From assembly GCA_011364965.1 (NCBI GenBank), contig RDOB01000008.1, positions 55,468 through 119,467 on the forward strand: a stretch of DNA of 64,000 nt. The letters are read 5' to 3'. This document shows positions 1 through 64,000 of the stretch, piece after piece. Each line of letters starts with the position of its first letter. The first letter of the stretch is position 1. Origin of the DNA: Candidatus Heimdallarchaeota archaeon (GTDB lineage: Archaea > Asgardarchaeota > Heimdallarchaeia > Hodarchaeales > Hodarchaeaceae). A program made the position numbers and the translations under genes. The notes beneath the pieces are model-generated. The model had not been told where the DNA came from. It ran no database searches and saw nothing but the letters and a program-made list of their open reading frames with translations.

Positions 1-561
1 TAACAAAAAAATCAATGTAATAAATTCAATTGCTTGATTCTCTACCCAATATACGATGAATCCTAAAATGAGAACTCCATTGTAAAGAATGACTAGCTCA
101 GAGGGGAGCCGCTTTCGAAATATGAAAATACTTGGATAACGTCCAGAATAATACTTTTGAATAAGAAAAAGTATCAACAGATATGATGAAAGACAAAATA
201 CAAGACTAAATAAATTTAGGAAAATATAGATAGCCCCATAACCAATTAAATCTAAGGAAAGAGTCATATTCAGGAAAGAGGTTTGTAAGAGACCATCTAA
301 ACCAATGGTAGCAGTACCAGCAAGAATACTTCCTCCAATCCCAGTAAGAGTAGGGATGAGGAGGAAAATACTAGCTGCTAGAGGTGCATTATAGGAATGA
401 TAATAGCGCCACTCTTCAAAAATTTTAATTACAGAAACAATGAATAATGTAATATAAAGAATGGTCAGAGAAATTTCACGAGATTGGCTTGTAAGATATG
501 AAAGCAGAGCAAAAACAGAACCAATAACGAGAATCGAAAGAAAAGCATTTCTTTTAACCAA
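1..561 (-). CDS. Multi-pass membrane protein, 3'-truncated by window edge; last visible gene of the Ubl operon (absent from ORF track)
   Basis: Manual translation from TTG at 561: MVKRNAFLSILVIGSVFALLSYLTSQSREISLTILYITLFIVSVIKIFEEWRYYHSYNAPLAASIFLLIPTLTGIGGSILAG...FITLIFLL, open for 187 codons to position 1; about 5-6 hydrophobic segments; starts 12 nt after the JAMM stop, with AGGA upstream. Confidence 0.8.
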   Translation of the reverse strand, partial: MVKRNAFLSILVIGSVFALLSYLTSQSREISLTILYITLFIVSVIKIFEEWRYYHSYNAPLAASIFLLIPTLTGIGGSILAGTATIGLDGLLQTSFLNMTLSLDLIGYGAIYIFLNLFSLVFCLSSYLLILFLIQKYYSGRYPSIFIFRKRLPSELVILYNGVLILGFIVYWVENQAIEFITLIFLL

Positions 562-573
562 CTAATGGACATC

Positions 574-1386
574 CTAATCATGGTCATATTCCAGAAACAT
601 TGTATCACCTTCAGCTAGAGGAAGGAGAGTACTTATCATATCAGGTAACCCGGAAAGTGGACAATTTAATACCTGAAAGCGGGGCTCCTCCCAACTTCGG
701 AGATCTTGCTTCAAACGAAAGATTTTAAATCCATAGGAATTTGTAGATATACGCGTAGGGTCAATAACCAGAGCAACAGGTGCTGTTAATGTGGAATTAT
801 TAGCCCCTAACCTTTGATACCGTACTTGTGTATCAAAATCCGTATCACTCATAAAAGAACCGTAGGATGGATGAGAATGATACCAGCCAAGAATAAATTC
901 CTTTTTTTTACTAGATTCATTAAATACTCGAACCATACTTTGGGGATTTCTAATTTGAGCTGTAATATTTGTACCATGACCAATAGGAAACGCATCAGTA
1001 GCTACTAAACAAGCCATCGGAGTGTCTTTATTCTCAATATATCCAGTTAATAAACCTATAACTTCCACCCATTTATGCTGAGGAATTTTAGGATTAGCAT
1101 ATTTCAAAGCGTGTAAAGTAAGCTTAATATAAGCTTTCAGATGCACTTTTACTCGTATAGGATCGGATTCGGGGTCTAAATCGCCTATTTCGATATCTTC
1201 AACTTCCTCAGAATGAGAATCTAGTTTAATATCATTATTATCATCGATTGGCACTTTTACGGCGTGATTTCCAGCAGTTGGAAATCGAACTGTCAATGTA
1301 AGATTATCAGGATCAAATTGAAGAGCCATGTCTCGTAAAAGAAGCTCAAAAAGGTTTTGAGGTCGGTTATTTGGTTCACGTTTCAT
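574..1386 (-). CDS. MPN+/JAMM metallo-isopeptidase (Rpn11/CSN5-like)
   Basis: EVIGLLTG, GWYHSHPSYGSFMSDTD (HxH-x7-S-x2-D JAMM motif), TQ..YQ and VALVIDPTR; acidic N-terminal extension of about 75 aa. Confidence 0.95.
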   Translation of the reverse strand: MKREPNNRPQNLFELLLRDMALQFDPDNLTLTVRFPTAGNHAVKVPIDDNNDIKLDSHSEEVEDIEIGDLDPESDPIRVKVHLKAYIKLTLHALKYANPKIPQHKWVEVIGLLTGYIENKDTPMACLVATDAFPIGHGTNITAQIRNPQSMVRVFNESSKKKEFILGWYHSHPSYGSFMSDTDFDTQVRYQRLGANNSTLTAPVALVIDPTRISTNSYGFKIFRLKQDLRSWEEPRFQVLNCPLSGLPDMISTLLPLAEGDTMFLEYDHD

Positions 1387-1406
1387 AATCTACCATACCT
1401 CAAACC

Positions 1407-1934
1407 TTACCAGTTCTGTTTTGCATATTTCTTCGTGATTTCTCTGGCTTTCTTCTTGAACTTTTCCTTGCTTTGAAGGTATTCAACTGCAGCTTTTTTA
1501 TTGAAGACATCATGTGGATTGGTATATGCCTCATCAATGTTGAACATTGCAAGAATAGAATAGATAACAGTAGAAATGTTCTTGGAAGGAGACCAACCTT
1601 GAGGAGATCCAATTAAATCAGGATCAACGAGTCCTAGACAAATATTACGCTTTCCTTGATATTCATCAGGCTTAGGCCAAAAATTCGGATGCCAAATTGG
1701 AGTATGGAGCCTAACAAAAGGGGGAGAGTACGGATAATTTGTCCCAAACAGAATTTCGAGCCGAAATTTCCCACCTTCATATGGGGTGCTTTTAGGACCT
1801 TCTAATAACACTGCAAGGTGTTCGATTGATTTTTTACCACCAGGAAATGCTTTGAGTTGTTTGATTGTTTTTTGTTTATAGAGAGTTTTAAGTTGATTAT
1901 AATCATCAGCTATTCTTTTAATGCGAATGGACAA
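1407..1934 (-). CDS. Ubiquitin-conjugating enzyme E2 (UBC fold)
   Basis: GPKSTPYEGGKF, YPYSPPFV, WHPN, ICL (Cys99), WSP, and AREITKKYA C-terminal helix. Confidence 0.97.
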   Translation of the reverse strand: MSIRIKRIADDYNQLKTLYKQKTIKQLKAFPGGKKSIEHLAVLLEGPKSTPYEGGKFRLEILFGTNYPYSPPFVRLHTPIWHPNFWPKPDEYQGKRNICLGLVDPDLIGSPQGWSPSKNISTVIYSILAMFNIDEAYTNPHDVFNKKAAVEYLQSKEKFKKKAREITKKYAKQNW

Positions 1935-1936
1935 AG

Positions 1937-3184
1937 TTAATCCTCCAGTTTAAGATTTAGATACAGTTGAGTCCCATCTGCAAATCCTGTAACAAAAAGA
2001 GATTCATAATCTCTTAATTTGGCCTCAGAAATAGATAATGTCCAATCTAGCTCCTCTATGTTAGAGGAATCGATCCGAAAGATTGTCGGAGGAAATTCCT
2101 CATCAAAATCCAAGCTCTTCTCTTGAGAGAGGCAAATGATAAGCTCTTTTAACAGATAATGATGCTTAGCTTTCACATGATAAATAGGAGAACGCTTAGA
2201 ACCGCACATGGCACAATTAGTGTTGATTGGTTTTTCAAATTCGTAAAATTTGCCCGATAAACCGTTATAAATCATATAATTCAATTGGAGAGAACCAAGT
2301 TTTCGATCTTTATCTGACGTGTGGAGATGATGCAGAATTTTGACTGCTTCTTGTGATTGAAGAGAGGCCATGACTGCGTTAATAGTGATGACTGTGGGTT
2401 CATGATTGTCAACTATCTGAATAATTTGATCATTGGTGAAAGGAATAGCAGTAGGAAAGTATTCTGTGAGTAATTTATTAGCATAATCCCGCACTGTAGT
2501 AACTTCTGAAGCAACAAGGATATCAACAGGATGGTTGTGATCTTTTTCAAATTGGAGTTGCCCCTTTAGAATACAATGTGCTGGACGGCGAGGTTTTCCT
2601 ACTAAGGTACAGGCTCCAAGCTGATCTTGAGCTCGTTCAGTAAGTGGATCACATTCCAAGCAAGCATTAGTAAAAGGCCAAACAATATAGAGGTGACCAT
2701 TATAAGCGGCCGTACCTGCGTCAATAAGCGGTTTTTTGTTATGAACTGCCCTCCGATTCAATTCAGAACGAGCCTCAATAGAATCTAAACCAGCAATATA
2801 GAGATCAACCTCTTTATAGATTTTTGGAGGAAGATCTTGAAGAGGAGAGTTATATGCATCAATTCTGATAAAGGGATTAATATCACGGAGACGCTTAGCA
2901 GCATATTCAGCTTTCGATACTCCTTCTGGAGCTCCAATAAATAAAATCTGGCGATTCAAATTCGAGTATTCCACAATATCGAGATCAACAAGAACTAAAT
3001 GCCCAACACCGACCATAGCAAGATTTTTGGCAACTTCCACACCCAAACCACCGACTCCAGCGATCAGGACAGAGCTGCGTTTCAAGAGTTCTTGACTCCA
3101 GCCAGGAAGACGAAATTGTCGGTCAAAACGCTGCTTCTCAGCTTGACTAAGACTAGTACTTCCAAAATTGGACATTTTATTCAC
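1937..3184 (-). CDS. Ubiquitin-like activating enzyme E1 (ThiF adenylation domain + catalytic-Cys insert + C-terminal UFD-like domain; Uba3/Uba2-like)
   Basis: RFDRQ, GVGGLG, DLDIVEYSNLNRQILF, LDSIEAR, CLEC...CAMC Zn pair, ACTLVGKPRRPAHCI catalytic-Cys motif. Confidence 0.95.
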   Translation of the reverse strand: MNKMSNFGSTSLSQAEKQRFDRQFRLPGWSQELLKRSSVLIAGVGGLGVEVAKNLAMVGVGHLVLVDLDIVEYSNLNRQILFIGAPEGVSKAEYAAKRLRDINPFIRIDAYNSPLQDLPPKIYKEVDLYIAGLDSIEARSELNRRAVHNKKPLIDAGTAAYNGHLYIVWPFTNACLECDPLTERAQDQLGACTLVGKPRRPAHCILKGQLQFEKDHNHPVDILVASEVTTVRDYANKLLTEYFPTAIPFTNDQIIQIVDNHEPTVITINAVMASLQSQEAVKILHHLHTSDKDRKLGSLQLNYMIYNGLSGKFYEFEKPINTNCAMCGSKRSPIYHVKAKHHYLLKELIICLSQEKSLDFDEEFPPTIFRIDSSNIEELDWTLSISEAKLRDYESLFVTGFADGTQLYLNLKLED

Positions 3185-3198
3185 TTCTTAGACCGATT

Positions 3199-3555
3199 CT
3201 AGTACCCTGCAGTACTGACTGGGATGATTAAAACTTCCATTCCATCTTCTACATCATAGTTTGAAACTACATCATCAGAATCAAGAGTACGCCCACTAAT
3301 AGATAAATGAAAATCATTGGGGTCTAATCCAAAGATTTCCCCAATTGTAGTTTTTAACTCACTTACTGACATTTCAGGGTCAACTCTTAATTTTTCTAAC
3401 TTCTCTCGAGGCCCAATAGTGGAACGAAAGAATAAGTTCACTGATGCGCCTCGTGAGGGGGTTTGTTTTGGTGTTTTGGATTGGATGGGTCTTTCTGTTT
3501 CTTGAATTTCTTCATCTAATTCATCTAGCTCTTCAAAATCCTCATTCTCTGACAT
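3199..3555 (-). CDS. Ubiquitin-like protein (Ubl-2), precursor ending STAG-Y
   Basis: Beta-grasp pattern (SVSELKTTI, FHLSISGRTLDSDDVVSNYDVEDGMEVLII); acidic N-terminal tail; 14 nt upstream of E1. Confidence 0.9.
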   Translation of the reverse strand: MSENEDFEELDELDEEIQETERPIQSKTPKQTPSRGASVNLFFRSTIGPREKLEKLRVDPEMSVSELKTTIGEIFGLDPNDFHLSISGRTLDSDDVVSNYDVEDGMEVLIIPVSTAGY

Positions 3556-3583
3556 CTAGCTTTCAATCCTCATATCGTAGTAG

Positions 3584-3629
3584 ACATGAAGTATTACCAA
3601 GATGTGTCTTAAAAGCTAATTGAAATATA
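3584..3629 (-). promoter_or_regulatory. Putative promoter of the Ubl-2/E1/E2/JAMM unit (TATA-like CTTTTAAG)
   Basis: Minus strand TATATTTC-AATT-AGCTTTTAAG-N8-TGGTA-ATAC-TTCATGT, collinear with the element upstream of Ubl-1. Confidence 0.55.
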
Positions 3630-3737
3630 TCCTTCAGAGGGAATGGAGAAATTGAGGAGCCATCACGTTCATACACGAGATAAACTCAGATTGATAGTAA
3701 TCTAGATTCCTCAGAAAAATAATAAGACCGCAAGGAC

Positions 3738-4085
3738 TTAACCTGCGGTCGAGTGAGGAATTAAAAGAACCTCGTCACCATTTTCAATACCATAATCCCC
3801 AATTGGGGCAGACTCGTCCATGGTACGACCAGCGTGACTAAGATGAAAGTCATCAGGGTTTAAACCAAAGATATTTGCTAGAGTATCTCGGACTTCTCTG
3901 ACAGGAGCTCTTTCCCCAACAGAGATCTTTTCAGTTCGTTCAGGACCAACGGTAGATTTAAAGAAAATGTTCTTTCGTGGACCAGCAGAGGCCCCAGAGA
4001 TAGGGGTCTTAGATTGTTGAGGGGTTTTTGATTTAACCTCAATTTTTTCGTCTAGATCAAAATCTAAATCTTCAAAATCACTCAT
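3738..4085 (-). CDS. Ubiquitin-like protein (Ubl-1), ending STAG
   Basis: Clear paralogue of Ubl-2 (NIFFKSTVGP, IFGLNPDDFHLSHAGRTMD, DYGIENGDEVLLIP). ATG at 4085 preferred over TTG at 4094 because GGATG lies upstream and MSDFED matches the Ubl-2 N-terminus. Confidence 0.9.
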   Translation of the reverse strand: MSDFEDLDFDLDEKIEVKSKTPQQSKTPISGASAGPRKNIFFKSTVGPERTEKISVGERAPVREVRDTLANIFGLNPDDFHLSHAGRTMDESAPIGDYGIENGDEVLLIPHSTAG

Positions 4086-4132
4086 ATTTTTCAAACATCC
4101 ATTTTTTTATGTTTAGAGTTTCATAAGAAACT

Positions 4133-4179
4133 ACATGAAAACTACGTACCATAAGTACTTATAAAGCTTACGAAATATA
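4133..4179 (-). promoter_or_regulatory. Putative promoter of Ubl-1 (TATA TTTATAAG) overlapping a 12-bp palindrome
   Basis: Minus strand TATATTTC-GTA-AGCTTTATAAG-TACTTA-TGGTA-N7-TTCATGT; perfect palindrome ATAAGTACTTAT at 4151-4162. Confidence 0.55.
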
Positions 4180-4259
4180 CGTAACACCCGAAAACTATAT
4201 TAGGGCGATTTTTACATATACTTCCTAATGTAAACGTTTTTTCCCCAGAGGTTTTATTT

Positions 4260-4655
4260 GTGTCAAAAGACGCCCAAAATATTAAGATTTCCAGTTCTGC
4301 TTGGGAATTACTGCGCTGGGCAAAATATGAATTAGAAGTGCGTTCCTATAGTGATGTAATAATAGCATTATACCAAAAAATCGAGTTAAAGCACTTAAGC
4401 AAGACATTACGTCAATCATTAAAAGATTTTGATGAAACGCGTCATAGAATTAAAATAAAGACTCCAGAAGATAAAACGGAAGCTCCTTATTTACCTAAAC
4501 CTAAAACCATTCTTCTTAGGCCAGATGCCCATAGAATCCTTAATTTATTAAAAATTGAGAGTAACGAACCAGCTTATACATTTTCAGATGCAATCGAATT
4601 TCTTGCAAAAAACAATTCTAACCTTTGGAATAAAATTCCTAACAGATTAAAATGA
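4260..4655 (+). CDS. Tandem ribbon-helix-helix (antitoxin/DUF217-like) DNA-binding protein
   Basis: Internal duplication NIKISSSAWELLRWAK...SYSDVIIAL / TILLRPDAHRILNLLK...TFSDAIEFL, each a strand-helix-S(F/Y)SD(V/A)I-helix unit. Confidence 0.65.
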   Translation: MSKDAQNIKISSSAWELLRWAKYELEVRSYSDVIIALYQKIELKHLSKTLRQSLKDFDETRHRIKIKTPEDKTEAPYLPKPKTILLRPDAHRILNLLKIESNEPAYTFSDAIEFLAKNNSNLWNKIPNRLK

Positions 4656-4798
4656 GTTCGTAAGATCTTGCTTTATAGAGGAAATTATCCAATAAACGAA
4701 AGCTACTCAATTGATTAAATCCGATAGCGTCTTTATTTTTGTCTATAATGGTCAACTTAAGCAAATTTATACTTTAAAAAGCTAATGACTCATTAGAT

Positions 4799-5506
4799 TC
4801 ATCCGTAAAGAGCAATTCCTGCTTCGATAATTACTGTGAGATATTCTGCTGTATCCCGTACCGCGTCAGAAGCCATTTCTAGATCAGTTGCTACTTCTAA
4901 GATAGTAAATAAGGTAGAATATGGTTCTTTTGCGTTACATATAATTAATGCTTTTTCTTTCATTTCCAGGAAAAGTGCGTCTGCTTCTCGTTCATAGTCC
5001 TCTACTTTTTTCCTCTTTTCAAGGATAAAGGTATCATCTTCTCCGATTTTCTCAATCGATGCCCAAACCAGTTTCACAGAATGATGAATTATTTCAATAA
5101 ATTTAGCGAAATAATCTATGATTTCCTCAGGCGCTTTCAGGTTGGTATGAATAAGTAAATGAAGCGTTTTCATGCTAGATTTGATTAAATTCACTGTAGA
5201 ATCATCCGATTTTAACAATCGAAATAAATTTTGTCTGATTACAGAAGGAAAGTAACCTTTAGCGATTTCATTTGCCAATCGCTCTTCAATTGCATCCGCA
5301 TCATGTTCAAATTTGATGATTCGGTTTATAATCACCTCTAGAGATGTCTCAGACTTGTATTCTGAATCCTGTAATAATTGAAGAAAGTCTCGTGCTGCAG
5401 TTGTTGCGTCATAGACTTTTATTACATGTTGGATCATTAAATTCTTGATTTTTAGATTTCTTCGTTCTTTAAACCATACAAGCATGCTTTTCGTTGTCTT
5501 ACTCAA
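4799..5506 (-). CDS. DUF47 / PhoU-like phosphate transport regulator
   Basis: EHDADAIEERL and EREADAL repeats, LEMASDAVRDTAEYL; all-helical. Confidence 0.85.
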   Translation of the reverse strand: MSKTTKSMLVWFKERRNLKIKNLMIQHVIKVYDATTAARDFLQLLQDSEYKSETSLEVIINRIIKFEHDADAIEERLANEIAKGYFPSVIRQNLFRLLKSDDSTVNLIKSSMKTLHLLIHTNLKAPEEIIDYFAKFIEIIHHSVKLVWASIEKIGEDDTFILEKRKKVEDYEREADALFLEMKEKALIICNAKEPYSTLFTILEVATDLEMASDAVRDTAEYLTVIIEAGIALYG

Positions 5507-6593
5507 GAGAAATCTCCTCCATTAATCCATCTTTGGGAATGGAAAATGCTTGTGTTCGATTCGGATCAAATGATACATAAACTACCTTATCTAAATGTAG
5601 TGGGCCCTCATAATCTGCTAAAACTGTATCGTCTGTACTAAGCCGGATTGCAATTCGATAAAAGCTTCCTGCAAATCTGGATTCTATAACTTTACCTTGG
5701 ATTGACGTTCCTTTCGTCTCTCGACTCGCTATTCTAACATTTTCGGGTCTAATGGCAAGAACTACTGACTCCCCTACTTTTAATGATGACTCATCTGGAA
5801 CCAAGATTCGAATGTTATGTCTTAGACGAACAACCATCGATTTTTCTTTTTTCTGGAGAATATATCCTTCAAAGAAGTTGGTTTCTCCGACAAAATTCAG
5901 TGTGAATAATGACTTAGGGAATTGATAAAGATTATTTGGGGTATTTATCTCATGAATATTACCATTCTTCATTAAAACCACACGATCTGAAATAGATAAG
6001 CATTCCTGCTGGTCATGGGTGATATGTATGGCTGTTAATCCCAATTTTTTTACTAATCCTCTAATTTGATAGCGAAGTTCCGTCCTTACTTTCGCATCGA
6101 GAGCTGAAATAGGTTCATCTAGGATTAATAGTTTTGATTCTTTAGCAATCGCTCTAGCTACCGCTGCTGCTTGTTGAGCGCCACTTGAAAGTTCACGGGG
6201 ATATAATTTCTTTTCTGCCAACAAATTCACGAGCTTTAATGCAGTATCGGATTGTATCTGGACTTCTTGCTCAGTTTTATCCATCATTCGCGTAGGATAC
6301 TCGACATTCTCTTGTATGGTCATATGAGGAAATAACGTAACGCTCTGAAAGACCATAGCAAAACCACGATCCTCAATTGGTAGACCAATGACATTTTTAT
6401 TATCAATACGAATTTCAGAACCCTCATCAGGTTCAATGATACCAGTAATACAGTTTATAAGAGTGGTTTTCCCGCAACCAGAAGGTCCAAGTATCCCAAC
6501 GTACTCTCCATCACTAATCTCGAGCTTTACGTTCCTTAATGCCTTAATATAGCCGAACGTTTTCGAAAGGTTCTTTATCTGAATATTAGGCAT
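5499..6593 (-). CDS. ABC importer ATP-binding subunit (PotA/MalK-like, with TOBE), degenerate signature
   Basis: GPSGCGKT, LILDEP, HITHD; signature reads LSSGAQQAAAVARA. Confidence 0.92.
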   Translation of the reverse strand: MPNIQIKNLSKTFGYIKALRNVKLEISDGEYVGILGPSGCGKTTLINCITGIIEPDEGSEIRIDNKNVIGLPIEDRGFAMVFQSVTLFPHMTIQENVEYPTRMMDKTEQEVQIQSDTALKLVNLLAEKKLYPRELSSGAQQAAAVARAIAKESKLLILDEPISALDAKVRTELRYQIRGLVKKLGLTAIHITHDQQECLSISDRVVLMKNGNIHEINTPNNLYQFPKSLFTLNFVGETNFFEGYILQKKEKSMVVRLRHNIRILVPDESSLKVGESVVLAIRPENVRIASRETKGTSIQGKVIESRFAGSFYRIAIRLSTDDTVLADYEGPLHLDKVVYVSFDPNRTQAFSIPKDGLMEEISLE

Positions 6594-6596
6594 TTC

Positions 6597-7724
6597 CTAT
6601 TCCTCTAAAAAGGGAGTTAAATCATGTGGCTCAATTTTCACCTGAACTAAACTATTAAGCTTGAATTTATCAACATCATAGGAGGAGATTCTAGCGATGA
6701 GAGGATTATTCATTCCTTCAATTTTAACTAAGATATTTGAGAATTTCCCCAAAAATACTCGATCAATGACCTCACCAGTGAAAATATTGTCTCCCTGAAA
6801 TTCATGGTTCGAATCCTCTATAGGATTAAGGTCAATTGTTTCAGTTTTAGCTAAAATTTTAACTTTCACTCCTTTTTCCAGCTCGGAAGGTCTACATATA
6901 AGCTGATGATTGCTAGGGAGCAGAACAATTGTACATTCATCGGTTATTTCTTGTATCACCCCTTCAAGAGACGTCGATTCACCAATGAAATATGCAGCAA
7001 AATAATTTTGTGGTCTATTGTATATAGTGGCTGGTTTCCCCATTTGAACAATTTTTCCTTCTTTAAGAACCAAAATCCTGTCAGCAATGCTTAATGCTTC
7101 ATCTTGGTCGTGTGTAACATGCAAACATGTGATCCCTAAGTCTTTAACTAAATGGCGTATCTCTGTTCGTAATTGTATGTTCAATCGAGCGTCCAATGCT
7201 CTTAAGGGTTCATCTAATAAGAAAATTTTTGTGTCTGCTGCGATTGCGCGGGCTAAACCTACTCGTTGCATCATTCCCCCCGATAATTCATTGGGAAAAG
7301 CATCGTATCTTTCTTTCAATCCGACCATATCAAGAACCTCGGTAACCAATTCAGTCATTTCATTGTCAGTCTTGGTTTTTTTAACTCGGGGAGAGAATAA
7401 CACATTGTCCCGAACATTCATGTATGGGAAGAGAGAATAATTTTGGGGCAGATAAGCGACTTCTCGATCTTCTGGTGGAAGATTGGTTATATCAAAATTT
7501 CCAATTACAATGTTACCTTGAGTTGGTTTGAGTAATCCTGCAATAGTTCTGAGTAGTGTTGTTTTACCAGCGCCTGTTGGACCTAGTATTACTAAATATT
7601 CTTTGGGATGGATTGTTAAGTGTAAATTATCAAGAACGGTTTTTTCTTGGAATTTTACTGTTAAATTACGAATTTTTATCGAATTTTCTGTGTACAATTT
7701 CCATAATTCTTGACGGAATTTCAT
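6597..7724 (-). CDS. ABC importer ATP-binding subunit (PotA/MalK-like, with TOBE)
   Basis: GPTGAGKT, LSGGMMQRVGLARA, LLDEP, HVTHD; the true start may be a few codons downstream. Confidence 0.93.
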   Translation of the reverse strand: MKFRQELWKLYTENSIKIRNLTVKFQEKTVLDNLHLTIHPKEYLVILGPTGAGKTTLLRTIAGLLKPTQGNIVIGNFDITNLPPEDREVAYLPQNYSLFPYMNVRDNVLFSPRVKKTKTDNEMTELVTEVLDMVGLKERYDAFPNELSGGMMQRVGLARAIAADTKIFLLDEPLRALDARLNIQLRTEIRHLVKDLGITCLHVTHDQDEALSIADRILVLKEGKIVQMGKPATIYNRPQNYFAAYFIGESTSLEGVIQEITDECTIVLLPSNHQLICRPSELEKGVKVKILAKTETIDLNPIEDSNHEFQGDNIFTGEVIDRVFLGKFSNILVKIEGMNNPLIARISSYDVDKFKLNSLVQVKIEPHDLTPFLEE

Positions 7725-7799
7725 TTGGCCTTTGATATCCCAAGGAGAATACGTTAACTCCGTCCGAATTCTTCTTGATTGGTCTGAATTTGAAATCTT

Positions 7800-9497
7800 T
7801 TAGACTCTCCTGACCTTTTTCTGGCCAAATGTGGTTCGTAAAACTAGAATAACTAGACTTGTACACACTATTAAAGCAATTATTGCTAATGAAGCATTAA
7901 AAAATTGATGCTCGTTGATTAAATTTACAATGAATACTGGAGCTGTTTCAAATCCAGTAGCAACTGCCAAAGTTGCTCCCGTTTCTCCAACAGAACGAGT
8001 AAAGGACATAATAATCCCAGCAATAATTGAAAATTTTATGATAGGAAGTGTTATTAGATAAAATATCTGAAAATTTCGGGCTCCTAATGTTCTAGCAGTC
8101 TCTTCATAATATAAATCTAAATCCTCAAGCCCACCAATGACATTTCTGACAATGAATGGAAAAGTCATTGCTGAATGTGCCATGATTACGAAAAATAATT
8201 GATTACTTATCAATTGTTGAGCATTCCAAAATAATCCTACAGAAAATCCCAATGCTGATGAAGGAACTACATAGGGAATATCAACTAGTACATTGAAAAA
8301 ATTACTGATTCTATTCTTCTTTCGTGAAATAAAAATTCCCAGTGGTACTCCTAATAAAACATTAATGGTTGTTGCAACAATAGAGACTATCAAGGAATTT
8401 GCAATACTTCCAAAAAATCGAAACCAGTCGACTTGAAGTGAGGAACTTGTAAAACCGATTGGAATATACAGAATTAAAAAGAAAGACGGTATTAAAACAA
8501 ATAAACCTAAAAATACAATTGCCAAGGTGTTTCTCGTTGTTATTGATCTCTTTTCACTTAATTTCCTCTCTGTTTCATACCAGACTTTTTTAATTGGTAT
8601 TTTCACTCTTTTTGCGATTAATCTAGATGTTGACATTAATATTAGAGCAATAAAGATCATTGCAACACATAAAAAAGCAAGAGGGGGAATCAAATCGAGA
8701 TTGACTCGTGCTGGAATATCTATTTCATGTTTCCATGTTCCAATCAAAACGGTTCCAGTCCATACAGAAATTTGCGTTGCAGAAAGTACAGACATCACAC
8801 CTCCCGTATCACTCAAGCTTTTGGCTAAGCTCAGTATAAGCGAAGTTGCTACCCCTGAACGGAATAGAGGAAATGTAATGGTTCGAGCTGCAGTAAAGGA
8901 AGAAGCACCACAGGTTCTTCCAGCGATTTCTAAATAAACATCGATTTCTTCTAGGATAGCTGCTAGGGATCTGACCACATAAGGAAAAGTTGTGGTAAAA
9001 TGAAATAATACAAGAATTGGCAAAGCAGATGTGATTATCCTCAAGGAAAAGGGAGGAGATGAAATACCTGGAACAACTCCCCAAAATAAGGCAACGGATA
9101 ACCCTAATCCAGCGGTTGGAACAGCTAGAGGTAGTTCTATAAGTATATTCAAGATAGTCTTTATTCTTCCTGAAAGCATTCCTCTAACTAGTAGCCAAGC
9201 CAAAGGAATACCAAAGATCAAATCAACAATTGAGACAATGACTGCAACACTAACAGAATAAAATAATGCTTCTTGTATCATATTAAATGCTTCAGGTTGT
9301 GTCTGAAAGTAGGCAATCACGACCTCTGATTGCCCAAAGAGATAAAAAATAACATAAACTGTTGGTGTTAATATTAAAAAGAGAAAAAAAGCTAATACAA
9401 AGAAGTAAAAAATCTTTGAAAGAAGACGACTACTACTAAAGGCAGAGAAATAATCTAAGAAAAGTGAAGCGTTAATTTTTCTCTGTTTGAAAGTCAT
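7800..9497 (-). CDS. ABC importer permease, fused two-domain (FbpB/ThiP/CysTW-like)
   Basis: About 12 TM segments and two EAA-like loops (LEIAGRTCGAS, YEETARTLGA), LPLAVP, FTRSVGETGA. Confidence 0.9.
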   Translation of the reverse strand: MTFKQRKINASLFLDYFSAFSSSRLLSKIFYFFVLAFFLFLILTPTVYVIFYLFGQSEVVIAYFQTQPEAFNMIQEALFYSVSVAVIVSIVDLIFGIPLAWLLVRGMLSGRIKTILNILIELPLAVPTAGLGLSVALFWGVVPGISSPPFSLRIITSALPILVLFHFTTTFPYVVRSLAAILEEIDVYLEIAGRTCGASSFTAARTITFPLFRSGVATSLILSLAKSLSDTGGVMSVLSATQISVWTGTVLIGTWKHEIDIPARVNLDLIPPLAFLCVAMIFIALILMSTSRLIAKRVKIPIKKVWYETERKLSEKRSITTRNTLAIVFLGLFVLIPSFFLILYIPIGFTSSSLQVDWFRFFGSIANSLIVSIVATTINVLLGVPLGIFISRKKNRISNFFNVLVDIPYVVPSSALGFSVGLFWNAQQLISNQLFFVIMAHSAMTFPFIVRNVIGGLEDLDLYYEETARTLGARNFQIFYLITLPIIKFSIIAGIIMSFTRSVGETGATLAVATGFETAPVFIVNLINEHQFFNASLAIIALIVCTSLVILVLRTTFGQKKVRRV

Positions 9498-9516
9498 ACG
9501 CGAACGTCCTATTCTT

Positions 9517-10269
9517 TCATTTAACTGGAGCGGCCATTACGATTGAATATAGGTAATCCGATGCTTTACTACATGCATCTGAAGCATTTTCTAAGGCTTT
9601 AGCAGAGTCCAGAGACAAAAATAACACCGAGTTGGGTAATTTATCACTTAATCGAAGAACAGCTTCTTTCGCTAAATAATAGACATCATCACCTTGCCGT
9701 TCTAATTTCTCAATTTTGTTCCGTTTTACGAGAATTTTTTGGTCATTTACTCCCAATAGATTAAGAGTTTCAATAAATAATATAACTGAATCCCTTGTTA
9801 TCTCAGACAACTGTATAAGATATTCAATCAATGGATCAGGATAGTTTAGTTTTAAATTAAGCATAAGATTTGCATTTTTAGATGCAGTTTTAACCCAATT
9901 TGCTGCTTCATCGATTCTACGAATCATTCGAAACAGATCCTCCTGTATATTGGCAGGAAACTCCCCATGGATAATTTCTTTCTCTGCTAATTCATCTTGG
10001 ATTTTATCTGCGGTTTCTTCGTTTAAACTAATTTGAGAGATTATTTGAAGCAACTTTTCATTTGAGGTATGTTTTATTGATTTATATAATGAAATTGATT
10101 CCTCACAAGTTTTTCTAACAGCAGTTGCATGATTTACCAATTTTTCCTTAACTATAAGATTCCTATTTGATTTAAACCATATTAGTAAACTTCTCTCGGT
10201 ACTCATTTGGTTTTGACTCCGGAGTTCAAAAGAATAGGATTTTTTTTGTTTGTAAACCCTTTGGATCAA
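9517..10269 (-). CDS. DUF47 / PhoU-like protein
   Basis: EETADKIQDEL, ERQGDDVY, LENASDAC; paralogue of 4799-5506. Likely start at MSTERS. Confidence 0.85.
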   Translation of the reverse strand: MIQRVYKQKKSYSFELRSQNQMSTERSLLIWFKSNRNLIVKEKLVNHATAVRKTCEESISLYKSIKHTSNEKLLQIISQISLNEETADKIQDELAEKEIIHGEFPANIQEDLFRMIRRIDEAANWVKTASKNANLMLNLKLNYPDPLIEYLIQLSEITRDSVILFIETLNLLGVNDQKILVKRNKIEKLERQGDDVYYLAKEAVLRLSDKLPNSVLFLSLDSAKALENASDACSKASDYLYSIVMAAPVK

Positions 10270-10456
10270 AATCTGTTTTCACGTTTAAATGTTTCGTGGA
10301 TACAGAAGGGACTGTGTTTCTAGTATACAAAAAAACCCTATAAGATAAATAAATTGTTCCCAAATAATTACTGAGTAGCTGGGGGATATTCAATTATAAA
10401 TAAAGCAAAGAATGTTATTTATTACTCTTGAAACTTAAAAAAAAGAAATTTAATGT

Positions 10457-10877
10457 CTAGAATTCTGAATCAATCCATGAAGCGATCTGATTTCTTACTT
10501 TCCGAAATTTAGAACAAATTTTTCCCTTATTAATAGATCTAAGGTTTGGATCAGGAAAATTACGATATATAATTTTACCAGCTGTAGGGAAATAGGGACA
10601 GTTTCTCACGAGCTTTATCACATAGAGTTATTACTCTGTCAAATTTATCATTAAAGTATAATTCAATTGATTTAGATGATTGATTAGATATATCAATCCC
10701 AATTTCTCTCATCACTTCAATTGTATAAGAGCTTACAACAGTAGGAGAATTTCCTGGATTAAAAATCTCATACCGATCCCCCAATTTAAACCGTAGAAAT
10801 CCTTCAGATATTTGACTTCGAGCTGAATTACGTGTACAAATAAAAAGGATTTTTTCTTTTTGCAGTTTATCGGTCAA
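10457..10877 (-). pseudogene. arsC: Frameshifted arsenate reductase / LMW-PTP family gene
   Basis: ILFICTRNSARSQ P-loop; after a +1 shift at about 10602 the frame continues CPYFPTAGKIIYRNFPDP...FRKVRNQIASWIDSEF* to TAG at 10457. Confidence 0.85.
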
Positions 10878-10933
10878 AATAATACCCTTGTTTTTGTATC
10901 GAATAAAGACTATACGTTTAATACCACAAAGGG

Positions 10934-11509
10934 CTAAAATGGGATTAAAAGTTTTTCTTCATCAATTAAACCAAAAGCTTTTAGATAAAGCAGGGTGGCA
11001 ATAGTCTTCCCATCAATAATTGATCCATTGCTTATCATCTCGAAAGCTAAAGAAAGTGGCATCATTTTCACTTCATGAATTTCATCATTTGGATTATAAT
11101 GATGTTCAATCTTCTTTAAATCCTTCGCTATGCATATCCAAAGGATCTCATTTGAATAATGAGGGGAGGGAATAAAATTAAAGAGTAATTCAACAGGAGA
11201 AGTATACCCTGTTTCCTCTTCTAGCTCTCGTCTAGCAGAATCCTCTATTTGTTCATTTATTTCAACTTTTCCAGCAGGAAATTCATAGGTTAACCGTTTA
11301 ATCGCATAACGATATTGTCTTACCAAAATTACAGTCTGAGGATCTATAAAAGGTGCAATTACGCACACTTGGGGAAAATCAACCCATATTCGTTCCTCTT
11401 GTGTCCCGTTTGAGACTAATACATCATCTACTACCACTCCAAAAGATTTTCCTTTGTAGGACATCTTTTCCCGAAGTTTTGTCTCTGGTTCTTCCATCGA
11501 TAAAGCCAC
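10934..11509 (-). CDS. NUDIX hydrolase (ADP-ribose pyrophosphatase-like)
   Basis: LVRQYRY, EFPAGKVE...ARRELEEETGY Nudix box, IIDGKT. Confidence 0.93.
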   Translation of the reverse strand: MALSMEEPETKLREKMSYKGKSFGVVVDDVLVSNGTQEERIWVDFPQVCVIAPFIDPQTVILVRQYRYAIKRLTYEFPAGKVEINEQIEDSARRELEEETGYTSPVELLFNFIPSPHYSNEILWICIAKDLKKIEHHYNPNDEIHEVKMMPLSLAFEMISNGSIIDGKTIATLLYLKAFGLIDEEKLLIPF

Positions 11510-11681
11510 ATTCCTAGCATATAATTGAATTTTCTAATTTTTAATAATTTAAATTAATATATAATATTGATTATCAAATTAATAGCTTTTAAGCATGAAT
11601 ATTATTAATAAATTTCTGTCTTGAGAAGAGAATATTAAAGCAATGAAAAAGGGAGGAGGAAAAGAATCCCTTAAAATTATG

Positions 11682-12989
11682 TTAAAAGTACTCTTTCTTC
11701 TCTGGAACGCTCTTCCAGTTGAAAAGTAAGACTATCCCACCAAGAAGAGCCATTGTGACCCAAAACAAAAAGGTAGATTCTGGTCCTTCCGCTCCAAGAA
11801 GAATACCAGATCCAAAAGTAGTAATAGCAGAGCCTACATAACCCCAACCATCAATAAATCCAGTAGCTGTGGATGCAGCTTTTCTTGTACCAAATTCCAT
11901 CGGAATTGTGGATACTAGTAATACATGGGGACCAAAGGTTAGAAAACCAATTATAATAAGCAGAGGAGCCCCTATTAACCAATCAAGTGGTGGAAGAATC
12001 GAATAAATGAATATTGAACCAGCTAGTGTTAAAAATAGTATACTAATTAATGGCATTCGTCTTCGTTCTAAGTATCGATCAGAAATCCATGTGCATGTAA
12101 TTGCTCCTATGGTTCCTCCTAGTGGAAAAGCAATGGTTTTCCAGAGAGGAAAAAAATCACCTTTAATGACTTCTTGGGCTAATAGATAAGGAAGCCATTC
12201 TGTAATTCCATATCGTACAATATTTAAGCAAAATAGTCCAAAAGAAGCAAATAAAACCGTTCGATTCCGAATTATTGATCCAATAGTATAAGAAAATCCC
12301 AAATAATTGTCTGTCCGGACATTTCCTAAGGTGGTTTTTCCTGCTTCCTCTTCTTCAATTGTAGGTAAACCAACCTCCTCTGGAGCATTTCGAACACGAA
12401 TGTACCAGTGAATTCCCGAGGCAAGCATAATCAAACCTGCGACCCAAAATGAAAATCGCCAATCCAAGCCGAGTGTAACAATCAAAAAGGTTGCTAAAAT
12501 CCAAGATATAGCTCCACCGATTTGATATGAAGTCCCCAGACGTCCTGACCACTTTCCTCGGTCATTGGGAGGGTACCAGTTTGCAACAGTCTTTACGGAG
12601 GGAGCCCAACCCATCGATTGGAAAAAACCATTTAAACCCCATAGAATAAACATCATCCAAACTAATCCATTTGTAAACCCAAATAATAGATTAATTATTG
12701 ATGATACAATTAAACCGATCGCTACAAACCGCTGTGCTCCGAATTTGTCTCCTAGAGCTCCATTGACGAATTGACCAATAGCGTACATTATGAAAAGTGC
12801 TGTTCCTACTAGACCAAAGGTGGCTGGATCGATAGAAAACTCGGCCATTATAAATGGTTTCGCAATTCCGATATTAACTCGCCCTAGATAATATGTCATA
12901 TATGTTACCCATACTGTAATAAAAATCCGCGCCCGCCAGTATCGCCAAGTCTCATTTATATCTGATTTCACTTCACTCATTTTTCTCAT
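11682..12989 (-). CDS. MFS organophosphate:Pi antiporter (GlpT/UhpC family)
   Basis: YYLGRVN, LNGFFQSMGWAP, WYPPNDRG, PEEVGLP, NIVRYG, ATGFIDGWGYVG; 12 TM. Confidence 0.92.
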   Translation of the reverse strand: MRKMSEVKSDINETWRYWRARIFITVWVTYMTYYLGRVNIGIAKPFIMAEFSIDPATFGLVGTALFIMYAIGQFVNGALGDKFGAQRFVAIGLIVSSIINLLFGFTNGLVWMMFILWGLNGFFQSMGWAPSVKTVANWYPPNDRGKWSGRLGTSYQIGGAISWILATFLIVTLGLDWRFSFWVAGLIMLASGIHWYIRVRNAPEEVGLPTIEEEEAGKTTLGNVRTDNYLGFSYTIGSIIRNRTVLFASFGLFCLNIVRYGITEWLPYLLAQEVIKGDFFPLWKTIAFPLGGTIGAITCTWISDRYLERRRMPLISILFLTLAGSIFIYSILPPLDWLIGAPLLIIIGFLTFGPHVLLVSTIPMEFGTRKAASTATGFIDGWGYVGSAITTFGSGILLGAEGPESTFLFWVTMALLGGIVLLFNWKSVPEKKEYF

Positions 12990-13010
12990 CCCATTATGTC
13001 TGAGTCGAAC

Positions 13011-13775
13011 TTAAAGTAAGCCTTTCTTGATCAATTGTTTTGCGTATTCATAATCTTGCATCGTATCTATCTCAACCCATCCCTTTTGAATATCCACAGA
13101 ATGAACAGGGTACCCCCTTGCAATCAATTCTTGAATCATGTCCGTTAAATAAGCATAATCTAAAATTGTGGCATCATGAAAACGTCCTTCGAACTTACAC
13201 CATTTATTATCTCTTACACGATAATAATTTCTTCTGAAAGTTTCCGAACCTTTCTTAGAAAATTTAGCTAATCCAATAAATTCCCCATATGCTACAGCTG
13301 GATTGAAAAATTTGGATAAGCGAGTTACTAGCCCATCCTCAACACATGCAAGCTCTGCCTCATCTGTGGGATGTTCAGTGCGGCCCTTATATCTTTCTTC
13401 CCATTCAGTGTCGATAATTAAGCTGATATCATGTGGTGAATCCAAGAGTTTTTGTATTACTTCTTTTGAATATAAAATATCGCAATAGGAAACCAGAAAT
13501 TCGTCTTGCATGAATTCCTCAGCATAAAAAAGAGAGCTAAGAATATTATTCTTAAGATAGTTATCGTTGTCAAAGTATGTTAAATTTGGTATTGTGAATT
13601 TCTCTTTCTGATAACCTCTTACTACTGCGATCTCATCTATACCACAGCTTCTATAGGCTTCGAGAAGTCTCTGTAATATTGGTTTCCCTTCTATTGGAAC
13701 TAATGTTTTAGGGCTATCATCCGTTAAAGGTCGCATTCGCGAACTAGGTCCTGCTGCTAATATAATTGCCTTCAT
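13011..13775 (-). CDS. Phosphocholine/phosphonate cytidylyltransferase family (LicC-like)
   Basis: MKAIILAAG.SSRM.PLT...PK, NNILSSL, SYCDILY, GEFIGLAKF, WVEIDT. Confidence 0.9.
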   Translation of the reverse strand: MKAIILAAGPSSRMRPLTDDSPKTLVPIEGKPILQRLLEAYRSCGIDEIAVVRGYQKEKFTIPNLTYFDNDNYLKNNILSSLFYAEEFMQDEFLVSYCDILYSKEVIQKLLDSPHDISLIIDTEWEERYKGRTEHPTDEAELACVEDGLVTRLSKFFNPAVAYGEFIGLAKFSKKGSETFRRNYYRVRDNKWCKFEGRFHDATILDYAYLTDMIQELIARGYPVHSVDIQKGWVEIDTMQDYEYAKQLIKKGLL

Positions 13776-13900
13776 TATTGACTTACCACTGTTTTCTATG
13801 TTATTTAGTGCTGAAGAGATTTTTTGTCATATCAGTTTGTAAATATTTTTAAGTATTATATGATTTTCATTAACATATACAGGAAAATAGAAGATATGAT

Positions 13901-14803
13901 ATGGTTTTTATTAAAAAAGTTCATTCGGGTAGTAAAACCTATTATTATCTTGTCCAGAGTATTTCTGATGGACGAGTAAATATATCACAGAATACCATTC
14001 GACGCTTAACGCCTGAAGAAGCCAATGATCCTACTTTTATATCGAAATTTCTTCAGGAAAATCCAAAATATCAGAAAACAGGAATTCAAGCTATCATTCT
14101 AGCTGCAGGTAAATCACAAAGACTATTCCCTTATTCTCAGGATTTACCTAAAGTATTGATTCCAATTGAGAAGAAAACAATCTTGGAGCATTCGATCGAT
14201 AATTTACATTCTAATGGAATTAATGAATTGTTCGTGGTCACTGGATTTCAAGATGAGAAAATAAGAAGAAAAATCAAAAGTAATGTTAAATATATTTTTA
14301 ATCCATTTTTTACTGTTTCAAATATACTCGCCTCGGTTTGGTTTGCTCTTTCGGATATGAAAGGACCCTTATTTATCTTATATGGTGATATTCTTTATAA
14401 TAAACAGATTATAACTGATCTTTTAAAGGATGAACACGACTTCTCCGTGGCTATTACAACTTATCAAGGAAAAATTGGTGCAGAAAAGGTTCTCGTTGAA
14501 AACGAATATATTCTAGAAGCGAATAAAGATATATATCCCAATCTTACATCTTATGAATATGCAGGGATTGCCAAATTTAATACAACTGGAGTTGGGTATT
14601 TAAAAGAAACGTTAGAAGAGATGTCACGAGAAGAGGGGTTTTTAACATATCTATTTACAGATATTCTTGAACGTTTGATTCTAAAAGGCCATAAGATTTT
14701 CACAATTCATATATCCCCTGACGAATGGATTGATATTGATATCCCCAAGGATATTCACCGTGCGAGTAATGAGATTCTACCCAATCTATTGAAACACCGA
14801 TGA
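13901..14803 (+). CDS. LicC-like NTP-transferase with extra N-terminal beta-rich putative DNA-binding domain
   Basis: Residues ~62-300 carry AIILAAGKSQRL, YGDILY and WIDID; residues 1-40 are MVFIKKVHSGSKTYYYLVQS...TIRRL. Confidence 0.85.
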   Translation: MVFIKKVHSGSKTYYYLVQSISDGRVNISQNTIRRLTPEEANDPTFISKFLQENPKYQKTGIQAIILAAGKSQRLFPYSQDLPKVLIPIEKKTILEHSIDNLHSNGINELFVVTGFQDEKIRRKIKSNVKYIFNPFFTVSNILASVWFALSDMKGPLFILYGDILYNKQIITDLLKDEHDFSVAITTYQGKIGAEKVLVENEYILEANKDIYPNLTSYEYAGIAKFNTTGVGYLKETLEEMSREEGFLTYLFTDILERLILKGHKIFTIHISPDEWIDIDIPKDIHRASNEILPNLLKHR

Positions 14804-14815
14804 TTTTGGTAAAAA

Positions 14816-15169
14816 TCAGTGTTTCCTTAATGTTGGCATTTCAGGTAATTCCCTCTTACTCTCTGTATATGATTTCAAAAAATGCAACAAACCAGCATAA
14901 AAGATTGACGTAGCAATAATAAGGAGGGAGAAAACCTGCAAGAAGCTTATTGTGTTTACTTTTCCGAGATATTCATCTGTATAAATTAAAACTTGTTGCT
15001 GAGTAACAACAGTTTCATTTTCAATTGTATCTAATGTTGCTACTCGATATGTAGGCATGGTATATGTCAAGATATTATATACTAAAACGCTAAAACTTGT
15101 TATAATAACCAGAACCATTATGATGGTTAGAATGAATACAAAGACCTTTGTTACGCCTGAATTCGACAT
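14816..15169 (-). CDS. Small 2-TM hypothetical protein
   Basis: Two hydrophobic helices; GGAG upstream of ATG. Confidence 0.7.
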   Translation of the reverse strand: MSNSGVTKVFVFILTIIMVLVIITSFSVLVYNILTYTMPTYRVATLDTIENETVVTQQQVLIYTDEYLGKVNTISFLQVFSLLIIATSIFYAGLLHFLKSYTESKRELPEMPTLRKH

Positions 15170-15427
15170 GATGAGTACGACTCCGTGACAATTATTTGGG
15201 TAAAGGAGATCTAGTGATTTAAATTATTCCGAATTGAGTTCTGAGGAAAAAATCTTCTCCCTAGAATTAAAAGGGATTATTTGGATAAGCATGCTTTGTG
15301 AGAATAGCTTTCTCAATATCGGTTTACAAAATGGCTGAATTTAGGTTATAACCTGTTGAATGTTTTTAATAATGTCCTGTAAGCTTAAAAAGAATCACAA
15401 TTTATCGTAAATTCTTGGTGAATTATT

Positions 15428-15922
15428 GTGTTCAAGCTCCAATCGATTCATGATCAACTTAATTACATGCTAAATTTTGCTACAAAACCTTTAGATAAAG
15501 CTATCCTACTTATTTCAGATAAATCTCTTGACTGGAAGCCAATAGACGAAGCTATGACTGCATCGCAATTAGCATTTCATATTTATGAAGTTTCATTTAT
15601 CTATATGGTTGGAACACTCAAAGGGGTATTTAATAAATCTGATTATGCAATGATTCCATTTGATATTAATTCGATAAAATCTGCAAAGGAAATTGTGGAT
15701 TATGGTAATAAAGTAAAAGCATATATCAGAGAAAATCTTCCCAAACTAACTGAAGAACATTTAACTACTCAAGTAACCTACAATTGCTGGGGTGGAGTGA
15801 AGATCGGAGGATTTGAAAGTCTGAGTACAATCTTGGAGGAAATCATCCATCATAGGGGGCAACTTGCGCTATATTTACGGATGCTTGGAATTAAACCCCC
15901 GTTCATATATGATTTCACTTGA
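15428..15922 (+). CDS. DinB/DUF664 family protein
   Basis: LDWKP, QLAFHI, IHHRGQLALYLRMLGIKPP. Confidence 0.9.
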   Translation: MFKLQSIHDQLNYMLNFATKPLDKAILLISDKSLDWKPIDEAMTASQLAFHIYEVSFIYMVGTLKGVFNKSDYAMIPFDINSIKSAKEIVDYGNKVKAYIRENLPKLTEEHLTTQVTYNCWGGVKIGGFESLSTILEEIIHHRGQLALYLRMLGIKPPFIYDFT

Positions 15923-15966
15923 AATATACAACAAATTCAACCCCCGAAAGCAAGATAGGATTATTT

Positions 15967-16908
15967 ATGGTTTCTTCACACTCTAAACAACAAATTCTCC
16001 AAAGAGTTTTTACTTACTGGGAAGTTCAACAGATTTGGCAGGAAGAACACTCATTTGTGCAAACTGCACAGTTGATAAATACTTTCCTCGATAACGAGTA
16101 TGAGACTATTCCTCCTCAAGAACGTATAGGGAAGGGGAGATTTTTCATATCAAAAATAGCTGCAAATGGATGTATAAACATCCTCAAAGGTTTGAACAGA
16201 ACCAAGAAAGAAAAAATCTATCTGGATACGCTAAGTCTATTAGATTATGGAGAAGTACATGATCTCCCTTCTTTAATTTATTTTGCAATTACTCTAATTG
16301 CTGAATTCACCCAGATTGATCAAAAATTCCATCAGAAAGCTTTAGAGCAAGCAAAAATCTGGGCAGATCATGAAAAGTGGGAGATAAGGGAAAGTGTAGA
16401 GTATATCATCCGACTAGCCCTAGCCTCCAAACGTGAGTATACTTTAACAACACTCAAAGAATGGATTTCTTCATCATCTCCTAACATAAGACGAATTGTA
16501 GTTGAAAGCCTACGTCCATTTGCAAACCTTAAGTGGCTAAGAGATCCCGCTAAAAATGATGAAGTGTTCTCCATCTTGTATCATCTCAGGAAAGATGCCT
16601 CGAGCTATGTTCGTACGTCTGTGGGTAACAATTTAAAGGATTTAAGTAAGTATATGCCTGAAATAGTACTACAGACGTCAAATTCATGGATAAATGAAGC
16701 AAAAATTAATGTCACTCAAGATTTAGCTTCAAAAGGAGTGAAAGAATTAGGGAGAGACAATTATAACCTTATCTGGACAATCAAACATGGTTTGCGTTGG
16801 TTAAAAAGGCACCATCCTGAATATCGCTCTCATATTGGAAGTATTCTTGGAGAAAATTATGTAAATTTTTTTGATGAAAAACGAAACAGACTTGCTAAGC
16901 CAAAATAA
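15967..16908 (+). CDS. HEAT-repeat DNA alkylation repair protein (AlkC/AlkD-like)
   Basis: WEIRE, NIRRIVVESLRP, YVRTSVGNNLKDLSK, IKHGLRWL; ATG at 15967 preferred (ORF track opens at 15919). Confidence 0.8.
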   Translation: MVSSHSKQQILQRVFTYWEVQQIWQEEHSFVQTAQLINTFLDNEYETIPPQERIGKGRFFISKIAANGCINILKGLNRTKKEKIYLDTLSLLDYGEVHDLPSLIYFAITLIAEFTQIDQKFHQKALEQAKIWADHEKWEIRESVEYIIRLALASKREYTLTTLKEWISSSSPNIRRIVVESLRPFANLKWLRDPAKNDEVFSILYHLRKDASSYVRTSVGNNLKDLSKYMPEIVLQTSNSWINEAKINVTQDLASKGVKELGRDNYNLIWTIKHGLRWLKRHHPEYRSHIGSILGENYVNFFDEKRNRLAKPK

Positions 16909-16994
16909 AAGGATCAAAAAAGCGAATAACAAGGAGATGTGGATAGAAATAACTGGAATAAGAATTAAAATTGCAATAGGTTTTTCAAAAGAAG

Positions 16995-19364
16995 GTGTCT
17001 TTAATGATTGGTTCTGTCTTAAGATTTGCTTTTAAACAATTAAGTAAACGTAGATTACCTATTGTTAATGGTAAGCTTACTGTTTCAGGTTTGCACGATG
17101 AAGTTGAAATAATTAGGGATAAATGGGGTGTTCCTCACATCAGAGCCAAAACGGATTATGATCTTTTCTTCGCTCAAGGTTTTGTGCATGCTCAAGACCG
17201 ACTTTGGCAACTTGAACAGAATAAAAGGGTAGCAAAAGGACAATTAAGCGAAATTATCGGAGATCTTGCGTTGGATACCGATCGAACAGCATTAACATTT
17301 GGATTTGCTCGTTCAGGGAAAGCGGATTGGGAATTGCTAGGAGATGAAATAAAAAGAGCTCTAACAGCATATGCTGATGGTATCAACGCATATATGAGAC
17401 ATCCTACCTCAAAATTACCTTTAGAATTTACATTACTCCGATTTAAACCCGAACTTTGGACACCAGAAGATTCACTTGCAATTTCACGACTAATGGTATG
17501 GCAGCTTTCGCATGCATGGTATGGAGAGATAATTAAGAGTAAGATTATTGAAAAAATAGGTGAGAAACACGCCAAGGAATTAGAGTTCATCTATCCTGAA
17601 GATAATCCTGCAACTTTACCAACTGGAATCGAATTCAACCTTTTAAATATTGATAAGTCTTTAACAGGCATGAAAGGCCCATTTATTTCTAAAGGTAAAG
17701 GAAGTAATTCGTGGGTGGTCTCTGGAAAGCTATCAAAGACTGGAGGTGCTTATTTATGTAATGATATGCATCTTAAAATATCCCTTCCTTCTATATGGTA
17801 TGAGAACCATCTGAAAAGCAAATCAATTCATGCCTCGGGAGTGACTCTACCTGGTGTACCACTCATCCAAGTCGGTCATAATAATCATATCGCATGGGGA
17901 ATGACATTAGCTTTCGTGGATTCAGAGGATCTTTACATAGAAAAACTCAATCCTGAAAATGACGCGCAAGTAGAGTATAATGGAAAGTGGGAGGCGATTA
18001 AAATCTTAAAGGAAGAAATTACTGTCAAAGGACAGAAAGAACCATATATAGAAGAAATAAAAATTACTAGGAATGGACCCATTATTTCAAAGGTTGTATC
18101 AGGCCATAATGAGGTACTTTCAGTTAAATCATTAGCTTTACAGCCAACTCGATCTTTTGAAGGTTGGTATAAACTGAATTGTGCCTCAAACTGGGATGAT
18201 TTTGTATCTAGTATTAAATTGATTGACGCAGCCCAGCTAAATGTCACTTATGCAGACACTGAAGGAAATATCGGATATTATGTATCTGGTAAGGTACCTA
18301 TAAGGAAAAAAGGAAAGGGGGATGTTCCTACCCCTGGTTGGACCAGCGAATATGAATGGACTGGTACTGTCCCTTTTGAAGAAATGCCTCATGCATTTAA
18401 TCCTAAGCAGGGATATTTAGTTACATGCAATCACAAAATTGTAGATGATGATTTTCCATACTTTTTGGGAAATGTATGGATGAATGGGTACCGAGCAAAA
18501 CGATTTGATGATATAATGAACACCATGGATAAAGTAGGTATTGAAGACTTCAAAAAAATGCAATTAGACTTTTTATGTCCTCCCGCACTAGAAATGAAAA
18601 GAATTTTGGCTGATTATAAGAGTCCCAATACCGAAAATCAAATACTACTGGATTATTTTTTTGGATGGAATGGAGTACTATCTCCTGATACTATTGGAGG
18701 AACAATATATGAAATTCTACGATATTTTGTTCTTAAAACAATTTTGGAACCGGGATTAGGCAAAGAATTGACAACTATATATATGGGGACTGGGTTTCAT
18801 CCAATTTTGTATCATTCACATGAATTCTACGGTCATGACACTCCATTATTACTTCGTTTATTAAAAAATCCCGAATCGTGGTGGATAACGAATGCTGGAG
18901 GATATGAAAGTGTGTTAGAAGAAGGATTGAAACAAACTCTCTCTTGGTTGCATTCCCATTTTGGGGAAAAACCACAGAATTGGCAATGGGGTAAATTGCA
19001 TACCGTAACTTTTACTCATGCAATGTCTATTCAGAAACCTCTTGATAAAGTGTTTGATCGTGGACCAGTTGCCATTGGAGGAGATACCGATACATTATGT
19101 CAAACTGCAATAGCACCTGATGACCCTTTTGAAGTTAAAACTTGGGCTCCCAGTCACCGTCAAATCATTGACATGAGAAATCTCTCAAATTCGCTTATAG
19201 ATCATCCACCTGGCCAATCAGGGCAATTAGCAAGTCCCCATTATGATGACCTAATTAATAGCTGGTTGAACGGAGAATATCATCCCATGTTATGGACTGA
19301 TGACCAACTTGAAGTGTATATGAAATCCAAGTTAATCCTCTCCCCAATAAAAGGAGTTCACTAA
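16995..19364 (+). CDS. Penicillin acylase family Ntn-hydrolase
   Basis: RDKWGVPHI, AQGFVHAQDRLWQ, GSNSWVVSG (catalytic Ser), NDMHL, PGQSG...SPHYDD. Confidence 0.96.
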   Translation: MSLMIGSVLRFAFKQLSKRRLPIVNGKLTVSGLHDEVEIIRDKWGVPHIRAKTDYDLFFAQGFVHAQDRLWQLEQNKRVAKGQLSEIIGDLALDTDRTALTFGFARSGKADWELLGDEIKRALTAYADGINAYMRHPTSKLPLEFTLLRFKPELWTPEDSLAISRLMVWQLSHAWYGEIIKSKIIEKIGEKHAKELEFIYPEDNPATLPTGIEFNLLNIDKSLTGMKGPFISKGKGSNSWVVSGKLSKTGGAYLCNDMHLKISLPSIWYENHLKSKSIHASGVTLPGVPLIQVGHNNHIAWGMTLAFVDSEDLYIEKLNPENDAQVEYNGKWEAIKILKEEITVKGQKEPYIEEIKITRNGPIISKVVSGHNEVLSVKSLALQPTRSFEGWYKLNCASNWDDFVSSIKLIDAAQLNVTYADTEGNIGYYVSGKVPIRKKGKGDVPTPGWTSEYEWTGTVPFEEMPHAFNPKQGYLVTCNHKIVDDDFPYFLGNVWMNGYRAKRFDDIMNTMDKVGIEDFKKMQLDFLCPPALEMKRILADYKSPNTENQILLDYFFGWNGVLSPDTIGGTIYEILRYFVLKTILEPGLGKELTTIYMGTGFHPILYHSHEFYGHDTPLLLRLLKNPESWWITNAGGYESVLEEGLKQTLSWLHSHFGEKPQNWQWGKLHTVTFTHAMSIQKPLDKVFDRGPVAIGGDTDTLCQTAIAPDDPFEVKTWAPSHRQIIDMRNLSNSLIDHPPGQSGQLASPHYDDLINSWLNGEYHPMLWTDDQLEVYMKSKLILSPIKGVH

Positions 19365-19405
19365 ACCATGGGACAATATTTAAGGAATTTTAAGGAAGAT
19401 CTATT

Positions 19406-19996
19406 ATGATTCATGATGTTTCAGAGAAAATATTAGCTAGGATGCAATATTTGGAAGAAGAAGATAGAATCGATAGAGAAAATGAAACACCTCGTCTCGA
19501 AAGACTCCGACAAATTCCTCCCGAAACGGGCCAATTTCTCTATTTGCTTGCAATGATGGCTCCTGAAGGTCAATTCATTGAAATTGGTACTAGTGCAGGT
19601 TACTCTACCCTGTGGCTCATTCTTGCATGTAGAAAAAGAGAGTCTTTGATAACTACATTTGAAGTATTACCAGAGAAAATCAAATTAGCCCAAGAGACTT
19701 TTTATCTTACACAAACATCTAAATATGTTGAATTAATAGAAGGTGACGCTCGGGTTTACCTTCCCGATATGAAAAATATTTCATTTTGCTTTCTAGATGC
19801 AGAAAAAGAAGTATATGAAGAATGTTACGACTTAATTATACCACAACTAGTTACAGGGGGATTGTTGATCGCTGATAATGCAATCAATCATCGAGAAACC
19901 CTTCAACTGATGTTAGACAAAGCTCTTTCTGACAAGAGAGTTGACGCCTTGATTGTACCTATTGGAAAGGGAGAATTGGTGTGTAGAAAAAAGTAA
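19406..19996 (+). CDS. SAM-dependent O-methyltransferase (family 3)
   Basis: [30 protein letters not shown]. Confidence 0.93.
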
Positions 19997-20066
19997 AAGA
20001 TATTTCACTAGAGTACATAAAGTTATTTCCTACTGGATATTTTGAATTACTATTTTATCCTGATAC

Positions 20067-20768
20067 TTAACAAACTGCAAAACTTGAGGTTCCGAAGAAA
20101 GCAAAGATATCAAATCCAGGTTCAACTAATAGAACATACGAAAATTCGTACCCTCTACAACCATGGATATAAGCACTCCAAAAATAGTCAATACCGACCC
20201 ACACGAGCCAGTACCAAGAAGGAAATATAAATTCATTAAATATTGCAGTGATTTCGGAATCATCAAGTTCTGATTCTAAAATCTCATGAAAACTCCCATT
20301 TGCATAATAAAAGCCTTGATTGAGATATGGTAAACTCCCTATGTAAGTGGTACTCTTGTACCAATCATGAACAAGATTTCCGATATAAGAATGATTAGTA
20401 GAGGTTTCATTCTTCCCTGTGATGTATAATTCGAGCTCTCCACTTGCAATATCATTCTCTTTGTTGTAATGCTTTTCCGCATCAATAAGAAATTGTGTTA
20501 TATTCTTAACCATATATCCTGAGTATGAATCAAAATCTGAAAAAATAATATCGGAAGAAGAGCTTACTCCTAAATAATTCACTAGATTTAATTTCTCGAG
20601 GAAGGAAAAAAAAGGCTCTAACTCAGTTTCACTGGTCACGCGGGTAAAATTTTTCTCCAGTGACGATTTAACAGGAAGAATGCATCCAGAGAATAAAATG
20701 AGTAAGATCAATAATCCACCTCCAATCCCCCCCCAAACGGATTTGGAATTAATAATAGAACAAGACAC
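20067..20768 (-). CDS. Hypothetical exported/membrane-anchored protein
   Basis: N-terminal hydrophobic segment (LLILLILFSGC); GGTGG upstream; no recognised family. Confidence 0.65.
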   Translation of the reverse strand: MSCSIINSKSVWGGIGGGLLILLILFSGCILPVKSSLEKNFTRVTSETELEPFFSFLEKLNLVNYLGVSSSSDIIFSDFDSYSGYMVKNITQFLIDAEKHYNKENDIASGELELYITGKNETSTNHSYIGNLVHDWYKSTTYIGSLPYLNQGFYYANGSFHEILESELDDSEITAIFNEFIFPSWYWLVWVGIDYFWSAYIHGCRGYEFSYVLLVEPGFDIFAFFGTSSFAVC

Positions 20769-20950
20769 TAGAATCCACCTTTGAAATTATAGCTAACTAA
20801 ATGCTACCACAGGTTTTATTAGTTTTTTACCTGTGAGGAAAAGGCCCATTCATAGGGGAGGAAAATTTACCACAACACAAAACTAAATAACCACGAGATT
20901 TTGTTCTCCTCTCCATTCCTTAGTGATGCTAGTATGAGGATGTATATTTT

Positions 20951-22276
20951 GTGAAGGAAACATTAATTCGACTATTAATCAGTGATAAAACAGAAGAAAA
21001 AGCAACAACTCTACTCTGGAGTTATTTAATACTGGATTCTATAAGATTAATTGCTTTTACAATTTCTAGCATGTTTATTGTCTTATTTTTACTTGATTCA
21101 TTAGAATCAACCGAGGTAGGATTCCTATTTGCCTTAAGTTATTTCATTCTAACAGTCATTGATTATCCAACAGGTGTATTAGGAGATGTAATCGGTCATC
21201 AAAAAGTCTTAATCCTAGCTTATATCTTTCACATCATATCTTTCATCCTATTAATCATTTCAGAGACGTTTCTACCTCTTCTACTTTATAGTGGCATCTC
21301 AGCGTTCGCATCTTCGCAAGAAAGTGGCGCGTTAGAAGCATGGTTTGATAATAATTATAGACGATTAATGAATGCAAAAGATCCTAAGCGGGAAATTTAT
21401 AATAGTTTTCAAGCAAGAAAGTCGATTCTTACCTATAGTTTGTTCGGTTTCTCTATTTTAATTGGGGGTTTCATTGCTTATTTGTTTTCACGTAAAATAC
21501 TATTCTTAGTATCGCTTTTTTTTATCATAATTGTCTTTTTCTTAATTATTGCCCTAGTCATAGATGAAAAGAATAGTAAAGTTGAAATTACTCTTAAAAA
21601 TTACTTTGACCAATTCTCGAATGGTATCAAAGTTCTATTGTCCCATTATGGAATTTTTTTGTTTTTTATAGGATCAACAATTATCTGGGCGGCTAATAAT
21701 AGCATCTGGGTAAATTTCTTGCTTTTTCGAATTTATGAAGGGTATTCAGGTGGTCAGGATAACACTACCGCATTATTACGTGCACTTATTTTCACCTCAG
21801 GGGTTCTCTGGCAGTTCCTAATTATAAGATATATTACGAGACTCAAAAGAAATAAACTTTGGATTTTTATAACTACAAGCTTCTCTAATCCAATATTTTT
21901 CCTTGGGATGTATGTTTACTATCTTTGGTTTCCACCTACAGAGGTCAGTGTGTTCCTCATCATTGGACTTATTTTGATGTTTCAAATGCCCAGTATTTTT
22001 GAGCCCCTTGAAGGGATTTTACGAAACCAATTAAATTTAGATCTTATTCCCGATAGGTCACGAAATAGCTTTTATTCACTTCTACCAACACTGACAAATC
22101 TGATTGGGATATTTGGAGCGTTAATTGCAGGTTTCTTTCTCTCAAATTATGGTTTTGTTGAAACAATTCTTTTAACAGCAATTATTAGTGGCCTTGGGGT
22201 AATTCTTACGGGATTAGGGTTATTTTGGCTCCCTCAGATCCAAAATGCAATAAACCAAGAAAGCAACAGAGAGTAG
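20951..22276 (+). CDS. MFS transporter
   Basis: DYPTGVLGDVIG, SQESGALEAWF; about 12 TM. Confidence 0.88.
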   Translation: MKETLIRLLISDKTEEKATTLLWSYLILDSIRLIAFTISSMFIVLFLLDSLESTEVGFLFALSYFILTVIDYPTGVLGDVIGHQKVLILAYIFHIISFILLIISETFLPLLLYSGISAFASSQESGALEAWFDNNYRRLMNAKDPKREIYNSFQARKSILTYSLFGFSILIGGFIAYLFSRKILFLVSLFFIIIVFFLIIALVIDEKNSKVEITLKNYFDQFSNGIKVLLSHYGIFLFFIGSTIIWAANNSIWVNFLLFRIYEGYSGGQDNTTALLRALIFTSGVLWQFLIIRYITRLKRNKLWIFITTSFSNPIFFLGMYVYYLWFPPTEVSVFLIIGLILMFQMPSIFEPLEGILRNQLNLDLIPDRSRNSFYSLLPTLTNLIGIFGALIAGFFLSNYGFVETILLTAIISGLGVILTGLGLFWLPQIQNAINQESNRE

Positions 22277-22457
22277 TAGAATTAGATACGTGATAAAAAA
22301 GGATGACTCCGATGAATATTGATAACGCCCCAAAATATAAGTAATCATTATTGTTTTTGGAATAAGTGCAATGAAGAAATGGTAACTTGCTTAGACCCAT
22401 CAATCCTCTCATTAAAACTCTTACTTCTCTCTGGCAGTGTATTATTCTTTAATTAAC

Positions 22458-22979
22458 TCAACAATTCATTATTAGATCACTATAAGACTCAGCAATAAGA
22501 TCTTCTGGAGAAACTTTAAATAACTGTAAATAATAATCACATTGTTGTTGAAGCTTTTTGACTCCGATTGATCCATCAGTATCAATTGCTTCAACCTCTA
22601 AAAACGATCCTAACCCTTGTACATTATCAATATGAAATTTCACGTTCCCAACATAATAGATTTCGCGATTCTTATCTACAATAACTAGTATTCCTAAGGT
22701 TTTTTGTAAAATATCTTTTAAAGTTTGAGTTCTGGAAGGATCAGGATGGTGTAAGAGAACATCTGATTGTTTCGGGCCATCCTGATCGGGGCGCTCATAA
22801 AAAATCAAGGCTGTTTCAATAGTTCCTTCGCGAAGCTTTAATCTTCCAGATGTTACATTAAAGTAAGTATCGATTTGATGATCTGTTCCTTGAAAATGTG
22901 CGTGTTTGGATTTTAAGATTTCTCTTATCAGGTTTGGGTTTGGGCATTTTGCCTTGAATTCTATATTCACATGCGTCAT
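22458..22979 (-). CDS. CYTH-domain protein (class IV adenylate cyclase CyaB-like)
   Basis: NIEFKA (ExK), HQIDTYF, RLKLRE, VDKNREIY, LGSFLEVE, SYSDL. Confidence 0.92.
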   Translation of the reverse strand: MTHVNIEFKAKCPNPNLIREILKSKHAHFQGTDHQIDTYFNVTSGRLKLREGTIETALIFYERPDQDGPKQSDVLLHHPDPSRTQTLKDILQKTLGILVIVDKNREIYYVGNVKFHIDNVQGLGSFLEVEAIDTDGSIGVKKLQQQCDYYLQLFKVSPEDLIAESYSDLIMNC

Positions 22980-23044
22980 AAAGGGGATACCTACTCTGTA
23001 TCATATATCTCTATTAAAATAAAAGGTTAAAAAGCGAACAAGGC

Positions 23045-23767
23045 TCATTCCATCTTATCAAAGAATTCATCTAATGGGATAGATCTTGCAATGTTCTGTA
23101 TAATCCTAATAACTTCTTTATTTGAATTTTCAGATTCTTCAGGAGTATTCCAAGGTAGCCGTATCACTTGCATACCCCTACTCCAAGATGGGATACCAGA
23201 GGCAATTTCCCTTAAGAGGTGTTCATATCCTTTTTCTAGTTCCCTAAGATATGCTAGAGGGATTAGATCACCTCGTTCCGCTTTTCGATCTCTCTGAGCA
23301 ATTCTATCTTGAGCTATTTCTGGAGTTACTTCCATATATATTATCAAGCTAGGAGGGATTAATGAGTTACTCATTACAGTGTATGCACGTTCATAGATTG
23401 CCCATTCAATATCATGGATTTTTCCAGCTGTGTGAAGCATTTTAGCGAACACACGATCTCCAGGTAGACCCCTATCCATAACTACTCCCATTCCAGTGAT
23501 CGATTCGAATGAACCGAGCTTTTGAAGGGCAAAGCGTCTGTGTAATAGGTCAATTTGCATTGCAAAAGCCCATCGATCTTGATCTTTGTAGAACATCTCC
23601 AGTAATTCAAGATTAACTGGTTCGTATATAGCCCGATAATTCAATTGTCTAGAGATCATACGAGTGAGAGTCGTTTTTCCACAACCAATTATACCTTCTA
23701 TCCAAATAATTGGTTTTTGACTTGCTTCATATAATTTATCCAGATCTTCTTCCATTTCAAGCCCCAA
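23045..23767 (-). CDS. Deoxynucleoside kinase
   Basis: EGIIGCGKTT, EPV, FYKDQDRWAFAMQ, DR, RIAQRDR. Confidence 0.93.
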   Translation of the reverse strand: MGLEMEEDLDKLYEASQKPIIWIEGIIGCGKTTLTRMISRQLNYRAIYEPVNLELLEMFYKDQDRWAFAMQIDLLHRRFALQKLGSFESITGMGVVMDRGLPGDRVFAKMLHTAGKIHDIEWAIYERAYTVMSNSLIPPSLIIYMEVTPEIAQDRIAQRDRKAERGDLIPLAYLRELEKGYEHLLREIASGIPSWSRGMQVIRLPWNTPEESENSNKEVIRIIQNIARSIPLDEFFDKME

Positions 23768-24033
23768 CTAAGATTCTTGCATCATTTTTTTCCTTTCTAG
23801 ATGTTTGTTACCCTAATGAATGTTTAAACACCGTTATTCAAAATAATGAAAACGTGAGAAATTCCATTTTAGCTCAATCAGCCATTATTTGGCACAGAAA
23901 CCAGATTATATTTTCTGGTTAAATTATATTTTGTATTGACTTATATTGTAGGAAAATCGATTCCTTGAACCCTCAAATAAAAAGCCTCTATTAGGTAAAA
24001 AAAGGCTCAAGATTCAGTAAAGTTTCCAATTCG

Positions 24034-24696
24034 TCAGGTTTTTTTCTTTTGAAATTTTTTTATTCCCCCAATGATACATAAAGTCTCCAAAATTACTATA
24101 AACGTCCACGAAGTAGCTTTTGGATCAGTATTATCATATTCATAATCGATTTCTGTTGTTGTTTCACTTATGGTAATAGTTGCACCATAATTTGGAAAAG
24201 GAAGTTTCTTCGTTTGATTGGAAGAGAATTCAGGATGTGAGGTACCTATTCTAATGTAGTAAATACCATTAGGAAGAGAGGAGAGGTTGCTTGAGTTAAT
24301 TGTAAAGGGAAAAGATTGTGAACGACTTGTAATCCCAGGAGTATAAGTTCGATTGGTAATAACCTGTAAAAAACCTATATTAGGCCCAGCTAAGGAATAA
24401 GAAGAATTCAGGAAATCAGCTGTTATATATATTATGAATTCTCCAGAATCGGAAAAAGTAACTGTTACATTTTCATCTGCTAGATTCTCAATTTTGATTT
24501 CTGTTTGAAAATTAAATTCTGTCTCACTTGTTTTGGCTGTTATTGTCCAAGAAATGTTTGTTAATTGGATACTAAACGGAAGCGAGTCCAATGGGTGATA
24601 TATAGTCGTATTGATCGAATTTGCTAAAAAAGGAGAAATCTGCAACAATAAAAGAAATATAGTGAAGGTAACACAGCTTTTTGCTCTTCGGATCAT
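24034..24696 (-). CDS. Secreted protein with C-terminal TM anchor and basic tail
   Basis: Signal peptide; many N-x-S/T sequons; ends TSWTFIVILETLCIIGGIKKFQKKKT. Confidence 0.75.
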   Translation of the reverse strand: MIRRAKSCVTFTIFLLLLQISPFLANSINTTIYHPLDSLPFSIQLTNISWTITAKTSETEFNFQTEIKIENLADENVTVTFSDSGEFIIYITADFLNSSYSLAGPNIGFLQVITNRTYTPGITSRSQSFPFTINSSNLSSLPNGIYYIRIGTSHPEFSSNQTKKLPFPNYGATITISETTTEIDYEYDNTDPKATSWTFIVILETLCIIGGIKKFQKKKT

Positions 24697-24782
24697 AGGA
24701 TTACTTCTACTTCTCTTATTTATAAGGATTTGAGTATGTGAAGCATAAAATGGATTTCTGAGCTTTTTAGGATTTTAAAAAC

Positions 24783-25679
24783 TTATTCCTGAGTAAAATG
24801 GGTTTGAATTACTTTAGCTGCTCCAGCAAATCTGTAGATTAATTTCATCAACTTAATCGTGAATGCAATGAAGTCCTGATTAATAACTTGAAGAACAGTA
24901 ATATCTTCTGGATCCGTTTCGGATTGAAGGTAAAGAAATGCCATAGCATTAGATGTGGCAGGGTCAATCAATAATACATTTGGACGAGTAAGCAATAATT
25001 CTCCAAACAATTGTAAAATATCCCGAAATTCCTCAGGGATGAAATCAATAAATTGACTGAGATGTTCAAAACTGACTCCGGTTATATTCTTTGCTAATAA
25101 TTCTCTATATTTATCTGGCAACTGATCTACTTCTTCATCCAGCATGATGAGTTTAATATCCACACCCCTCTCTTGAGCTTTAGTTAATGCTTCTAAGACT
25201 TGTTTTATAAAAACTGGAAACGCATTACTAATGATTTCAATTGACGCGTTTTCGATTTGTTCTCTAAGAATCCGAGTTATGTGACTTTGTCCTTTAATCA
25301 CCCATACTTGGTGTATTCCCTCGGATTCGTCCTTCAGAGTAGAAGTAAGATTTACAATGGTATCTGCAGATCTTGCTGCAGCATCATTTATGGGGCCAAC
25401 TAAATTTGAGCATAAATCTGTAATAATTTGATCAGGAGGAGAAATTAAACGGTATAGATTTGCAGTACCTTCAATTTTGGAAGTATTTACAATATCTCTC
25501 TCTTCAAGACCTTCTAGAACTTTATAAATCTTCGTACGAGGTACTTTAGATAGTTGAGCAATCTTAGGTGCATCTGCCTGGCTTCCAAGCTTTATTAATG
25601 CAATTAATGCCTTAGCTTCATTCAGTGTTAGCCCTAAAAGCTGAAGATCATCTAAAAGCGAATTCTCAATTATTTTCAT
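24783..25679 (-). CDS. TrmB-family transcriptional regulator
   Basis: LGLTLNEAKALIAL, SKVPRTKIYKVLEGL, VWVIKG, A.ERGVDIKLI. ATG at 25679 preferred because the longer ORF runs through the promoter palindrome. Confidence 0.92.
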   Translation of the reverse strand: MKIIENSLLDDLQLLGLTLNEAKALIALIKLGSQADAPKIAQLSKVPRTKIYKVLEGLEERDIVNTSKIEGTANLYRLISPPDQIITDLCSNLVGPINDAAARSADTIVNLTSTLKDESEGIHQVWVIKGQSHITRILREQIENASIEIISNAFPVFIKQVLEALTKAQERGVDIKLIMLDEEVDQLPDKYRELLAKNITGVSFEHLSQFIDFIPEEFRDILQLFGELLLTRPNVLLIDPATSNAMAFLYLQSETDPEDITVLQVINQDFIAFTIKLMKLIYRFAGAAKVIQTHFTQE

Positions 25680-25711
25680 CAAATGAAACCTATTGTAATG
25701 AAACTTGATAT

Positions 25712-25734
25712 TGTTACTTACTGCATAAGTAACA
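25712..25734. promoter_or_regulatory. Perfect inverted repeat TGTTACTTA-N5-TAAGTAACA, candidate TrmB operator
   Basis: 9-bp perfect arms between the divergent trmB-like and ABC genes, abutting TTTTTAAA at 25735-25742. Confidence 0.7.
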
Positions 25735-25812
25735 TTTTTAAATGTTCGCATCTATTTATTATACATATTTCTGTCTACACGATTATCTAAAATAGGAGTT
25801 GTTTCGTACATT

Positions 25813-26565
25813 ATGCCTCTTAATGATAAGAGACCTATTGATATAGAAATAAAGAATTTATCCAAGACATTTGGAGATGTTCAAGCTGTTAACCAGTTAG
25901 ATCTAACGATAAACCGAGGAGAAATCTTTTGTTTAGTGGGACCCAACGCGGCAGGCAAAACTACTACGATTCGCTTAATGCTTGGAATATTAAAACCAGA
26001 TTCAGGGTTAATTTCGGTGCGGGGATATAGTATTCCTAAGGAAAAGAAAAAACTTCGGAAAATTATGGGATATTTACCTCAACAACGGGCTTTATACGAT
26101 CTTCTAACTACTCGGGAAAACATTGAATTTTTCGCTCGTGCAAAAGGAGTTTCAAATAAGCGAGTGGTTAAGAATACTAATCAGCTGATTGAGAAACTGT
26201 CCTTAGAACCGCATATAGATAAACTCGCATATCTCCTTTCGGGTGGAACTCAACAAAGAACAGCTCTAGCTGCAGCTATGGTAAATGAACCTCAGATTGC
26301 ATTTTTGGATGAACCAACAGTTGGATTAGATCCTGTTCTTCGGAGAGAGTTCTGGGAATATTTTAGAGAAATTGCAAGAGAGCATGGAACAACAATTCTT
26401 GTGACTACGCATTATCTGAACGAAGCTGAGTGGGCTGATCGAGTGGGAGTGATGCGGAATGGTCGAATTATGGCAATAGATACCCCTGAAAAATTATTGG
26501 AACAAACTGGACAGCATAACATGGAGAATATGTTCTTTGAATTAATTAAGGGGGTTTCAGCATGA
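25813..26565 (+). CDS. ABC-2 type exporter ATP-binding protein
   Basis: GPNAAGKTT, LSGGTQQR, LDEPTVGLDP, TTHY. Confidence 0.95.
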   Translation: MPLNDKRPIDIEIKNLSKTFGDVQAVNQLDLTINRGEIFCLVGPNAAGKTTTIRLMLGILKPDSGLISVRGYSIPKEKKKLRKIMGYLPQQRALYDLLTTRENIEFFARAKGVSNKRVVKNTNQLIEKLSLEPHIDKLAYLLSGGTQQRTALAAAMVNEPQIAFLDEPTVGLDPVLRREFWEYFREIAREHGTTILVTTHYLNEAEWADRVGVMRNGRIMAIDTPEKLLEQTGQHNMENMFFELIKGVSA

Positions 26566-27692
26566 GATTTGCATATTTAATTGCCATTCGGCTATGGAAG
26601 CAGTTATCGCGTGATCGTCGAACGCTAGGTCTTGCAACAGTTGCCCCATTGCTTTTTGTGGTCCTCTTTGGAGTTGCATTTGGTGGTGAAATTGATCATG
26701 TCCCAGTAATAGTAATCAATCAGGATTCGGACGCAGAAATTGTGATCAAATTTGGTATTATAACAATTTTTGAGGAAAATGTATCCGCAATTGGTAATTC
26801 CATTGTTACTGCTTTAGACCTATCTTTGAAAGTCGATATCAATCAAGATTATACAGATTTCGAAACTGCTAAAGAAGAGGTCGTTAATAAACGTTATCGC
26901 TGTGCAATTCTTATTCCTGAGAACTTTACTTATAATATGGTGTCTCCATTAGGGGATAATATTTCCATCAGTTTATACCTGGATAATAGCGACCCTCAGA
27001 TTGCAGGTGTAGTTTTACAAGCAATAAGTGACGCTTTTCAGGATTCTGCAGGCAGCATCACCGTGGAATATGCGTATGGAGACGATCTAAGAACGATTGA
27101 CTTCTTTGGCCCTGCAATCATTGCATTTGGAGTTTTCTTCTTTGCATTTATTTTGGTGATTATGAACTTAATTGGAGAACGAAAGACTGGTACGCTTCCA
27201 CTCTTACTTCAGTGCCCCTTTGACAAAGGACAGATCATCCTTGGCTATTTATTTGCGTTTTCCTTACTCAGTGCTATCCAAACGACTGTAATTATCCTTT
27301 TTTCTAGTTTATTCTTTGGTATTACTTTTGGAACTTCGTTAGCACATTACATTTCCATTTATATCACCGCTATAGTACTCGGATGGACTGGTCTTGTTTT
27401 AGCCATCTTTCTCTCGTCCTTCGCTAGGTCAGAATTTCAAGCAGTTCAATTTATTCCAACTATAATCCTTCCAGTTATTTTACTGAGTGGAATCATCATT
27501 CCTTTGGATCAAATCCCTGAAGTCATACGGTGGGTAGCTTATTTACTTCCAACAACATATGGAGTGAGCTTATTACGGGCAATATCTATCGAAGGGGTGT
27601 TATTAAACATTTTTAGCTTCGAATTCTTATTTCAAATCTTTTTTTTTGTAGTATTCTTATTAGGTTCAAGAATTTCCTTGAGAGAGACGTGA
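26562..27692 (+). CDS. ABC-2 type exporter permease
   Basis: ATGA overlap with the ATPase; RDRRTL, ERKTGTL, ARSEFQAVQFIP, LPTTY. Confidence 0.93.
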   Translation: MRFAYLIAIRLWKQLSRDRRTLGLATVAPLLFVVLFGVAFGGEIDHVPVIVINQDSDAEIVIKFGIITIFEENVSAIGNSIVTALDLSLKVDINQDYTDFETAKEEVVNKRYRCAILIPENFTYNMVSPLGDNISISLYLDNSDPQIAGVVLQAISDAFQDSAGSITVEYAYGDDLRTIDFFGPAIIAFGVFFFAFILVIMNLIGERKTGTLPLLLQCPFDKGQIILGYLFAFSLLSAIQTTVIILFSSLFFGITFGTSLAHYISIYITAIVLGWTGLVLAIFLSSFARSEFQAVQFIPTIILPVILLSGIIIPLDQIPEVIRWVAYLLPTTYGVSLLRAISIEGVLLNIFSFEFLFQIFFFVVFLLGSRISLRET

Positions 27693-27702
27693 GAACACTC
27701 AG

Positions 27703-28635
27703 ATGACTGCAGAAGATAAAAATATTAGAATTTTAGTTTTAGGAGGAACAGGCCATTATGGACAGCATATCGTTAGGGCTTTACTAGCCAAAGAAGTAGC
27801 TGTTCGGGTTTTGTCTCGTAATAAAGAAAAAGCGTTGAAAATTCTTGGAGAAAATTATAACCTTGAAATCATTGAGGGGGATATTCTCAATGAAGAGATG
27901 GTTCGTAAAAGCTTAGAGAGGGTTACAGCAATAATTATTGCAATTTCTGCATTTAATAGAAAATCCATTCGTCAATTACGTTTAATAGAGAGAGACGCGG
28001 TTCTCAATCTTTTTCAACTAGCAAGAGGAGCCAAGATCAATCGAATTGTGTACATCTCTGTGTACGAAAAACCTGTACCTGAAACAAAAATGGAAACAGG
28101 TAGAATAAAACTTGAAGTAGAGGATACATTAGAACGTTCTACCTTCGATTACACCATACTTGGAGCTCCACCTTCAATTGAAATATTCTTTTCATTGATT
28201 CGAGGAGGTACTCTGCGAGTTCCAGGAGGAGGCCCATCTGCATTACCAAACATTTCTCCTATTGATCTTGGAGAAATTGCAGCTCAAGCTGCTCTTCGCT
28301 CAAATTTACCCCAAAAGCGATATCGATTGACAAGTCCATCAGCACCTTCCTTTCCTGAAGCAGCAAGACGAATTTCTGATGAAATAGGACGAAACATTCC
28401 CTTTAGGAAAATTCCTCTCTTTCCATTCAAGATAATAGCTAAGCTAGCAGGTTTCTTAAAACCAGTAATGCCCTATACAGCCCAGTTACTCCCTTTCATT
28501 CTCTTACTTAATGATTTTGAATCCGAGGTTAAATTACAGACAATTACCGATTATCAAATCCTTCAAGAAACTTTTAACTTCGTTCCTCACACTTTGGAAG
28601 ATCATGCCAAGCTCTGGGCTGAAAGAGGCAATTAA
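27703..28635 (+). CDS. NAD(P)H-binding atypical SDR (NmrA-like)
   Basis: ILVLGGTGHYG, VRVLSR, GDIL, RIVYIS. Confidence 0.9.
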   Translation: MTAEDKNIRILVLGGTGHYGQHIVRALLAKEVAVRVLSRNKEKALKILGENYNLEIIEGDILNEEMVRKSLERVTAIIIAISAFNRKSIRQLRLIERDAVLNLFQLARGAKINRIVYISVYEKPVPETKMETGRIKLEVEDTLERSTFDYTILGAPPSIEIFFSLIRGGTLRVPGGGPSALPNISPIDLGEIAAQAALRSNLPQKRYRLTSPSAPSFPEAARRISDEIGRNIPFRKIPLFPFKIIAKLAGFLKPVMPYTAQLLPFILLLNDFESEVKLQTITDYQILQETFNFVPHTLEDHAKLWAERGN

Positions 28636-29196
28636 AGTTAATAATTCTTCTATTTTTCTGAAATTTTCATGCATTCACAAGCATATGGGATTTTTGGGTT
28701 GTATTCTTTCAGATATGAATGTTCAGAAGAAAAATTAACCAATTTTTTTAATTTTTTGAATATTTATTAGAAGAATTTATTTTTAGAAAGTTCTTTTCCA
28801 TTAATGAGGATTTAAGCGGTTTTACATGTCACATTAGGTACCTTTCGATCCATTTCTCCCCTGTTACTCAATTTCTATTATCGTACACCGATAAAGTGAA
28901 TTTATCTTTTTCCTTATATGATTAAATTATTACTTATCCCCTTTTCGCAGAAGCTTTCGATGAAGAAGATAAGAATTGGAAAAAAGGTGAGAATTCTCGT
29001 TAAATGGAGTTCTCGATGCCCTTAAGCTTGAATGAGTAAAAAAGGGTTGTTTTCAATTTTGTTTCTCGTTGTTTCTTACTTTATAATGCGACCTAGTAAC
29101 TTTATCCGAACTAATTATCGAGTAAACTTCAAATAGATTTATTACAATATCATCATGTAATTAAGCGGATACCATGTTTTTACCGAGCTGAATAGA

Positions 29197-32100
29197 TTGC
29201 TTTATTGTAAAGTCGACAAAAAGCGTTCTCTCATGTTTACGTGTCTCTTATTTAGCGTCATAGCGCTCTCTTTCTTTACTTTATTTAATAATATATCATT
29301 AATTAACAACCCAACTATTTTTTCTGCTCCTTCGACTCTATCAGATACTACTGATACACAAAATTGGGAGAACCTTAAGAATTTTCCTCTATTTTCAGTT
29401 CAACCTTTTCAAAAGCCTCAAATTCTATTTATAGTAGATGATTCTCAGACTTTAAGCCCAGAGAGAGATATTTCATTCTTCAATTTTATGAGTACAACAT
29501 TAAATTATAATGTTACTTATCATGATGCGAATAATTCCTATCAGTATGGAAATTTTGACGCTATTGTCATTTCAAGCTCCGTTGGAGAAGCTGCAGCAAC
29601 AATTAGTTCATTAATAAACGCAGAAATTCCAATTCTAACAATGCAAGGAGGACATTATGATGAATTCAAGCTAGGAGATTTCTATAGTATCAAAGATACA
29701 TCAAAATTCTACATTTATGATGGAGATCATTATGTATCTGAAAACCTTAATGCTAAATCCATATTTGCTGTTTATAATGACGAAATGCCTGTAAGCTATA
29801 TTCAAAATTATAATCCCATTCCAGTAGGTGTAGAAATTAATCTTATTGCAGTTCGATCTGATAAACAAGGGAATTTTTATTGGCCAAGTGACGCTACATG
29901 GGTAGTCCTAGATAAGGGAAAAAGTGCATGGGATTTTTCATTAGCTCCAGAACGGAGAGCTTTTTGGGGAGCAGGATGGGGTTCTTCAATGTCATCTAAT
30001 GGATGGAATAACTGGAATAGAACCTTAAGTTGGTTATTGTACAATGAGATTCCTGGAAATGCCACGATTAATGTTGAGGTAACAGACTTAGATGAAAAAT
30101 TGGTTTCTGATGCGCGTGTGATTCTAACAAATTCGAAAAATCAAAAATATTTCTGGATTCAAAATACAACCAGCTTAGGCTTAGCAACATTCAATGATAT
30201 TCCCTTTGGATACTATAATATCACTATAGAATATGAAGATACAATCAATACCGAACTACAGCTTCTAGAGGTCGCAGGAGAACGTACTTTTGATATCGAA
30301 CCTGATTTGTATTATTCTGTACAAATAGCAGAATATAGTGATAATACACCCCCAATGATTCTGGATGTCCAATTTATAACGAAAAATAGTACATTTTTGA
30401 CAAATGTATATGATGAAAGCACAATTTCTTCAGTTAATCTGAGTTTAATGATAAGAAACTCTACAGATGAAGAAATTTTACGAGATTCATCCTATTTTAT
30501 GGTTTCATTGAATGGATTTCATTATTTCAACGATACAGCATTAATAGGAATTCCAAATTCAGGAATTAATGTTGTTTATAATATATCAGCAATTGATGTC
30601 GCAGGGAATATAAAAGTCTCAAATAACCTCTTTTTTACCTTAGGAGATACTACTGCTCCAATAGTTCATGATTATAATGTATCAGATCATGAAGATGGTT
30701 CTTTACTTTTTTATGCAAATGTAACGGATGAAGAAAGCCTTGTTCAACAAGTTGTATTACGAATTAATAATTCTTATTATTATATGTCATTAAATTCCTC
30801 TGGTTTTTGGATTTTCGAAACTTTTGCTTATTACAATATATTATTGAATTATTCTATCCACGCAGCTATTGATAGTGTGGGAAATGAAAATAATGATACA
30901 ATCCATCCGAAATATGGTCTGGTTATTCCCCAGGATTCATTTAATCCAATTATATACGATCTAAGCCATAATTTAACAGAGGATCATGAAAAAGGATTTG
31001 TGGTTTTTCATGCCACAGTGGAAGAAACAAATATTTTTCAAAGTGGAGTAGATCGTAGTAGCATTATGATTCTTCTCTCAATCTATAATGGTACTTGGGA
31101 AAATACTTCTTGGCCACTGTATGCTATTGGAGAAATTACTTATGAATTTGAATACACATTCAACTTCAACGATACCGTGGTTTATCGAATAATGGCAGCT
31201 GATAATGCGGGTAATATTAATTGGGGATATGAGCATATCGCTGTAATTGGAGATAATAGTATGCCCCAAATAAGTTTTGATGCTCACGAATTTGGCAACG
31301 GATCAGTTCAGTTCACTTCTACTGTTGTAGATTGGCCAAATAATGAAACAGAAGTCACGCTTTATTATACACAGGATTATTTTGGGACTTGGGATAGTTC
31401 CTCAATGATACTGGTTGATGACAATACATACATTGAATTAATTCACAATTTTGATTATAGACTTCAGTATGTTTGGTTTTATGCCACAGCTATTGATGCT
31501 GCATCAAATCTTGTTGAAATTACTCCTGATCTATATCAAAAAACCGAGTTGAGTGATACAATCAGTCCAGAGGTTTATTTCGTCATAGAAAATTCAACCA
31601 CGATCGATGGAAAAATAAAAATTACTTCTTGGGCGATAGATCCTTATGGGGATACTCGGGATATAAATAACACATTTTACATTTCTTTTACTCAACAAGG
31701 AACCACCACACAATTTGAAATGATCTATGACTCATTTTATTTTTATAATTTTGATCATATCTTTAATTTTGGGGAAGAAATTAGTATTGAAGTATGGACT
31801 ATAGATAATGCAGGTAATATGGGTATAAAAAATCGATCATTTATAATAGGAGATTTCTCAGCTCCCAAGATTATCAACATGGGAATTGATGAATATCAAA
31901 ATGGCACAGTAACATTTTGGGCTGAAGTAATTGAATACGCTTCGGGAAGTGGACTTCCAAGCGATCAATCATCAGTACGACTTGAATATGTCTTTATCTC
32001 AAAATATAACATTACAATGACAAAGAATATGTTAGAGAACCTCTATACGTATACCGTTTCAGGCTTTGTTCCTGGTAATGCGTTTAACTATCGAATTAGT

Positions 32101-33600
32101 GCTTTTGATAACTGTAATAATACTGCGATTACAAATTGGAATATGGAAATTATTGAAGATGCCTCACCACCGATAATTTATGAATTTGGATATTATGAAA
32201 CTCTTATTAATCATTCATTCACTCAGTTAGATTTCTGGGTAAAAGCTGAAGATAATTTTGGTCCAATTGTTCGCGCAGACATCACAATTAATTACTTGGA
32301 TGGAATCTCTTGGGTAGATATTAATGGCGTGATGGAGATTACAGGAGAAGAATATGTATATTCAATCAGTTTACATTGCAATTGTACTTTTAATTATTCA
32401 ATCCATATTTATGACGCAAAGCCGAATTTAGTGGAGATAGGAGATTCTAGCTTGAGAACATACTGGGGACCGGTTATTATTGAATCGAAAATTATACAAA
32501 GAGGAAAGAATGAGATACTGATATGGGCAAACATCACAGACTGGGGATCAGGAGTAGGAGAAGTTATTCTGGAATATAACTACGAAACTCAAGGAAATGG
32601 AGGCGGTAAGGGAGCTGAACTTCAAATAGAGACAATACCCATGGCTTACAATGGGAGTTTATTTATTGCTACATTACAATTTTCTGAAAGTGGAACGATT
32701 TTATGGACAATAATTGCTAGGGATGGATCAAACACGTTGATAACCTCCTATTCTGCTCCACAGCCGTTCTTTGTTTCTTTACCTCTACAAACAATAACCT
32801 GGGAAGAAGTTTTACCTATAATTATTGGAGGAGTAAGCATCCCTCTAATAATTGTTTTAGCTGTTGTTGGTATTCGACGTAAGCAACAACGCAAAGCGCT
32901 GGCCAAGAAACAAAGAGATAAAGAAATAGCTCAACAATTTTCTGATATATTGAGTATTAGATCAATCATTTGCCGAAATAAATTTGGATTACCCTTTTAC
33001 ACAGAGAATTTTATAACTCAGACTCAAGATTTGGATTTAACAGCGGGATTAACCTCAGCAGTCAGTAATCTTGTTACAGAAGTATCTCAACGAGCTTTGA
33101 AAAAAGGAGAATTCGACCTTCTGGAAAGAGAAGGCTTTAGCATCTTATCCCATCACGGTGAGTATTCTACTATTAGTATAGTATCAGAAGGAAGACTAAG
33201 TCCTTATATGAAAGGGAAAATTGTGCAGTTGCACGATACAATCGAAGTACGATATGATCAAGAAAATCTAAATGATCCATCAATGGGGGAGTACCCAGAA
33301 GAATTTCGAGGATTGATCTATAAATATTTGAATGTTGGACTATTAAGCAAATTAACACTTGATGTCAAGCGTTTGCAAGAGAAAGAAAAACAATTCAGTG
33401 AAAATGAACGAAAACAATTATATTACTTGACAGAACACCTTCCAAAGCAACAGAATGTTCAAATCGCATTTTATATAACAACTTTTACTTCTTCCCTCAC
33501 GAGTAAAGGAATTTCGCTCGTTAAAGCCTATAAGCTTCTGGAGAAATGCTTCCGTTTGAAAATTATTTATCCGATATCACTCGAACCAAGACTTAATTAA
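29197..33600 (+). CDS. Large single-pass membrane protein: extracellular Ig-like repeats, TM helix, cytoplasmic longin-like domain
   Basis: N-terminal signal; about 7-8 repeats opening D-x-x-x-P-x-I and many closing (A)-x-D-x-A-G-N; TM at ~32800-32880 followed by RRKQQRK; cytoplasmic GLPFY...DLTAGLTSAVSNLVTEV...HGEYSTISIVSE. Confidence 0.85.
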   Translation: MLYCKVDKKRSLMFTCLLFSVIALSFFTLFNNISLINNPTIFSAPSTLSDTTDTQNWENLKNFPLFSVQPFQKPQILFIVDDSQTLSPERDISFFNFMSTTLNYNVTYHDANNSYQYGNFDAIVISSSVGEAAATISSLINAEIPILTMQGGHYDEFKLGDFYSIKDTSKFYIYDGDHYVSENLNAKSIFAVYNDEMPVSYIQNYNPIPVGVEINLIAVRSDKQGNFYWPSDATWVVLDKGKSAWDFSLAPERRAFWGAGWGSSMSSNGWNNWNRTLSWLLYNEIPGNATINVEVTDLDEKLVSDARVILTNSKNQKYFWIQNTTSLGLATFNDIPFGYYNITIEYEDTINTELQLLEVAGERTFDIEPDLYYSVQIAEYSDNTPPMILDVQFITKNSTFLTNVYDESTISSVNLSLMIRNSTDEEILRDSSYFMVSLNGFHYFNDTALIGIPNSGINVVYNISAIDVAGNIKVSNNLFFTLGDTTAPIVHDYNVSDHEDGSLLFYANVTDEESLVQQVVLRINNSYYYMSLNSSGFWIFETFAYYNILLNYSIHAAIDSVGNENNDTIHPKYGLVIPQDSFNPIIYDLSHNLTEDHEKGFVVFHATVEETNIFQSGVDRSSIMILLSIYNGTWENTSWPLYAIGEITYEFEYTFNFNDTVVYRIMAADNAGNINWGYEHIAVIGDNSMPQISFDAHEFGNGSVQFTSTVVDWPNNETEVTLYYTQDYFGTWDSSSMILVDDNTYIELIHNFDYRLQYVWFYATAIDAASNLVEITPDLYQKTELSDTISPEVYFVIENSTTIDGKIKITSWAIDPYGDTRDINNTFYISFTQQGTTTQFEMIYDSFYFYNFDHIFNFGEEISIEVWTIDNAGNMGIKNRSFIIGDFSAPKIINMGIDEYQNGTVTFWAEVIEYASGSGLPSDQSSVRLEYVFISKYNITMTKNMLENLYTYTVSGFVPGNAFNYRISAFDNCNNTAITNWNMEIIEDASPPIIYEFGYYETLINHSFTQLDFWVKAEDNFGPIVRADITINYLDGISWVDINGVMEITGEEYVYSISLHCNCTFNYSIHIYDAKPNLVEIGDSSLRTYWGPVIIESKIIQRGKNEILIWANITDWGSGVGEVILEYNYETQGNGGGKGAELQIETIPMAYNGSLFIATLQFSESGTILWTIIARDGSNTLITSYSAPQPFFVSLPLQTITWEEVLPIIIGGVSIPLIIVLAVVGIRRKQQRKALAKKQRDKEIAQQFSDILSIRSIICRNKFGLPFYTENFITQTQDLDLTAGLTSAVSNLVTEVSQRALKKGEFDLLEREGFSILSHHGEYSTISIVSEGRLSPYMKGKIVQLHDTIEVRYDQENLNDPSMGEYPEEFRGLIYKYLNVGLLSKLTLDVKRLQEKEKQFSENERKQLYYLTEHLPKQQNVQIAFYITTFTSSLTSKGISLVKAYKLLEKCFRLKIIYPISLEPRLN

Positions 33601-33623
33601 TTCATGACAAAAGGAAGATTGAA

Positions 33624-34712
33624 TTAGGAATTCCTTCTAGGAAAAATTCCAAATGTCCTCCCAATTTCTAGACTATATGCAATGGAATGGTTTGTAATTA
33701 TACCTAATAGATTGCAGGGAGCCTCGGTGCTAACAACTGGGATTAGTCGCGTCCGTTCTTTCATCATGATTTTATAAGCATCAAAAGCTGAATTCTCTGA
33801 CATAATTGATAGTGGCTTAATGTGTAAATCCCCCACACGTGTAATTTGACGGGCTTCTGGAGGAATTTTAAGAAGCTGGTCCCAAGTTACAACTCCAAGA
33901 AGTGAATTTTCGGTGCAAATAACCAAATCTTTAACTTGAGCTTGAAACATTAAATCTAATGCCTGAGACAATTGCATATTTGGAGAAACAGTCAACACAT
34001 TTTCTCGATCTAGCATAACATCACCCACGCGTAGAGGCTTTAAAATACTTGAAATTCGAGCTGTGTACACTTCTTGGGAGGCTCCGAGATAAATAAATAC
34101 ACCAATAACAGTCAACCAAAAATTTCCCAAAAATCCAGAGAATATCATGAGTAGAGCAAAAAATCGTCCAATTGTTGCTGCATTTTCAGTAGCTAAAACA
34201 AAATCCTTTCGAAAATAAGTAAGAAAAGCTCGTAATACCCGACCACCATCCATAGGGAAAGCAGGAATGAGATTGAAGCCAGCTAAAACAAGATTTAGAA
34301 CCCCCACGTCAAAAAATACAAAACCAGTCCATACAAATAATGGAATAGTCGAAAATGAAAGTGGATAGATAAAATGTATACCTAAAGCTAAGAGTCCGAT
34401 AATAATACTAGTGAATGGACCAATTAAAGCAATCCTTGCCTCAACTCTAGGATTTTCAGGAATGTCTTCAATTTGCGCTGCGCCTCCAATTGGATACAAA
34501 ATAATTTTCCTAACTGGTATATTGTAGTGTTGAGCCATGATTGAATGGGCTAATTCATGGAGAACAACCGATAAAAACAGAATCCCAAATAAAAGTGTGG
34601 GATATATAACTGGATAAGTCAAAATAACCAATAATCCAAGTAATCCAATGAATGTCAAGTGAAGTTCAATTGGAATTCCCCTAATTCGTATAATAGTAAA
34701 TGAGTACTTCAT
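33624..34712 (-). CDS. Site-2 protease (M50) with CBS pair
   Basis: LHELAH, NLIPAFPMDGGR; C-terminal CBS domains. Confidence 0.95.
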   Translation of the reverse strand: MKYSFTIIRIRGIPIELHLTFIGLLGLLVILTYPVIYPTLLFGILFLSVVLHELAHSIMAQHYNIPVRKIILYPIGGAAQIEDIPENPRVEARIALIGPFTSIIIGLLALGIHFIYPLSFSTIPLFVWTGFVFFDVGVLNLVLAGFNLIPAFPMDGGRVLRAFLTYFRKDFVLATENAATIGRFFALLMIFSGFLGNFWLTVIGVFIYLGASQEVYTARISSILKPLRVGDVMLDRENVLTVSPNMQLSQALDLMFQAQVKDLVICTENSLLGVVTWDQLLKIPPEARQITRVGDLHIKPLSIMSENSAFDAYKIMMKERTRLIPVVSTEAPCNLLGIITNHSIAYSLEIGRTFGIFPRRNS

Positions 34713-34882
34713 ATATCTTCAATTAATAATTTGGTTTGAAAACCAATAAATTTGCCTCTAACATTGTCGTAAGGCAGTCATAATAAAAAAACGAATATTA
34801 AAAAAAGGACTTGATTTATAAGCTTCTAAAATATCTATATTTAATCCATCTTTTTGCCAAATAAGGAAGCTGCAATACCAAA

Positions 34883-35342
34883 TTGAGTCGATTGAATCCC
34901 AATAAACTCCATGTCACCATTCTTACCCCAACGACAGCCAACTTACTAATTATACCCCGATGTTATACATTAACCCATTCAGATCGGACAGGAGATTTAT
35001 TCTTAACTATAGCCCCTGATTTCAATAAAAAACAACTCAGAGGGTGGCAAACCCGAATAATGCAGGATGAAGTTCTAGCAGAATGGGTGAACACCGAAAA
35101 AAAATATTCACTTCATATCTATTGCCAAATTAGTGGTAGAATCGCGGGATTGAAGTTTCGAGACAGAATCTTTCGACAGGAATTACCCCTAGTTTTAGAA
35201 TGTTTTCGATTTGGTGATCAGGGATTATATCAAACTCACCCCTTCCTTGATAGAACTCAGATCTGGGTTCACTTCAATTCAAAAAAACGAAAAATTCAAT
35301 AAAATTGAAACATAGGGGTATCTACAAGACTATAAAAGATAA
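34883..35342 (+). pseudogene. STAY-GREEN (SGR / Mg-dechelatase-like) family gene with disrupted C-terminus
   Basis: LNPNKLHV, PRCYTLTHSD.TG.LFLTI, DEVLAEW, IF.QELPLVL..F.FGD, IWVHF.S; the ORF stops at 35302 after an A7 run, and the +1 frame gives NEKFNKIET*GYLQDYKR*. Confidence 0.8.
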
Positions 35343-35389
35343 CTCGAAATTGAATTAACTCAGAGTGGAAAAACAGGGAGAGAAAAGAA

Positions 35390-36094
35390 TTAATTCTTTT
35401 CTCGGAAGGAACGGTGACCTAAAATGATAATTATAGAACAGATTGAAAAAAATGACAATCCAGAAGTTAACTCAGGAGATGTAGTAGTATCAGATTCGTT
35501 TGAGGTAGACGTTAAGGATGTACTTGAGGAAATAGTTGTCTGCGTTGTCTGATAGGTCTCAATTAAAATATTAAATTCTCCTGTATATATTTCATAGAGC
35601 TCAGGAAGGTGTTCCACAGCATAGGTGGTATTGTAATTATCTAAAAGCTTTGCTAGGGCAAGAGGGAAAATTATCGAGTTGGCTACCTCAGTATATGCAA
35701 AGAAATCAAGTTCAAGATAACACTCATTCGCAGAAAAATAATCATTTGCATACCAATCTTGTATATCTCTAAATGGGTTACCAACCATCCAAAAAGCTTG
35801 ATATTGATTAGTTATATCGTAAAAGAAACAAAGAGCAGCTTTGATCTGATAATCGGTTTTATTTATTAGAACTGCAAAAAAAGAAAATGATTCAGTTGCA
35901 TCCATCCGAATAGTGGAGCTGAAGTTATAATTCATCATGAAAGTAAATGTAGATCCACTATGAAAACTATCAATGATTTCAACATCTGATATGACCGTTA
36001 CTGGATTCGAAACTGCAGAGATGGGGAAACAAACACTGAAAGAAAGTATATAGAGAAGAAAACCTATCATTATTTTATTTCGGGTGACATTCAT
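35390..36094 (-). CDS. Secreted surface protein with Ser/Thr-rich stalk and C-terminal TM anchor
   Basis: Signal peptide (IMIGFLLYILSFSVCFPISA), TTQTTISSSTSLTSTS stalk, TSGLSFFSICSIIIILGHRSFREKN end; ATG at 36094 lies 14 nt after the hcp stop. Confidence 0.8.
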   Translation of the reverse strand: MNVTRNKIMIGFLLYILSFSVCFPISAVSNPVTVISDVEIIDSFHSGSTFTFMMNYNFSSTIRMDATESFSFFAVLINKTDYQIKAALCFFYDITNQYQAFWMVGNPFRDIQDWYANDYFSANECYLELDFFAYTEVANSIIFPLALAKLLDNYNTTYAVEHLPELYEIYTGEFNILIETYQTTQTTISSSTSLTSTSNESDTTTSPELTSGLSFFSICSIIIILGHRSFREKN

Positions 36095-36108
36095 CTTCGA
36101 TCCACAGT

Positions 36109-36702
36109 TTAACCGGGTACTCCTCCCCAAGTAGCTTCATATTCAACATCTCCCTTTGCTACTCCCATCTCATCGAATTCCGTATATGTCCATTTAACCT
36201 TTTCATAAACAAAGGAAACCTGTTCGGAGGCAAAAGGATCATTATCAAGGGAAACACTTACATAATTCGAAACAGAGACTACAACTGCATTGGTTAACCT
36301 TATAGTAAGAAAATTCAGACTATTAGGTTCCGCATACACTTTAAAAATAATTTCTAAGATGCCTGTTCCTTTGTCTAAATATTCATACAATTTAGGTGTC
36401 GCTTTATCGACCGCCTTGACAATTCTAAATGGAGTATGAACGATATTACCCGTTGTTCGAGTTTCTAAATCATACAATGCCTTTATTGAATGGGAATAAG
36501 TATAGATTTCAATTGAGCCTTCACGATCCGCAACCTTGCATTCACCATCAATTCCTTCGATCCATAGATTCATACTCAATGGTGACTCTGCTGATAGTGT
36601 TGTCGTGTTTTGAATACTCAAAGCATTATCCAAAAATACCGTACCAATTCCCAAAATGAGAATAGTAGGGATTATAAATTTTGTGACAGTATTATTTTTC
36701 AT
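36109..36702 (-). CDS. hcp: Type VI secretion tube protein Hcp homologue with N-terminal signal/anchor
   Basis: IEGIDGE, REGSIEI..YSH, HTPFRIVKAVDKATPKLYE, LTIRLTNAVVVSV, EQVSFVYEKVKWTY; N-terminal 43 aa contain a hydrophobic helix. Confidence 0.9.
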   Translation of the reverse strand: MKNNTVTKFIIPTILILGIGTVFLDNALSIQNTTTLSAESPLSMNLWIEGIDGECKVADREGSIEIYTYSHSIKALYDLETRTTGNIVHTPFRIVKAVDKATPKLYEYLDKGTGILEIIFKVYAEPNSLNFLTIRLTNAVVVSVSNYVSVSLDNDPFASEQVSFVYEKVKWTYTEFDEMGVAKGDVEYEATWGGVPG

Positions 36703-37013
36703 TCTTTATCTCTCTTTCTGGGGATTTTGAAAAGTCTGATAAAATTAGGGATAAAAGTATAAAGATCTTCCGAAATAAATAGTAGGAAAGTTTTAATGCA
36801 AAAAAGCTGAGGAATAAAGGTACACTCGCAAATATAAAGAAGATCCTTATCAAAGAGTAATTTTGAGTAGAATCGTAATTTCATCCAAGAAATCTCATTA
36901 TGGTTAGTGAAGAAGGGAAAAATCTCTAAAAGAGAAAAAGAGTTAAAAGAATACGCGGAGGATTATTTTAAATCATTTATACTGCCATAATTGATGATTT
37001 GGAGGACAAATCG

Positions 37014-37133
37014 ATGGATTTTGTTAACTTTGGAATTATTAGATGTGGTGCTGCTGCAGGTTTTCACGTAGTAGGAGCAAAAAGCCAGCTGATGGCCTTC
37101 GCGGCAGATCGGTCTGCAAGAGAAAAAAGGTAG
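37014..37133 (+). pseudogene. Internally deleted Gfo/Idh/MocA oxidoreductase remnant
   Basis: GGAGG RBS then MDFVNFGIIRCGAAAGFHV (Rossmann start, G to R) joined directly to a C-terminal-type LMAFAADRSARE. Confidence 0.55.
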
Positions 37134-37177
37134 AAAAAGGCATAGATGAATATGAATAGAAATTGCCTTTCTCTTTC

Positions 37178-37861
37178 TTAATCTCGACGATTTCCGCCAA
37201 AGAGATAGAGGAAAATCACTAGAAGCTCCTTTAAGAGATAGATTATATCATAAAATATCCATAATGCCATAAGAGCTGGAGAGGAGAAAGCTTTGTTCTC
37301 CAACCGAGCAAAATCTATGAACATATAGAGACTAAAAATAATAGCTCCGAATAAGCTAATTAAGAAATAGAACACGGGGTCAGCGCTGGTGATAAAAAGA
37401 CCAAAAATACTAATAATAAGGAAAAGAATAACTAATATCACAATAATTTTTGATAATTGTCCAATTCTTGCATAGGTTTGACCTGAGAAAAGGTAAGCTA
37501 ATAGAACAACTACAGAAGTGACCCCCACAGCGCCTACTACGATCAAGGGGTCGATTGCAAGACCAATCCAAAGTAAAAAAGACAAAGTGATCGAGCTACA
37601 AACAGTAAAAGCATAGAGTAAAAGCGTAGCAGTCGATTCACTAAATTCAGATCGAAATAGTGCAGCAAAGAATAAAATTCCAATAATTAATAATTCACCA
37701 ATTGTTCCTATATAATAAAGGACAATTGGAACACCTAAAAGAAACATCAGACCTACAGTAATGCTAGAAAGAATGAAAGCGATTGCAAGATGTCTATAGG
37801 CTTCTGTTTTGATATTATAATCACTATATTCACGATATTTGTACCCTGAATAATAAGACAT
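37178..37861 (-). CDS. Bax inhibitor-1/YccA family membrane protein
   Basis: 7 TM; IIFSLYMFIDFARL, ALWIFYDIIYL. Confidence 0.8.
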   Translation of the reverse strand: MSYYSGYKYREYSDYNIKTEAYRHLAIAFILSSITVGLMFLLGVPIVLYYIGTIGELLIIGILFFAALFRSEFSESTATLLLYAFTVCSSITLSFLLWIGLAIDPLIVVGAVGVTSVVVLLAYLFSGQTYARIGQLSKIIVILVILFLIISIFGLFITSADPVFYFLISLFGAIIFSLYMFIDFARLENKAFSSPALMALWIFYDIIYLLKELLVIFLYLFGGNRRD

Positions 37862-38018
37862 TTAGAATCACCATTTAATCTTATTAAAATTGCTATTAGT
37901 ATGAATAAGGCTTAAATATTTAAATTTTAATAGAATTTATTATGACTTCCATAACTAAATTTGTCAAATTAGATATAAACATCAGAAAAAGCAATATAAT
38001 AGTAAATAGCTTATATCC

Positions 38019-38840
38019 TCATTTTGGAGGACCATTGCGAATCCTTTCAAGAACAGTATCGAAATTCTTTGCAAACCACATGGATTCGATCCACCAGGTG
38101 GCTCCCGCCTCTTCAAAAGGTTGTACTATCTCTCTTCCTTTTTTAATATTACTTAATGGGGTTGTTCCTTCCACAATTATATCGAATGAATTTTTCAAAG
38201 ATCTTTTTACATCAATGAAATCTTTAATCTGTTTGATATGCTCTGGAGTCACTTCATCGAATTTTCCTTCCTGTGTTTTAATACTAGGAATAATACCATC
38301 AAATTTCAAAGCTCTTTGAATGGATTTCATACGAGGCCAAGCAGCAACAACCCAGATTGGAATGTTAGGTTTTTGAACTATTGAGGGAGGAGGTTCTCTC
38401 TTAAAAAATGAGGATTCGCGAATGTTGTAGTGTTTACCTGTAAAACTGAAGGATCCCTTCCATAATCTGGTAATGATTTCCAAACCTTCATCTAGTAATT
38501 CAGCTCGAGTTTTTCTATCGATTTCTTCTCCAAATTCTGCAAAACCTGTATCAATAGCTCCCAATGCAACAGAAAGATTAACACGTCCTTTTGAAATGTT
38601 GTCAAGAGTTATAAGCTCACTCGCTAATTTCCATGGTCTCATTCGAGAAACAGGTGTAATCATAGTGCCAATACGAATATCCTGAGTATTACATGCAATA
38701 GCTGAAAGGGTAACCCATGCATCAACACCATAAATGGGTTCCCACACAAAGAATCCGTCCCACCCAGCATTTTCTGCTTCCTGCGCAAATTCTATAGCTT
38801 TCAAAACATTTGCTTTAGGAAAAATAAACCCAAATTTCAT
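38019..38840 (-). CDS. LLM-class flavin-dependent oxidoreductase
   Basis: AENAGWDGFFVWE, DAWVTLSAIA, RPWKLA, LDNISKGR, LDEGLEII. Confidence 0.93.
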   Translation of the reverse strand: MKFGFIFPKANVLKAIEFAQEAENAGWDGFFVWEPIYGVDAWVTLSAIACNTQDIRIGTMITPVSRMRPWKLASELITLDNISKGRVNLSVALGAIDTGFAEFGEEIDRKTRAELLDEGLEIITRLWKGSFSFTGKHYNIRESSFFKREPPPSIVQKPNIPIWVVAAWPRMKSIQRALKFDGIIPSIKTQEGKFDEVTPEHIKQIKDFIDVKRSLKNSFDIIVEGTTPLSNIKKGREIVQPFEEAGATWWIESMWFAKNFDTVLERIRNGPPK

Positions 38841-39072
38841 AATATATCACCTAATAATAGTTATTTTCAAAGCCTGCAGCCATTTGACTTCAAATCATTG
38901 ACCATTCTTTTTAATCGTGATAAAATTAGTTGAATCATTTCTATAAAGAATTTCAACTAGAGGACAAAGTTTAAAATTCTTAAATAAAGTACATTAATGT
39001 TATAATGTAAGCACAACGGTCGTTTAAGCTGTACATCAGATAAGCTACTCAAATGAAGGAAGTGAAGCTCAA

Positions 39073-39684
39073 ATGAAGAAAAAATCGTCCTATAAGATGG
39101 CAAGTATTGCTATCGTATTTCTTCTGGTAGCAATAATGTTAGGGGCAGGAATAGCACCAGTAAGCGCTCGTGTACCTGGTCATATCGAATATAATCCCTC
39201 TTATTATAAAAGCGTACGACTATATCATAGAATTACAACAGGCGTAGTAGTTATCTGGGGGATTATCATACTTGATGTCTTTTATAATGGTCAAACAGGG
39301 CTGATTCATGTTACGGACGTCTGGTTTTATACATCAGTAGATTCATGGACAGCAATTGAAATAAAATTGGTAAACTGGATTCCAGTGCCTTTCCCGACAT
39401 ATGGAGAAGTAAAAACTGTGAAAATGCGTTGCTATATTGGTGGACAACTTGTTCATTCCTATAATGTGCACACATCTTCTACTTATATACGAGATGTTCA
39501 CAAAGAGCATGAATATTATTATCGACCTAGTAGTGAATTAACATCAATCTCTGCAAAGATTGAAGTTTCCTATGACTGTCGAGAGTATGGATTGGTCCCA
39601 TTGATTCCCATTCCACTTTATATGTGGCATTATGCTTCTGGAACCATGTCTACTACAACGGGAGCTTATGTCGTGTGGGATTAA
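39073..39684 (+). CDS. Secreted beta-rich hypothetical protein
   Basis: Classical signal peptide (MKKK...APVSA); aromatic- and beta-strand-rich; T-tract after the stop. Confidence 0.75.
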   Translation: MKKKSSYKMASIAIVFLLVAIMLGAGIAPVSARVPGHIEYNPSYYKSVRLYHRITTGVVVIWGIIILDVFYNGQTGLIHVTDVWFYTSVDSWTAIEIKLVNWIPVPFPTYGEVKTVKMRCYIGGQLVHSYNVHTSSTYIRDVHKEHEYYYRPSSELTSISAKIEVSYDCREYGLVPLIPIPLYMWHYASGTMSTTTGAYVVWD

Positions 39685-39807
39685 TAGCATTAGAATAGTT
39701 ATTAATCCTTTTTTTCAAAAAATAATGATTTAAGTGTGCAAACTTCTGTTTATACACTTTTGTATAGCTTTTATCAAAAAAGTTTACTTATTTAAGGAAC
39801 TTCAAAT

Positions 39808-40788
39808 ATGGAAATCTTTCCCCTCGCAGCTGAATCACTGGGTTCCAGAGGAATGTGCGTAGTTGTTAAAACACAGGATCAACAAATCTTAATAGATCCA
39901 TCAGTATCACTGGGACCATTAAGATATGGACTAAAACCTCATTTAAAGGAGATTGCAGCTGCTTATTTATCACGACAATTAATTCTAGAGGCTGTAAAGA
40001 GAAGCACCATCATTATACAAACCCATTACCATGGAGATCATTATACTTTAGGAATTGAACGGCCATACGAATTCACAGACCATAAAATTCAAGAGCAAGT
40101 CTATAATCACCCAAATATCATTATACTTGCGAAAGATCACAAAAAGAAAATAAATTATAATCAGAAGAAGCGAGCACACTGGCTATGGGAGAAAAATGTC
40201 AAGATCTATTCAGCAGATGCAAATAAATTTTTATATGGTAAGACACAAATTACATTTTCCCCTCCCTTACCTCATGGGGCAACAGGATCGCAATCGGGAT
40301 GGGTGATCTCTGTATTCATTGAAGATTTAGAGAGCTCAGTATTACTCACTTCTGATGTTCATGGACCCAGTAATGATGCTGCTCTCGAGTTTATCCTTGA
40401 AAATAATCCCAAGCATTTAATTTTAGATGGGCCCTCAACATATCATCCTAAACAGATGCAGGAGGAAACAGAAGCAGCATTTCGGAGATTACATCAGCTT
40501 CCTCACGAACACTATTATCTAGATCATCATTTCTTGCGCGATAGAAATTGGCCAGGAATTTTAGAAGAACAGAATTTAACTAAAAAGGCATTCCCCCTTT
40601 CGAGTTTAGTGATTAATACCCCTTTATGTCTGGAAAGCAGAAGAGATGAACTTCATGCCATGGAACCCATGAAAGGTCAATATCAAGATTTTTATTCCCT
40701 ATTTGAAGAAAAAAATGAAGCTATTTTGTCAATTATCAAAGACCGTGCCTCTACTCTCCCTTTTGCATTTCTGAAACAAGGTTTGTAA
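39808..40788 (+). CDS. MBL-fold metallo-hydrolase, archaeal UPF0282 family
   Basis: PLAAESLG.RGM, IDPSVSLGP.RYGL.PH, THYHGDH, PHG, SDVHGP, DHHFLRD. Confidence 0.9.
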   Translation: MEIFPLAAESLGSRGMCVVVKTQDQQILIDPSVSLGPLRYGLKPHLKEIAAAYLSRQLILEAVKRSTIIIQTHYHGDHYTLGIERPYEFTDHKIQEQVYNHPNIIILAKDHKKKINYNQKKRAHWLWEKNVKIYSADANKFLYGKTQITFSPPLPHGATGSQSGWVISVFIEDLESSVLLTSDVHGPSNDAALEFILENNPKHLILDGPSTYHPKQMQEETEAAFRRLHQLPHEHYYLDHHFLRDRNWPGILEEQNLTKKAFPLSSLVINTPLCLESRRDELHAMEPMKGQYQDFYSLFEEKNEAILSIIKDRASTLPFAFLKQGL

Positions 40789-40835
40789 AAAAAAAGTGAA
40801 TTTACATCCAATAGATCTGATAGCTTCTATCAACT

Positions 40836-42041
40836 CTAAAACTTATCAGGTTTCTTAACTTTAATGCCAAAAAATGGATGAAGCAGCTCAATTCGCTTGA
40901 TGAGGAACTCAAAAAACGAAAGAGAGACTATGAATGAACTAAGAACAACCACAGGTAGCTTAATTAGAATACTAGCATTCCATTGCACCACAAAAAACGC
41001 TATAATGAGGATAATTGGTTGGTGGACTAAATAAAATGGTAATATCGCTTCTTTCCAATACTGAAGCCAGGTATTACTGAAATCTAGAAACCTCATTCCA
41101 ATAAATAAAATGAAGGCAATCCAACACCACGTGGTAGCTGTTACTAAAATCCAGACGAGGTAGTATTCGGGGGTACTGGGCATGGTGGACCAAGCGAATG
41201 GATCACCTAATTCGAACATTAACAAAAGAATAATTGTAGATCCTAGTGCAATTGTCAAAAAGAGTACCCAATCTCTCTGAATACTCTTTATAATGCGTTC
41301 ATCAGCGAATAGGATGAACCCAATAAGGAAAAAACTAAATTGATAGAAAAAATCAGCCCAATCATGCTCAAGAGGGAATAAAGGACGAAAAATCAATTGA
41401 ACCAATAAAAGAGGAACAATTATTATTAGAATTCCTCCGCGATATACAGAAATTTTTGCTAGTCCTGAAATAACCTGTTTACCCGTATTTCCTTTCATCC
41501 AAAGGAAGATCGGAAGTCCAAGGATTGAGAATGAGAAAAGAAAGCCTAGAAACCATAGATGATAACCTAACGCTCCAAACCACATAGGACTGAAACCAGC
41601 ATTACGATTGAGAATAAACTCGAGAAATGATTCCTGTAGCGATCCTGTCAGAGTATTAAAATACCATTCCAAGTAGAGCATGATAGGAGTGAACAAGATG
41701 ACTCCAACAATATAGGGAATGAGAAGACGCTTGAAACGCTCCTCCACGTATTGTTGGCTACTACGACGGCGTAATGCAAGCCAACTCCCTGCTCCTGCCA
41801 ATAAGAAAAATAATTGCATTCCCCAAAGTGAGAAAAAAATAATAGCTATCGTTAATTCTAGACTTAACTCATTATTTTTGACATGCCAATAAGTTAAATC
41901 AAAAGGGTGAACAGCATGATAAAGAAAAACTCCTAGAATAGCCAACACTCGTAACCAATCTATATAATGTAACCGCGTTGATTTCTGGATACTAAATTTT
42001 AATTCCTGATCAATAACTTCGGATTGCATATTTATTACCAT
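40836..42041 (-). CDS. Acyltransferase family 3 (OpgC/MdoC-like)
   Basis: RLHYIDWLR, MQLFFLLAG, ERFKRLLIP, HLWFL, PFYLVHQ. Confidence 0.92.
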   Translation of the reverse strand: MVINMQSEVIDQELKFSIQKSTRLHYIDWLRVLAILGVFLYHAVHPFDLTYWHVKNNELSLELTIAIIFFSLWGMQLFFLLAGAGSWLALRRRSSQQYVEERFKRLLIPYIVGVILFTPIMLYLEWYFNTLTGSLQESFLEFILNRNAGFSPMWFGALGYHLWFLGFLFSFSILGLPIFLWMKGNTGKQVISGLAKISVYRGGILIIIVPLLLVQLIFRPLFPLEHDWADFFYQFSFFLIGFILFADERIIKSIQRDWVLFLTIALGSTIILLLMFELGDPFAWSTMPSTPEYYLVWILVTATTWCWIAFILFIGMRFLDFSNTWLQYWKEAILPFYLVHQPIILIIAFFVVQWNASILIKLPVVVLSSFIVSLSFFEFLIKRIELLHPFFGIKVKKPDKF

Positions 42042-42280
42042 TTTTTCAGGGATTTTAAGACCTATGGCCTAGAACAACGCAAAAAGTAGAAAACTTTAGC
42101 TTATGTCTGTTAAATAGATTTTTGAGTATTATTTTTATCTTCGTGACATTGCTATACTTGTGAAAGGTCTCCTTTGCATTTCTATTCTCTTATCTTATAA
42201 ATACCTATTGTTAACATGAAAGATAACACAAATAAGTGGTAACAAAGATATTAGAGTAAATATTTCTAATTTAAGGCTTT

Positions 42281-43207
42281 TTATGATTCGTAGTCTTTAT
42301 AATAGAGAGGTTTCAAAATCACTGTTGTACAATTTGCTTTCTCCGAAAATCCTGTTGCTTCCTCTAAACTGCCAATTGTAATATTACCAAGATTGGAAAG
42401 CGTAAATGGATAAGTATAATGCATTGGGATGGCGAATTTAAGGTCTGATGAATTTTTTAGGGATATAATTGCTTCTGCTGCTTCTTCTGCAGTCATCATA
42501 GCCAGTCCCATTACTGGAAGTAACGCAATGTCACAAGATATCAGATTCATTTCAGGAATGTGATCTGTATCCCCAGCATGATAAACACGGAGATCTCCAA
42601 AATCAATTATAACTCCTGTCCAGTTTATTTCAGGGGGATGCCATAATTGCCCGGGAAAACGATATTTATCAATATTATAGGCAGGAACGAATTCTAAGGT
42701 TACACCATGACTTTCTCTAATATCTCCAGGCTTGATACAGCAGATTTCCTTGACTGGTAATGATACAATGTCTTCAATAGAAATAGTTGAGACATTCTCC
42801 ATCTCTACGAGGAACGGAGTATATAGAATAGTATCATTTACTTTAGTAAGTTTCTTGATATCAGAAGCTGACAGGTGATCTGCGTGGCCATGAGACCCAA
42901 AAACGATATCTGCTTTGTCTGTTTCCTTAACCGGGATTTGATATGGATCAAGATATATAACCACATCTTGTGTTTTGAGCTTAAATCCCGCTGACCCCAA
43001 CCAAGTGATATTCACTCCTTTATAATAAAGGAAATATTCTCCGATCACTAATTCTGGAGTGGAAGGTTTAGGTCTATTTTCAATATCCAGATTAACAAAT
43101 ATTATTCCAATAACCACCCCGATCAGTATAATGGAAGCTATTCCCATTAAAATTCTTTTATTATCCAAAGTACCTACCTCTCGAAATTTAAATTCTATAT
43201 TAACCAC
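42281..43207 (-). CDS. MBL-fold metallo-hydrolase with N-terminal TM anchor
   Basis: WLGSAGF, DPY, SHGHADH, YHAGDT, IPMHY. Confidence 0.9.
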   Translation of the reverse strand: MVNIEFKFREVGTLDNKRILMGIASIILIGVVIGIIFVNLDIENRPKPSTPELVIGEYFLYYKGVNITWLGSAGFKLKTQDVVIYLDPYQIPVKETDKADIVFGSHGHADHLSASDIKKLTKVNDTILYTPFLVEMENVSTISIEDIVSLPVKEICCIKPGDIRESHGVTLEFVPAYNIDKYRFPGQLWHPPEINWTGVIIDFGDLRVYHAGDTDHIPEMNLISCDIALLPVMGLAMMTAEEAAEAIISLKNSSDLKFAIPMHYTYPFTLSNLGNITIGSLEEATGFSEKANCTTVILKPLYYKDYES

Positions 43208-43357
43208 ACTAAAGTTCTCGTAGATATGAATCGTGGAGAATCAATCTGCTATTCTCACAGATACTAGTTGATTCAAATTATATAAATAAATTTCCATAAT
43301 TTGGAACGAAACCTTTTATAGATTCAAGAGGAAATCCTTTGTTAAAATGATGATTAG

Positions 43358-43984
43358 TTGGTTTCGATGGATAAAACTTTAAAAAGGCAAGAATATTTAT
43401 CGACAAGATCTTTATTCAAAGCTGCAATCCGATTTCTCTTATTTCGGTATGGAGAGCTAACTGCAAAAGAGATACAGGAAAAATTTGGCTTAAAACGGCA
43501 AACGACATATAATTATCTTAAAGAATTAGCAGAAGAAAATAAAATTGAGGTCAAATATGAAAAAGTCCCAGATCGACCTAACCTAAGTGTGGCTATTTAT
43601 TCTTTCAACTGTCAACAGCTTTTATCACATACTGAGGACTCATTGACAGAAACTATAGCTAAAGAGGCTGAAGAGCATCTTTCAATTTCTATCAGGAGGA
43701 TGCATAATGCTATAGATTCTAGTCTGGGAGCATTATTGGAGCTAAAAGCAGCTTTCAATCGTATGTCAGATGAGGAAATCGAAAATTATGTTAAATGTGA
43801 TCCAATAGGTTGGGGTTTTTTCTCAATGACCCTTTTACTAACTGATACTGAATATAATGAATTAATAGAAGAATTTCAAACACTTATCAATAGATTGAAT
43901 CGAAAATGGACTGAAAAAAAGGAAAATCAAGTGTCTCATTCTGGCAATGTATTTACTTTTACTTTCTATAAGCGCCTTTCCTGA
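43358..43984 (+). CDS. Winged-HTH transcriptional regulator
   Basis: YGELTAKEIQEKFGLKRQTTYNYLKELAEENKI. Confidence 0.8.
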   Translation: MVSMDKTLKRQEYLSTRSLFKAAIRFLLFRYGELTAKEIQEKFGLKRQTTYNYLKELAEENKIEVKYEKVPDRPNLSVAIYSFNCQQLLSHTEDSLTETIAKEAEEHLSISIRRMHNAIDSSLGALLELKAAFNRMSDEEIENYVKCDPIGWGFFSMTLLLTDTEYNELIEEFQTLINRLNRKWTEKKENQVSHSGNVFTFTFYKRLS

Positions 43985-44030
43985 TGAGTGTATTGAAAAT
44001 AGATACTCTTCCTTGTTCATTTAGTAATTA

Positions 44031-44906
44031 TCATTCGAAGAGCTTGGGGATTAAGACAGGAGTCCTTTTCTTGTATTTCTCGTAGTCTTCTTGGCCGCCC
44101 CACTTCTCATCTGCATATTTCTCAAGTAAAGGAAGACCACTTACTTTCGTTATAAGTACTGTAACAAATACTGGAGAAACTAATGTAAGGAGTCTCCAAC
44201 CCTGAAGAGTAGGTAACGCAATTATCGAAATCCCAATCCAAAGGAGAATTTCACCGAAATAATTCGGATGTCGTGAGACGGACCACAAACCAGTATTAAT
44301 AAATTTTCCTTGGTTCAGAGGATCAGATCGAAATTTACTTTTTTGATAGTCAGCAATAGATTCAAAACCAAACCCTATGATCCAGATCACAAGACCTATA
44401 ATGGCAAAAACGTCAAAACCCACGCGTTGTTCTGCGGTTATCGCAGCTAATGCAGCAGCGATCGTAAAACTCACCCATAAACCCTGAAGAGTCCAAGTTA
44501 GTAGGAACCGTGAAACGGATTGCTTAATCTTTTTGAAACGTTTATCCTCGCCTTCCTTCAGAATTCGTTTGAATAGGTATATTCCCAGACGAATCGCCCA
44601 AAGTAAAACCAATATCATCAGTAAAATAGACCGTAGATCGATTTGTGGACTCGAGATAACAGCTAATATTATCACAGTAATGTAAGTAATAGACCCTGTC
44701 AGATCATAGAATTTTTCGGTTTTTTTGATATAAGCTGGTATGAAAGCAATCCATTGAATACCGAATGTAAGAATTAAACATAGTGTAAATAAGGGGATTC
44801 CCCCTAAAATTATTACTCCGCCTTGACTTCCAGCAAGAGCTAGAATCAAGGCAATGATGAAAATGATAAATATAACTATTAATGATTTGAGATCTTTCTG
44901 ATCCAT
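44031..44906 (-). CDS. DUF1295 (steroid 5-alpha-reductase-like) membrane protein
   Basis: FYDLTGS, WAIRLG, EDKRF, ADYQK, GLWSVSRHPNYFGE. Confidence 0.93.
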   Translation of the reverse strand: MDQKDLKSLIVIFIIFIIALILALAGSQGGVIILGGIPLFTLCLILTFGIQWIAFIPAYIKKTEKFYDLTGSITYITVIILAVISSPQIDLRSILLMILVLLWAIRLGIYLFKRILKEGEDKRFKKIKQSVSRFLLTWTLQGLWVSFTIAAALAAITAEQRVGFDVFAIIGLVIWIIGFGFESIADYQKSKFRSDPLNQGKFINTGLWSVSRHPNYFGEILLWIGISIIALPTLQGWRLLTLVSPVFVTVLITKVSGLPLLEKYADEKWGGQEDYEKYKKRTPVLIPKLFE

Positions 44907-45223
44907 TTCAAATTCCTATTTGCCAAATTATATATTTTATTAACATCTCTTACCAGCAATTTAAAATTTTATTTTCTTAATGTTTTGCGAAAAAAGCAAT
45001 CTTTCTCTCTGTCTTTTTCAGGTAAAATCTCCCTCTTCTCTTGTGATTATCTACACCAAAGGATTTTGTTTCATAATTTCGAAAAGATCTATAGCGTAAA
45101 TTTCTATTTGGGTAGGTTATTAAAGAATCGATATCTGGATTTCCATAATTGAAATTTTACACAACTGTAGTACTCTTATTATAAAATTAAAGAATTCTAC
45201 AACTGCGGAGTGTGAAATAAGGA

Positions 45224-48200
45224 TTGATATTGTATAAAAAATCAGATTTCCTGATTAGAGGGATTATTTTATTAAGTATTTTTCTAATTTTCAGCTTTTT
45301 TGATACTCAAGCACATAGCATACCTTTAAAGCCAGATATTGAAAGTAACCAATCTCCTAAGAGACTAATGGGTTTAGAAAAAAAAGTAAATCCAGTTACG
45401 TCGAGAATTATTAACTCAAAACCAGAAGATAATGCAGAGACAATATCTTCAGCTCTACTTTGCCCTAAGAAGAATAATCCAGAGAAAAATCACTCTTCAA
45501 ATACTGTAATAAAGACTGCAGCTGCCTTAGCAAAAGAAATAGGGATTCCATCGTCTTATTTTGATACAAATAGAATCCTTCAAATTACAAATGATAAACT
45601 CCATGTGGTAATTGGGTTTCATTCATCGTTTATTCTCGATTACTCCGATTATAAGTCGTATGTACTTGAATCAAACTTAAAAATAGTCCGAGCACTCCCC
45701 GAAATCAACGCGATTGTTGTAGAAGTGGACATATCAGCATTAAAATTATTTTTAAATTCTTGGAATAATCTACCTTTCATTCGGTATTTGGAACTTGCTC
45801 AAATAACGTCTGTTTCCGCAATAACCGATGATCCAGATTGGGACATCCAATATGGTCCACAAATAATTCAGACTGATCTTGCATGGGACATTCAAAAGGG
45901 GGATCCTAGTACAGTTTTAATAGCAGTTATTGATACGGGTATTGATTATACCCACCCTGACTTAGCAGATCAGTATATCACGGGAGGATATGATTATGTG
46001 AATAATGACTGGGATCCTATGGATGACCATAGCCATGGAACACATTGCGCAGGAACTATAGGAGCCACTATCAATAATTCAATAGGTATTGCGGGAGTGG
46101 CCAATGTTTCGATAATGGGGTATAAAGTATTCAATTCAGGGGGATTTGGATTTGATTACGACGCGGCCGATGCAATCATCAATGCAACGAACTTCGGAGC
46201 AGATATATTATCAAATAGCTATGGATTTCCCAGCTCAAACCCAGTACTAGCTGATGCGGTAGCATATGCTGCGGTACATGATGTTGTTATTGTAGTTTCT
46301 GCAGGGAATAGTGGCGCGCCAGTTTCAAGCTATCCTGCATTGTATCCTGAAACAATCACGGTGAGTGCAACTGATGATTCTGATACTCCAGCATCCTTCA
46401 CCAGCTATGGATCAGCAGTAGATGTAGCAGCTCCTGGGGTTGATATTTGGTCTACTTTACCAGTATCTATGGGAAATTACGGCTATAAAAGTGGTACTTC
46501 TATGGCTTGTCCCCATGTAGCGGGAGTCTGTGCACTAATTCGTGCACAATTCCCTTCATTTACTGCAGATCAAGTCCGACAGCATTTACGAATGAGCGCC
46601 GATGATCTAGGCTCCATAGGATGGGATGATTACTATGGTTATGGACGAGTGAATGCCTTTAAGGCTGTTCAACCCCCTCCCCAACACGAACTAGTTACTT
46701 ATCTCCATGGAAATCCTGAAGCGATACTCCCTGGAGAGACGATTAAACTAAACATTTCAGTTTATAATTATGGACAGGAAAATGAAACAGATATTCAATT
46801 ACAATTATGGATTAATGATACACTGATTGAAGAAAAAACCTTTACTACTCTAAATGTGGGCGATATTGGATCATTTAGTTATTCTTGGTCCCCCAGTCTT
46901 CTAGGAACTTATAATATAAGCGTCTATGCATCTCCTGTTCTAGATGAAACTTATACTGCCAATAATAGAATCATCAAGTATGTTTATGTCAGATATCCGA
47001 TTATATCTTATGATCTTGGGGATTTCATTGAGATGAATTTTGTGTCAGATGGAACTCCAATTATAAATTTCACCTACACAACAGAAATTGACCCAACTCA
47101 TATAAGGATAGACTTCGGAAATGGATATGATTGGTTCATTGTAAACACTCTCACTCGATATATCTCATCAGGGACAACATGGGTCGGTTACTATTATATG
47201 GGGCAGATTGAAACAGGATTAAAAATAGGTGACTCTGTAAAATGGTATGCAACAACGGGTATCGTTAACAATACAGTTTATTATAATTGGGATGGGATGT
47301 TATTAGAAGCATGGAATCTAACGATTGCAGAGGGCGTTTTTGCTTACTATCATAAAACAACAGGGATATGGTTATATTATAATGAATTTGGGACAGAAAT
47401 AGAAATGGTAAATACAAGTTTCATAGTCTGGCAACCTCCCGAACACGAGCTCCGTGCTTCTTTACGAGCTCCTGGAATCATACCTGTCAACAATGCCACT
47501 TTCGTTAATGTAACTGTTTATAATGAAGGACGCAACAATGAAACAAATGTAGAGGTTCAGCTATGGATCAATGATAGCATGGAGAGTTCTCAAATCTTTC
47601 TTTCAGTGAACTCAGGTACTGAAGTTACCCTCTCATATAGCTGGAGACCCCTTTTAAATGGAGTGTATAACATCACAGCTTATGTCATTCCTGTGGTTAA
47701 TGAAACACTCCTGTTCAATAATTTTGAAACTATTTTCTCATTAGTTCAAGAACCATCAGATTACCTTATTATCCAAGATGCAAACCCTTGGAACTTTGAT
47801 TGGACAACACTACTTGGGATTATTGGTATTACCTATGATATAGTGCCCTCAAATTCTTTTGGTGCAATGAATCTCTCTTTCTATGGACGTATAATTATCC
47901 CCTCGGATCAACCTCAAGAATTTTATACTCAAATTGAAAATCAAATGTCGATTCTTGAAGGATTTGTCCAGCAGGGAGGAATTCTTGAGGTTCATGCTAC
48001 CGATCAAGGAGAAAATGAGGGGATGTGGGAAGGATTCCTTCCTAATGGGATCAGTTATATCTCAGTGGAATCAAACAGTATAGAAGTTGAGGATCCAAGT
48101 AACCTGCTTCTCTTTCATCCATATGTGATCACTAAATATGATTTAAACGCTTGGGGACCTGCTGTAGGAGGGTACCTTGCGAATATAGGGAATGCTAATG

Positions 48201-51200
48201 TAATATTAACAAGCTTAAGTCAACCCATCATGATCGAACTTGCAGTAGGAGAAGGATATTATCTTATCACTACTCAGACTTTGGAATTGGGATATTCATA
48301 TGCTGAAAGTCGATTTTTCGAAAATCTCCTCCAATATAATCCTGCACCCCCACCTCACGAAATAGGAGTGGGGTTAGAATGTGCTTCTTTGCTTCCAAAT
48401 GGGACATCAGTTTTACTCAATGCAACATTGGCAAATCATGGTATTAGCACAGAGGCTAATGTCTACTTAGAGATCTGGATTAATGATACATTATATGTAA
48501 ATAACTCCTATCCGTCCTTAATAGGGATGTCAACAGAGTTAGTTCAATATGAATGGAACCCAATAAAGACAGGCTTCTATAATATCACAGTTTTCGCTCC
48601 TCCTGTGATAGGTGAAGTGACTACATTAAATAACTATTTAGAAGCATCGTGTCTGGTTAAATATCTTGTGAACTATACACTGTATGAAACAGAATTCGGT
48701 TGGTTTGATGCATATGCCAATGGATACAATACGAATCTAACGGGAGATGATACATATTATGCACTAAACTTGCCATTCCCATTCTTCTATTATGATGTAA
48801 ATTTCACAAGTATCTATATCAGCTCGAATGGATGGTTCTCATTTACTGATAGTAGCCCTACAACCTTTTCTAATCCAACTTTTCCTACTGCAAGCTTTCC
48901 ATACGCCATTGCAGTATTTTGGGATGATTTACAAGCGCAGGAAAATGTGTATATCTGGAATACAACCTCATTTGTTGCTATAGAATACCACAATTATAGC
49001 ACCCTTGGGGGAAGTGTGATCGGGAATTTTGAACTCATCCTTTTTGAGAATGGAACAATACTAATGCAATATCAAAATATTCTCCTTGATTTCGGAGCAA
49101 CTATTGGTTTAAACTATGGGGAAGACCAGAGCTATTATTCAGCCTATACTAAAGGAATATCAGGAGTTTCTGAGCTTAGATTGCTATTTACTAGTGAACC
49201 ATTGAAAAGACACGATTTAACTACTGAGATAGAAGCTCCTACGGGTATCCTCTATGATGAAATCATGTTGATCGTAATTAACGCCTCCGTCCACAATGCA
49301 GGTACGTACGATGAAAATGACATCGCATTTGAGCTATGGGTCAACTACACCCTTGTACTACAAGAAATTATCCCCTCTCTTCTAGTTGGAGAATCAACCA
49401 CATTCAGCTATGAATGGATTCCAACTACCAGAGGAGATTATAACATTACTTCGGTTGCTTTACCAGTAGAAAATGAGACTTTCACAGTAAATAATAGAGA
49501 AACCCGAACAGGTGTAATTGATGACCCTCGTCTTAATTTCTCATTGGGAGACTATATTGACTTTTACTTCACAATGGGAGGTGATCCTAGTCCTTACGCA
49601 ACTTTTACTTATATATCGATGTTAGATCTCGTTCATGTCTATGTAGAAGTGATTATTCTGGGTGGAATGGGTACAGAATGGATATCGATAAATATTGTTA
49701 ACAGATTAATAGAAGATGGGTCAATATGGGTAGGAATGTACGCTTTCCACCATATTGAAACCGATATAGCTCTTGGAGATACAGTGAAATGGATGGAAGG
49801 AGATGGAACTGTGACTGGAACAGTTTGGCATGCCTGGAATGGAGCTACTTTAGAAGCTTGGAATATCTCACTGAATGAACCTTCTTCAAGCTATTATGCA
49901 TATTATGATAAGATTTCAGGAGTAATACTCTATTTGAAGGACACAGAGAGCGGAATAAGTATGTTTATCGTCGATACAACAATGATCGAATTATATGCAC
50001 CAATAATCAGTAGTGTTTATCCAAGCTCAGGTGATTTTGTTACTGGAGTAATCACAATTACTTGGACAGCAACTGATCCAGATAACGGGACATTACATTA
50101 CACGCTAAACTATTGGAATGGTACGGAATGGATAAATTTAGAAACAGGGCAATTGACCTCAGTTTATATCTGGGATACTACAGTTCTCGCGGATGGAGAT
50201 TTCTATCGACTGCAACTAATTGTAAGTGATGGATACTTTAGTCAAGAAAATATTACTGCTACTTCATTCACAGTAACTAATCAAGCTGAACCCCCCACTG
50301 TACATCTACTCTATCCGAACGGAGGGGAAGTACTTAATGGACAAGTTATTATTAGCTGGAGTGCAACTGATCCTCAAAGTATAACTCTTAATTTTATACT
50401 GTATTACTGGGATGGGGATGACTGGATACTCATTGCAAGTAATATTGGTAATTCATATTATAACTGGGATACCACAACTGTAGAAGATGGTAATTCATAT
50501 TCCATTCGAATAATTGCTAGTAATGGCATCTTATCAGCAGAGGATCAATCCAATTCAAGCTTTACAATCAATAATCCTAATGCTCCAATAGTTCAATTGG
50601 GATATCCTATTGAAGAAGGACCTTATAATGGAACAATAATTATCACGTGGATTGCAACTGATCTTGATGGGGATATTTTAATATTTACTCTTTATTATTG
50701 GAACAGCACATCATGGGTGGAAATTGAGAGTGGTATCACAGGTACGAGCTATCAATGGGACAGCACAACTGTAACTGATGGAGAGGACTATTTAATTCGG
50801 ATTGTAGGCACTGATGGCAGCTTAACAGGAGAAAGTCAATCAGTTGTACCATTTATAATCAATAATCCTGACCCTCCAACTGTGCAGCTGCTAACTCCAC
50901 AGACGGAAGGACCATTTAACGAAACCATTTTAATCACCTGGAATGCAAACGATCTCGATAATGAAACGTTAGTTTACACGCTTTCTTACTGGGATGGTAG
51001 TAACTGGATTGAAATTATTACAGGCCTCACTAGTGAATCATATACCTGGAATGTCTCGACTCTTCCCAATGGAGACCACTATCAACTACGTATTGTAGCC
51101 AGTGACGGTACTCTGACCTGTGAGGCTATTTCATCAACTACTTTTGAAATCTATAACGAATCCTTTACCAGTTCCTCGAATCTCACAACGAATCCAATAA

Positions 51201-51340
51201 CGACTTCCACATCATCTAGTACAAGCCTCCCAGCAACAACACGACCAAAACCTTCCATTGGTTTTGAAACACTCATTGGCATTTTAATCACTGGACTATT
51301 AGGATCGTTCAGAATAAGCAAACGAAGGAAAAGGAGATAA
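45224..51340 (+). CDS. Cell-surface S8 subtilase with CARDB-like repeats, NIDO-like insert, four Ig-like repeats and C-terminal anchor
   Basis: Triad motifs VIDTG, HGTHCAG, GTSMACPHVAG; 4x V.N.G...E......LWIN repeats; 4x ITW.A.D.D...YW.G..W...WD repeats; Thr/Ser stalk then PSIGFE-TM-KRRKRR. Confidence 0.95.
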   Translation: MILYKKSDFLIRGIILLSIFLIFSFFDTQAHSIPLKPDIESNQSPKRLMGLEKKVNPVTSRIINSKPEDNAETISSALLCPKKNNPEKNHSSNTVIKTAAALAKEIGIPSSYFDTNRILQITNDKLHVVIGFHSSFILDYSDYKSYVLESNLKIVRALPEINAIVVEVDISALKLFLNSWNNLPFIRYLELAQITSVSAITDDPDWDIQYGPQIIQTDLAWDIQKGDPSTVLIAVIDTGIDYTHPDLADQYITGGYDYVNNDWDPMDDHSHGTHCAGTIGATINNSIGIAGVANVSIMGYKVFNSGGFGFDYDAADAIINATNFGADILSNSYGFPSSNPVLADAVAYAAVHDVVIVVSAGNSGAPVSSYPALYPETITVSATDDSDTPASFTSYGSAVDVAAPGVDIWSTLPVSMGNYGYKSGTSMACPHVAGVCALIRAQFPSFTADQVRQHLRMSADDLGSIGWDDYYGYGRVNAFKAVQPPPQHELVTYLHGNPEAILPGETIKLNISVYNYGQENETDIQLQLWINDTLIEEKTFTTLNVGDIGSFSYSWSPSLLGTYNISVYASPVLDETYTANNRIIKYVYVRYPIISYDLGDFIEMNFVSDGTPIINFTYTTEIDPTHIRIDFGNGYDWFIVNTLTRYISSGTTWVGYYYMGQIETGLKIGDSVKWYATTGIVNNTVYYNWDGMLLEAWNLTIAEGVFAYYHKTTGIWLYYNEFGTEIEMVNTSFIVWQPPEHELRASLRAPGIIPVNNATFVNVTVYNEGRNNETNVEVQLWINDSMESSQIFLSVNSGTEVTLSYSWRPLLNGVYNITAYVIPVVNETLLFNNFETIFSLVQEPSDYLIIQDANPWNFDWTTLLGIIGITYDIVPSNSFGAMNLSFYGRIIIPSDQPQEFYTQIENQMSILEGFVQQGGILEVHATDQGENEGMWEGFLPNGISYISVESNSIEVEDPSNLLLFHPYVITKYDLNAWGPAVGGYLANIGNANVILTSLSQPIMIELAVGEGYYLITTQTLELGYSYAESRFFENLLQYNPAPPPHEIGVGLECASLLPNGTSVLLNATLANHGISTEANVYLEIWINDTLYVNNSYPSLIGMSTELVQYEWNPIKTGFYNITVFAPPVIGEVTTLNNYLEASCLVKYLVNYTLYETEFGWFDAYANGYNTNLTGDDTYYALNLPFPFFYYDVNFTSIYISSNGWFSFTDSSPTTFSNPTFPTASFPYAIAVFWDDLQAQENVYIWNTTSFVAIEYHNYSTLGGSVIGNFELILFENGTILMQYQNILLDFGATIGLNYGEDQSYYSAYTKGISGVSELRLLFTSEPLKRHDLTTEIEAPTGILYDEIMLIVINASVHNAGTYDENDIAFELWVNYTLVLQEIIPSLLVGESTTFSYEWIPTTRGDYNITSVALPVENETFTVNNRETRTGVIDDPRLNFSLGDYIDFYFTMGGDPSPYATFTYISMLDLVHVYVEVIILGGMGTEWISINIVNRLIEDGSIWVGMYAFHHIETDIALGDTVKWMEGDGTVTGTVWHAWNGATLEAWNISLNEPSSSYYAYYDKISGVILYLKDTESGISMFIVDTTMIELYAPIISSVYPSSGDFVTGVITITWTATDPDNGTLHYTLNYWNGTEWINLETGQLTSVYIWDTTVLADGDFYRLQLIVSDGYFSQENITATSFTVTNQAEPPTVHLLYPNGGEVLNGQVIISWSATDPQSITLNFILYYWDGDDWILIASNIGNSYYNWDTTTVEDGNSYSIRIIASNGILSAEDQSNSSFTINNPNAPIVQLGYPIEEGPYNGTIIITWIATDLDGDILIFTLYYWNSTSWVEIESGITGTSYQWDSTTVTDGEDYLIRIVGTDGSLTGESQSVVPFIINNPDPPTVQLLTPQTEGPFNETILITWNANDLDNETLVYTLSYWDGSNWIEIITGLTSESYTWNVSTLPNGDHYQLRIVASDGTLTCEAISSTTFEIYNESFTSSSNLTTNPITTSTSSSTSLPATTRPKPSIGFETLIGILITGLLGSFRISKRRKRR

Positions 51341-51633
51341 TCTCCCTTCTATTGTTGCTTTTTTTCAAAAATTTTGCCGCTTTTCTTCACTACAGTAATT
51401 TCTAACTTCTGTAATACTCTACACCATTTGCACAATAAATCTCCAAGACAACATCATCCCTCCGTATCTATTAATCTCTTAACGTCTCATTTTTAAGCAA
51501 AAATGTAATAAAATCAGAAAATGATAGTTCACCCTGAAAAAATCTTGATTGAACTCAAAATCTAATTGAAGATATAGATTCAGAATACTATCCCAATAAT
51601 AATCTAAGAAAAAGGAAAAAGAAAGGGGGAGAG

Positions 51634-52584
51634 TTAATACTGGTATTTCTGTTTTATCTGAGCCTGATAAGTACCATCATACTTACCCTGCCGTATGTTA
51701 TTCAAGGTAGAATAGATTTTGTAGCCACTTAAAATCTGCATGATCATTACTGCAAAAATAACAATAGCAGCAACACCTAATGCCAAGAAAGCAGTATCAA
51801 TGGTGGAAGCTGAAAGAGTATCAATAGCAGTTAAGAGCATTAAGTACGTAATTGCTAATATACCCCAATTGGCGAGAGTTAAAAAAGAAAACCACTTAAA
51901 TCGAGCTGTAGGGCCGTTATAAGGTGCTCCTAACATGGTGACGAACTCTTCAAACCAAACAGAGAATTTCAGGGCACTCATTACAAGCAAGACAGAAAAG
52001 CCAAGTTCAGTCACAACAAAGATTATTCCTTGCATCGCTACCTCCCGAAGTTCCTCAAGCGTATCCATGGAGGTCGCTTCAATCCCCTCAAACACAAATC
52101 CTGTAATAAAAGTTCCAACCACATAGATGATAAGGAAAAGTGGAACAGAACGAAGCTGTGTATTAACCGAAGAGGGTTCTGCTTGTGAAATTAAATAAAT
52201 CCCATAAATAAATATCCCAAAACAAATTGGATCAATCAGAGACGCTAGAAGTGAATAAACTTCACTTTCAAAGCCAACAAACATAAAAAGTAAGTTCATA
52301 CCTATTCCAATTAATGGACTCAGCCCGAAAACCAATGCCCCAACAACAAGAATGTTATAGCTAGAATGAAAAATGATATGGCCATACTTTTCACGAACAG
52401 GTTGAATTACAGGTGTAGATACTCCATTATCAGGTGCAACAGGAGGATAGGATTGCTGGTACGTATGTGATATTGGAGCTGGTTGTGTCCCACCTCCAGA
52501 TACTTGTACCAGTCGTTCGCCACATTCCATACAATAAATACCCTGATCAGGATTCTCAGCCCCACATTTAGTGCAATATGTCAT
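51634..52584 (-). CDS. Zinc-ribbon domain membrane protein
   Basis: CTKCG...CMECG N-terminus, Q/P-rich linker, about 6 TM. Confidence 0.85.
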   Translation of the reverse strand: MTYCTKCGAENPDQGIYCMECGERLVQVSGGGTQPAPISHTYQQSYPPVAPDNGVSTPVIQPVREKYGHIIFHSSYNILVVGALVFGLSPLIGIGMNLLFMFVGFESEVYSLLASLIDPICFGIFIYGIYLISQAEPSSVNTQLRSVPLFLIIYVVGTFITGFVFEGIEATSMDTLEELREVAMQGIIFVVTELGFSVLLVMSALKFSVWFEEFVTMLGAPYNGPTARFKWFSFLTLANWGILAITYLMLLTAIDTLSASTIDTAFLALGVAAIVIFAVMIMQILSGYKIYSTLNNIRQGKYDGTYQAQIKQKYQY

Positions 52585-52773
52585 CTCGATACCCCAAAGA
52601 ATGAACAGGTTTGAAAATAACTAGATGTTCAAATACTTTTTGACAAACAAAAATAGAAAAAATGGAATTGAAGAAACATACTCTCGTTCGAGCTTCTACA
52701 CGGGTCAGTAAAATCAGGTTTATTTGATCAAAAGCTACAAGGTACACTTGACTCATGAAGTGTTTCACGATTT

Positions 52774-54516
52774 TTAAGAATATATCGTTCTATCGCTTAT
52801 CCGGAAAATTATAAAGATTGAACTTATTAAAACTCCAACAAGTACCAATAATAAGCTTAAATGCTCAAATTGGTAACCCTGTACAATTAATCCAACTAAA
52901 TCCATGTAGTACAGAGGGGAGAGGAATCTTAGAGGCAAGAGAGGTTCACTAAAGTATGGTAATGTTACTAGAATGATTGTTAAGACTCCCAAAGTATAAA
53001 CAATTTTTTTTCGATGGTCTGGGGAAGGAAGTAGTAAACCAATTGCAATAAGAAAACAAAGTATGGTTCCATAACTGAAAGGGATGATGATGAGAGCCAG
53101 TAGTTGTTCAACGAGCTTTGAATCGACTTCAAGATAGAACTCTCCTAGGAGGAGGAAGAACAGTGTCATTGAACTCAAAATGATCAATTCAATTATAATT
53201 GTCAATATCCGAGGAAAAATAATGCTCTTTGGTTTTATTGGTGCTCCAAGGAGGAGGTCAATTGTTTTGTTATTCCTATCTCTACTTAATACTCTTCCAG
53301 CTTCAATAATAATAAAGGGGAAAAAGTATAACCAAGTATAACCATAGAATTGGGGGTAAATTGGGCCAAGAGGTTCATTAAGAACTTGATCCATCGAATT
53401 TCTCATTATGGCATGAGCAAAGGGATTATTTTGATAAATCTGTGCCATTTCAGCAAATCCTCCTTCTCCTGTAGGAAATCCAATAATGATAGAAACTGCA
53501 CCAAAAAAACAGAGGATAAAGAAAACAAAGAAAATTAATCTATCTGCGAGCCATTGTTCAGCTGATATCGGTGATATGAAGCGGAATAATTGCTGAAGAT
53601 AGTCCTTTATAACAATTTTTCCCCGAATATTGATGAATTTAGTTTTATGACTATCTGTTTCGATTTTATTTATATTTTTTCGACCTTGGCTGATTTGTAA
53701 AGGCAAAGGATCTTTGGAAATGAAAATAAGTACTCCAACCGTTAATAAAAATATTGATATTATTAGAGGTATGAAGTTTTCCAGTTCAAGGGTTTCTCCA
53801 CTTAAAAGAATCGAACTAGGATTAATATAATGAAATATGTTTAGATATTTTAGATCCTCATAAGATGGATTCATATTTACTATCGAGGTGAGGAGAAAAG
53901 ACGAAAGGAAAATGATACCTGCCATTCCTCGTCCAAGATCACTCCTCAATGTAATTGAGGTTACAAAAAACGCGATTGCAAAGAATGTTACTCCAGAAAG
54001 CCACAATAAAATAAATCCCGCAAAAAGTCTATCATAATTGATACTTGTACCTAAAAAATCATAACTAAGAGGAATGAGAATGTAAACTAGAGCAGTAAGA
54101 AAAGTAAGTAGTAAAAGATGGGAAAGCAGATGACGAAACATCAAATGCTCCTTTTTATGAGGACTTGAAATAAAAATATCAGCCATGCCCGATTTTACTT
54201 CATCTGGCGCTCCTGCGCCTCCCAACCATATACCTACAATAGGATAGACGTTCGCCATATACGCGACAAAATATAAAAAAATAAAATAGAGAAAGAAGCC
54301 CGAATTTTCCGAATCAAGATGGCCAATTAGCTCTCCCCAAATAGATTTAACAAAGGGGGTATCTGCGATTCCTAGTATGGCTTGAATTCCCGCTTCACCA
54401 GGATAAGTCCAATATGTAAGCAAAGCGCCAATAAAACCAATACCAAATAATAGGATATAAGTAAGCCATTGTTGCCTAATAATCAGTCTAAAACTGTGAG
54501 TCCACATTTGAAGCAT
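52774..54516 (-). CDS. ABC exporter permease (duplicated ABC-2-like halves)
   Basis: Two homologous halves (EVKSGMADIFISSP / DRNNKTIDLLLGAP; YLNIFHY / FLSPLYY). Confidence 0.85.
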   Translation of the reverse strand: MLQMWTHSFRLIIRQQWLTYILLFGIGFIGALLTYWTYPGEAGIQAILGIADTPFVKSIWGELIGHLDSENSGFFLYFIFLYFVAYMANVYPIVGIWLGGAGAPDEVKSGMADIFISSPHKKEHLMFRHLLSHLLLLTFLTALVYILIPLSYDFLGTSINYDRLFAGFILLWLSGVTFFAIAFFVTSITLRSDLGRGMAGIIFLSSFLLTSIVNMNPSYEDLKYLNIFHYINPSSILLSGETLELENFIPLIISIFLLTVGVLIFISKDPLPLQISQGRKNINKIETDSHKTKFINIRGKIVIKDYLQQLFRFISPISAEQWLADRLIFFVFFILCFFGAVSIIIGFPTGEGGFAEMAQIYQNNPFAHAIMRNSMDQVLNEPLGPIYPQFYGYTWLYFFPFIIIEAGRVLSRDRNNKTIDLLLGAPIKPKSIIFPRILTIIIELIILSSMTLFFLLLGEFYLEVDSKLVEQLLALIIIPFSYGTILCFLIAIGLLLPSPDHRKKIVYTLGVLTIILVTLPYFSEPLLPLRFLSPLYYMDLVGLIVQGYQFEHLSLLLVLVGVLISSIFIIFRISDRTIYS

Positions 54517-54520
54517 AAAG

Positions 54521-55441
54521 TTAAGCCTCCTTATAGTACTGTAGGAAGTAATCCTCTAAGCTTGGTTCAGGGATCACAACATTCTGAATGGATTGATGAT
54601 GCAGTGAGTGAAATAACTCAAAAAAATTAATTTGAGCTGATTTCAGGTAGATAGAATAACGGTATTCATTTCCACCCGTCTCAAGCTTTTCAAAGTGACT
54701 TATAAGAGGGTTTTGAGTTAATAAGGAGTCAATAGGTTCTTCCATAGTGAGAATCACTCTTTGTTCCACACGTTGGCTAAGTTGGTCAATATGGTTGTGA
54801 CTAACAAGGAATCCCTCCCTGATTATCGTCACTTCATCACAGATCCTCTGGACTTCCGCTAAATTGTGAGAGGAAAAGAAAATAGTCTTTCCTCGGTCTC
54901 TAAAGCCTTTCAACACTTGGTATAGACGTTGTTGCATTAATGGATCCAATCCGACAGAAGGCTCGTCAAGGATAAGGAGATCTGGATCATGCATTAGAGC
55001 CTGAATTAGACCCACTTTCTGTTTATTTCCCTTACTTAACTGACCAACATTTCTGGATTCATCAAGATTAAAAGTCTCAATCAAAGAATTCCGAAGTATA
55101 GAAGGGCTTTTTCTTAAGGAAGCAAAATAATCTAAGATGCTTTTAACAGTGAAATGCTTGTATAGATCAAACTCTCCGGGTAAATAACCTATTTTTTCTT
55201 TGAGAGCAACTTGTGAACTCCAATTGGCAATTTCATGGCCAAAAATCCTTATTTGACCTCTCGTTGGTCTCAAAATTCCTAGAAGACAACGAATAGTTGT
55301 GGTTTTTCCCGCAGCATTGGGACCTAAAAAACCAGAAATAATCCCAGGATTTATAGAAATACTTAAATTTTCAATTCCCCGGTGTTTTCCATAATATTTG
55401 GTAAAATTAACAAGCTCTATGGTTGGTTCCACTCTCAACAC
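54521..55441 (-). CDS. ABC exporter ATP-binding protein
   Basis: GPNAAGKTT, LSKGNKQKVG, LDEPSVGLDP, SSH. Confidence 0.95.
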   Translation of the reverse strand: MLRVEPTIELVNFTKYYGKHRGIENLSISINPGIISGFLGPNAAGKTTTIRCLLGILRPTRGQIRIFGHEIANWSSQVALKEKIGYLPGEFDLYKHFTVKSILDYFASLRKSPSILRNSLIETFNLDESRNVGQLSKGNKQKVGLIQALMHDPDLLILDEPSVGLDPLMQQRLYQVLKGFRDRGKTIFFSSHNLAEVQRICDEVTIIREGFLVSHNHIDQLSQRVEQRVILTMEEPIDSLLTQNPLISHFEKLETGGNEYRYSIYLKSAQINFFELFHSLHHQSIQNVVIPEPSLEDYFLQYYKEA

Positions 55442-55883
55442 CTTTTCCTGAGGGATTTTTCCAATATAAAATAATATTAAACACTCTTTTCTATATTCTA
55501 TTCATAAAAATCCTCAAATAAATATGTTTTCAATTGTGAACATTCCCCTTAATTCTTACTTATTGGCAATAATAAAGTATTGGAAGATCTTGTGAAAAAT
55601 AGATTGGTCTATTTTGGCATAATTCATGGATCTAGTATGCTGATTCATTTTTTGAATGTAATTGACTATACCAAATGGAAGTAAGAATCAACTCAAAATG
55701 CCAAAGAATATGTATTGCGAAATAGATCTTCAAGTAAAATCAAAAATTGGTAGTGGAAGATAATTTGCAAAAATCAGTTACAAAAGCAATACAAAGAAAA
55801 AGAAGGCCTATAAAGTAGCAAATACTACTCCATTTAACTTTTTTAGACAAGAATGGAATTCTCAGGTGTAAGAGGAATAAAGT

Positions 55884-56957
55884 ATGAGTGTTGATACTTT
55901 TAAACTTTATCAGGACGCATTTGTAATGGGAGCAGTGATGCAAAGGGGTAATTTTGAACCAGCTGCACATCTTATGACCAGTATTTTAACTCGTTTAGGA
56001 GTTCGATCAAATATTGATGTAAAAGCGATTTTTAGCCCGCCAAACCCGGGGGGAAATGTTATCTCCATTTTCCAAAAAGCAGGTTATGGAAATCTTACGG
56101 GAATAATCAACAGTGGATTCACTTCCTCCCGAATTGGTAATACAGCATTGATTATGGCCATCATTGAGCAGGAAGAACCTCGGCATGATCTCCAGCAAAT
56201 GCTTGAAGTACTTTCCACCGATCTTCAATCACCTCAAATCGCGATCACCATTAACTGGTTTTTCCAATACCCTATAAAAGACCACCTGCTTAGAGAACGC
56301 GATGCGATTGTGAAAGAATTAAAAATTCTCTTGACTCAAGACTCACCCAAGAAAAAGGCTATTTCTAAATTGGGATTCCGAGTCATGGCATTTGCCTCCA
56401 TCATACTTGAATCAATCAATATTGGCATTTTTCTATCTCCTGAAAATCTGATTAATGATATAGTTAAACGAGTTGAAACTCGAGCACGGATCTCATCGAT
56501 GGTGAGAATTGGAATTATTCCAGCTGCACTCGTTTTACTGACAGCAGTAGTTATTCCGTTTCTACCAGCGGAATTGTTATTATCCACGAATTTAATTACG
56601 GAATCAACCTTAAGCTATATTGCAATAATCTTTGGTTCATTCCTCCTTCCAATTACGAAGATCTTATACGATCGTAGCTCGTATCATCGGATTGTAACCG
56701 AAGTGGGTAATTTAATTACTCATCTAGGTTTTGAGCAAATTTTCCGGGACACATTCAATCAAATCCGAGAACAAGGGAAAACGGCCGAAGTTGCAGCAGC
56801 AACTGCACATGCAATCGGAAATGAATTTTTAATCAATTTTTTAATCGGAAAGGAGACAAAATACACTCCAAAACAACTAGAAGAAATGCGTAAGATGTTA
56901 ATAATGCAAAATGAACAAAGAATAAGATTAACACAAGCAAAAACCGAACCAACTTAA
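55884..56957 (+). CDS. Hypothetical membrane protein (2-3 TM)
   Basis: Long ORF with GAGG RBS; hydrophobic hairpin; no family recognised. Confidence 0.75.
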   Translation: MSVDTFKLYQDAFVMGAVMQRGNFEPAAHLMTSILTRLGVRSNIDVKAIFSPPNPGGNVISIFQKAGYGNLTGIINSGFTSSRIGNTALIMAIIEQEEPRHDLQQMLEVLSTDLQSPQIAITINWFFQYPIKDHLLRERDAIVKELKILLTQDSPKKKAISKLGFRVMAFASIILESINIGIFLSPENLINDIVKRVETRARISSMVRIGIIPAALVLLTAVVIPFLPAELLLSTNLITESTLSYIAIIFGSFLLPITKILYDRSSYHRIVTEVGNLITHLGFEQIFRDTFNQIREQGKTAEVAAATAHAIGNEFLINFLIGKETKYTPKQLEEMRKMLIMQNEQRIRLTQAKTEPT

Positions 56958-56971
56958 CAGCAACTCAATAA

Positions 56972-59194
56972 TTACTCAAACGCATGTTTTTTGTAGTAGT
57001 GAGTGATGTACTTGATCAAAGCGTATAAAATAAGTAAAAATAGGATCATCTGAATATACGTTTTTTGATAATTCTGGTTAATCTCGTATAAAGAACTAAT
57101 TTGGATTTGAGTTTGGTATATAAGTTGAAAATATTCGGAAGAAAACCCCAAATTCTCGGATATTAGCCATTTCTTAGCTATTTCAACAGAAAAATCATCA
57201 TAAGCAGTTTTTGTCTCCGCAAGAGGATAACTACCATCTGTTGCCTGCAATTCTTTCTTATATTCTATCATTTCTTCTTCCGGGATGATTACCCATGATG
57301 TTAAAGGAATAGGAGTATGTGCGGGGTATGCTAATCCCGATAAATCAGAGGCAATTATTTCTAAACGTGGTATAAGATGTGAGAAGGCATGCCGTACTCC
57401 TTTGTATTGAAAATAATAGACCCCAGAATTCTCAAATCTAGGATTCAACCATATCGCTTGCCATCCAACTTCTGGGCAAAGAACAGGTTGGATTGCTGTA
57501 TTCGAGTGTAGTTCTTCGTAGATGTTTGTTAACGAAAATTGTGGATCGAGAATGTGGACATTACCAACCTGCATCTCAAAAATGCCAGAATCAAGTGTCT
57601 TGGTTATGATTCTAGCTCTATTTGGCATATCATCTAGTAAACCATCGGTTGCTCTAAAATGGCTACAGGAAGTATCATTTACCCAAATATGAGTTGTATT
57701 ATCCCAACGAATATTTTCAAATTTCTCGAGAATTACTTCATCTATATCAGGATCATATTCTTTGAAAACAACTGGACCACAACCAATTGGCCCGTTATAT
57801 CCCCCTCGGTCGTTAGATCGGCCAGTATTCATTGAATGGAACTCCCAGTCCTCTGGGTGAACTTTCCATTTGGTAATATTAAAATCACCCATAGGAGTAA
57901 ATCCGTGGTCAACTGGATCACCCAATATATGTTCGGGGTATAACGAGCTGCCAAGATAGCTGATTTCCCACGTGGGAAAAACGCTGGCGAATTGAAAGCT
58001 AATTGCCTCATAAAACCCATTTAAATCTTTATCTTCTACAATAAAAGAGTAATTGCCATGTGTGTTTATTTTATCATCCATCCCAAACGCATTGGCAAGG
58101 TTAGAGTAATCATTAGACCCAATAATTGGATTAAGTCGAGCTTGGAAGGAAAACGCAACATCCCACGCATCTACTCTTTCACCATCATGCCAGTAGACAT
58201 CATCCCTTAAAGTAATGTTGTATTGAAGCGCGTTATCTGAATACGTCCCCAAAGTGGATGCAATTCGAGGATAAAGACCCATAAAAGAGGTGGTGCCGAA
58301 ATGTACAGTCATCCAAGAATCTCGATTCATATTCGAGGGGAAAGTCGTCACATATGACGGTGCGGTTCCTATAAGACCGTCTAATGGAGGCATAGCGGAA
58401 TATTGGTTATATATATCAGTGGTTAGTATACTAAGAAAAGAATTGCTCCCTCTCTTAACACCAAGGACTACTTCATCGAGACCCCATTGATTTTCTATTG
58501 AATTTAATGGGTATTGGACGGGATCGTATCCATAAAGCGAAGAGGAAATTGCCTGGACTTCATATTGGATGTAAGTTACTACATTTGGTAAAGCATCATA
58601 CCAGACCTTTTGCCAGTCAATAATACTAGCTCTTACTTTGGAAAGGTTGGTTTCGGTATTGAGTAATTGGATGAGATTTTCAGAGTCATTCGACCTGTAA
58701 TTATAATAATTCTGCCCCTCCTCCGAAGACCAATAACCTATATTGAAGCCATTAGGAGGGAGGGCATCCATACCGAATACCGTTTTTAAAATGTCCCCAG
58801 GGTATTGAAATGCCTCATCTAAAGCCATATCGAGTAAACAGATGTCATATCCCCCATCTTTATAAGACCCCATTATGTTATTGGTAACATGGGAGCCAAG
58901 AGCAGCCCAACTGATAAAATCCACACTAGCTTCGATCCCTAGCTTCGCTAAGTTTTCTTGAAAAGATTGAGCTAATATAGAAGGGATCACAGGGGAACTA
59001 GTAGGTTTAAGAATTGAAACAGAGAATAAAGGTTCAGGTTTTTGTTCCTCTAATACATAAATAGAAAAATCAATAATTAGAGGGACAAATAATAAGGTTC
59101 CTATGATGACAGCTAATAGGATTTCCTGTTTCCAATCCGAGAGGGGCATTACATTCCACCGATGGATGAGAAGAAGAATGTATAACTTCCTCAT
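56972..59194 (-). CDS. Family-5 (OppA/DppA-like) solute-binding protein, permuted domain order, TM at both ends
   Basis: LRDDVYWHDG...DVAFSF, PIGCGP, VRHAFSHLIPR; start may be MPLSDW. Confidence 0.85.
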   Translation of the reverse strand: MRKLYILLLIHRWNVMPLSDWKQEILLAVIIGTLLFVPLIIDFSIYVLEEQKPEPLFSVSILKPTSSPVIPSILAQSFQENLAKLGIEASVDFISWAALGSHVTNNIMGSYKDGGYDICLLDMALDEAFQYPGDILKTVFGMDALPPNGFNIGYWSSEEGQNYYNYRSNDSENLIQLLNTETNLSKVRASIIDWQKVWYDALPNVVTYIQYEVQAISSSLYGYDPVQYPLNSIENQWGLDEVVLGVKRGSNSFLSILTTDIYNQYSAMPPLDGLIGTAPSYVTTFPSNMNRDSWMTVHFGTTSFMGLYPRIASTLGTYSDNALQYNITLRDDVYWHDGERVDAWDVAFSFQARLNPIIGSNDYSNLANAFGMDDKINTHGNYSFIVEDKDLNGFYEAISFQFASVFPTWEISYLGSSLYPEHILGDPVDHGFTPMGDFNITKWKVHPEDWEFHSMNTGRSNDRGGYNGPIGCGPVVFKEYDPDIDEVILEKFENIRWDNTTHIWVNDTSCSHFRATDGLLDDMPNRARIITKTLDSGIFEMQVGNVHILDPQFSLTNIYEELHSNTAIQPVLCPEVGWQAIWLNPRFENSGVYYFQYKGVRHAFSHLIPRLEIIASDLSGLAYPAHTPIPLTSWVIIPEEEMIEYKKELQATDGSYPLAETKTAYDDFSVEIAKKWLISENLGFSSEYFQLIYQTQIQISSLYEINQNYQKTYIQMILFLLILYALIKYITHYYKKHAFE

Positions 59195-59649
59195 AAAATG
59201 GAGCTAAATTCCGCAAGGAGTATATAATTTTGTAGAACTATCCTCAGGTACGAGTGCTAGGAGAGGCACGGGCCTATATAAGATTTCATTTAGAATAAAA
59301 TGGAATACATTTATATCTAGCCTCTAATATAAAGATTGATTTTGCTTGTAAATTCTCTAAAAAGCCTAGACCTTGGGCTAGGGAACAGAGGAACAAAAGA
59401 TTCCCTCTCTTTCAATATTTTCTTCTGTATTGTTTAAATCAATCGAGTTCTTAAGCTCACTATCAGGTCAGGATTCCCTAAATACAACTATTAAGTGCTT
59501 TCTTCTTTTCCTCTTATTTCATCCCCAAATTCTGCTATTTAATGCTTTAAACATTTTAAGAGATGTAATTCAATGGATCTATATCATTTAATATCAACTC
59601 TCTAGGATTCCCATTTATTAGAATTCCCAACTAATTCGATAAAGGAAAG

Positions 59650-60630
59650 ATGGCTATGGCTTATTCTCAAAAAACCTGTGGTTCAATATTGGATATAATT
59701 GGTAATACACCTCTAATAAATCTAAAAAGACTGGTTAAGAATACCGAAGGAGCTTCTGGCCAACTCTTGGCAAAGTTAGAGTATTTAAATCCTGGATATT
59801 CAAAAAAAGATAGAATTGGATTACAAATGATTGAAGAAGCTGAAGTAACTGGAGCTCTGAAACCTGGTCAAACAGTAATTGAACTAACAAGTGGTAATAC
59901 TGGCACTGGTCTTGCTATAGTCTGTGCAATCAAAGGATATCCATTTATTGCAGTTATGAGTAAAGGAAACACCGAAGAGCGAGCACGAATGATGAGAGCG
60001 TTTGGAGCTAAGGTAATACTAGTAGATCAAGCTCCAGGAGCAATTCCAGGACAAGTTTCAGGGGATTCAATAGCATTAGTGGAAAAGGAGACGCAACGAC
60101 TTACAATTAAATATAATGCGTTCAGAGCAGATCAATTCAAACTAGATGGAAATTGGCGTGCTCATTATTTACATACAGGAAAAGAAATAATTAAACAGTC
60201 CAATGGGAATATTGATGCTTTCTGTGATTTCGTGGGATCAGGAGGTAGTTATTCTGGTATATATAAAGCATTAAAAGAATACAATTCAAAAATACAATGT
60301 TTTATAATAGAACCTACAACTGTGGCAGTTCTGGCTGGAAAAAAAATAACCAATATTGACCATAAAATTCAAGGAGGAGGATATAATCTGACAAAACTGA
60401 AGTATCTGGAAAATATAACCCCCGATGGTTTTCTTCAAGTCTCGGATGAAGAAGCAATTATGATGAGTAGAAGATTAGCAAGGGAAGAAGGTATATTTGC
60501 AGGTTTCTCCTCTGGAGCAAATGTTGCAGCTGCAGTTGAATTACTAAAGAATGAGTTAAAGGGAAAATCAATTGCTGTATTATTGCCTGATAGTGGATTA
60601 AAGTATTTAACAACAGATTTGTGGCTTTAA
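59650..60630 (+). CDS. Cysteine synthase family PLP enzyme
   Basis: IGNTPL, KLEYLNPG.SKKDR, TSGNTGTGLA, GSGGS, LAREEGIFAGFSSGA, PDSGLKY. Confidence 0.93.
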   Translation: MAMAYSQKTCGSILDIIGNTPLINLKRLVKNTEGASGQLLAKLEYLNPGYSKKDRIGLQMIEEAEVTGALKPGQTVIELTSGNTGTGLAIVCAIKGYPFIAVMSKGNTEERARMMRAFGAKVILVDQAPGAIPGQVSGDSIALVEKETQRLTIKYNAFRADQFKLDGNWRAHYLHTGKEIIKQSNGNIDAFCDFVGSGGSYSGIYKALKEYNSKIQCFIIEPTTVAVLAGKKITNIDHKIQGGGYNLTKLKYLENITPDGFLQVSDEEAIMMSRRLAREEGIFAGFSSGANVAAAVELLKNELKGKSIAVLLPDSGLKYLTTDLWL

Positions 60631-60704
60631 GAAAAATAATTTTTCACGAATTGGCTTTTATCGGGGTCATGGTATAGTTTTCAAAAGTTTAAATCGGGGA
60701 TACT

Positions 60705-64000: not shown

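Follow-up and report, generated by a model that had tools for sequence, protein, structure and literature searches.

A ubiquitin-like tagging cassette with a Ser-Thr-Ala-Gly end and a predicted membrane-bound RING-type ligase in Asgard archaea

At the beginning of the window, by which we mean the whole 64,000-nucleotide stretch of Candidatus Heimdallarchaeota archaeon DNA analysed here, six genes lie on the minus strand in the same orientation and encode two ubiquitin-like proteins (Ubls), an E1 activating enzyme, an E2, a JAMM protease and a membrane protein. Ubl-1 (3738..4094, minus strand) and Ubl-2 (3199..3555, minus strand) are each 118 aa long, match Pfam ubiquitin with 29.5 and 30.3 bits and end in H-S-T-A-G-stop and V-S-T-A-G-Y-stop, respectively; 182 nt separate the two genes. 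They are followed by the E1 (1937..3184, minus strand; 415 aa; Pfam ThiF, 180.8 bits), the UBC-fold E2 (1407..1934, minus strand; 175 aa; UQ_con, 93.5 bits), the JAMM/MPN+ metalloprotease (574..1386, minus strand; 270 aa; JAB, 48.8 bits) and a reading frame that is still open at the window edge (1..561, minus strand), which covers the N-terminal multi-pass membrane domain of a predicted RING E3. From Ubl-2 onward the gaps are 14, 2, 20 and 12 nt. The open reading frames and Pfam matches agree with this arrangement as an earlier sequence-only reading had described it, and the E1 and JAMM motif strings quoted there are all present in the translations. That reading saw no RING, which holds inside the window, but a RING-type finger lies just past the edge in the same membrane frame, which in full spans G000:C1:54925-56028 (367 aa). 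The next gene (C1:54317-54922; 201 aa) encodes a RING-less paralogue of the membrane RING protein.

Upstream of the operon, a gene for a small RHH/VapB-like protein (4260..4655, plus strand) is present and divergent, as had been noted, but its call as an RHH gene stays below threshold (VAPB_antitox, 23.6 bits; cut-off, 27.9). Homologues stand divergently beside the cassette at other loci (L015, L017, L052, L065 and L066), and the RHH-like protein is a candidate regulator of the operon.

The Ser-Thr-Ala-Gly (STAG) end is invariant in 23/23 members of the Ubl family, which come from many Asgard lineages. A C-terminal Gly-Gly is absent from the family, and the final Gly alone is common with Gly-Gly tags. 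Ubl-1 and Ubl-2 are 48% identical. Ubl-1, a ubiquitin fold with an acidic disordered N-terminal tail, is encoded in its mature form, with the stop codon directly after STAG, while Ubl-2 has a precursor form with a one-residue Tyr cap. The caps that follow the fixed STAG differ among orthologues (Y, IYY, K, KC, I, M or none, that is, 0-3 residues), and in the L017 orthologue of Ubl-1 two units, each with a STAG end, are fused head to tail. Since the end is invariant, the caps are variable and a tandem di-Ubl exists, cleavage after the Gly appears probable.

The AF2 model of Ubl-2 shows a beta-grasp fold at residues 39-112 (pLDDT about 90), preceded by a tail without order at residues 1-34, and its best Foldseek matches are Caldiarchaeum ubiquitin (top) and ubiquitin. 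Profile and structure searches together gave ubiquitin and archaeal ubiquitins as the best matches of the Ubls; Pfam ubiquitin matched all 23 family members and ThiS just two of them, with E-values of at least 0.14. We know of no demonstration that any E1 of the cassette E1's class accepts an Ala-Gly end. In the searchable literature, which does not extend to the 2017 drawings of Clusters I and II, we found no description of such an end or of this predicted membrane ligase.

The E1 combines one ThiF adenylation domain and an N-terminal Arg motif with two zinc motifs of the CxxC type and a short catalytic-Cys domain, in which Cys192 lies within A-C-T; among 23 orthologues, none of the positions for nucleotide, Mg and Zn or for the catalytic Cys varies. 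Its C-terminal region is presumably a ubiquitin-fold domain, judging from its length and from Supplementary Table 2 of PMC5654768, which reports such a domain at the C-terminus of Asgard E1-like proteins. The E1 retains an N-terminal R-Q-x-R motif, with which a homodimer would fit. Good MoeB and ThiF scores for the adenylation core would suit a sulfur-carrier or E1-only system (SAMP/Urm1-like), with the genes for the E2, the JAMM and the membrane proteins as mere neighbours. However, the E1 has a catalytic-Cys insertion, lacks a rhodanese domain and, in the maximum-likelihood (ML) tree, does not group with MoeB- or UBA4-like rows; E2, JAMM and RING follow it in a tight order (2-20 nt gaps) that is kept phylum-wide; and the Ubls match ubiquitin far more consistently than ThiS. 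We regard such a system as the most improbable of the alternatives weighed here.

The sequence-only reading had proposed that the E1 tracks Uba3, that the JAMM is of the CSN5 type and that the pathway is related to the ancestor of NEDD8/SUMO-type modification. UBA3 is indeed the top solved match of the E1 profile (180.6 bits, followed by UBA1 with 174, UBA2 with 166 and UBA5 with 92), and some E1 orthologues carry "E1 C" in their JGI names. The UBA3 lead is small, however, and can be ascribed to the compact Cys domain, which permits one contiguous alignment (positions 34-361); for the Caldiarchaeum E1, too, the predicted structural homologue is the NEDD8 E1 (PMC5654768). In a careful ML tree, the cassette E1 clade (support 100/99) is nested in an archaeal clade (99/96) of roughly 410-aa E1s, and this archaeal clade is the sister of a monophyletic UBA1+UBA2+UBA3 group (100/94). 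An E1+UBA3 clade was rejected by the AU test (delta lnL 68, p = 0.003). The tree and this test thus place the E1 among archaeal E1s with no particular affinity to UBA3, and the cassette holds no NAE1- or Aos1-type gene. Membership in the UFM1 system was also considered and rejected, as UBA5 reaches 92 bits where UBA3 reaches 181, and the Ubl found no UFM1 match in Pfam, the PDB profile search or the Foldseek top 50.

The E2 keeps His82-Pro83-Asn84 and Cys99 invariant in 22 orthologues (mean column identity, 70%), and an alignment to UBE2T reveals seven extra residues between HPN and Cys99 and another insert after the Cys. Its profile matches Ubc13, UBE2T and UBE2F in the PDB with 75, 69 and 65 bits; its nearest relatives are Ubc13, UBE2T and Rad6, not Ubc12 or Ubc9, the latter falling outside the top E2 matches. 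The E2 also bears on an Atg8-like reading, in which the tag would be joined to a lipid or another non-protein component of the membrane and not to protein lysines. Lipidation would be compatible with the dedicated partners in the membrane and with a tag whose one terminal Gly is uncovered by a protease, as happens with Atg8. Atg3 and Atg10, on the other hand, are not canonical HPN-bearing UBC E2s, whereas the cassette E2 is one; the E1 does not resemble Atg7 (36 bits), and the RING-type finger of the membrane partner is typical for lysine-directed transfer. Lipidation is therefore very unlikely in our judgement.

Two features of the JAMM protein, the H-x-H-x7-S-x2-D motif and a Glu upstream of it (E108), occur without exception among 23 orthologues. 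The JAMM profile scores are 91.7 bits for the Caldiarchaeum Rpn11-like enzyme, which is its nearest solved relative, 87.5 for yeast Rpn11, 83.3 for CSN5 and 79.8 for human Rpn11. The window copy contains HSHPSYG and VIDPTR, on which its assignment to the CSN5 type had been based, but the TR after VIDP occurs in this copy alone and is not a trait of the family of 23 orthologues, and by profile scores, the measure by which the JAMM was compared, CSN5 does no better than Rpn11. The protein is a JAMM of the Rpn11/CSN5 class whose metal site is intact, and it is predicted to trim precursors and remove the tag. We rejected it as a COP9 CSN5, with yeast Rpn11 scoring above CSN5 and no PCI partner (PF01399) found in the 87%-complete genome.

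Some features of the tags themselves might still recall NEDD8 or SUMO, as they have long, SUMO-like N-terminal tails, and Rad60-SLD falls just under its threshold for both window Ubls (18.6 and 22.9 against 23.8 bits). On the other hand, the Ubls are closest to ubiquitin and the E2 is neither Ubc12- nor Ubc9-like. The 87%-complete genome also yielded no cullin (PF00888), which is weak evidence because the controls were blank as well. Membership in the SUMO pathway was rejected on the sub-threshold Rad60-SLD scores, the position of the E1 outside UBA2 and the absence of Ubc9 from the top E2 matches. With the E1 tree, the E2 profile and the Ubl matches all against it, a specific kinship with NEDD8/SUMO-type modification is extremely unlikely.

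The membrane protein ends in a finger whose C-C-C-P-C-P-H-W-C-R-C positions are invariant in 22 orthologues. The putative ligands of the finger are seven invariant Cys/His residues and a near-invariant Glu where a RING has eight, in the pattern C4-H-(E)-C2; the ligand spacing is that of the ESCRT-linked RING of the same genome, which carries His at the position of the Glu. Pfam assigned Prok-RING_1 to 22/22 orthologues and zf-RING_2 to 14/22, with the window's own copy scoring under the cut-offs. In the PDB, the finger profile matched RNF24 (3.7e-5), EL5, RNF165 and RNF4, and weakly the RINGs of synoviolin, AMFR and HRD1 among many others. The AF2 model of the finger has a pLDDT of 93, and its Foldseek top 50 are all RING or U-box domains, with E-values no better than 2e-3. 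The twin is related to the membrane RING protein with an hhalign probability of 96.7% (E 3.9e-10). Taken together, sequence and model predict that the cascade includes a variant RING-type E3, anchored in the membrane and with a Glu in one of the ligand positions. The membrane domains match no known family and so offer no evidence of common ancestry with the membrane ligases of eukaryotes.

A synteny survey across Asgard genomes recovered 22 loci with the cassette, spread over more than 10 family codes and represented in the cultured Lokiarchaeum ossiferum, with the order Ubl, E1, E2, JAMM and membrane RING kept; in Heimdallarchaeia the RING-less twin is added. The cassette E2 is present in 182 stretches of species genomes, and the best 80 of these are Asgard-named or labelled just "uncultured archaeon" or "archaeon". 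Named carriers among the same 80 include Hodarchaeum, Heimdallarchaeota, Promethearchaeum, Helarchaeota, Sigynarchaeum and Lokiarchaeum ossiferum. Orthologues share about 70% identity within a genus, about 50% within a class and about 43% beyond; identity that falls with kinship, together with phylum-wide synteny, fits vertical descent, whereas defence islands spread patchily.

This bears on whether the locus could be an antiviral module like the bacterial Bil and CBASS-Cap2 systems, which tag viral proteins. Such modules have the same four parts (Ubl, E1, E2 and JAB), and we obtained weak PADLOC matches (66 bits for a Cap2-type E1-E2 on the ThiF part; 24 bits for JAB) and an NCBIfam hit to 6A-MBL cap2_3 (35 bits). 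These are matches to generic domains, however, far below family level, and the Ubl, the E2 and both membrane proteins are unmatched in PADLOC 2.0.0 (2023), which may lack Bil models. Besides the vertical pattern, the cassette's neighbours are ABC transporter and PhoU-like genes, and a separate bacterial-type JAB-ThiF-E2 cluster lies elsewhere in the genome. We consider a defence role very unlikely.

The same genome also encodes a Gly-Gly ubiquitin/ESCRT system and a second Gly-Gly Ubl system in addition to the bacterial-type one. The ESCRT-linked system is on another contig (C16), adjoining UEV, Vps28 and ESCRT genes, and comprises a ubiquitin of 77 aa with a Gly-Gly end, an E1 of 331 aa that lacks the Cys-domain insert, and a small soluble RING. 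Its E1 is 29% identical to the cassette E1 (35% for the other of the two paralogues) and sits with MoeB-like rows in the ML tree, outside the clade of the cassette and eukaryotic E1s. The genome contains five ThiF genes; the cassette has no second one, and the others each occur in a separate context. That the cassette forms a distinct Ubl pathway, as the sequence-only reading had suggested, has thus held up: the coexisting Gly-Gly ESCRT system and the STAG end fixed in 23 members support a distinct tagging pathway across Asgard archaea, separate from Gly-Gly ESCRT-linked ubiquitin.

In our reading, which we consider quite likely, the locus is a self-contained cassette for Ubl conjugation and deconjugation that runs parallel to the Gly-Gly ubiquitin systems of the Hodarchaeales cell. 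It would supply two paralogous beta-grasp tags, one ready with its Ser-Thr-Ala-Gly end and the other capped or, in relatives, made as a tandem fusion. The operon's JAMM would cut the precursor and expose the terminal Gly, which the single-chain E1, probably as a homodimer, would adenylate and bind as a thioester on Cys192; the tag would then pass from the E1 to Cys99 of the E2. The membrane protein, probably paired with its RING-less paralogue, could recruit the charged E2 through a cytosolic RING-type finger to target lysines at or in the membrane, and the same JAMM may later remove the tag. We tentatively suggest, as a broader proposal that may well not hold, that this is a second Asgard modifier orthogonal to Gly-Gly ubiquitin, with its own E1, E2 and isopeptidase, and that an integral-membrane RING protein with a RING-less twin is the one ligase dedicated to it. 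Its E1 lineage and a paralogous Gly-Gly lineage would together be nearer to the canonical eukaryotic E1s as a whole than any other archaeal relative, the ESCRT-linked E1 included. If this proposal is true, ubiquitin-type tagging at membranes would predate eukaryotes.

Archaeal clusters of ubiquitin, E1, E2 and RING genes are, as a kind, known since 2011-2017. Hennell James et al. (2017; PMC5654768) describe archaeal ubiquitylation "Clusters I and II", and Caldiarchaeum and Helarchaeia E1/E2/RING/Rpn11 cascades function in vitro (PMC5654768; 10.1101/2023.07.25.550441). The operonic system of Caldiarchaeum subterraneum clusters the same five functions as the cassette, and systems of its type likewise have a UBC-type E2 and an Rpn11-class JAMM that matures a capped precursor (PMC5654768). 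They differ in having a Gly-Gly end and a small RING protein, whereas the cassette tag has the Ser-Thr-Ala-Gly end and an acidic tail of 35-45 residues, its E2 has inserts in the active-site loop, and its RING forms the C-terminal part of a multi-pass membrane protein that has a twin. The ESCRT-linked Asgard system (Hatano et al. 2022, PMC9192718; Lu et al. 2023/2024, 10.1101/2023.07.25.550441) is likewise an E1/E2/RING cascade with a ubiquitin-fold tag, but that tag ends in Gly-Gly, the RING is soluble and the neighbours are ESCRT genes. The NEDD8 pathway resembles the cassette in its top-scoring UBA3, with an E1 of similar size and domain order, and in a JAMM of the Rpn11/CSN5 class; in contrast, the cassette has no heterodimer partner gene, Ubc12-type E2 or LRGG tag. 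Hrd1/synoviolin, gp78/AMFR and MARCH share with the membrane RING protein an architecture of several membrane helices and a cytosolic RING-type finger, but these eukaryotic RINGs are C3H2C3 or C4HC3, as compared to C4-H-(E)-C2. Homology with Hrd1, gp78 or MARCH was rejected on the familyless membrane domain and the finger of seven Cys/His plus Glu, and the likeness to eukaryotic membrane RING ligases may reflect a possible mode of working rather than descent.

We found six co-oriented genes on the minus strand at the edge of the window, encoding two ubiquitin-like proteins (Ubls), an E1, an E2, a JAMM protein and a membrane protein, with the gene order and spacing that the sequence-only reading had described. 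Ubl-1 (3738-4094, minus) and Ubl-2 (3199-3555, minus) are both 118 aa long and 48% identical; they match Pfam ubiquitin with 29.5 and 30.3 bits and end in His-Ser-Thr-Ala-Gly-stop and Val-Ser-Thr-Ala-Gly-Tyr-stop, respectively. They are followed on the same strand by the E1 (1937-3184, minus; 415 aa; Pfam ThiF, 180.8 bits), the E2 (1407-1934, minus; 175 aa; UQ_con, 93.5 bits), the JAMM protein (574-1386, minus; 270 aa; JAB, 48.8 bits) and a hydrophobic ORF (1-561, minus) that is open at the window edge, and the intergenic gaps from Ubl-2 on are 14, 2, 20 and 12 nt. The divergent gene reported upstream is present at 4260-4655, 165 nt from Ubl-1, while its likeness to RHH/VapB proteins stays below the Pfam threshold (23.6 vs 27.9 bits). 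The 182-nt minus-strand gap between Ubl-1 and Ubl-2 (3556-3737) holds no ORF of at least 40 aa; an ORF of 64–69 aa is conserved at this place in related Hodarchaeales loci (L015:6270-6464, L017:6678-6887 and L065:9824-10027). The neighbourhood of the cassette (4799-10269) is ordinary: a DUF47/PhoU-like gene flanks an ABC importer made up of two ATPases and a fused permease, and no defence or mobile-element genes were found in it.

Where the sequence-only reading saw no RING, the operon in fact runs past the window edge, and there the membrane ORF ends in a RING-type finger. Read from the genome, the complete ORF encodes 367 aa (C1:54925-56028, on the contig that carries the window). Its C-terminal ~85 residues form a finger conserved among 22 orthologues, with the invariant pattern C-x2-C-x13-17-C-P-x-C-x2-P-x-H-x2-E-x3-W-x6-C-x-R-C, in which the Glu is near-invariant. 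All 22 copies match Prok-RING_1 (best E 1.2e-5) and 14 of them match zf-RING_2 (best E 1e-6); the family profile matches the RING E3s RNF24 (3.7e-5), EL5, RNF165, RNF4 and RNF38, with weaker matches to synoviolin and AMFR. Foldseek compared the AF2 model of the finger (pLDDT 93) with the PDB, and each of the top 50 matches is a RING or U-box domain, at TM scores of about 0.5–0.6 and E-values of 2e-3 or weaker. In ligand spacing the finger equals the small RING of an ESCRT-linked Ubl system found elsewhere in this genome; at the position of the near-invariant Glu, that RING carries His. From these matches and the model, the membrane RING protein encoded past the window edge is the predicted E3 of the cassette. 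Complex prediction with the E2 and the RING domain scored 0.35, and one control scored 0.60, a result that speaks neither for binding nor against it.

After a gap of 2 nt, the membrane RING gene is followed by the gene for a 201-aa membrane protein. This twin is a paralogue of the membrane domain of the RING protein and lacks the RING itself (hhalign probability 96.7%, E 3.9e-10); the relationship was seen only by profile-profile comparison, and BLASTP between the two proteins was not significant (E = 0.8). An Atlas search with the RING protein led back to its own unnamed Promethearchaeota cluster, with weak Prok-RING_1 leads as the sole other matches. In the source genome, the 120 nt next to the window start are masked, so that about 40 linker residues of the RING protein read X; in the orthologues, the linker is rich in Ser, Thr, Arg and Gln at this place. 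The next gene in Hodarchaeales loci encodes a low-complexity Lys/Pro-rich protein of ~230–290 aa (G000:C1:53523-54221, minus, in the source genome, or L010:8523-9221; L015:11600-12349; L017:13615-14295), with abundant K-x-P and K-I-P-K repeats that echo an S-K-T-P motif in the Ubl tails. It may serve as a substrate or as an adaptor.

The tags themselves are defined by their end. Across 23 Ubls, the terminal Ser-Thr-Ala-Gly (STAG) is invariant, is preceded by Ile-Pro-x and is followed by nothing or by one to three variable residues (Y, IYY, K, KC, I, M); conservation extends to the Ser-Lys-Thr-Pro motif and to an acidic tail containing Phe. Ubl-1 of one Hodarchaeales locus (L017:5906-6595) is built from two units in head-to-tail tandem, with STAG at the end of each, which argues for cleavage after the STAG Gly, as in polyubiquitin genes. 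By profile and by fold, the best matches are ubiquitin, an archaeal "putative ubiquitin" and Caldiarchaeum ubiquitin, while ISG15, SUMO2 and NEDD8 come up in Foldseek just as some of many equal matches. A UFM1 identity was considered for three reasons: the tag has a single Gly, its spacing is "IP-x4-G", and one paper reports multi-hit proteins and Asgard "Ufm1 homologues" whose termini are disordered (PMC12962969); the idea was dropped, as Pfam, PDB profile and Foldseek searches gave no UFM1 match. In Lokiarchaeia-type loci, additional, longer proteins near the cassette carry a domain of the STAG-Ubl family (L061:13570-14460, L059:9691-11448, L055:2230-3024 and L062:10697-11494), and one of them ends S-T-A-G-F-F.

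Both the complete Heimdallarchaeota chromosome CP070695.1 and JGI contigs repeat the order Ubl, E1, E2, JAMM, membrane RING, as do 20 further loci from genomes of other family codes; the synteny survey proposed from the sequence finds the same arrangement in many Asgard lineages. The orthologue alignment shows invariant G-x-G-G-x-G, Mg-binding Asp, two CxxC pairs and Cys192 in the E1; HPN and Cys99 in the E2, at a mean column identity of 70%; and an upstream Glu and H-x-H-x7-S-x2-D in the JAMM protein. We confirmed the cassette E2 in 182 stretches of species genomes, and the best 80 of these are all Asgard-named or simply "uncultured archaeon" or "archaeon"; named carriers include Lokiarchaeum ossiferum Loki-B35, Promethearchaeum, Helarchaeota, Sigynarchaeum and records labelled Hermod-, Thor- and Odinarchaeota. 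The cassette of Lokiarchaeum ossiferum is located at about 3.534–3.540 Mb of CP104013.1. The close relatives of the E1 bear names such as Hodarchaeales, Hodarchaeum mangrovi and Heimdallarchaeota, among others, and the best 120 matches listed in the word-indexed search are all Asgard-labelled or unnamed orthologues with at least 49% identity; many genomes give only paralogue-level E1 matches. E1 identity tracks kinship, with ~70% within the genus, 50–54% within the class and 41–46% to other classes. A Bil/Cap2-like defence module is a less likely reading of the cassette, since its inheritance looks vertical and PADLOC gave generic matches only. Most JAMM orthologues have a variable N-terminal extension of 75–130 residues and a conserved acidic end, Leu-Glu-Tyr-Asp-(Glu/His)-(Glu/Asp), which might be a docking motif.

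The source assembly (2.97 Mb, 87% complete; the window is G000:C1:55468-119467) contains five ThiF and four UBC genes, and three further Ubl systems could be distinguished. System B lies on contig C13 (locus L011, G000:C13:30001-46000), with an E2 (7363-7905, minus), a 107-aa Gly-Gly Ubl (8965-9288, plus), a 416-aa E1 (9315-10565, plus) and a 582-aa gene product (11080-12828, plus). Zinc ribbons, a truncated JAB and a protein that marginally matches UFL1 belong to the system. It is a second eukaryote-like Ubl system in the genome, and its Ubl ends Ile-Lys-Gly-Gly and lies above the Rad60-SLD cut-off; the E3_UFM1_ligase match of the protein beside it is barely above cut-off (24.0 vs 23.2 bits). 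System C, of the described ESCRT-linked type, occupies 4910-16883 of a locus on contig C16 (L012, G000:C16:68001-88000) and comprises an E2, the small RING, a small GTPase, a KaiC-like gene, a 77-aa Gly-Gly ubiquitin, a 331-aa E1, a UEV-domain protein and Vps28, with ESCRT genes adjoining. System D, at 5358-8435 of another C16 locus (L013, G000:C16:98001-110000), is a JAB-ThiF cluster of bacterial type; it encodes a 419-aa ThiF protein, a Prok-JAB protein and two small proteins that weakly match UBC or Prok-E2. The cassette is therefore one of several Ubl pathways in one cell, and its proposed status as a distinct pathway is upheld by the separate Gly-Gly systems B and C, whose E1s are 35% and 29% identical to that of the cassette; the system C E1 is also ~50 residues shorter at the catalytic-Cys domain.

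The proposed tie to NEDD8/SUMO-type modification, read from a Uba3-like E1 and a CSN5-like JAMM protein, did not survive. Against solved structures, the window E1 alone scores 127 bits with UBA1 (two domains), 111 with UBA3 (one stretch, 31-358) and 103 with UBA2; the family profile gives UBA3 180.6, UBA1 174 and UBA2 166 bits, and UBA3 leads because a single alignment can pass through its small Cys domain. In one study, human NEDD8 E1 is the predicted structural homologue of the Caldiarchaeum E1 too, and the PHYRE2 matches for the C-terminal domains of the Asgard E1-like proteins listed there are NEDD8 or SUMO E1 structures (PMC5654768).

For the E1 tree, we kept the 150 best representatives from a set of 1.84 billion proteins, trimmed UBA1-type rows to the active half and ran IQ-TREE with LG+C20 PMSF on 81 rows and 432 columns (supports are ultrafast bootstrap/SH-aLRT). 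The rows are mostly unnamed representatives and the rooting on MoeB-like rows is an assumption; the clades are identified by a few named or domain-typed anchors, namely Paratrimastix NEDD8 E1, fish UBA1, the E2_bind domain (UBA3) and the UAE_UbL domain (UBA2). The cassette E1s form a clade (100/99) within an archaeal clade of ~410-aa E1s that also holds the system B E1 and a Helarchaeota protein (99/96). This archaeal clade lies outside the UBA1+UBA2+UBA3 clade (100/94), itself composed of UBA3 (100/97) and UBA1+UBA2 (100/99), and the archaeal and eukaryotic clades are joined with only moderate support (90/83). The short E1 of system C groups with MoeB-like rows (95/95), outside the clade of cassette and eukaryotic E1s. 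Constraining the cassette E1 with UBA3 costs 68 log-likelihood units (p-AU 0.003); tree and constraint test together therefore show no special tie of the cassette E1 to UBA3. The split among UBA1, UBA2 and UBA3 is later than their separation from the archaeal E1s sampled. It is worth mentioning a densely packed, prokaryote-like Logan contig (SRR18214653; L149) that has an 85-aa ubiquitin gene at 351-608 and, at 1291-3693, encodes an 800-aa protein in which two ThiF domains make up a single-chain pseudo-dimeric E1 of UBA1-like layout. This E1 falls in the archaeal clade beside the Helarchaeota E1 and may be an independent or early archaeal fusion of inactive and active adenylation halves.

The remaining components were compared by profile, fold and motif. 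The best matches of the E2 are Ubc13, UBE2T and Rad6, with UBE2F lower and Ubc9 absent from the top matches, and the Ubls, as described, match ubiquitin. The E2 is a canonical HPN UBC, which makes Atg8-like lipidation of the tags a less likely function. For the JAMM family profile, the scores are 91.7 bits with the Caldiarchaeum Rpn11-like protein, 87.5 with yeast Rpn11, 83.3 with CSN5 and 79.8 with human Rpn11. Of the two motifs taken as CSN5-type, HSHPSYG is indeed a family trait, yet eukaryotic CSN5 has HSHPGYG and eukaryotic Rpn11 has HSHPGFG, both unlike it; the "TR" after VIDP occurs in the window copy only, and the family has TK, TE, YQ, YL and others. Searches of the genome for cullin and PCI found neither, which is weak evidence given that the assembly is 87% complete and the controls were silent too.

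Sequence features, folds, synteny and phylogeny are established here, and all of the chemistry, the oligomers, the targets and the regulation of the cassette are inferred. Ubl-1 would be made mature, and the capped or tandem precursors (Ubl-2 and forms in related loci) would be trimmed by the JAMM protein. The tags would be activated by the E1, which is suggested to act as a MoeB-like homodimer because the N-terminal Arg motif is kept and there is no gene for a partner subunit; they would then pass to the E2, from which the membrane RING protein, and perhaps the twin, would help transfer them to lysines, and the JAMM protein would reverse the tagging. That the tags serve instead as sulfur carriers seems less likely. 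There is precedent for such a cascade in the in vitro reconstitutions of Caldiarchaeum (PMC5654768) and of a Helarchaeia operon (10.1101/2023.07.25.550441). Lys and Arg are absent from the last 25 or more residues of the tag; with the remnant ending in Ala-Gly, di-Gly remnant proteomics would miss the conjugates.

Archaeal Ub/E1/E2/RING/JAMM clusters have been known since Nunoura 2011 (PMC3082918). Hennell James 2017 (PMC5654768) sorted them into Clusters I–III and listed Asgard E1-like proteins with C-terminal Ubl domains; the Asgard studies consulted here deal with the Gly-Gly, ESCRT-linked system (10.1101/2023.07.25.550441, among others), and the conserved ESP operons named in one genome survey are limited to the ESCRT and LAMTOR-Rab-DENN neighbourhoods. 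In a search of the running text of papers, we found no Ala-Gly-ended Asgard Ubl, no tandem form of it and no multi-pass membrane RING with a RING-less twin. It is tempting to conclude that archaea already had pathways of NEDD8 or SUMO type, but this conclusion is removed as wrong, and users of di-Gly remnant proteomics are warned that STAG-tag conjugates would escape detection. The cassette provides a testable case of a prokaryotic cell with two orthogonal Ubl pathways, and the timing of the first encounter between ubiquitin-type tagging and membranes becomes accessible to experiment. Earlier work on the archaeal roots of ubiquitin centred on Gly-Gly ubiquitin, small soluble RINGs and the ESCRT link, whereas our results reveal a separate modifier in many Asgard lineages, including the cultured Lokiarchaeum ossiferum, with a different, strictly conserved end and a membrane-embedded predicted ligase.

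Follow-up and report, generated by a model that had tools for sequence, protein, structure and literature searches.

A polytopic membrane protein with a C-terminal RING-type finger is the putative E3 ligase of an Asgard archaeal ubiquitin operon

The window analysed here, a 64,000-nt stretch of the genome of a Candidatus Heimdallarchaeota archaeon (G000:C1:55468-119467), carries at its start a minus-strand operon for two ubiquitin-like modifiers (Ubls), an E1-like activating enzyme, an E2 and a JAMM metalloprotease, an enzyme that probably processes and deconjugates Ubls. The last enzyme gene of this Ubl-Ubl-E1-E2-JAMM operon encodes a polytopic membrane protein and runs off the window edge; the coordinates of these genes and of those beyond the edge are collected in Table 1. 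Its 187 codons within the window begin with a TTG at position 561, 12 nt past the JAMM stop codon (576-574), and stay open to the edge, just as a reading of the sequence alone had described a TTG-started, multi-TM ORF of 187 or more codons; ORF coordinates and hydropathy both agree with that description. The position of the TTG start is supported by the TTG, GTG and ATG starts of relatives, which fall in the same alignment column, and the 12-nt spacer implies co-transcription of the JAMM and membrane protein genes, possibly with translational coupling. Among the genes on the far side, the K/P-rich protein has weakly similar counterparts (28-40% identity) at the same position in several relatives, and it could be a member of the system, e.g. 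a lysine-rich target. Elsewhere in the window genome, a second, distant E2 paralogue lies ∼3 kb from another RING-like ORF (G000:C16:73048-73368 and C16:76257-76448), and more RING-like ORFs are found in frames of 360-442 aa (C13:119803-119997 and C12:8292-8438); these are possible additional ubiquitin-type modules.

Table 1. Features of the ubiquitin operon and of the genes that follow it. Plain coordinates are window positions; the others refer to the contig that holds the window (G000:C1) and to the corresponding locus (L001).
Feature	Coordinates	Strand	Basis or position
Ubiquitin-like modifier 1	3738..4094	-	Pfam ubiquitin PF00240, E 6.6e-7
Ubiquitin-like modifier 2	3199..3555	-	Pfam ubiquitin PF00240, E 3.5e-7
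E1-like activating enzyme	1937..3184	-	Pfam ThiF PF00899, E 3.1e-53
E2 ubiquitin-conjugating enzyme	1407..1934	-	Pfam UQ_con PF00179, E 1.1e-26
JAB/MPN (JAMM) metalloprotease	574..1386	-	Pfam JAB PF01398, E 7.5e-13
Spacer, JAMM stop to TTG start, 12 nt	562..573	-	ORF coordinates
N-terminal 187 codons of membrane-RING gene: TM1-5 and start of TM6	1..561	-	ORF and hydropathy
Linker and RING finger beyond the gap	G000:C1:54925-55347 = L001:14458-14880	-	in-register frame
TM201, polytopic membrane protein, about 195-201 aa	L001:13850-14455 = G000:C1:54317-54922	-	starts 2 nt past membrane-RING stop
Lys/Pro/Ser-rich low-complexity protein, 232 aa, very basic	L001:13056-13754 = G000:C1:53523-54221	-	after TM201
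243-aa protein: N-terminal zinc ribbon, then several TM helices	L001:12271-13002 = G000:C1:52738-53469	+	opposite strand below operon

The window is immediately preceded by a run of 118 N (G000:C1:55350-55467), which we read as a scaffold gap because it is one of several N runs, differing in length, in this assembly of 16 contigs. On the far side of the gap, a single minus-strand frame is open from the gap edge for 140 codons and then reaches a stop. Its register agrees with that of the membrane ORF (118 N plus 2 nt equals 40 codons), and its 140 residues comprise a Ser/Pro/Arg-rich stretch followed by a RING-like finger at the C-terminus. When both halves are aligned to full-length relatives, 41-51 residues are absent from the gene of the window genome, which fits a 40-codon gap and leaves about 40-50 codons in mid-gene, where TM6 ends and the linker begins, unsequenced in this genome. 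Frame continuity inside the gap is taken from the relatives rather than read from sequence; the join is taken as real, since relatives carry both halves in one frame and the gap size fits the missing residues. Window positions 1-561 are thus the first half of one gene of ∼370 codons, which is called the membrane-RING gene below. The linker-coding DNA beside the gap (L001:14700-14882, minus strand) has 47.5% G+C, as against 33-35% in the membrane and RING parts, and this jump, together with the low complexity there, may be the reason why the assembly breaks at the linker. The sequence-only reading had suggested that this or the next gene might supply the missing E3 of the operon or be its membrane target, and that the adjacent contig sequence should be scanned for a RING or other zinc finger; the ORF as completed across the gap ends, in the same frame, in what is by its sequence a RING-type finger. 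All five parts of the archaeal operonic ubiquitylation system (Ubl, E1, E2, RING and JAMM) are encoded together at this locus.

The single-gene structure is directly visible in relatives. Sixty related genomes were searched with two separate queries, the membrane part and the finger part, and both match one uninterrupted frame of ∼360-440 aa in 18 of 21 genomes of the same genus, in both genomes of the same order (2/2) and in many genomes of the same class. Full-length orthologues were read out from Heimdall-group (Hodarchaeales-type) Asgard genomes (n = 20, 357-406 aa). All 20 fetched relatives share the gene order Ubl-(Ubl)-E1-E2-JAB-TMRING-TM201, where TMRING denotes the membrane-RING gene; this count includes a variant in one family, in which E2-JAB-TMRING-TM201 has Ubl-E1 next door. 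Of the 60 relatives, 35 have the orthologous E2 together with the membrane-RING gene, neither gene was found in 24, and the remaining genome has a finger fragment alone at a contig end. With this fragment set aside, the two genes co-occur in 35/35 relatives that have either; the relatives are not independent, yet the pattern covers four families. In a same-genus single-contig genome (G015:C1:770796-771101), the membrane-RING gene consists of a 145-aa open frame only, with no strong finger match, and this copy is possibly broken or rearranged.

The same arrangement extends well beyond the Heimdall group. A scan of species-representative genomes gave ∼70 further Asgard loci with the membrane-RING gene directly after JAB, in records labelled Promethearchaeia, Promethearchaeum sp., Helarchaeota, Hermodarchaeota and Sifarchaeum (Loki-, Hel-, Hermod- and Sif-type operons). 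The product of the post-JAB gene at these loci is 350-420 aa long and combines 4-7 hydrophobic helices with an S/T/R linker and the same finger. In 13 of 14 inspected distant loci the operon ends with this gene; in the exception (L087), a small membrane ORF of 143 aa follows, for which similarity to TM201 was not detected. TM201 itself was found in the Heimdall-group loci alone. Synteny with the operon elsewhere, which the sequence-only reading had put forward as a check, is borne out in every related operon examined (20 relatives and ∼70 further Asgard loci); an early end of the ORF with no ligase domain and no synteny, which together were to count against the proposal, is the opposite of what is observed. 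Relatives in sequence databases are labelled Hodarchaeales, Hodarchaeota, Heimdallarchaeota and Candidatus Hodarchaeum mangrovi, with some MAGs under other Asgard labels, and all 73 of 73 database matches are annotated as ‘hypothetical protein’ and carry no precomputed Pfam domain. Among 1.84 billion cluster representatives searched with a profile, 91 match at E <= 1e-30, and most top scorers match end to end.

A Kyte-Doolittle scan of the 187 residues in the window reveals five clear hydrophobic helices, with a sixth just beginning. In the structure model, six long helices, joined by loops that hold small hairpins, form a predicted membrane domain of ∼210 residues. The linker that follows (∼60-80 residues) is rich in Ser, Thr, Arg and Pro, and is modelled with pLDDT <50 over residues 213-267, consistent with disorder. 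The loops after TM2, TM4 and TM6 are basic and the TM3-TM4 loop is acidic, therefore the termini and the finger should face the cytoplasm, where the E1, E2 and Ubls reside. The RING is predicted from this charge pattern to lie on the positive (cytoplasmic) side of the membrane. The six-helix domain belongs to no known family by a Pfam scan or by a profile search against PDB sequences, neither of which gave a match, and the Pfam scan likewise returned nothing for TM201 or the K/P-rich neighbour.

When profiles are compared, TM201, which also has six helices, and the membrane domain align collinearly (hhalign; probability 93.8%, E 1.8e-7, 163 columns), a score to be read with the caveat that membrane-protein composition bias inflates such values. 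The motifs common to the two sit where helices 2 and 4 end on the cytoplasmic side. On this evidence TM201 is probably a paralogue of the membrane domain that lacks a RING, and it would act as a second subunit with the membrane-RING protein in Heimdall-group genomes. A complex prediction for the membrane domain and TM201 gave a score of 0.01, a value that counts neither for nor against the pairing.

The finger follows the pattern C-x2-C-x13-C-x2-C-x4-H-x2-E-x3-W-x6-C-x2-C. Ten residues (C298, C301, C315, C318, P321, H323, E326, W330, C337 and C340) are invariant in 64 full-length sequences, and the finger of the window genome keeps all ten. Seven invariant Cys/His residues have RING-compatible spacing, and as the sixth-ligand position is an invariant Glu instead of Cys or His, one of the zinc sites may be atypical or empty. 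A search of PDB sequences with the finger profile gave the RNF24 RING-H2 domain as the best match (E 5e-5), followed by many other RING E3s. In the RNF24 alignment, the second Cys of CPxC corresponds to the third RING ligand, the invariant His to ligand 5 and the Glu to ligand 6; the first Cys of CPxC is a candidate extra ligand, and the residue aligned with the first His of RING-H2 varies between His, Tyr, Phe, Arg and Lys. The positions that contact the E2 in RING E3s are kept, namely the hydrophobic pair of CI[FIYLV]C after ligand 1, W330 at ligand 6 + 4 and the Ser, Ala or Pro of C[SAP]RC after ligand 7, and fall where expected in the same alignment. In the operon RING of Caldiarchaeum, activity needs the equivalents of two of these residues, the Ile next to the first Cys and the Trp of the helix (PMC5654768). 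The structural neighbours of the finger models are exclusively E3 RING/U-box domains (best Foldseek E for this small finger 4.5e-3, weak in absolute terms), and the models place the finger in the RING/U-box fold, with two zinc-knuckle loops, a short beta hairpin and a central helix. A PHD finger, which the C4H spacing suggests, was rejected since the Trp lies at ligand 6 + 4, as is typical of RINGs, and not two residues before ligand 7, and since the top matches contain no PHD structures.

Scanned singly at E <= 0.05, 29 of 34 family members match Pfam Prok-RING_1 (PF14446; best E 2.6e-6) and 17 of 34 match zf-RING_2; PF14446 is the best Pfam match for most members, whereas their six-helix domain has none. 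We take the hallmark of this family (prokaryotic RING finger family 1), reportedly described by Burroughs, Iyer and Aravind in 2011, to be its association with Ub, E1, E2 and JAB genes; the bacterial members presumably carry TM helices. The finger of the window genome scores below the 29.1-bit curated gathering threshold (17.6-18.3 bits, the lower value with E 0.004) and covers profile positions 6-37 of 54, which points to a divergent Prok-RING_1 relative rather than a curated member. Matches to intraflagellar-transport (IFT) proteins were also seen. Among PDB sequences, the finger profile matches the C-terminal zinc fingers of WDR19/IFT144 (E about 1e-3), the IFT121 second zinc finger (Pfam PF23145) is matched by 18 of 34 members, and a CPHC-x-[FY]-P-A motif is common to the finger and the IFT fingers. 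This likeness could be due to convergence or to a distant link between the Asgard RING and a protocoatomer-type RING-like finger.

The closest precedents are soluble proteins. In the Ub/E1/E2/srfp/Rpn11 operon of Candidatus Caldiarchaeum subterraneum, the soluble small RING finger protein (srfp) is an active E3 in vitro (PMC5654768), as is a soluble RING protein from a Helarchaeial ubiquitin/ESCRT cluster (bioRxiv 10.1101/2023.07.25.550441). As in these systems, the finger described here is an operon RING encoded beside Ubl, E1-like, E2-like and JAMM genes in an archaeon, and it keeps the E2-contact hydrophobic residue and the Trp; the extra Cys two residues ahead of the usual third ligand (CPxC) moreover recalls the ‘C3B’ cysteine of srfp (PMC5654768). 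It differs in that both characterised RINGs are small and soluble, whereas the Asgard protein adds the ∼210-residue six-helix domain and a long disordered linker before the finger, in the invariant Glu at ligand 6 and the variable fourth (His) position of RING-H2, and in the RING-less twin of Heimdall-group genomes. No membrane-embedded form is mentioned in the srfp or Helarchaeial RING papers (PMC5654768; 10.1101/2023.07.25.550441), and a description of a membrane-embedded RING in Asgard ubiquitin operons was not found in the literature searched, Asgard ubiquitin papers included. Soluble paralogues of 200-230 aa, with the same finger after an S/T/R-rich region, lie directly after a Ubl gene in other Asgard genomes (L126:5632-6321 and L139:1205-1813). 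The gene for the active Helarchaeial RING E3 likewise adjoins a Ubl gene (10.1101/2023.07.25.550441), and these paralogues are probably of the ESCRT-linked soluble RING E3 type described for Helarchaeia.

Among membrane-embedded ligases, the MARCH/RING-CH (C4HC3) proteins share with the Asgard finger a first four Cys ligands followed by His (C4H start). The MARCH finger is N-terminal to its TM helices and has C-x-C-x7-H spacing. The finger here lies C-terminal to the helices, with C-x2-C-x4-H spacing and a Glu at ligand 6, and membership of that family was rejected. The eukaryotic ERAD ligases Hrd1/synoviolin and gp78/AMFR are alike in having a membrane domain, a linker and a cytoplasmic C-terminal RING, and the Asgard protein would similarly recruit a soluble E2 to the membrane; they offer a plausible functional analogy for the tagging of membrane proteins. 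The Hrd1/gp78-type likeness first proposed from the sequence stands for the domain layout; homology of the membrane domain was not found in the profile search against PDB sequences, and the helix count and the zinc-ligand pattern differ, the Asgard finger not being a RING-H2 (C3H2C3).

We consider it likely that the gene encodes a membrane-anchored RING E3 of the Ubl-Ubl-E1-E2-JAMM operon that acts on proteins in or at the membrane. The basis for this reading is the gene structure, the fold, the conservation and the operon linkage (strict synteny and co-occurrence across Asgard classes), from which we infer E2 binding, with the operon E2 as the presumed partner of the finger, as well as ligase activity and membrane-protein substrates. 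In such a system the E1 would activate the Ubl and the E2 would carry it; the cytoplasmic RING finger would dock E2~Ubl at the membrane face and promote Ubl transfer onto lysines of membrane-embedded or membrane-associated proteins, and the long flexible linker would let the finger reach nearby cytoplasmic loops and tails of membrane proteins. The JAMM enzyme would mature capped Ubl, remove conjugates and recycle the Ubl.

It is improbable that the protein is instead a non-catalytic membrane scaffold or receptor, whose degenerate RING-like treble clef tethers E2, Ubl or JAMM, or binds some other ligand, without stimulating transfer. The Glu at ligand position 6 in place of Cys/His, the sub-threshold Pfam scores of the window genome's own finger and the weak profile matches to non-E3 RING-like fingers (IFT121/WDR19 second zinc finger, E about 1e-3) would suit such a role, but the Ile/Phe and Trp positions that contact the E2 vary hardly or not at all, E3 RING/U-box domains account for all structural neighbours of the finger, this is the sole RING gene in a conserved E1-E2-JAMM operon, and the related operon RINGs are active E3s (PMC5654768; 10.1101/2023.07.25.550441). 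Still less probable is a dedicated substrate or regulated target, i.e. a system that mainly modifies the membrane protein, for example on its linker, with the true E3 encoded elsewhere or unneeded. The linker is indeed long and exposed (pLDDT below 50 over model residues 213-267), and the genome has other RING-like ORFs and a second E2; against this, the linker is the least conserved part whereas the zinc ligands and the E2-contact Trp are invariant, which is the signature of an enzyme-like module, and Heimdall-group linkers are rich in Arg, Ser and Thr with few Lys. RING E3s commonly self-modify, a property that leaves some room for a substrate role.

A true homologue of Hrd1/gp78, with the membrane domain as a retrotranslocation half-channel and the protein as an ancestor of ERAD ligases, is very unlikely: beside the shared layout, the profile search against PDB sequences gave no evidence of membrane-domain homology, and a second comparison stayed within noise. 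Hardly credible is a scaffolding artefact, in which the membrane and RING ORFs are two genes, or unrelated contigs misjoined across a 118-N junction of estimated length where in-frame continuity is expected by chance about one time in three, since in every relative free of gaps the two parts share one frame and have the same neighbours, JAB upstream and TM201 downstream, and the gap size agrees with the number of missing residues.

The membrane-anchored E3 reading also admits a wider evolutionary scenario, which we put forward tentatively and regard as possible rather than probable. The cognate E3 of the ancestral Asgard Ubl-E1-E2-JAMM operon would have been polytopic and, in the Heimdall group, duplicated into RING-bearing and RING-less subunits. 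Tagging in the archaeal ancestors of eukaryotes would have served membrane-protein quality control or sorting first, as a functional forerunner of ERAD, MARCH or ESCRT-linked ubiquitylation that fed the Cdc48/proteasome or ESCRT.

Asgard archaea are close prokaryotic relatives of eukaryotes, and archaeal ubiquitin operons are regarded as models of the machinery that gave rise to ubiquitylation in eukaryotes. In the searched literature on these operons, the operon E3 is described solely as a small soluble RING protein. The E3 reading is open to direct testing, as the components are small and all lie in one operon; reconstitution with cognate E1, E2 and RING has worked for related archaeal systems, and Hodarchaeales isolates have been reported (bioRxiv 10.1101/2025.02.26.640444). 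If it is true that the RING gene accompanying E1, E2 and JAMM across Asgard classes encodes an integral membrane protein, the membrane would be the primary site of Ubl conjugation in these organisms, and this would bear directly on the origin of ERAD and of MVB/ESCRT membrane-protein degradation and sorting. The membrane-RING protein, with its putative ligase role, is of real interest for the origin of membrane-linked ubiquitylation.

Follow-up and report, generated by a model that had tools for sequence, protein, structure and literature searches.

Canonical eukaryotic E1 enzymes are asymmetric: the live adenylation domain is completed by an arginine of a dead one, which comes either as a partner subunit or fused into the same chain. 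The rise of this asymmetry from symmetric MoeB/ThiF-like dimers has been inferred rather than observed. The window analyzed here, a 64,000-nt stretch of DNA from Candidatus Heimdallarchaeota archaeon, contains an E1-like gene on its minus strand, and a preliminary description of the locus had proposed that the product is a homodimeric intermediate between ThiF and the heterodimeric E1s. The locus raises the question of whether an E1 with the domains of the eukaryotic enzymes completes its active site with a dead partner or with a second copy of itself. The best overall explanation, which we consider probable, is that the gene encodes the Ubl-activating E1 of an Asgard operon, with a single live adenylation domain per chain, and that this E1 would act as a homodimer.

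Domains of the E1 chain and its operon

The E1 reading frame in the ORF list comprises 415 aa with a GTG start at 3184, and an alternative start, ATG at 3175, three codons further in, gives 412 aa (Table 1). Since a public copy of the protein that is 100% identical (P0001) is 412 aa long, the ATG at 3175 is probably the start. The chain contains a ThiF-fold adenylation domain (Pfam ThiF, E 3.1e-53, residues 30-324) with its ATP/Mg motifs intact, namely GVGGLG at 43-48, D67, SNLNRQ at 74-79, K91 and D134. In an alignment of 53 family members G43, G45, G46, G48, D67, N75, N77-Q79, K91 and D134 are invariant, and S74 and L76 are conserved in at least 90% of the sequences; these motifs also agree with the active-domain pattern in a set of 150 representatives. 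The intact ATP site of the preliminary description is thereby confirmed, as is the RFDRQ motif at the N-terminus, which translation places at residues 19-23 (window 3116-3130) and in which R22 is invariant, together with R25 just beyond it. The ligands of the structural zinc site, C175, C178, C324 and C327, are likewise invariant among the 53 members, the C175/C178 pair lying in the first part of the adenylation domain. A plain MoeB/ThiF/UbaA assignment was tried with NCBIfam and rejected, the best MoeB model scoring 124 bits against a cut-off of 266 and the ThiF model 120 against 275.

Table 1 Features of the locus and ThiF-family paralogues of the host genome
Feature	Window position	Strand	Basis or remark
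E1 gene (stop codon included)	1937..3184	(-)	ORF list and Pfam ThiF
N-terminal helix bearing RFDRQ, residues 14-29	3098..3145	(-)	translation, alignment of 53 members
Adenylation (Rossmann-type) domain, first part, residues 30-180	2645..3097	(-)	invariant columns, motif table, ThiF/MoeB core match
Catalytic-cysteine domain in crossover loop, residues 181-262	2399..2644	(-)	translation, alignment, predicted model
Adenylation domain, second part, residues 263-328	2201..2398	(-)	with dimer-interface helix 264-288 and zinc pair C324/C327
C-terminal domain, residues 329-415 (87 aa)	1940..2200	(-)	isolated fold, Foldseek, VIA-align
Ubl ending STAG, 118 aa	3738..4094	(-)	Pfam ubiquitin E 6.6e-07
Ubl ending STAGY, 118 aa	3199..3555	(-)	Pfam ubiquitin E 3.5e-07
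UBC-type E2, 175 aa, directly downstream of E1	1407..1934	(-)	Pfam UQ_con E 1.1e-26
JAMM/MPN metalloprotease, 270 aa	574..1386	(-)	Pfam JAB E 7.5e-13; conserved neighbour
Membrane protein, running off the window	1..561	(-)	ORF list; conserved neighbour
ThiF-family paralogue, 349 aa			MoeB-like; own arginine helix, live motifs
ThiF-family paralogue, 331 aa (L002)			short E1-like, short crossover segment; own arginine helix, live motifs
ThiF-family paralogue, 416 aa (L003)			paralogous E1, own Ubl ending KGG; own arginine helix, live motifs
ThiF-family paralogue, 419 aa			JAMM-E1-E2-like cluster; N-terminal extension replaces arginine helix

According to the predicted model, the E1 carries its catalytic cysteine in a separate helical domain inside the crossover loop. 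The putative catalytic residue, Cys192 (window 2609-2611), lies within ACTLVGKPRRPAHCI (residues 191-205, window 2570-2614), a segment that fits exactly the pattern CT....P..PAHCI reported in the preliminary description. C192, T193, P198, R199 and H203 are invariant in the 53 family members, and in the printed alignments the segment is aligned to the catalytic Cys segment of UBA1 and also falls inside the aligned span of UBA3. In the AlphaFold model of the E1, which was computed from the 53 sequences and has a mean pLDDT of 88.2, VIA-align matched ThiF/MoeB to 234 residues within residues 12-331 and left ~86 residues unmatched. These ~86 residues contain three helices in the model (201-216, 225-242 and 251-259), so that the insert of about 80 aa that had been noticed beyond the ThiF/MoeB core is real, while the Cys loop (188-194) is flexible and of low confidence.

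Whole-model fold alignments gave rmsd values of 8-14 Å because the Cys domain and the C-terminal domain sit at differing angles, and for this reason the C-terminal domain (residues 328-415) was folded in isolation from 40 sequences (pLDDT 89.7). Foldseek ranked the UBA3 ubiquitin-fold domain (UFD) first for the isolated domain (3fn1_A, 5e-4, TM 0.69, rmsd 2.5 Å), followed by SAE2 UFDs. VIA-align, an independent and exhaustive search over 48,161 chains, returned UBA3/SAE2 UFDs as all of its top seven matches (Z 8.0-9.9, 73-85 residues aligned, rmsd 2.0-3.3 Å), and ubiquitin and other Ubl domains ranked below them (Z ≤7.8). In Pfam, ThiF was the one family found, with no match to UFD or Cys-domain families at E ≤ 0.01; the UFD assignment therefore rests on the predicted fold. 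That fold identifies the C-terminal domain as a UFD of the kind with which UBA3 and SAE2 bind E2. The preliminary description had read here a domain of about 85 aa ending in a beta strand, and had staked its proposal on a ubiquitin fold; the domain measures 87 aa and closes with a predicted strand at 407-414, and UBA3/SAE2 UFDs are its best matches in both searches.

The E1 is the third gene of a tight minus-strand series, Ubl, Ubl, E1, E2, JAMM protease and membrane protein. A homologue of the membrane protein in a related locus (L038, ORF 779-1861) bears a RING-like Cys/His cluster at its end, and judging from gene order and sequence matches the E1 belongs to an Asgard Ubl-Ubl-E1-E2-JAMM-membrane RING operon. 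Relatives were found at 211 places in the species-representative genome collection, among them AB_125, B3_Heim and Loki_b32, which have long been public. Most of the 80 loci that were fetched out of these 211 have the order Ubl-E1-E2-JAMM, often with the membrane protein, and the E2 adjoins the E1 in most of them. One Heimdall-type group is reordered, with E2-JAMM-membrane protein followed by a gap of ~2 kb and then by Ubl-E1; in L038 the ORFs of this gap encode another membrane protein and a lysine-rich one, and none of them is ThiF-like. The E1 matched 529 proteins at E ≤ 0.001, the best of which are labelled Hodarchaeales or Heimdallarchaeota, so orthologues, as recognized by sequence similarity, occur in Asgard genomes. 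Its closest relatives share 72-82% identity with it, measure 411-414 aa and carry Hodarchaeales, Hodarchaeota or Heimdallarchaeota labels; the host is therefore taken to be an Asgard archaeon of a Hodarchaeales-type group. With a UBC-type E2 and two Ubls adjacent, the gene context suggests formation of an E1~Ubl thioester and transfer to the E2.

The arginine finger and the partner of the E1

Arg22 is aligned, by alignment offsets, with MoeB R14 and SAE1 R21, and in the printed alignment it stands opposite Arg57 of the inactive domain of human UBA1; the active domain of UBA1 has Gly453 at this position. We take MoeB R14, SAE1 R21 and UBA1 R57 to be the trans finger arginines established from the respective structures, and on this alignment Arg22 is a candidate trans arginine finger. 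The role of the trans arginine in eukaryotic E1s and in bacterial BilD has been restated recently (10.1101/2023.09.26.559546).

When 150 library-wide representatives were aligned to the E1 family profile and the Arg22 column was read, the residue followed the role of the domain. First, nearly every aligned domain of single-domain enzymes has Arg at this column, with or without a Cys domain (a few single-domain alignments start past the arginine helix). Second, the dead N-terminal domains of UBA1-like proteins retain the Arg (YSRQ), and in their live domains G, N, S, A or D replaces it where the helix aligns, with P0176 and P0193 as the exceptions that retain it. Third, the arginine helix is missing from UBA3-like (412-450 aa) and UBA2-like (560-704 aa) proteins. 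Fourth, fused Asgard E1s (n=21, 730-878 aa, labelled Lokiarchaeia or Sigynarchaeota) keep [LIM]YARQ..KGW in a first domain from which SNLNRQ and the Mg aspartate are gone; the second domain has all catalytic motifs, the Cys segment and the zinc site, and its helix is without the RQ pair, the sequence in most members being roughly K-x-K-x-Y-x-L-D. The arginine is thus kept in step with the donor role, and an Arg kept beside a live site is therefore a signature of self-pairing.

The preliminary description had seen no partner gene, and a wider search agrees with it. The host genome (2.97 Mb, 87% complete) has five ThiF-family genes, all with live ATP motifs, and three of the four other than the E1 combine such motifs with an arginine helix of their own (Table 1). 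One ThiF-family gene (L001) has no helical Cys domain, and two (L003 and L005) each lie in a Ubl or E2 context of their own. No inactive NAE1/Aos1-type subunit was found in the operon or among the ThiF-family genes of the 87%-complete genome, and the 80 related loci, in which unassigned ORFs were read in L038 alone, showed no further ThiF-like gene nearby. A partner gene could be encoded in the 13% of the genome that is missing, and, by analogy, a very divergent inactive domain could escape the ThiF profile, since that of BilD for a long time bore the annotation of an E2 family (10.1101/2023.09.26.559546).

The homodimer structure prediction that the preliminary description had proposed as a check gave scores of 0.77, 0.76 and 0.77 for two copies of the E1, against 0.00 for the best of three controls. 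The mark for this score was reached by 20 of 30 solved one-chain pairs and by 1 of 23 solved single chains. At least 89% of the contacts are common to the runs, with a partner pLDDT of at least 80. In the two-copy model the interface is confined to the adenylation domain and leaves the Cys domain and the UFD free, and residues 18-27 face residues 73-78 (the SNLNRQ loop) of the other copy. MoeB, ThiF and E1 dimers have been solved, and the pass of the two-copy model may reflect likeness to these solved dimers, with memory as its source. The homodimer reading of the preliminary description is supported computationally by the position of the finger arginine, its invariance and role-dependent retention, the lack of a partner gene in the search and the two-copy model; taken together, they make a symmetric homodimer, in which both active sites would be complete, the likeliest form of the E1.

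If the E1 were instead the catalytic subunit of a heterodimer, the 416-aa (L003) or the 331-aa (L002) paralogue or a divergent inactive subunit would have to complete it. Such an arrangement has precedents in the closest solved relatives, eukaryotic UBA3 and UBA2, which are obligate heterodimers, and BilD shows that profiles can miss an inactive domain; room for it is given by the four other ThiF-family genes and by a completeness of only 87%. The paralogues, however, have live ATP motifs, three of them with an arginine helix of their own; L003 and L005 belong to separate Ubl or E2 contexts; an additional ThiF-like neighbour was not noted among the 80 related loci, within the reading of unassigned ORFs given above; and the combination of an invariant Arg22 with a live ATP site is the self-pairing pattern, unlike that of UBA3 or UBA2. 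Moreover, the Caldiarchaeum E1, which comes from a single gene, is active alone in vitro (PMC5654768). We regard a heterodimer as improbable on this balance.

A monomer, in which the RFDRQ helix would be structural or act in cis, is less probable still, and we give it very little credence. The papers on the Caldiarchaeum enzyme do not state its oligomeric state, which leaves some room for a monomer. Against it, the equivalent arginine acts in trans in the structures of MoeB, NAE1-UBA3, SAE1-SAE2 and UBA1. The predicted interface is the conserved adenylation-domain face, and the arginine is lost where a separate donor domain exists (in all UBA1-like proteins but P0176 and P0193). In BilD, too, the equivalent arginine acts in trans (10.1101/2023.09.26.559546).

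For the homodimer, we infer the pairing, the action of Arg22 in trans and the chemistry as follows. Two identical chains would pair through their adenylation domains, as in MoeB and ThiF, and each would use its N-terminal helix to insert Arg22 into the ATP site of the other, so that both sites would be complete. At either site the neighbouring Ala-Gly Ubls would be adenylated on their C-terminal Gly, after which the Ubl would pass to Cys192 in a thioester linkage; binding of the adjacent UBC-type E2 by the UFD would allow transthiolation.

Comparison with known E1 systems

The best matches to sequences of solved structures are the UBA1 active domain, UBA3 (residues 31-358) and UBA2. For the full-length model, Foldseek ranked UBA3 first (2nvu_B, 1.1e-26) and SAE2 next, and VIA-align gave Z 28.9 for SAE2 (364 residues aligned, rmsd 7.6 Å) and Z 26.6 for UBA3 (374 residues aligned, rmsd 8.4 Å). 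Human UBA3, the catalytic subunit of the NEDD8 E1 (2nvu, 3gzn, 1tt5), is ~26-30% identical to the E1 and has its parts in the same order: the adenylation domain, CT...P..P.HC in a helical insert, the zinc site and a C-terminal UFD of the E2-binding type. The two differ in the arginine and its source: UBA3-like proteins are without the N-terminal arginine helix, their alignments starting from about residue 30, whereas this helix is invariant in the E1 family; and UBA3 depends on NAE1/APPBP1 for its arginine, whereas a partner gene was not found for the E1. On these grounds the E1 shares the fold of the UBA3/UBA2-like catalytic chains but would differ from them in quaternary structure.

E. coli MoeB and ThiF (1jw9, 1zud) have in common with the E1 the RxxRQ helix and the CxxC...CxxC zinc site, the two-copy model predicts for the E1 a symmetric interface like theirs, and VIA-align superposes the cores with Z ~30 and rmsd 1.8-2.2 Å over 234 residues. 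They are, however, without the helical Cys domain and the UFD, and they serve sulfur carriers, not an E2. That the E1 is itself a sulfur-carrier adenylyltransferase of the MoeB/ThiF/UbaA type rather than a conjugation E1 is scarcely credible, for although MoeB and ThiF models head its NCBIfam list and its core superposes best on ThiF/MoeB, those models and that of UbaA fall far below their cut-offs, the Cys domain and UFD are missing from MoeB/ThiF/UbaA, the gene sits among ubiquitin-family Ubls, a UBC-type E2, a JAMM protease and a RING protein, and the genome has other ThiF-family genes that are without a helical Cys domain (L001) or have a short crossover segment (L002).

Bacterial BilD (8tyz) resembles the E1 in its helical Cys domain of ~80 aa in the crossover loop and its four-Cys zinc site, and it is likewise accompanied by an E2, a Ubl and a JAMM protease (10.1101/2023.09.26.559546). 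BilD differs in being a single-chain pseudo-dimer that takes its arginine from an inactive domain and has no UFD; the E1 has one adenylation domain per chain and a UFD. In the fused Asgard E1s (P0122 and P0277-P0296; L006), the active half is 34% identical to the E1 over residues 30-364, the Cys segment, the zinc site and the C-terminal domain are as in the E1, and a Ubl gene lies upstream. These proteins are asymmetric, with a dead first and a live second domain, an arrangement that the E1 does not have.

A close precedent in gene context is the E1-like enzyme of Caldiarchaeum subterraneum, a single gene accompanied by a Ubl, a UBC-type E2, a JAMM protease (Rpn11) and a RING protein, which we compared by family description only. 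The RING protein of the Caldiarchaeum operon is small and soluble, and the Ub precursor there is of the Gly-Gly type, in contrast to the membrane-embedded RING protein and the Ala-Gly Ubls of the present locus. The Caldiarchaeum genome paper described an E1-like protein with UBA2/UBA3-like adenylation and catalytic-cysteine domains (PMC3082918). With one E1-like gene product, E2, small RING and Ub, Hennell James et al. were able to reconstitute the cascade; E1 and E2 bound each other in gel filtration, the NEDD8 E1 served as template for an E1 model that ends in a ubiquitin-like domain, and the E1 tree of the study contains Asgard homologues (PMC5654768). The supplement of that paper places an inactive and an active Rossmann domain in a one-chain model and nowhere mentions a homodimer (PMC5654768), and a 2024 review restates the UBA3-like description of the archaeal E1 (PMC11354881). 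The name of the Caldiarchaeum enzyme did not appear among the named cluster members of 20 representatives. The E1 is a further member of the Asgard/Aigarchaeota E1-like family known since 2011-2017. In the open-access literature searched, no paper was found that describes such an archaeal E1 as a homodimer, gives its oligomeric state or makes the trans-arginine point, and the symmetric-dimer reading is a reasonable refinement that had seemingly not been set out before.

Evolutionary placement and meaning

A FastTree run over 151 adenylation-domain columns of 174 domains grouped the live domains of eukaryotic UBA1, UBA2 and UBA3 (support 0.889) and nested the live half of the fused P0122 among single-domain E1s of the Helarchaeota type (support 0.976). 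The nodes that would link the E1 family to the eukaryotic UBA1/2/3 clade or to the P0122 group had supports of 0.04-0.4 in these 151 columns, and because the linking nodes are poorly supported we draw no deep placement. In architecture, the E1 stands between MoeB/ThiF, which are symmetric and have neither a Cys domain nor a UFD, and UBA3/UBA2, which are asymmetric and have both. The "intermediate" of the preliminary description, from ThiF to the heterodimeric E1s, accordingly holds as architecture; as a line of descent it would be a conjecture that the deep nodes, with their supports of 0.04-0.4, do not back.

We tentatively suggest, as a possibility that we hold with less than even confidence, that the family is a symmetric E1 of the canonical type, representing a stage that preceded the division into active and inactive domains, and that Asgard archaea hold both states. 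If this is true, single-domain E1s would be the form of Heimdall/Hodarchaeales-type genomes and tandem dead-plus-live fusions that of genomes labelled Lokiarchaeia or Sigynarchaeota. Most public records name such a gene a MoeB/ThiF adenylyltransferase; its name should be ubiquitin-like-protein activating enzyme E1. If the Asgard E1 is a symmetric dimer with a Cys domain and a UFD, both domains would predate the asymmetry, and experiments comparing it with the fused Asgard forms could then address why one of the two sites was lost. The fused Asgard E1s make the evolutionary question more tractable than the E1 gene would alone, and, if the suggestion is right, the origin of E1 asymmetry would be open to study with living proteins.

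Fused two-domain E1s of Asgard archaea

Among the relatives of the window E1, twenty-one protein clusters (P0122 and P0277-P0296; 730-878 aa) constitute a family of fused two-domain E1s, whose source MAGs are mostly labeled Lokiarchaeia, Sigynarchaeota or Promethearchaeota. Each of these proteins begins with an acidic, disordered N-terminus, followed by an adenylation domain that lacks intact ATP-site motifs (dead) and retains a YARQ arginine helix, and then by an adenylation domain with an intact ATP site (live) that carries the catalytic-cysteine (Cys) segment and a zinc site. [quoted passage not shown] We found no description of E1s of the P0122 type in the literature searched.

Other fused arrangements were also present among the cluster representatives. 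P0200 (856 aa) has the reverse order compared to the dead-first fusions, the live, Cys-domain-containing E1 half coming first and the dead RTDRQ domain occupying residues 567-666. P0207, P0233 and P0261 (462-477 aa) have a dead N-terminal domain bearing RY[DG]RQ and a live domain after it, for which the alignment covered no Cys-domain segment.

Coordinates of the fused E1 with its neighboring Ubl and of E1-related features in the genome of the window
Feature	Locus and positions	Contig	Remark
Fused two-domain E1 (P0122)	L006:1291-3693		
Ubl, 85 aa	L006:351-608		ends in QAGGC; upstream of P0122
Short E1-like protein, 331 aa	L002:1477-2472	C16	
Second ubiquitin-like cluster	L003:272-2697	C13	
Third cluster	L005:267-3344	C16	genes all on one strand

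Start codon and operon order

The start codon of the window E1 is ambiguous (3175-3184): the protein has 415 aa if translation begins at GTG 3184 and 412 aa if it begins at ATG 3175, the latter being the length of an identical public protein; the stop codon of the upstream Ubl lies at 3199-3201. Heimdallarchaeota-type loci with ~50% identity (L025-L049; e.g. L038:1-5233) show an altered operon order, in which the genes for the E2, the JAMM protein and the membrane RING protein are followed by a ~2.2 kb gap and then by Ubl-E1. Within this gap, L038 encodes a second membrane protein as well as a disordered, lysine-rich protein on the opposite strand. One contig with an Asgard Ubl-E1-E2-JAMM operon (L084, DATKTP010000227.1) is filed as a bacterial MAG, Candidatus Deferrimicrobium sp., a label that is probably a binning error.

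Further E1-like genes in the genome of the window

The second ubiquitin-like cluster encodes a 266-aa protein with a zinc-ribbon-like CxxC pair at its N-terminus, a 107-aa Ubl with the C-terminal end KGG, and a 416-aa E1 paralogue that carries both RFDRQ and SNLNRQ, has a Cys segment (EPCSIVGVPRSREHC) and is extended at its C-terminus. The short E1-like protein contains RYHRQ, SNLNRQ and CIEC...CIIC, carries just a short crossover segment (KACTPFGE) instead of a helical Cys domain, and ends in a C-terminal extension of ~70 aa. In the third cluster, a JAMM-like protein of 321 aa is encoded together with an E1-like protein of 419 aa, extended by ~150 aa at its N-terminus, and with two small proteins (151 and 135 aa), apparently E2-like and not of the UBC type; as a whole, the cluster resembles E1/E2/JAB operons of the bacterial type.

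What the first reader, a model, noticed from the sequence alone, without database searches (positions are those of the whole stretch)
3199..4085. Two Ubl paralogues with single-Gly ends: one born mature (STAG*), one capped by a Tyr (STAG-Y*)
Seen: both end in Ser-Thr-Ala-Gly rather than Gly-Gly; Ubl-2 has one extra Tyr. Established: single-Gly termini with short caps occur in UFM1 and Atg8, and JAMM enzymes can mature pro-Ubls. Inference: Ubl-1 is directly conjugatable while Ubl-2 needs the operon JAMM, giving two modifiers under different control.
Basis: partly seen in the sequence, partly recalled or inferred. Interest (0 to 1): 0.8.

Follow-up and report, generated by a model that had tools for sequence, protein, structure and literature searches.

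The report
Asgard Ala-Gly ubiquitin-like tag pair
Two neighbouring genes of a Hodarchaeales-type Asgard archaeon encode ubiquitin-like protein tags that end in Ala-Gly instead of Gly-Gly; the extra tyrosine on one of them is a recent, throw-away tail, not a conserved control device.

Summary
On the minus strand, 3738-4085 (Ubl-A, ends HSTAG-stop) and 3199-3555 (Ubl-B, ends VSTAG-Y-stop) are 48% identical ubiquitin-family paralogues. They head an operon with E1, E2, a JAMM protease and a membrane protein with a RING/U-box-like domain.

Both belong to a family found across Asgard archaea (234 genome loci) whose tail, IP-x-S-T-A-G, is almost invariant. The cap is not conserved:
- About half of 198 homologues stop at the Gly. 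The rest carry variable tails, mostly of 1-3 residues.
- Cap state changes at least 8 times in the Ubl-A clade and at least 16 times in the Ubl-B clade.
- The closest relative's Ubl-B has no Tyr, and some Ubl-A orthologues are capped instead.
- The DNA indicates stop-codon drift.

Processing after the Gly is still very likely. Relatives encode head-to-tail di- and tri-Ubl genes in the same operon, and the JAMM's nearest solved relative is CsRpn11, which matures pro-ubiquitin.

Stable differences between the paralogues lie elsewhere: His versus Val at the ubiquitin-72 position, and a terminator-like hairpin after Ubl-A only.

The scan reached the same reading earlier on other genomes (e1-5541755, e1-5543302). 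My verdict is an ordinary throw-away cap on an interesting, apparently undescribed Ala-Gly Ubl family. No biochemistry or complex prediction was obtained.

The parts
3738..4085 (-). Ubl-A. A 115-aa ubiquitin-family modifier with a disordered acidic/KTP-rich N-tail and a beta-grasp core. It ends LLIPHSTAG followed directly by TAA ('born mature').
   Evidence: (PF00240, 29.5 bits). Relatives begin at the MSDFEDL Met (P0001 is 115 aa).
3716..3750 (-). Terminator-like hairpin (9 bp stem, 6 GC pairs) that overlaps the Ubl-A stop codon and is followed by a T-rich run.
   Evidence: The same hairpin is present in the closest genome. A comparable hairpin plus T-run follows Ubl-A in 7 of 17 syntenic loci and follows Ubl-B in 0 of 17. 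Function is inferred only.
3199..3555 (-). Ubl-B. A 118-aa paralogue (48% identical to Ubl-A) that ends LIIPVSTAG-Y-stop. The Tyr codon is at 3202-3204.
   Evidence: (PF00240, 30.3 bits). In the AF2 model residues 1-37 are disordered, the beta-grasp spans 39-112 with pLDDT above 90, and the tail 113-118 is flexible. The best fold matches are Caldiarchaeum ubiquitin and ubiquitins.
1937..3184 (-). E1-like activating enzyme (ThiF fold with a catalytic-Cys region). The real start is probably the ATG at 3175.
   Evidence: PF00899, 180.8 bits; nearest solved structures are the UBA1 active adenylation domain and UBA3 (residues 31-358 against 35-366, E 6e-31). UBA5 scores only 1.6e-14. The orthologue in L090 is 412 aa.
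1407..1934 (-). UBC-fold E2 conjugating enzyme.
   Evidence: PF00179, 93.5 bits; nearest solved structures are UBE2T, UBC13 and UBE2D2.
574..1386 (-). JAMM/MPN+ metalloprotease. It is the candidate enzyme for cap removal, poly-Ubl cleavage and deconjugation.
   Evidence: PF01398, 48.8 bits; the best solved relative is Caldiarchaeum CsRpn11 (6fju/6fjv/6fnn, E 6e-12), then CSN5 and Rpn11. E108, H170, H172, S180 and D183 are invariant in 33 orthologues.
1..561 (-). N-terminal, polytopic membrane part of the last operon gene. The full protein is 367 aa and runs off the window. Its C-terminal domain looks like a RING/U-box.
   Evidence: The pattern C-x2-C-x13-C-x2-C-x4-H-x13-C-x2-C is invariant in 25 orthologues. 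Pfam hits are weak (Prok-RING_1, E 0.0036, below cut-off). The AF2 model has pLDDT 85. The Foldseek top hits are almost all U-box/RING E3 domains, but weak (E 3.5e-3 to 0.1, TM about 0.5-0.6).
4260..4655 (+). Divergently transcribed small gene, RHH/VapB-antitoxin-like, that is syntenic with the operon.
   Evidence: PF02697, E 9e-5, below cut-off. An orthologue sits in the same divergent position in 14 of 16 Hodarchaeales loci (L005-L020).

Best explanation
The two genes are the A and B paralogues of a family of ubiquitin-like modifiers found across Asgard archaea, whose reactive tail is IP-x-S-T-A-G, with Ala-Gly in place of ubiquitin's Gly-Gly.

Inferred pathway: the operon's E1 adenylates the terminal Gly, the UBC E2 carries the thioester, and the membrane protein with the RING/U-box-like domain probably acts as ligase or adaptor at the membrane. 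The Rpn11-like JAMM cuts after the Gly, both to release the tag from targets and to mature precursors.

Precursors in this family come in three interchangeable forms: bare (stop directly after Gly), short-capped (mostly 1-3 residues) and head-to-tail poly-Ubl. The window's single Tyr is a young, lineage-specific cap. It looks like a former stop codon mutated to TAC, with the frame running to the next in-frame stop (TAG). Such a change is tolerated because a processing activity already exists.

The cap is therefore not a conserved switch that separates the two modifiers. The conserved differences are the residue at the ubiquitin-72-equivalent position (His in A, Val in B), several core surface positions, and gene organisation: Ubl-A is followed by a terminator-like hairpin, while Ubl-B is packed 14-23 nt upstream of E1.

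Shown here: sequences, family membership, conservation, synteny, fold and cap turnover. Inferred: every enzymatic step.
For: Family and tail:
- 198 of 205 homologues carry the motif.
- S, A and G are invariant.
- 234 loci were found in species-representative genomes. All titles but one name Asgard lineages or unclassified archaea.

Cap turnover:
- 97 homologues are bare and 101 are capped, with 71 of the caps 1-3 aa long.
- Cap state changes at least 8 times in the A clade (48 rows, support 97) and at least 16 times in the B clade (78 rows, support 99).
- Among 18 syntenic operons, 9 have A bare and B capped, 4 have A capped and B bare, and 5 have both bare.
- The closest genome's Ubl-B ends GGT TAA.

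Stop-codon drift at DNA level:
- TGA against TGG-AAT-TAA, and ATC-TAA against ATC-TAC-TAC-TGA. The window reads GGG-TAC-TAG.

Processing after Gly must exist:
- 12 protein clusters are di- or tri-Ubl fusions. Each internal junction is IP-x-S-[TQ]-A-G followed at once by the next unit's acidic N-terminus.
- Unit-to-unit identity is 58-99%, so the fusions are maintained over long divergence.
- The junction is seen in contiguous DNA.
- The same E1-E2-JAMM-membrane-protein operon lies downstream.

JAMM as the protease:
- It lies in the operon in 59 of the 80 scanned loci. Most loci without it are truncated or end soon after the Ubl gene.
- The catalytic residues are invariant.
- The nearest solved relative, CsRpn11, cleaves pro-CsUb exactly after the terminal Gly and also cleaves conjugates.
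- No natural cap starts with Asp, Glu or Pro (0 of 101). This fits the CsRpn11 result that Cys79Glu at the first residue after the cut blocks cleavage.

Paralogue-specific positions:
- His (92%) against Val (97%) at the Ub-72 equivalent, and His (100%) against Ile (87%) at the Ub-45 equivalent (register).

Hairpin.
Against: - No biochemical, expression or complex-prediction data were obtained.
- For CsRpn11, the nearest characterised enzyme, a Gly77Ala pro-ubiquitin (an Ala-Gly end) was processed much more slowly, and bulky residues just after the cut blocked cleavage. A CsRpn11-like pocket would therefore handle STAG-Tyr poorly unless this JAMM has co-evolved, which is untested.
- The genome encodes at least four other JAB-domain proteins.
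- A one-residue cap could equally be removed by a carboxypeptidase.
- In the 18 syntenic operons no case has both paralogues capped (about 2 expected). This is not significant, but it leaves room for weak selection to keep one bare copy.
- The ubiquitin-numbering equivalences outside residues 54-104 assume no indel.
Confidence: 0.6

Rival explanations
1. The Tyr cap is a functional gate: Ubl-A is constitutively conjugatable, while Ubl-B stays inert until the operon JAMM removes the Tyr. The two modifiers are thereby placed under different post-translational control.
For: In this genome the asymmetry is real. In 13 of 18 syntenic operons exactly one of the two paralogues is capped, and in none are both capped. 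Capped pro-Ubls that need a JAMM are documented for Caldiarchaeum.
Against: The capped paralogue swaps between lineages, with A capped in L008-L010 and L015. Five operons have no cap at all, including the closest genome. Cap sequence and length are not conserved, and the state changes at least 24 times across the two clades. Caps look like read-through into AT-rich spacer after stop-codon mutations. The JAMM is co-transcribed with Ubl-B, so it would be made together with its supposed gate.
Confidence: 0.12
2. The caps, including the Tyr, are trimmed by an enzyme other than the operon JAMM, such as a carboxypeptidase or one of the other JAB proteins. The operon JAMM serves only as a deconjugase.
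For: CsRpn11 disfavours Ala at the penultimate position and bulky residues after the cut. The genome has four further JAB-domain genes. Caps are mostly 1-3 residues, a size that exopeptidases can remove.
Against: Poly-Ubl junctions need an endopeptidase that cuts after STAG, and those genes sit in the same JAMM-containing operon. Two of the other JAB genes lie beside or near the genome's Gly-Gly Ubl systems. No Ulp/C48 or OTU protease was detected in the 87%-complete genome.
Confidence: 0.15
3. Capped Ubl-B is not a conjugated modifier in this organism. The Tyr blocks activation for good, and the protein acts non-covalently, for example as an adaptor or decoy for the E1/E2.
For: A blocked C-terminus cannot be adenylated (established E1 chemistry). 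Loki-type loci hold Ubl-like genes that lack any terminal Gly, so non-conjugatable relatives do exist.
Against: The STAG tail is fully preserved in Ubl-B and in all capped family members. That preservation is expected only if the Gly is used. The gene keeps its position directly upstream of E1.
Confidence: 0.05

Closest known systems
Caldiarchaeum subterraneum ubiquitin operon (pro-CsUb, E1, E2, small RING, CsRpn11; PMC5654768, PMC6043591)
   Same: Both are archaeal operons with a ubiquitin-fold modifier, an E1 with a catalytic Cys, a UBC E2 and an Rpn11-like JAMM. CsUb is the best fold match to Ubl-B and CsRpn11 is the best solved match to the JAMM. CsUb is made with a C-terminal extension that CsRpn11 removes.
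   Different: Here the tail is Ala-Gly, not Gly-Gly, and each modifier has a disordered N-terminal extension of about 37-40 residues. There are two paralogous modifiers. The RING-like domain is the C-terminus of a polytopic membrane protein rather than a small soluble RING. The cap is 0 or 1 residue against 9. Nothing here has been tested biochemically.
Eukaryotic ubiquitin precursor genes (polyubiquitin with a variable last-repeat cap)
   Same: The two share a beta-grasp fold and an identical tail register (G117 = Ub G76). Relatives of Ubl-A are encoded as head-to-tail repeats whose last unit usually carries a short variable cap. The polyubiquitin-like hits of the profile search likewise end RLRGG plus one variable residue (Q, I, A, S, M, N, F).
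   Different: The window itself holds single-unit genes only. The repeats in relatives number 2-3, keep the long N-tail in each unit and end Ala-Gly. The likely protease is a JAMM rather than a UCH/USP cysteine protease. Identity to ubiquitin is about 20%.
UFM1 and ATG8 (single-Gly Ubls with short caps)
   Same: One example is Leishmania Ufm1 (PMC3930514 abstract).
   Different: There is no Pfam match to UFM1 or Atg8 at E up to 0.1. The E1 resembles UBA1/UBA3/UBA2 far more than UBA5. The E2 is a canonical UBC, not UFC1/Atg3. The protease is a metalloprotease, not a UfSP/Atg4 cysteine protease. Asgard archaea have separate UFM1 homologues (PMC12962969).
NEDD8 pathway (UBA3, CSN5)
   Same: The E1 aligns over almost its full length with UBA3 and CSN5 is among the nearest JAMM structures. 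As with ubiquitin Arg72 against NEDD8 Ala72 (established knowledge), the two paralogues differ at the position-72 equivalent.
   Different: There is a single-gene E1 with no APPBP1-like partner in the operon, the tail is Ala-Gly, and no cullin-type target is evident. UBA1 and CsRpn11 score as well as or better than UBA3 and CSN5.

Membership tests
Ubiquitin family (PF00240) conjugatable modifiers | Beta-grasp ubiquitin fold or profile match | tested here: met
   PF00240 scores 30.3 and 29.5 bits against a cut-off of 25.4. The AF2 beta-grasp has pLDDT above 90 over residues 39-112. Foldseek matches ubiquitins with target TM up to 0.9.
Ubiquitin family (PF00240) conjugatable modifiers | C-terminal Gly-Gly | tested here: not met
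   The tail is S-T-A-G. Ala is invariant at the Gly75-equivalent position in both paralogue clades.
Ubiquitin family (PF00240) conjugatable modifiers | Terminal Gly free or exposable, aligned with Ub Gly76 | tested here: met
   The offset is 41 to ubiquitin. The Gly aligns with the terminal Gly of the genome's own GG-type Ubls. The Gly is invariant.
Ubiquitin family (PF00240) conjugatable modifiers | Covalent attachment to target lysines through E1 and E2 | not testable with these tools
   E1 and E2 genes are adjacent and syntenic in most loci. No conjugation data exist.
Caldiarchaeum/Asgard eukaryote-like ubiquitin operon | Modifier, Cys-domain E1, UBC E2 and Rpn11-like JAMM in one cluster | tested here: met
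   The gene order is conserved in Hodarchaeales and Loki-type loci.
Caldiarchaeum/Asgard eukaryote-like ubiquitin operon | RING-type E3 in the cluster | tested here: inconclusive
   The last gene has an invariant Cys/His pattern and a confident model whose top fold hits are U-box/RING domains. However, those hits have E of only 3.5e-3 to 0.1 and the Pfam RING hits fall below cut-off.
Caldiarchaeum/Asgard eukaryote-like ubiquitin operon | Pro-modifier matured by the operon JAMM | not testable with these tools
   The cap (window) and poly-Ubl junctions (relatives) show that cleavage is needed. The enzyme responsible is inferred from synteny and from CsRpn11.
UFM1 | UFM1 profile match, UBA5-type E1, UFC1 E2 | tested here: not met
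   No UFM1 family appears among Pfam hits at E up to 0.1. The E1 scores 6e-31 to UBA3 against 1.6e-14 to UBA5. The E2 is PF00179.
ATG8/ATG12 | Atg8/Atg12 profile match with Atg7/Atg3-type enzymes | tested here: not met
   There is no such Pfam hit. No Atg7 chain appears among the 58 solved E1-type matches with E up to 1e-10, and the E2 matches canonical UBC enzymes.
SAMP/ThiS/MoaD sulfur-carrier type modifiers | ThiS/MoaD profile, Gly-Gly end, E1 without Cys domain and no E2 | tested here: not met
   The window proteins have no PF02597 hit. A UBC E2 is present, and the E1 aligns with UBA3 through the Cys region. JGI's name 'molybdopterin converting factor small subunit' for some poly-Ubls is likely a mis-annotation.
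Polyubiquitin-type precursor genes | In-frame head-to-tail repeats of the modifier | tested here: not met
   This is not the case in the window, where there are two separate genes 182 nt apart. It is the case in relatives: 12 clusters of di- or tri-Ubl, plus L085.

The most novel reading that the evidence does not exclude
The Ala-Gly Ubls may define a distinct conjugation pathway found across Asgard archaea and separate from the Gly-Gly ubiquitin systems of the same genomes. It would have its own E1, E2, Rpn11-like protease and membrane-anchored RING-like ligase. Its modifier genes already show the eukaryotic precursor logic: polyubiquitin-like head-to-tail repeats, disposable end caps and protease maturation. 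If so, polyubiquitin gene architecture and pro-Ubl processing predate eukaryotes. The A and B paralogues would be told apart by the residue at the ubiquitin-72 position, as ubiquitin and NEDD8 are.
Probability: 0.35. Interest if true: 0.75.

Novelty: new variant of a known kind. Interest (0 to 1): 0.55.

Why it matters
Asgard archaea are the closest known relatives of eukaryotes, and their ubiquitin systems are used to reconstruct how eukaryotic protein tagging arose.

This locus matters for three reasons:
- The 'obligatory' Gly-Gly end is replaced by a strictly conserved Ala-Gly in a large archaeal family with its own enzymes.
- That replacement gives a natural test of how E1s and JAMM proteases read the modifier tail, because the nearest characterised protease handles an Ala-Gly end poorly.
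- Relatives encode poly-Ubl precursors, a gene architecture usually regarded as eukaryotic.

For the specific claim under review, the result is sobering. The single Tyr is an evolutionary throw-away, comparable to the variable last residue of eukaryotic polyubiquitin genes, and not a regulatory invention.

Tried and rejected
- **Complex prediction.** Complex prediction (JAMM residues 70-269 with Ubl-B residues 36-118, both as alignments) was sent nine times and the machine could not be reached each time. No complex prediction exists.
- **Closest Ubl-B orthologue.** DNA of the closest Ubl-B orthologue by protein search (P0122) could not be fetched. The closest syntenic genome (L090) was used instead.
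- **Promoter scan.** The sigma-70 scan is uninformative for an archaeon and gave no excess (3 found, 2.9 expected). TATA-like boxes upstream of both Ubl genes were seen by eye only and are not claimed.
- **Other families.** Membership in UFM1, ATG8 and SAMP/MoaD was considered and rejected.
- **'Exactly one capped' pattern.** I considered whether this pattern in syntenic operons is selected. With 0 both-capped cases against about 2 expected, it is not significant. Protein-database pairs that appear to share a contig (P0030/P0186, P0031/P0195, by equal contig length only) seem to be both capped.
- **Literature.** Searches for Asgard with JAMM/ubiquitin-like, Asgard with polyubiquitin, polyubiquitin gene with archaea, and Hodarchaeales with ubiquitin found no description of an Ala-Gly Ubl family or of archaeal poly-Ubl genes. 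This covers only the held open-access library and is not proof of absence.
Full report
**Observation.** The window's minus strand carries two small ORFs inside the reported coordinates.
- Ubl-A is at 3738-4085. The ORF finder starts it at a TTG at 4094, but relatives start at the ATG, giving 115 aa. It ends LLIPHSTAG followed directly by TAA.
- Ubl-B is at 3199-3555 (118 aa) and ends LIIPVSTAG-Y followed by TAG. The codons read GGG TAC TAG.
- The two are 48% identical (E 3e-32), and both pass the Pfam ubiquitin model's curated threshold.
- The exact Tyr-bearing sequence is on record from six contigs.

**Surroundings.** Downstream on the same strand, separated by only a few bases, lie four more genes:
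- A ThiF-type E1 (1937-3184), whose nearest solved relatives are the UBA1 adenylation domain, UBA3 over nearly its full length, and UBA2.
- A UBC E2 (1407-1934).
- A JAMM/MPN+ protease (574-1386), whose best solved relative is the Caldiarchaeum Rpn11 homologue CsRpn11. Its Glu, two His, Ser and Asp catalytic residues are invariant in 33 orthologues.
- A polytopic membrane protein that runs off the window (1-561).

I fetched the rest of the membrane protein from the genome. It ends in a domain with an invariant C-x2-C...C-x2-C...H...C-x2-C pattern. The domain folds confidently, and its best fold matches are almost all U-box/RING E3 domains, but only at weak E-values. Pfam RING hits fall below threshold. 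A small RHH-like gene is transcribed divergently.

The same genome also has two ordinary Gly-Gly Ubl/E1 loci on other contigs and at least four more JAB-domain genes.

**The family.** Protein searches with both paralogues returned 205 homologues. Those that carry names are named as Hodarchaeales, Heimdallarchaeota, Promethearchaeota (Loki) and similar Asgard groups.
- 198 of them carry P-x-S-[TSL]-A-G at or near the C-terminus.
- In a 48-sequence alignment the Ser, Ala and Gly are invariant.
- A pattern scan of one genome per species found 234 confirmed loci.
- In the 80 loci fetched, Hodarchaeales show the same order as the window: RHH, Ubl-A, Ubl-B, E1, E2, JAMM, membrane protein. Loki-type genomes show one PASTAG Ubl followed by the same enzymes.
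- Ubl-B's model is a ubiquitin beta-grasp with a disordered 37-residue N-tail and a free C-terminal tail. Its best structural match is Caldiarchaeum ubiquitin.
- The phmmer register to ubiquitin is an offset of 41. This places Gly117 on Gly76, Ala116 on Gly75 and Val113 (His in Ubl-A) on Arg72.

**The cap.** Among the 198 homologues, 97 end at the Gly and 101 continue. Of the caps, 71 are 1-3 residues long and their sequences vary widely.
- On a tree of the cores, the A and B paralogues form well-supported clades (97 and 99). Cap state needs at least 8 changes in A and at least 16 in B. A one-residue Y cap occurs only in the window.
- Among 18 syntenic operons, 9 have A bare and B capped, 4 have A capped (WN/WR) and B bare, and 5 have both bare.
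- The nearest genome (Ubl-A 92% identical) has the same hairpin after Ubl-A, but its Ubl-B ends GGT TAA.
- The DNA shows how caps arise. Where one genome has TGA, another has TGG AAT TAA. Where one has ATC TAA, another has ATC TAC TAC TGA. These are stop-codon mutations that read on to the next stop in an AT-rich spacer.

**Is processing real?** Yes, very probably.
- A search restricted to longer proteins found 12 clusters of di- and tri-Ubl proteins. Every internal junction is IP-x-S-[TQ]-A-G followed directly by the acidic N-terminus of the next unit.
- All units are of the A type, and unit-to-unit identity ranges from 58% to 99%. The fusions are therefore maintained and are not assembly accidents.
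- One junction was read in contiguous DNA next to a scaffold gap.
- The fused genes sit in the same E1-E2-JAMM-membrane-protein operon.
- The last unit usually bears a 2-8-residue cap. This mirrors the polyubiquitin-like hits of the profile search, which end RLRGG plus one variable residue.

The obvious protease is the operon JAMM. CsRpn11 cleaves pro-CsUb exactly after its last Gly and also cleaves conjugates. No natural cap in this family begins with Asp, Glu or Pro, in line with the CsRpn11 finding that Glu directly after the cut blocks cleavage.

There are caveats. CsRpn11 processed a Gly77Ala (Ala-Gly) substrate much more slowly and disliked bulky residues after the cut. This JAMM must therefore have an adapted pocket, or another enzyme trims short caps. 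I could not test binding because the complex-prediction service was unreachable.

**What really distinguishes the paralogues.** Several positions are conserved within each clade but differ between them. They include the Ub-72 equivalent (His 92% against Val 97%) and the Ub-45 equivalent (His 100% against Ile 87%). In ubiquitin and NEDD8, residue 72 sets E1 choice (established knowledge). Whether it does so here is inference.

Ubl-A is followed by a 9-bp GC-rich hairpin and T-run that overlap its stop codon. The hairpin is conserved in the closest genome, and similar elements follow Ubl-A in 7 of 17 loci but never follow Ubl-B. Ubl-B abuts E1. Different dosage by transcription is thus more plausible than control by the cap, but it is untested.

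**Comparison and novelty.** The system works like the Caldiarchaeum/Asgard eukaryote-like ubiquitin operons. It differs in five respects: the invariant Ala-Gly tail, the long N-tails, the paralogue pair, the membrane-anchored RING-like protein, and the poly-Ubl genes in relatives. It is not UFM1, ATG8 or a SAMP. I found no paper describing the Ala-Gly family or archaeal poly-Ubl genes in the held library. Earlier follow-ups of this scan on other genomes reached the same reading.

**Verdict.** The cap is ordinary. The family is a new variant of a known kind.

Noticed in passing
L085:5628-6432; L086:5001-5690; L088:2960-3697 (proteins P0206-P0217): Relatives encode in-frame head-to-tail di- and tri-Ubl-A genes, a polyubiquitin-like architecture, upstream of the same E1-E2-JAMM-membrane-protein operon. 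Unit-to-unit identity is 58-99%. L085 has a 100-N scaffold gap inside its first unit, so its copy number is unknown.
   Followed up: yes
window 1-561 (-) and L089:4926-6029 (-): The last operon gene is a 367-aa polytopic membrane protein. Its C-terminal 70 or so residues carry an invariant Cys/His pattern and fold like a U-box/RING domain (weak Foldseek E-values, Pfam below cut-off). It is a candidate membrane-anchored E3 and is conserved in Hodarchaeales and Loki-type loci.
   Followed up: partly
L001:1477-2739 and L004:1-2888 (other contigs of the same genome): The genome has two further Ubl/E1 systems with ordinary Gly-Gly ends. One is a 77-aa Ub-like protein ending TTGG next to a 331-aa E1, with a small GTPase and a KaiC-like gene nearby. 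The other is a 107-aa Ubl ending IKGG next to a 416-aa E1, with a divergent E2 fragment and, just upstream, a JAB gene.
   Followed up: partly
window 3716-3750 (-): A terminator-like hairpin overlaps the Ubl-A stop codon. It is conserved in the closest genome, and similar elements follow Ubl-A but never Ubl-B in syntenic loci. This suggests that Ubl-A is also made as a short separate transcript.
   Followed up: partly
proteins P0229, P0230, P0233, P0239, P0250, P0253, P0256, P0273: These proteins are 255-327 aa long, with an N-terminal C-P-x-C zinc-ribbon region of about 200 aa and a C-terminal STAG-type Ubl, either bare or capped. They appear to be a fusion form of the family in which a whole protein would carry the reactive Ala-Gly end.
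   Followed up: no
L029, L031, L041, L044 and other Loki-type loci, about 1.8-2.3 kb upstream of the main Ubl: Loki-type operons carry an extra Ubl ending PASIAG or PASTAG, and a reverse-strand Ubl-like gene that lacks any terminal Gly (ends ...SRKEKN or similar).
   Followed up: no
L058 (DATKTW010000176.1): A contig titled 'Candidatus Nanopelagicaceae bacterium' carries a complete Loki-type PASTAG-Ubl/E1/E2/JAMM/membrane-protein operon. It is most likely a mis-binned Asgard contig. Some Hodarchaeales-like loci are likewise titled Thor- or Hermodarchaeota.
   Followed up: no
window 3970-4085 and 3445-3555 (-), N-termini of both Ubls: Both modifiers, and each unit of the poly-Ubls, begin with a conserved acidic D-F-E-D/E-L motif (Phe at least 90% conserved) followed by S-K-T-P-like repeats. 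The region is predicted to be disordered.
   Followed up: no
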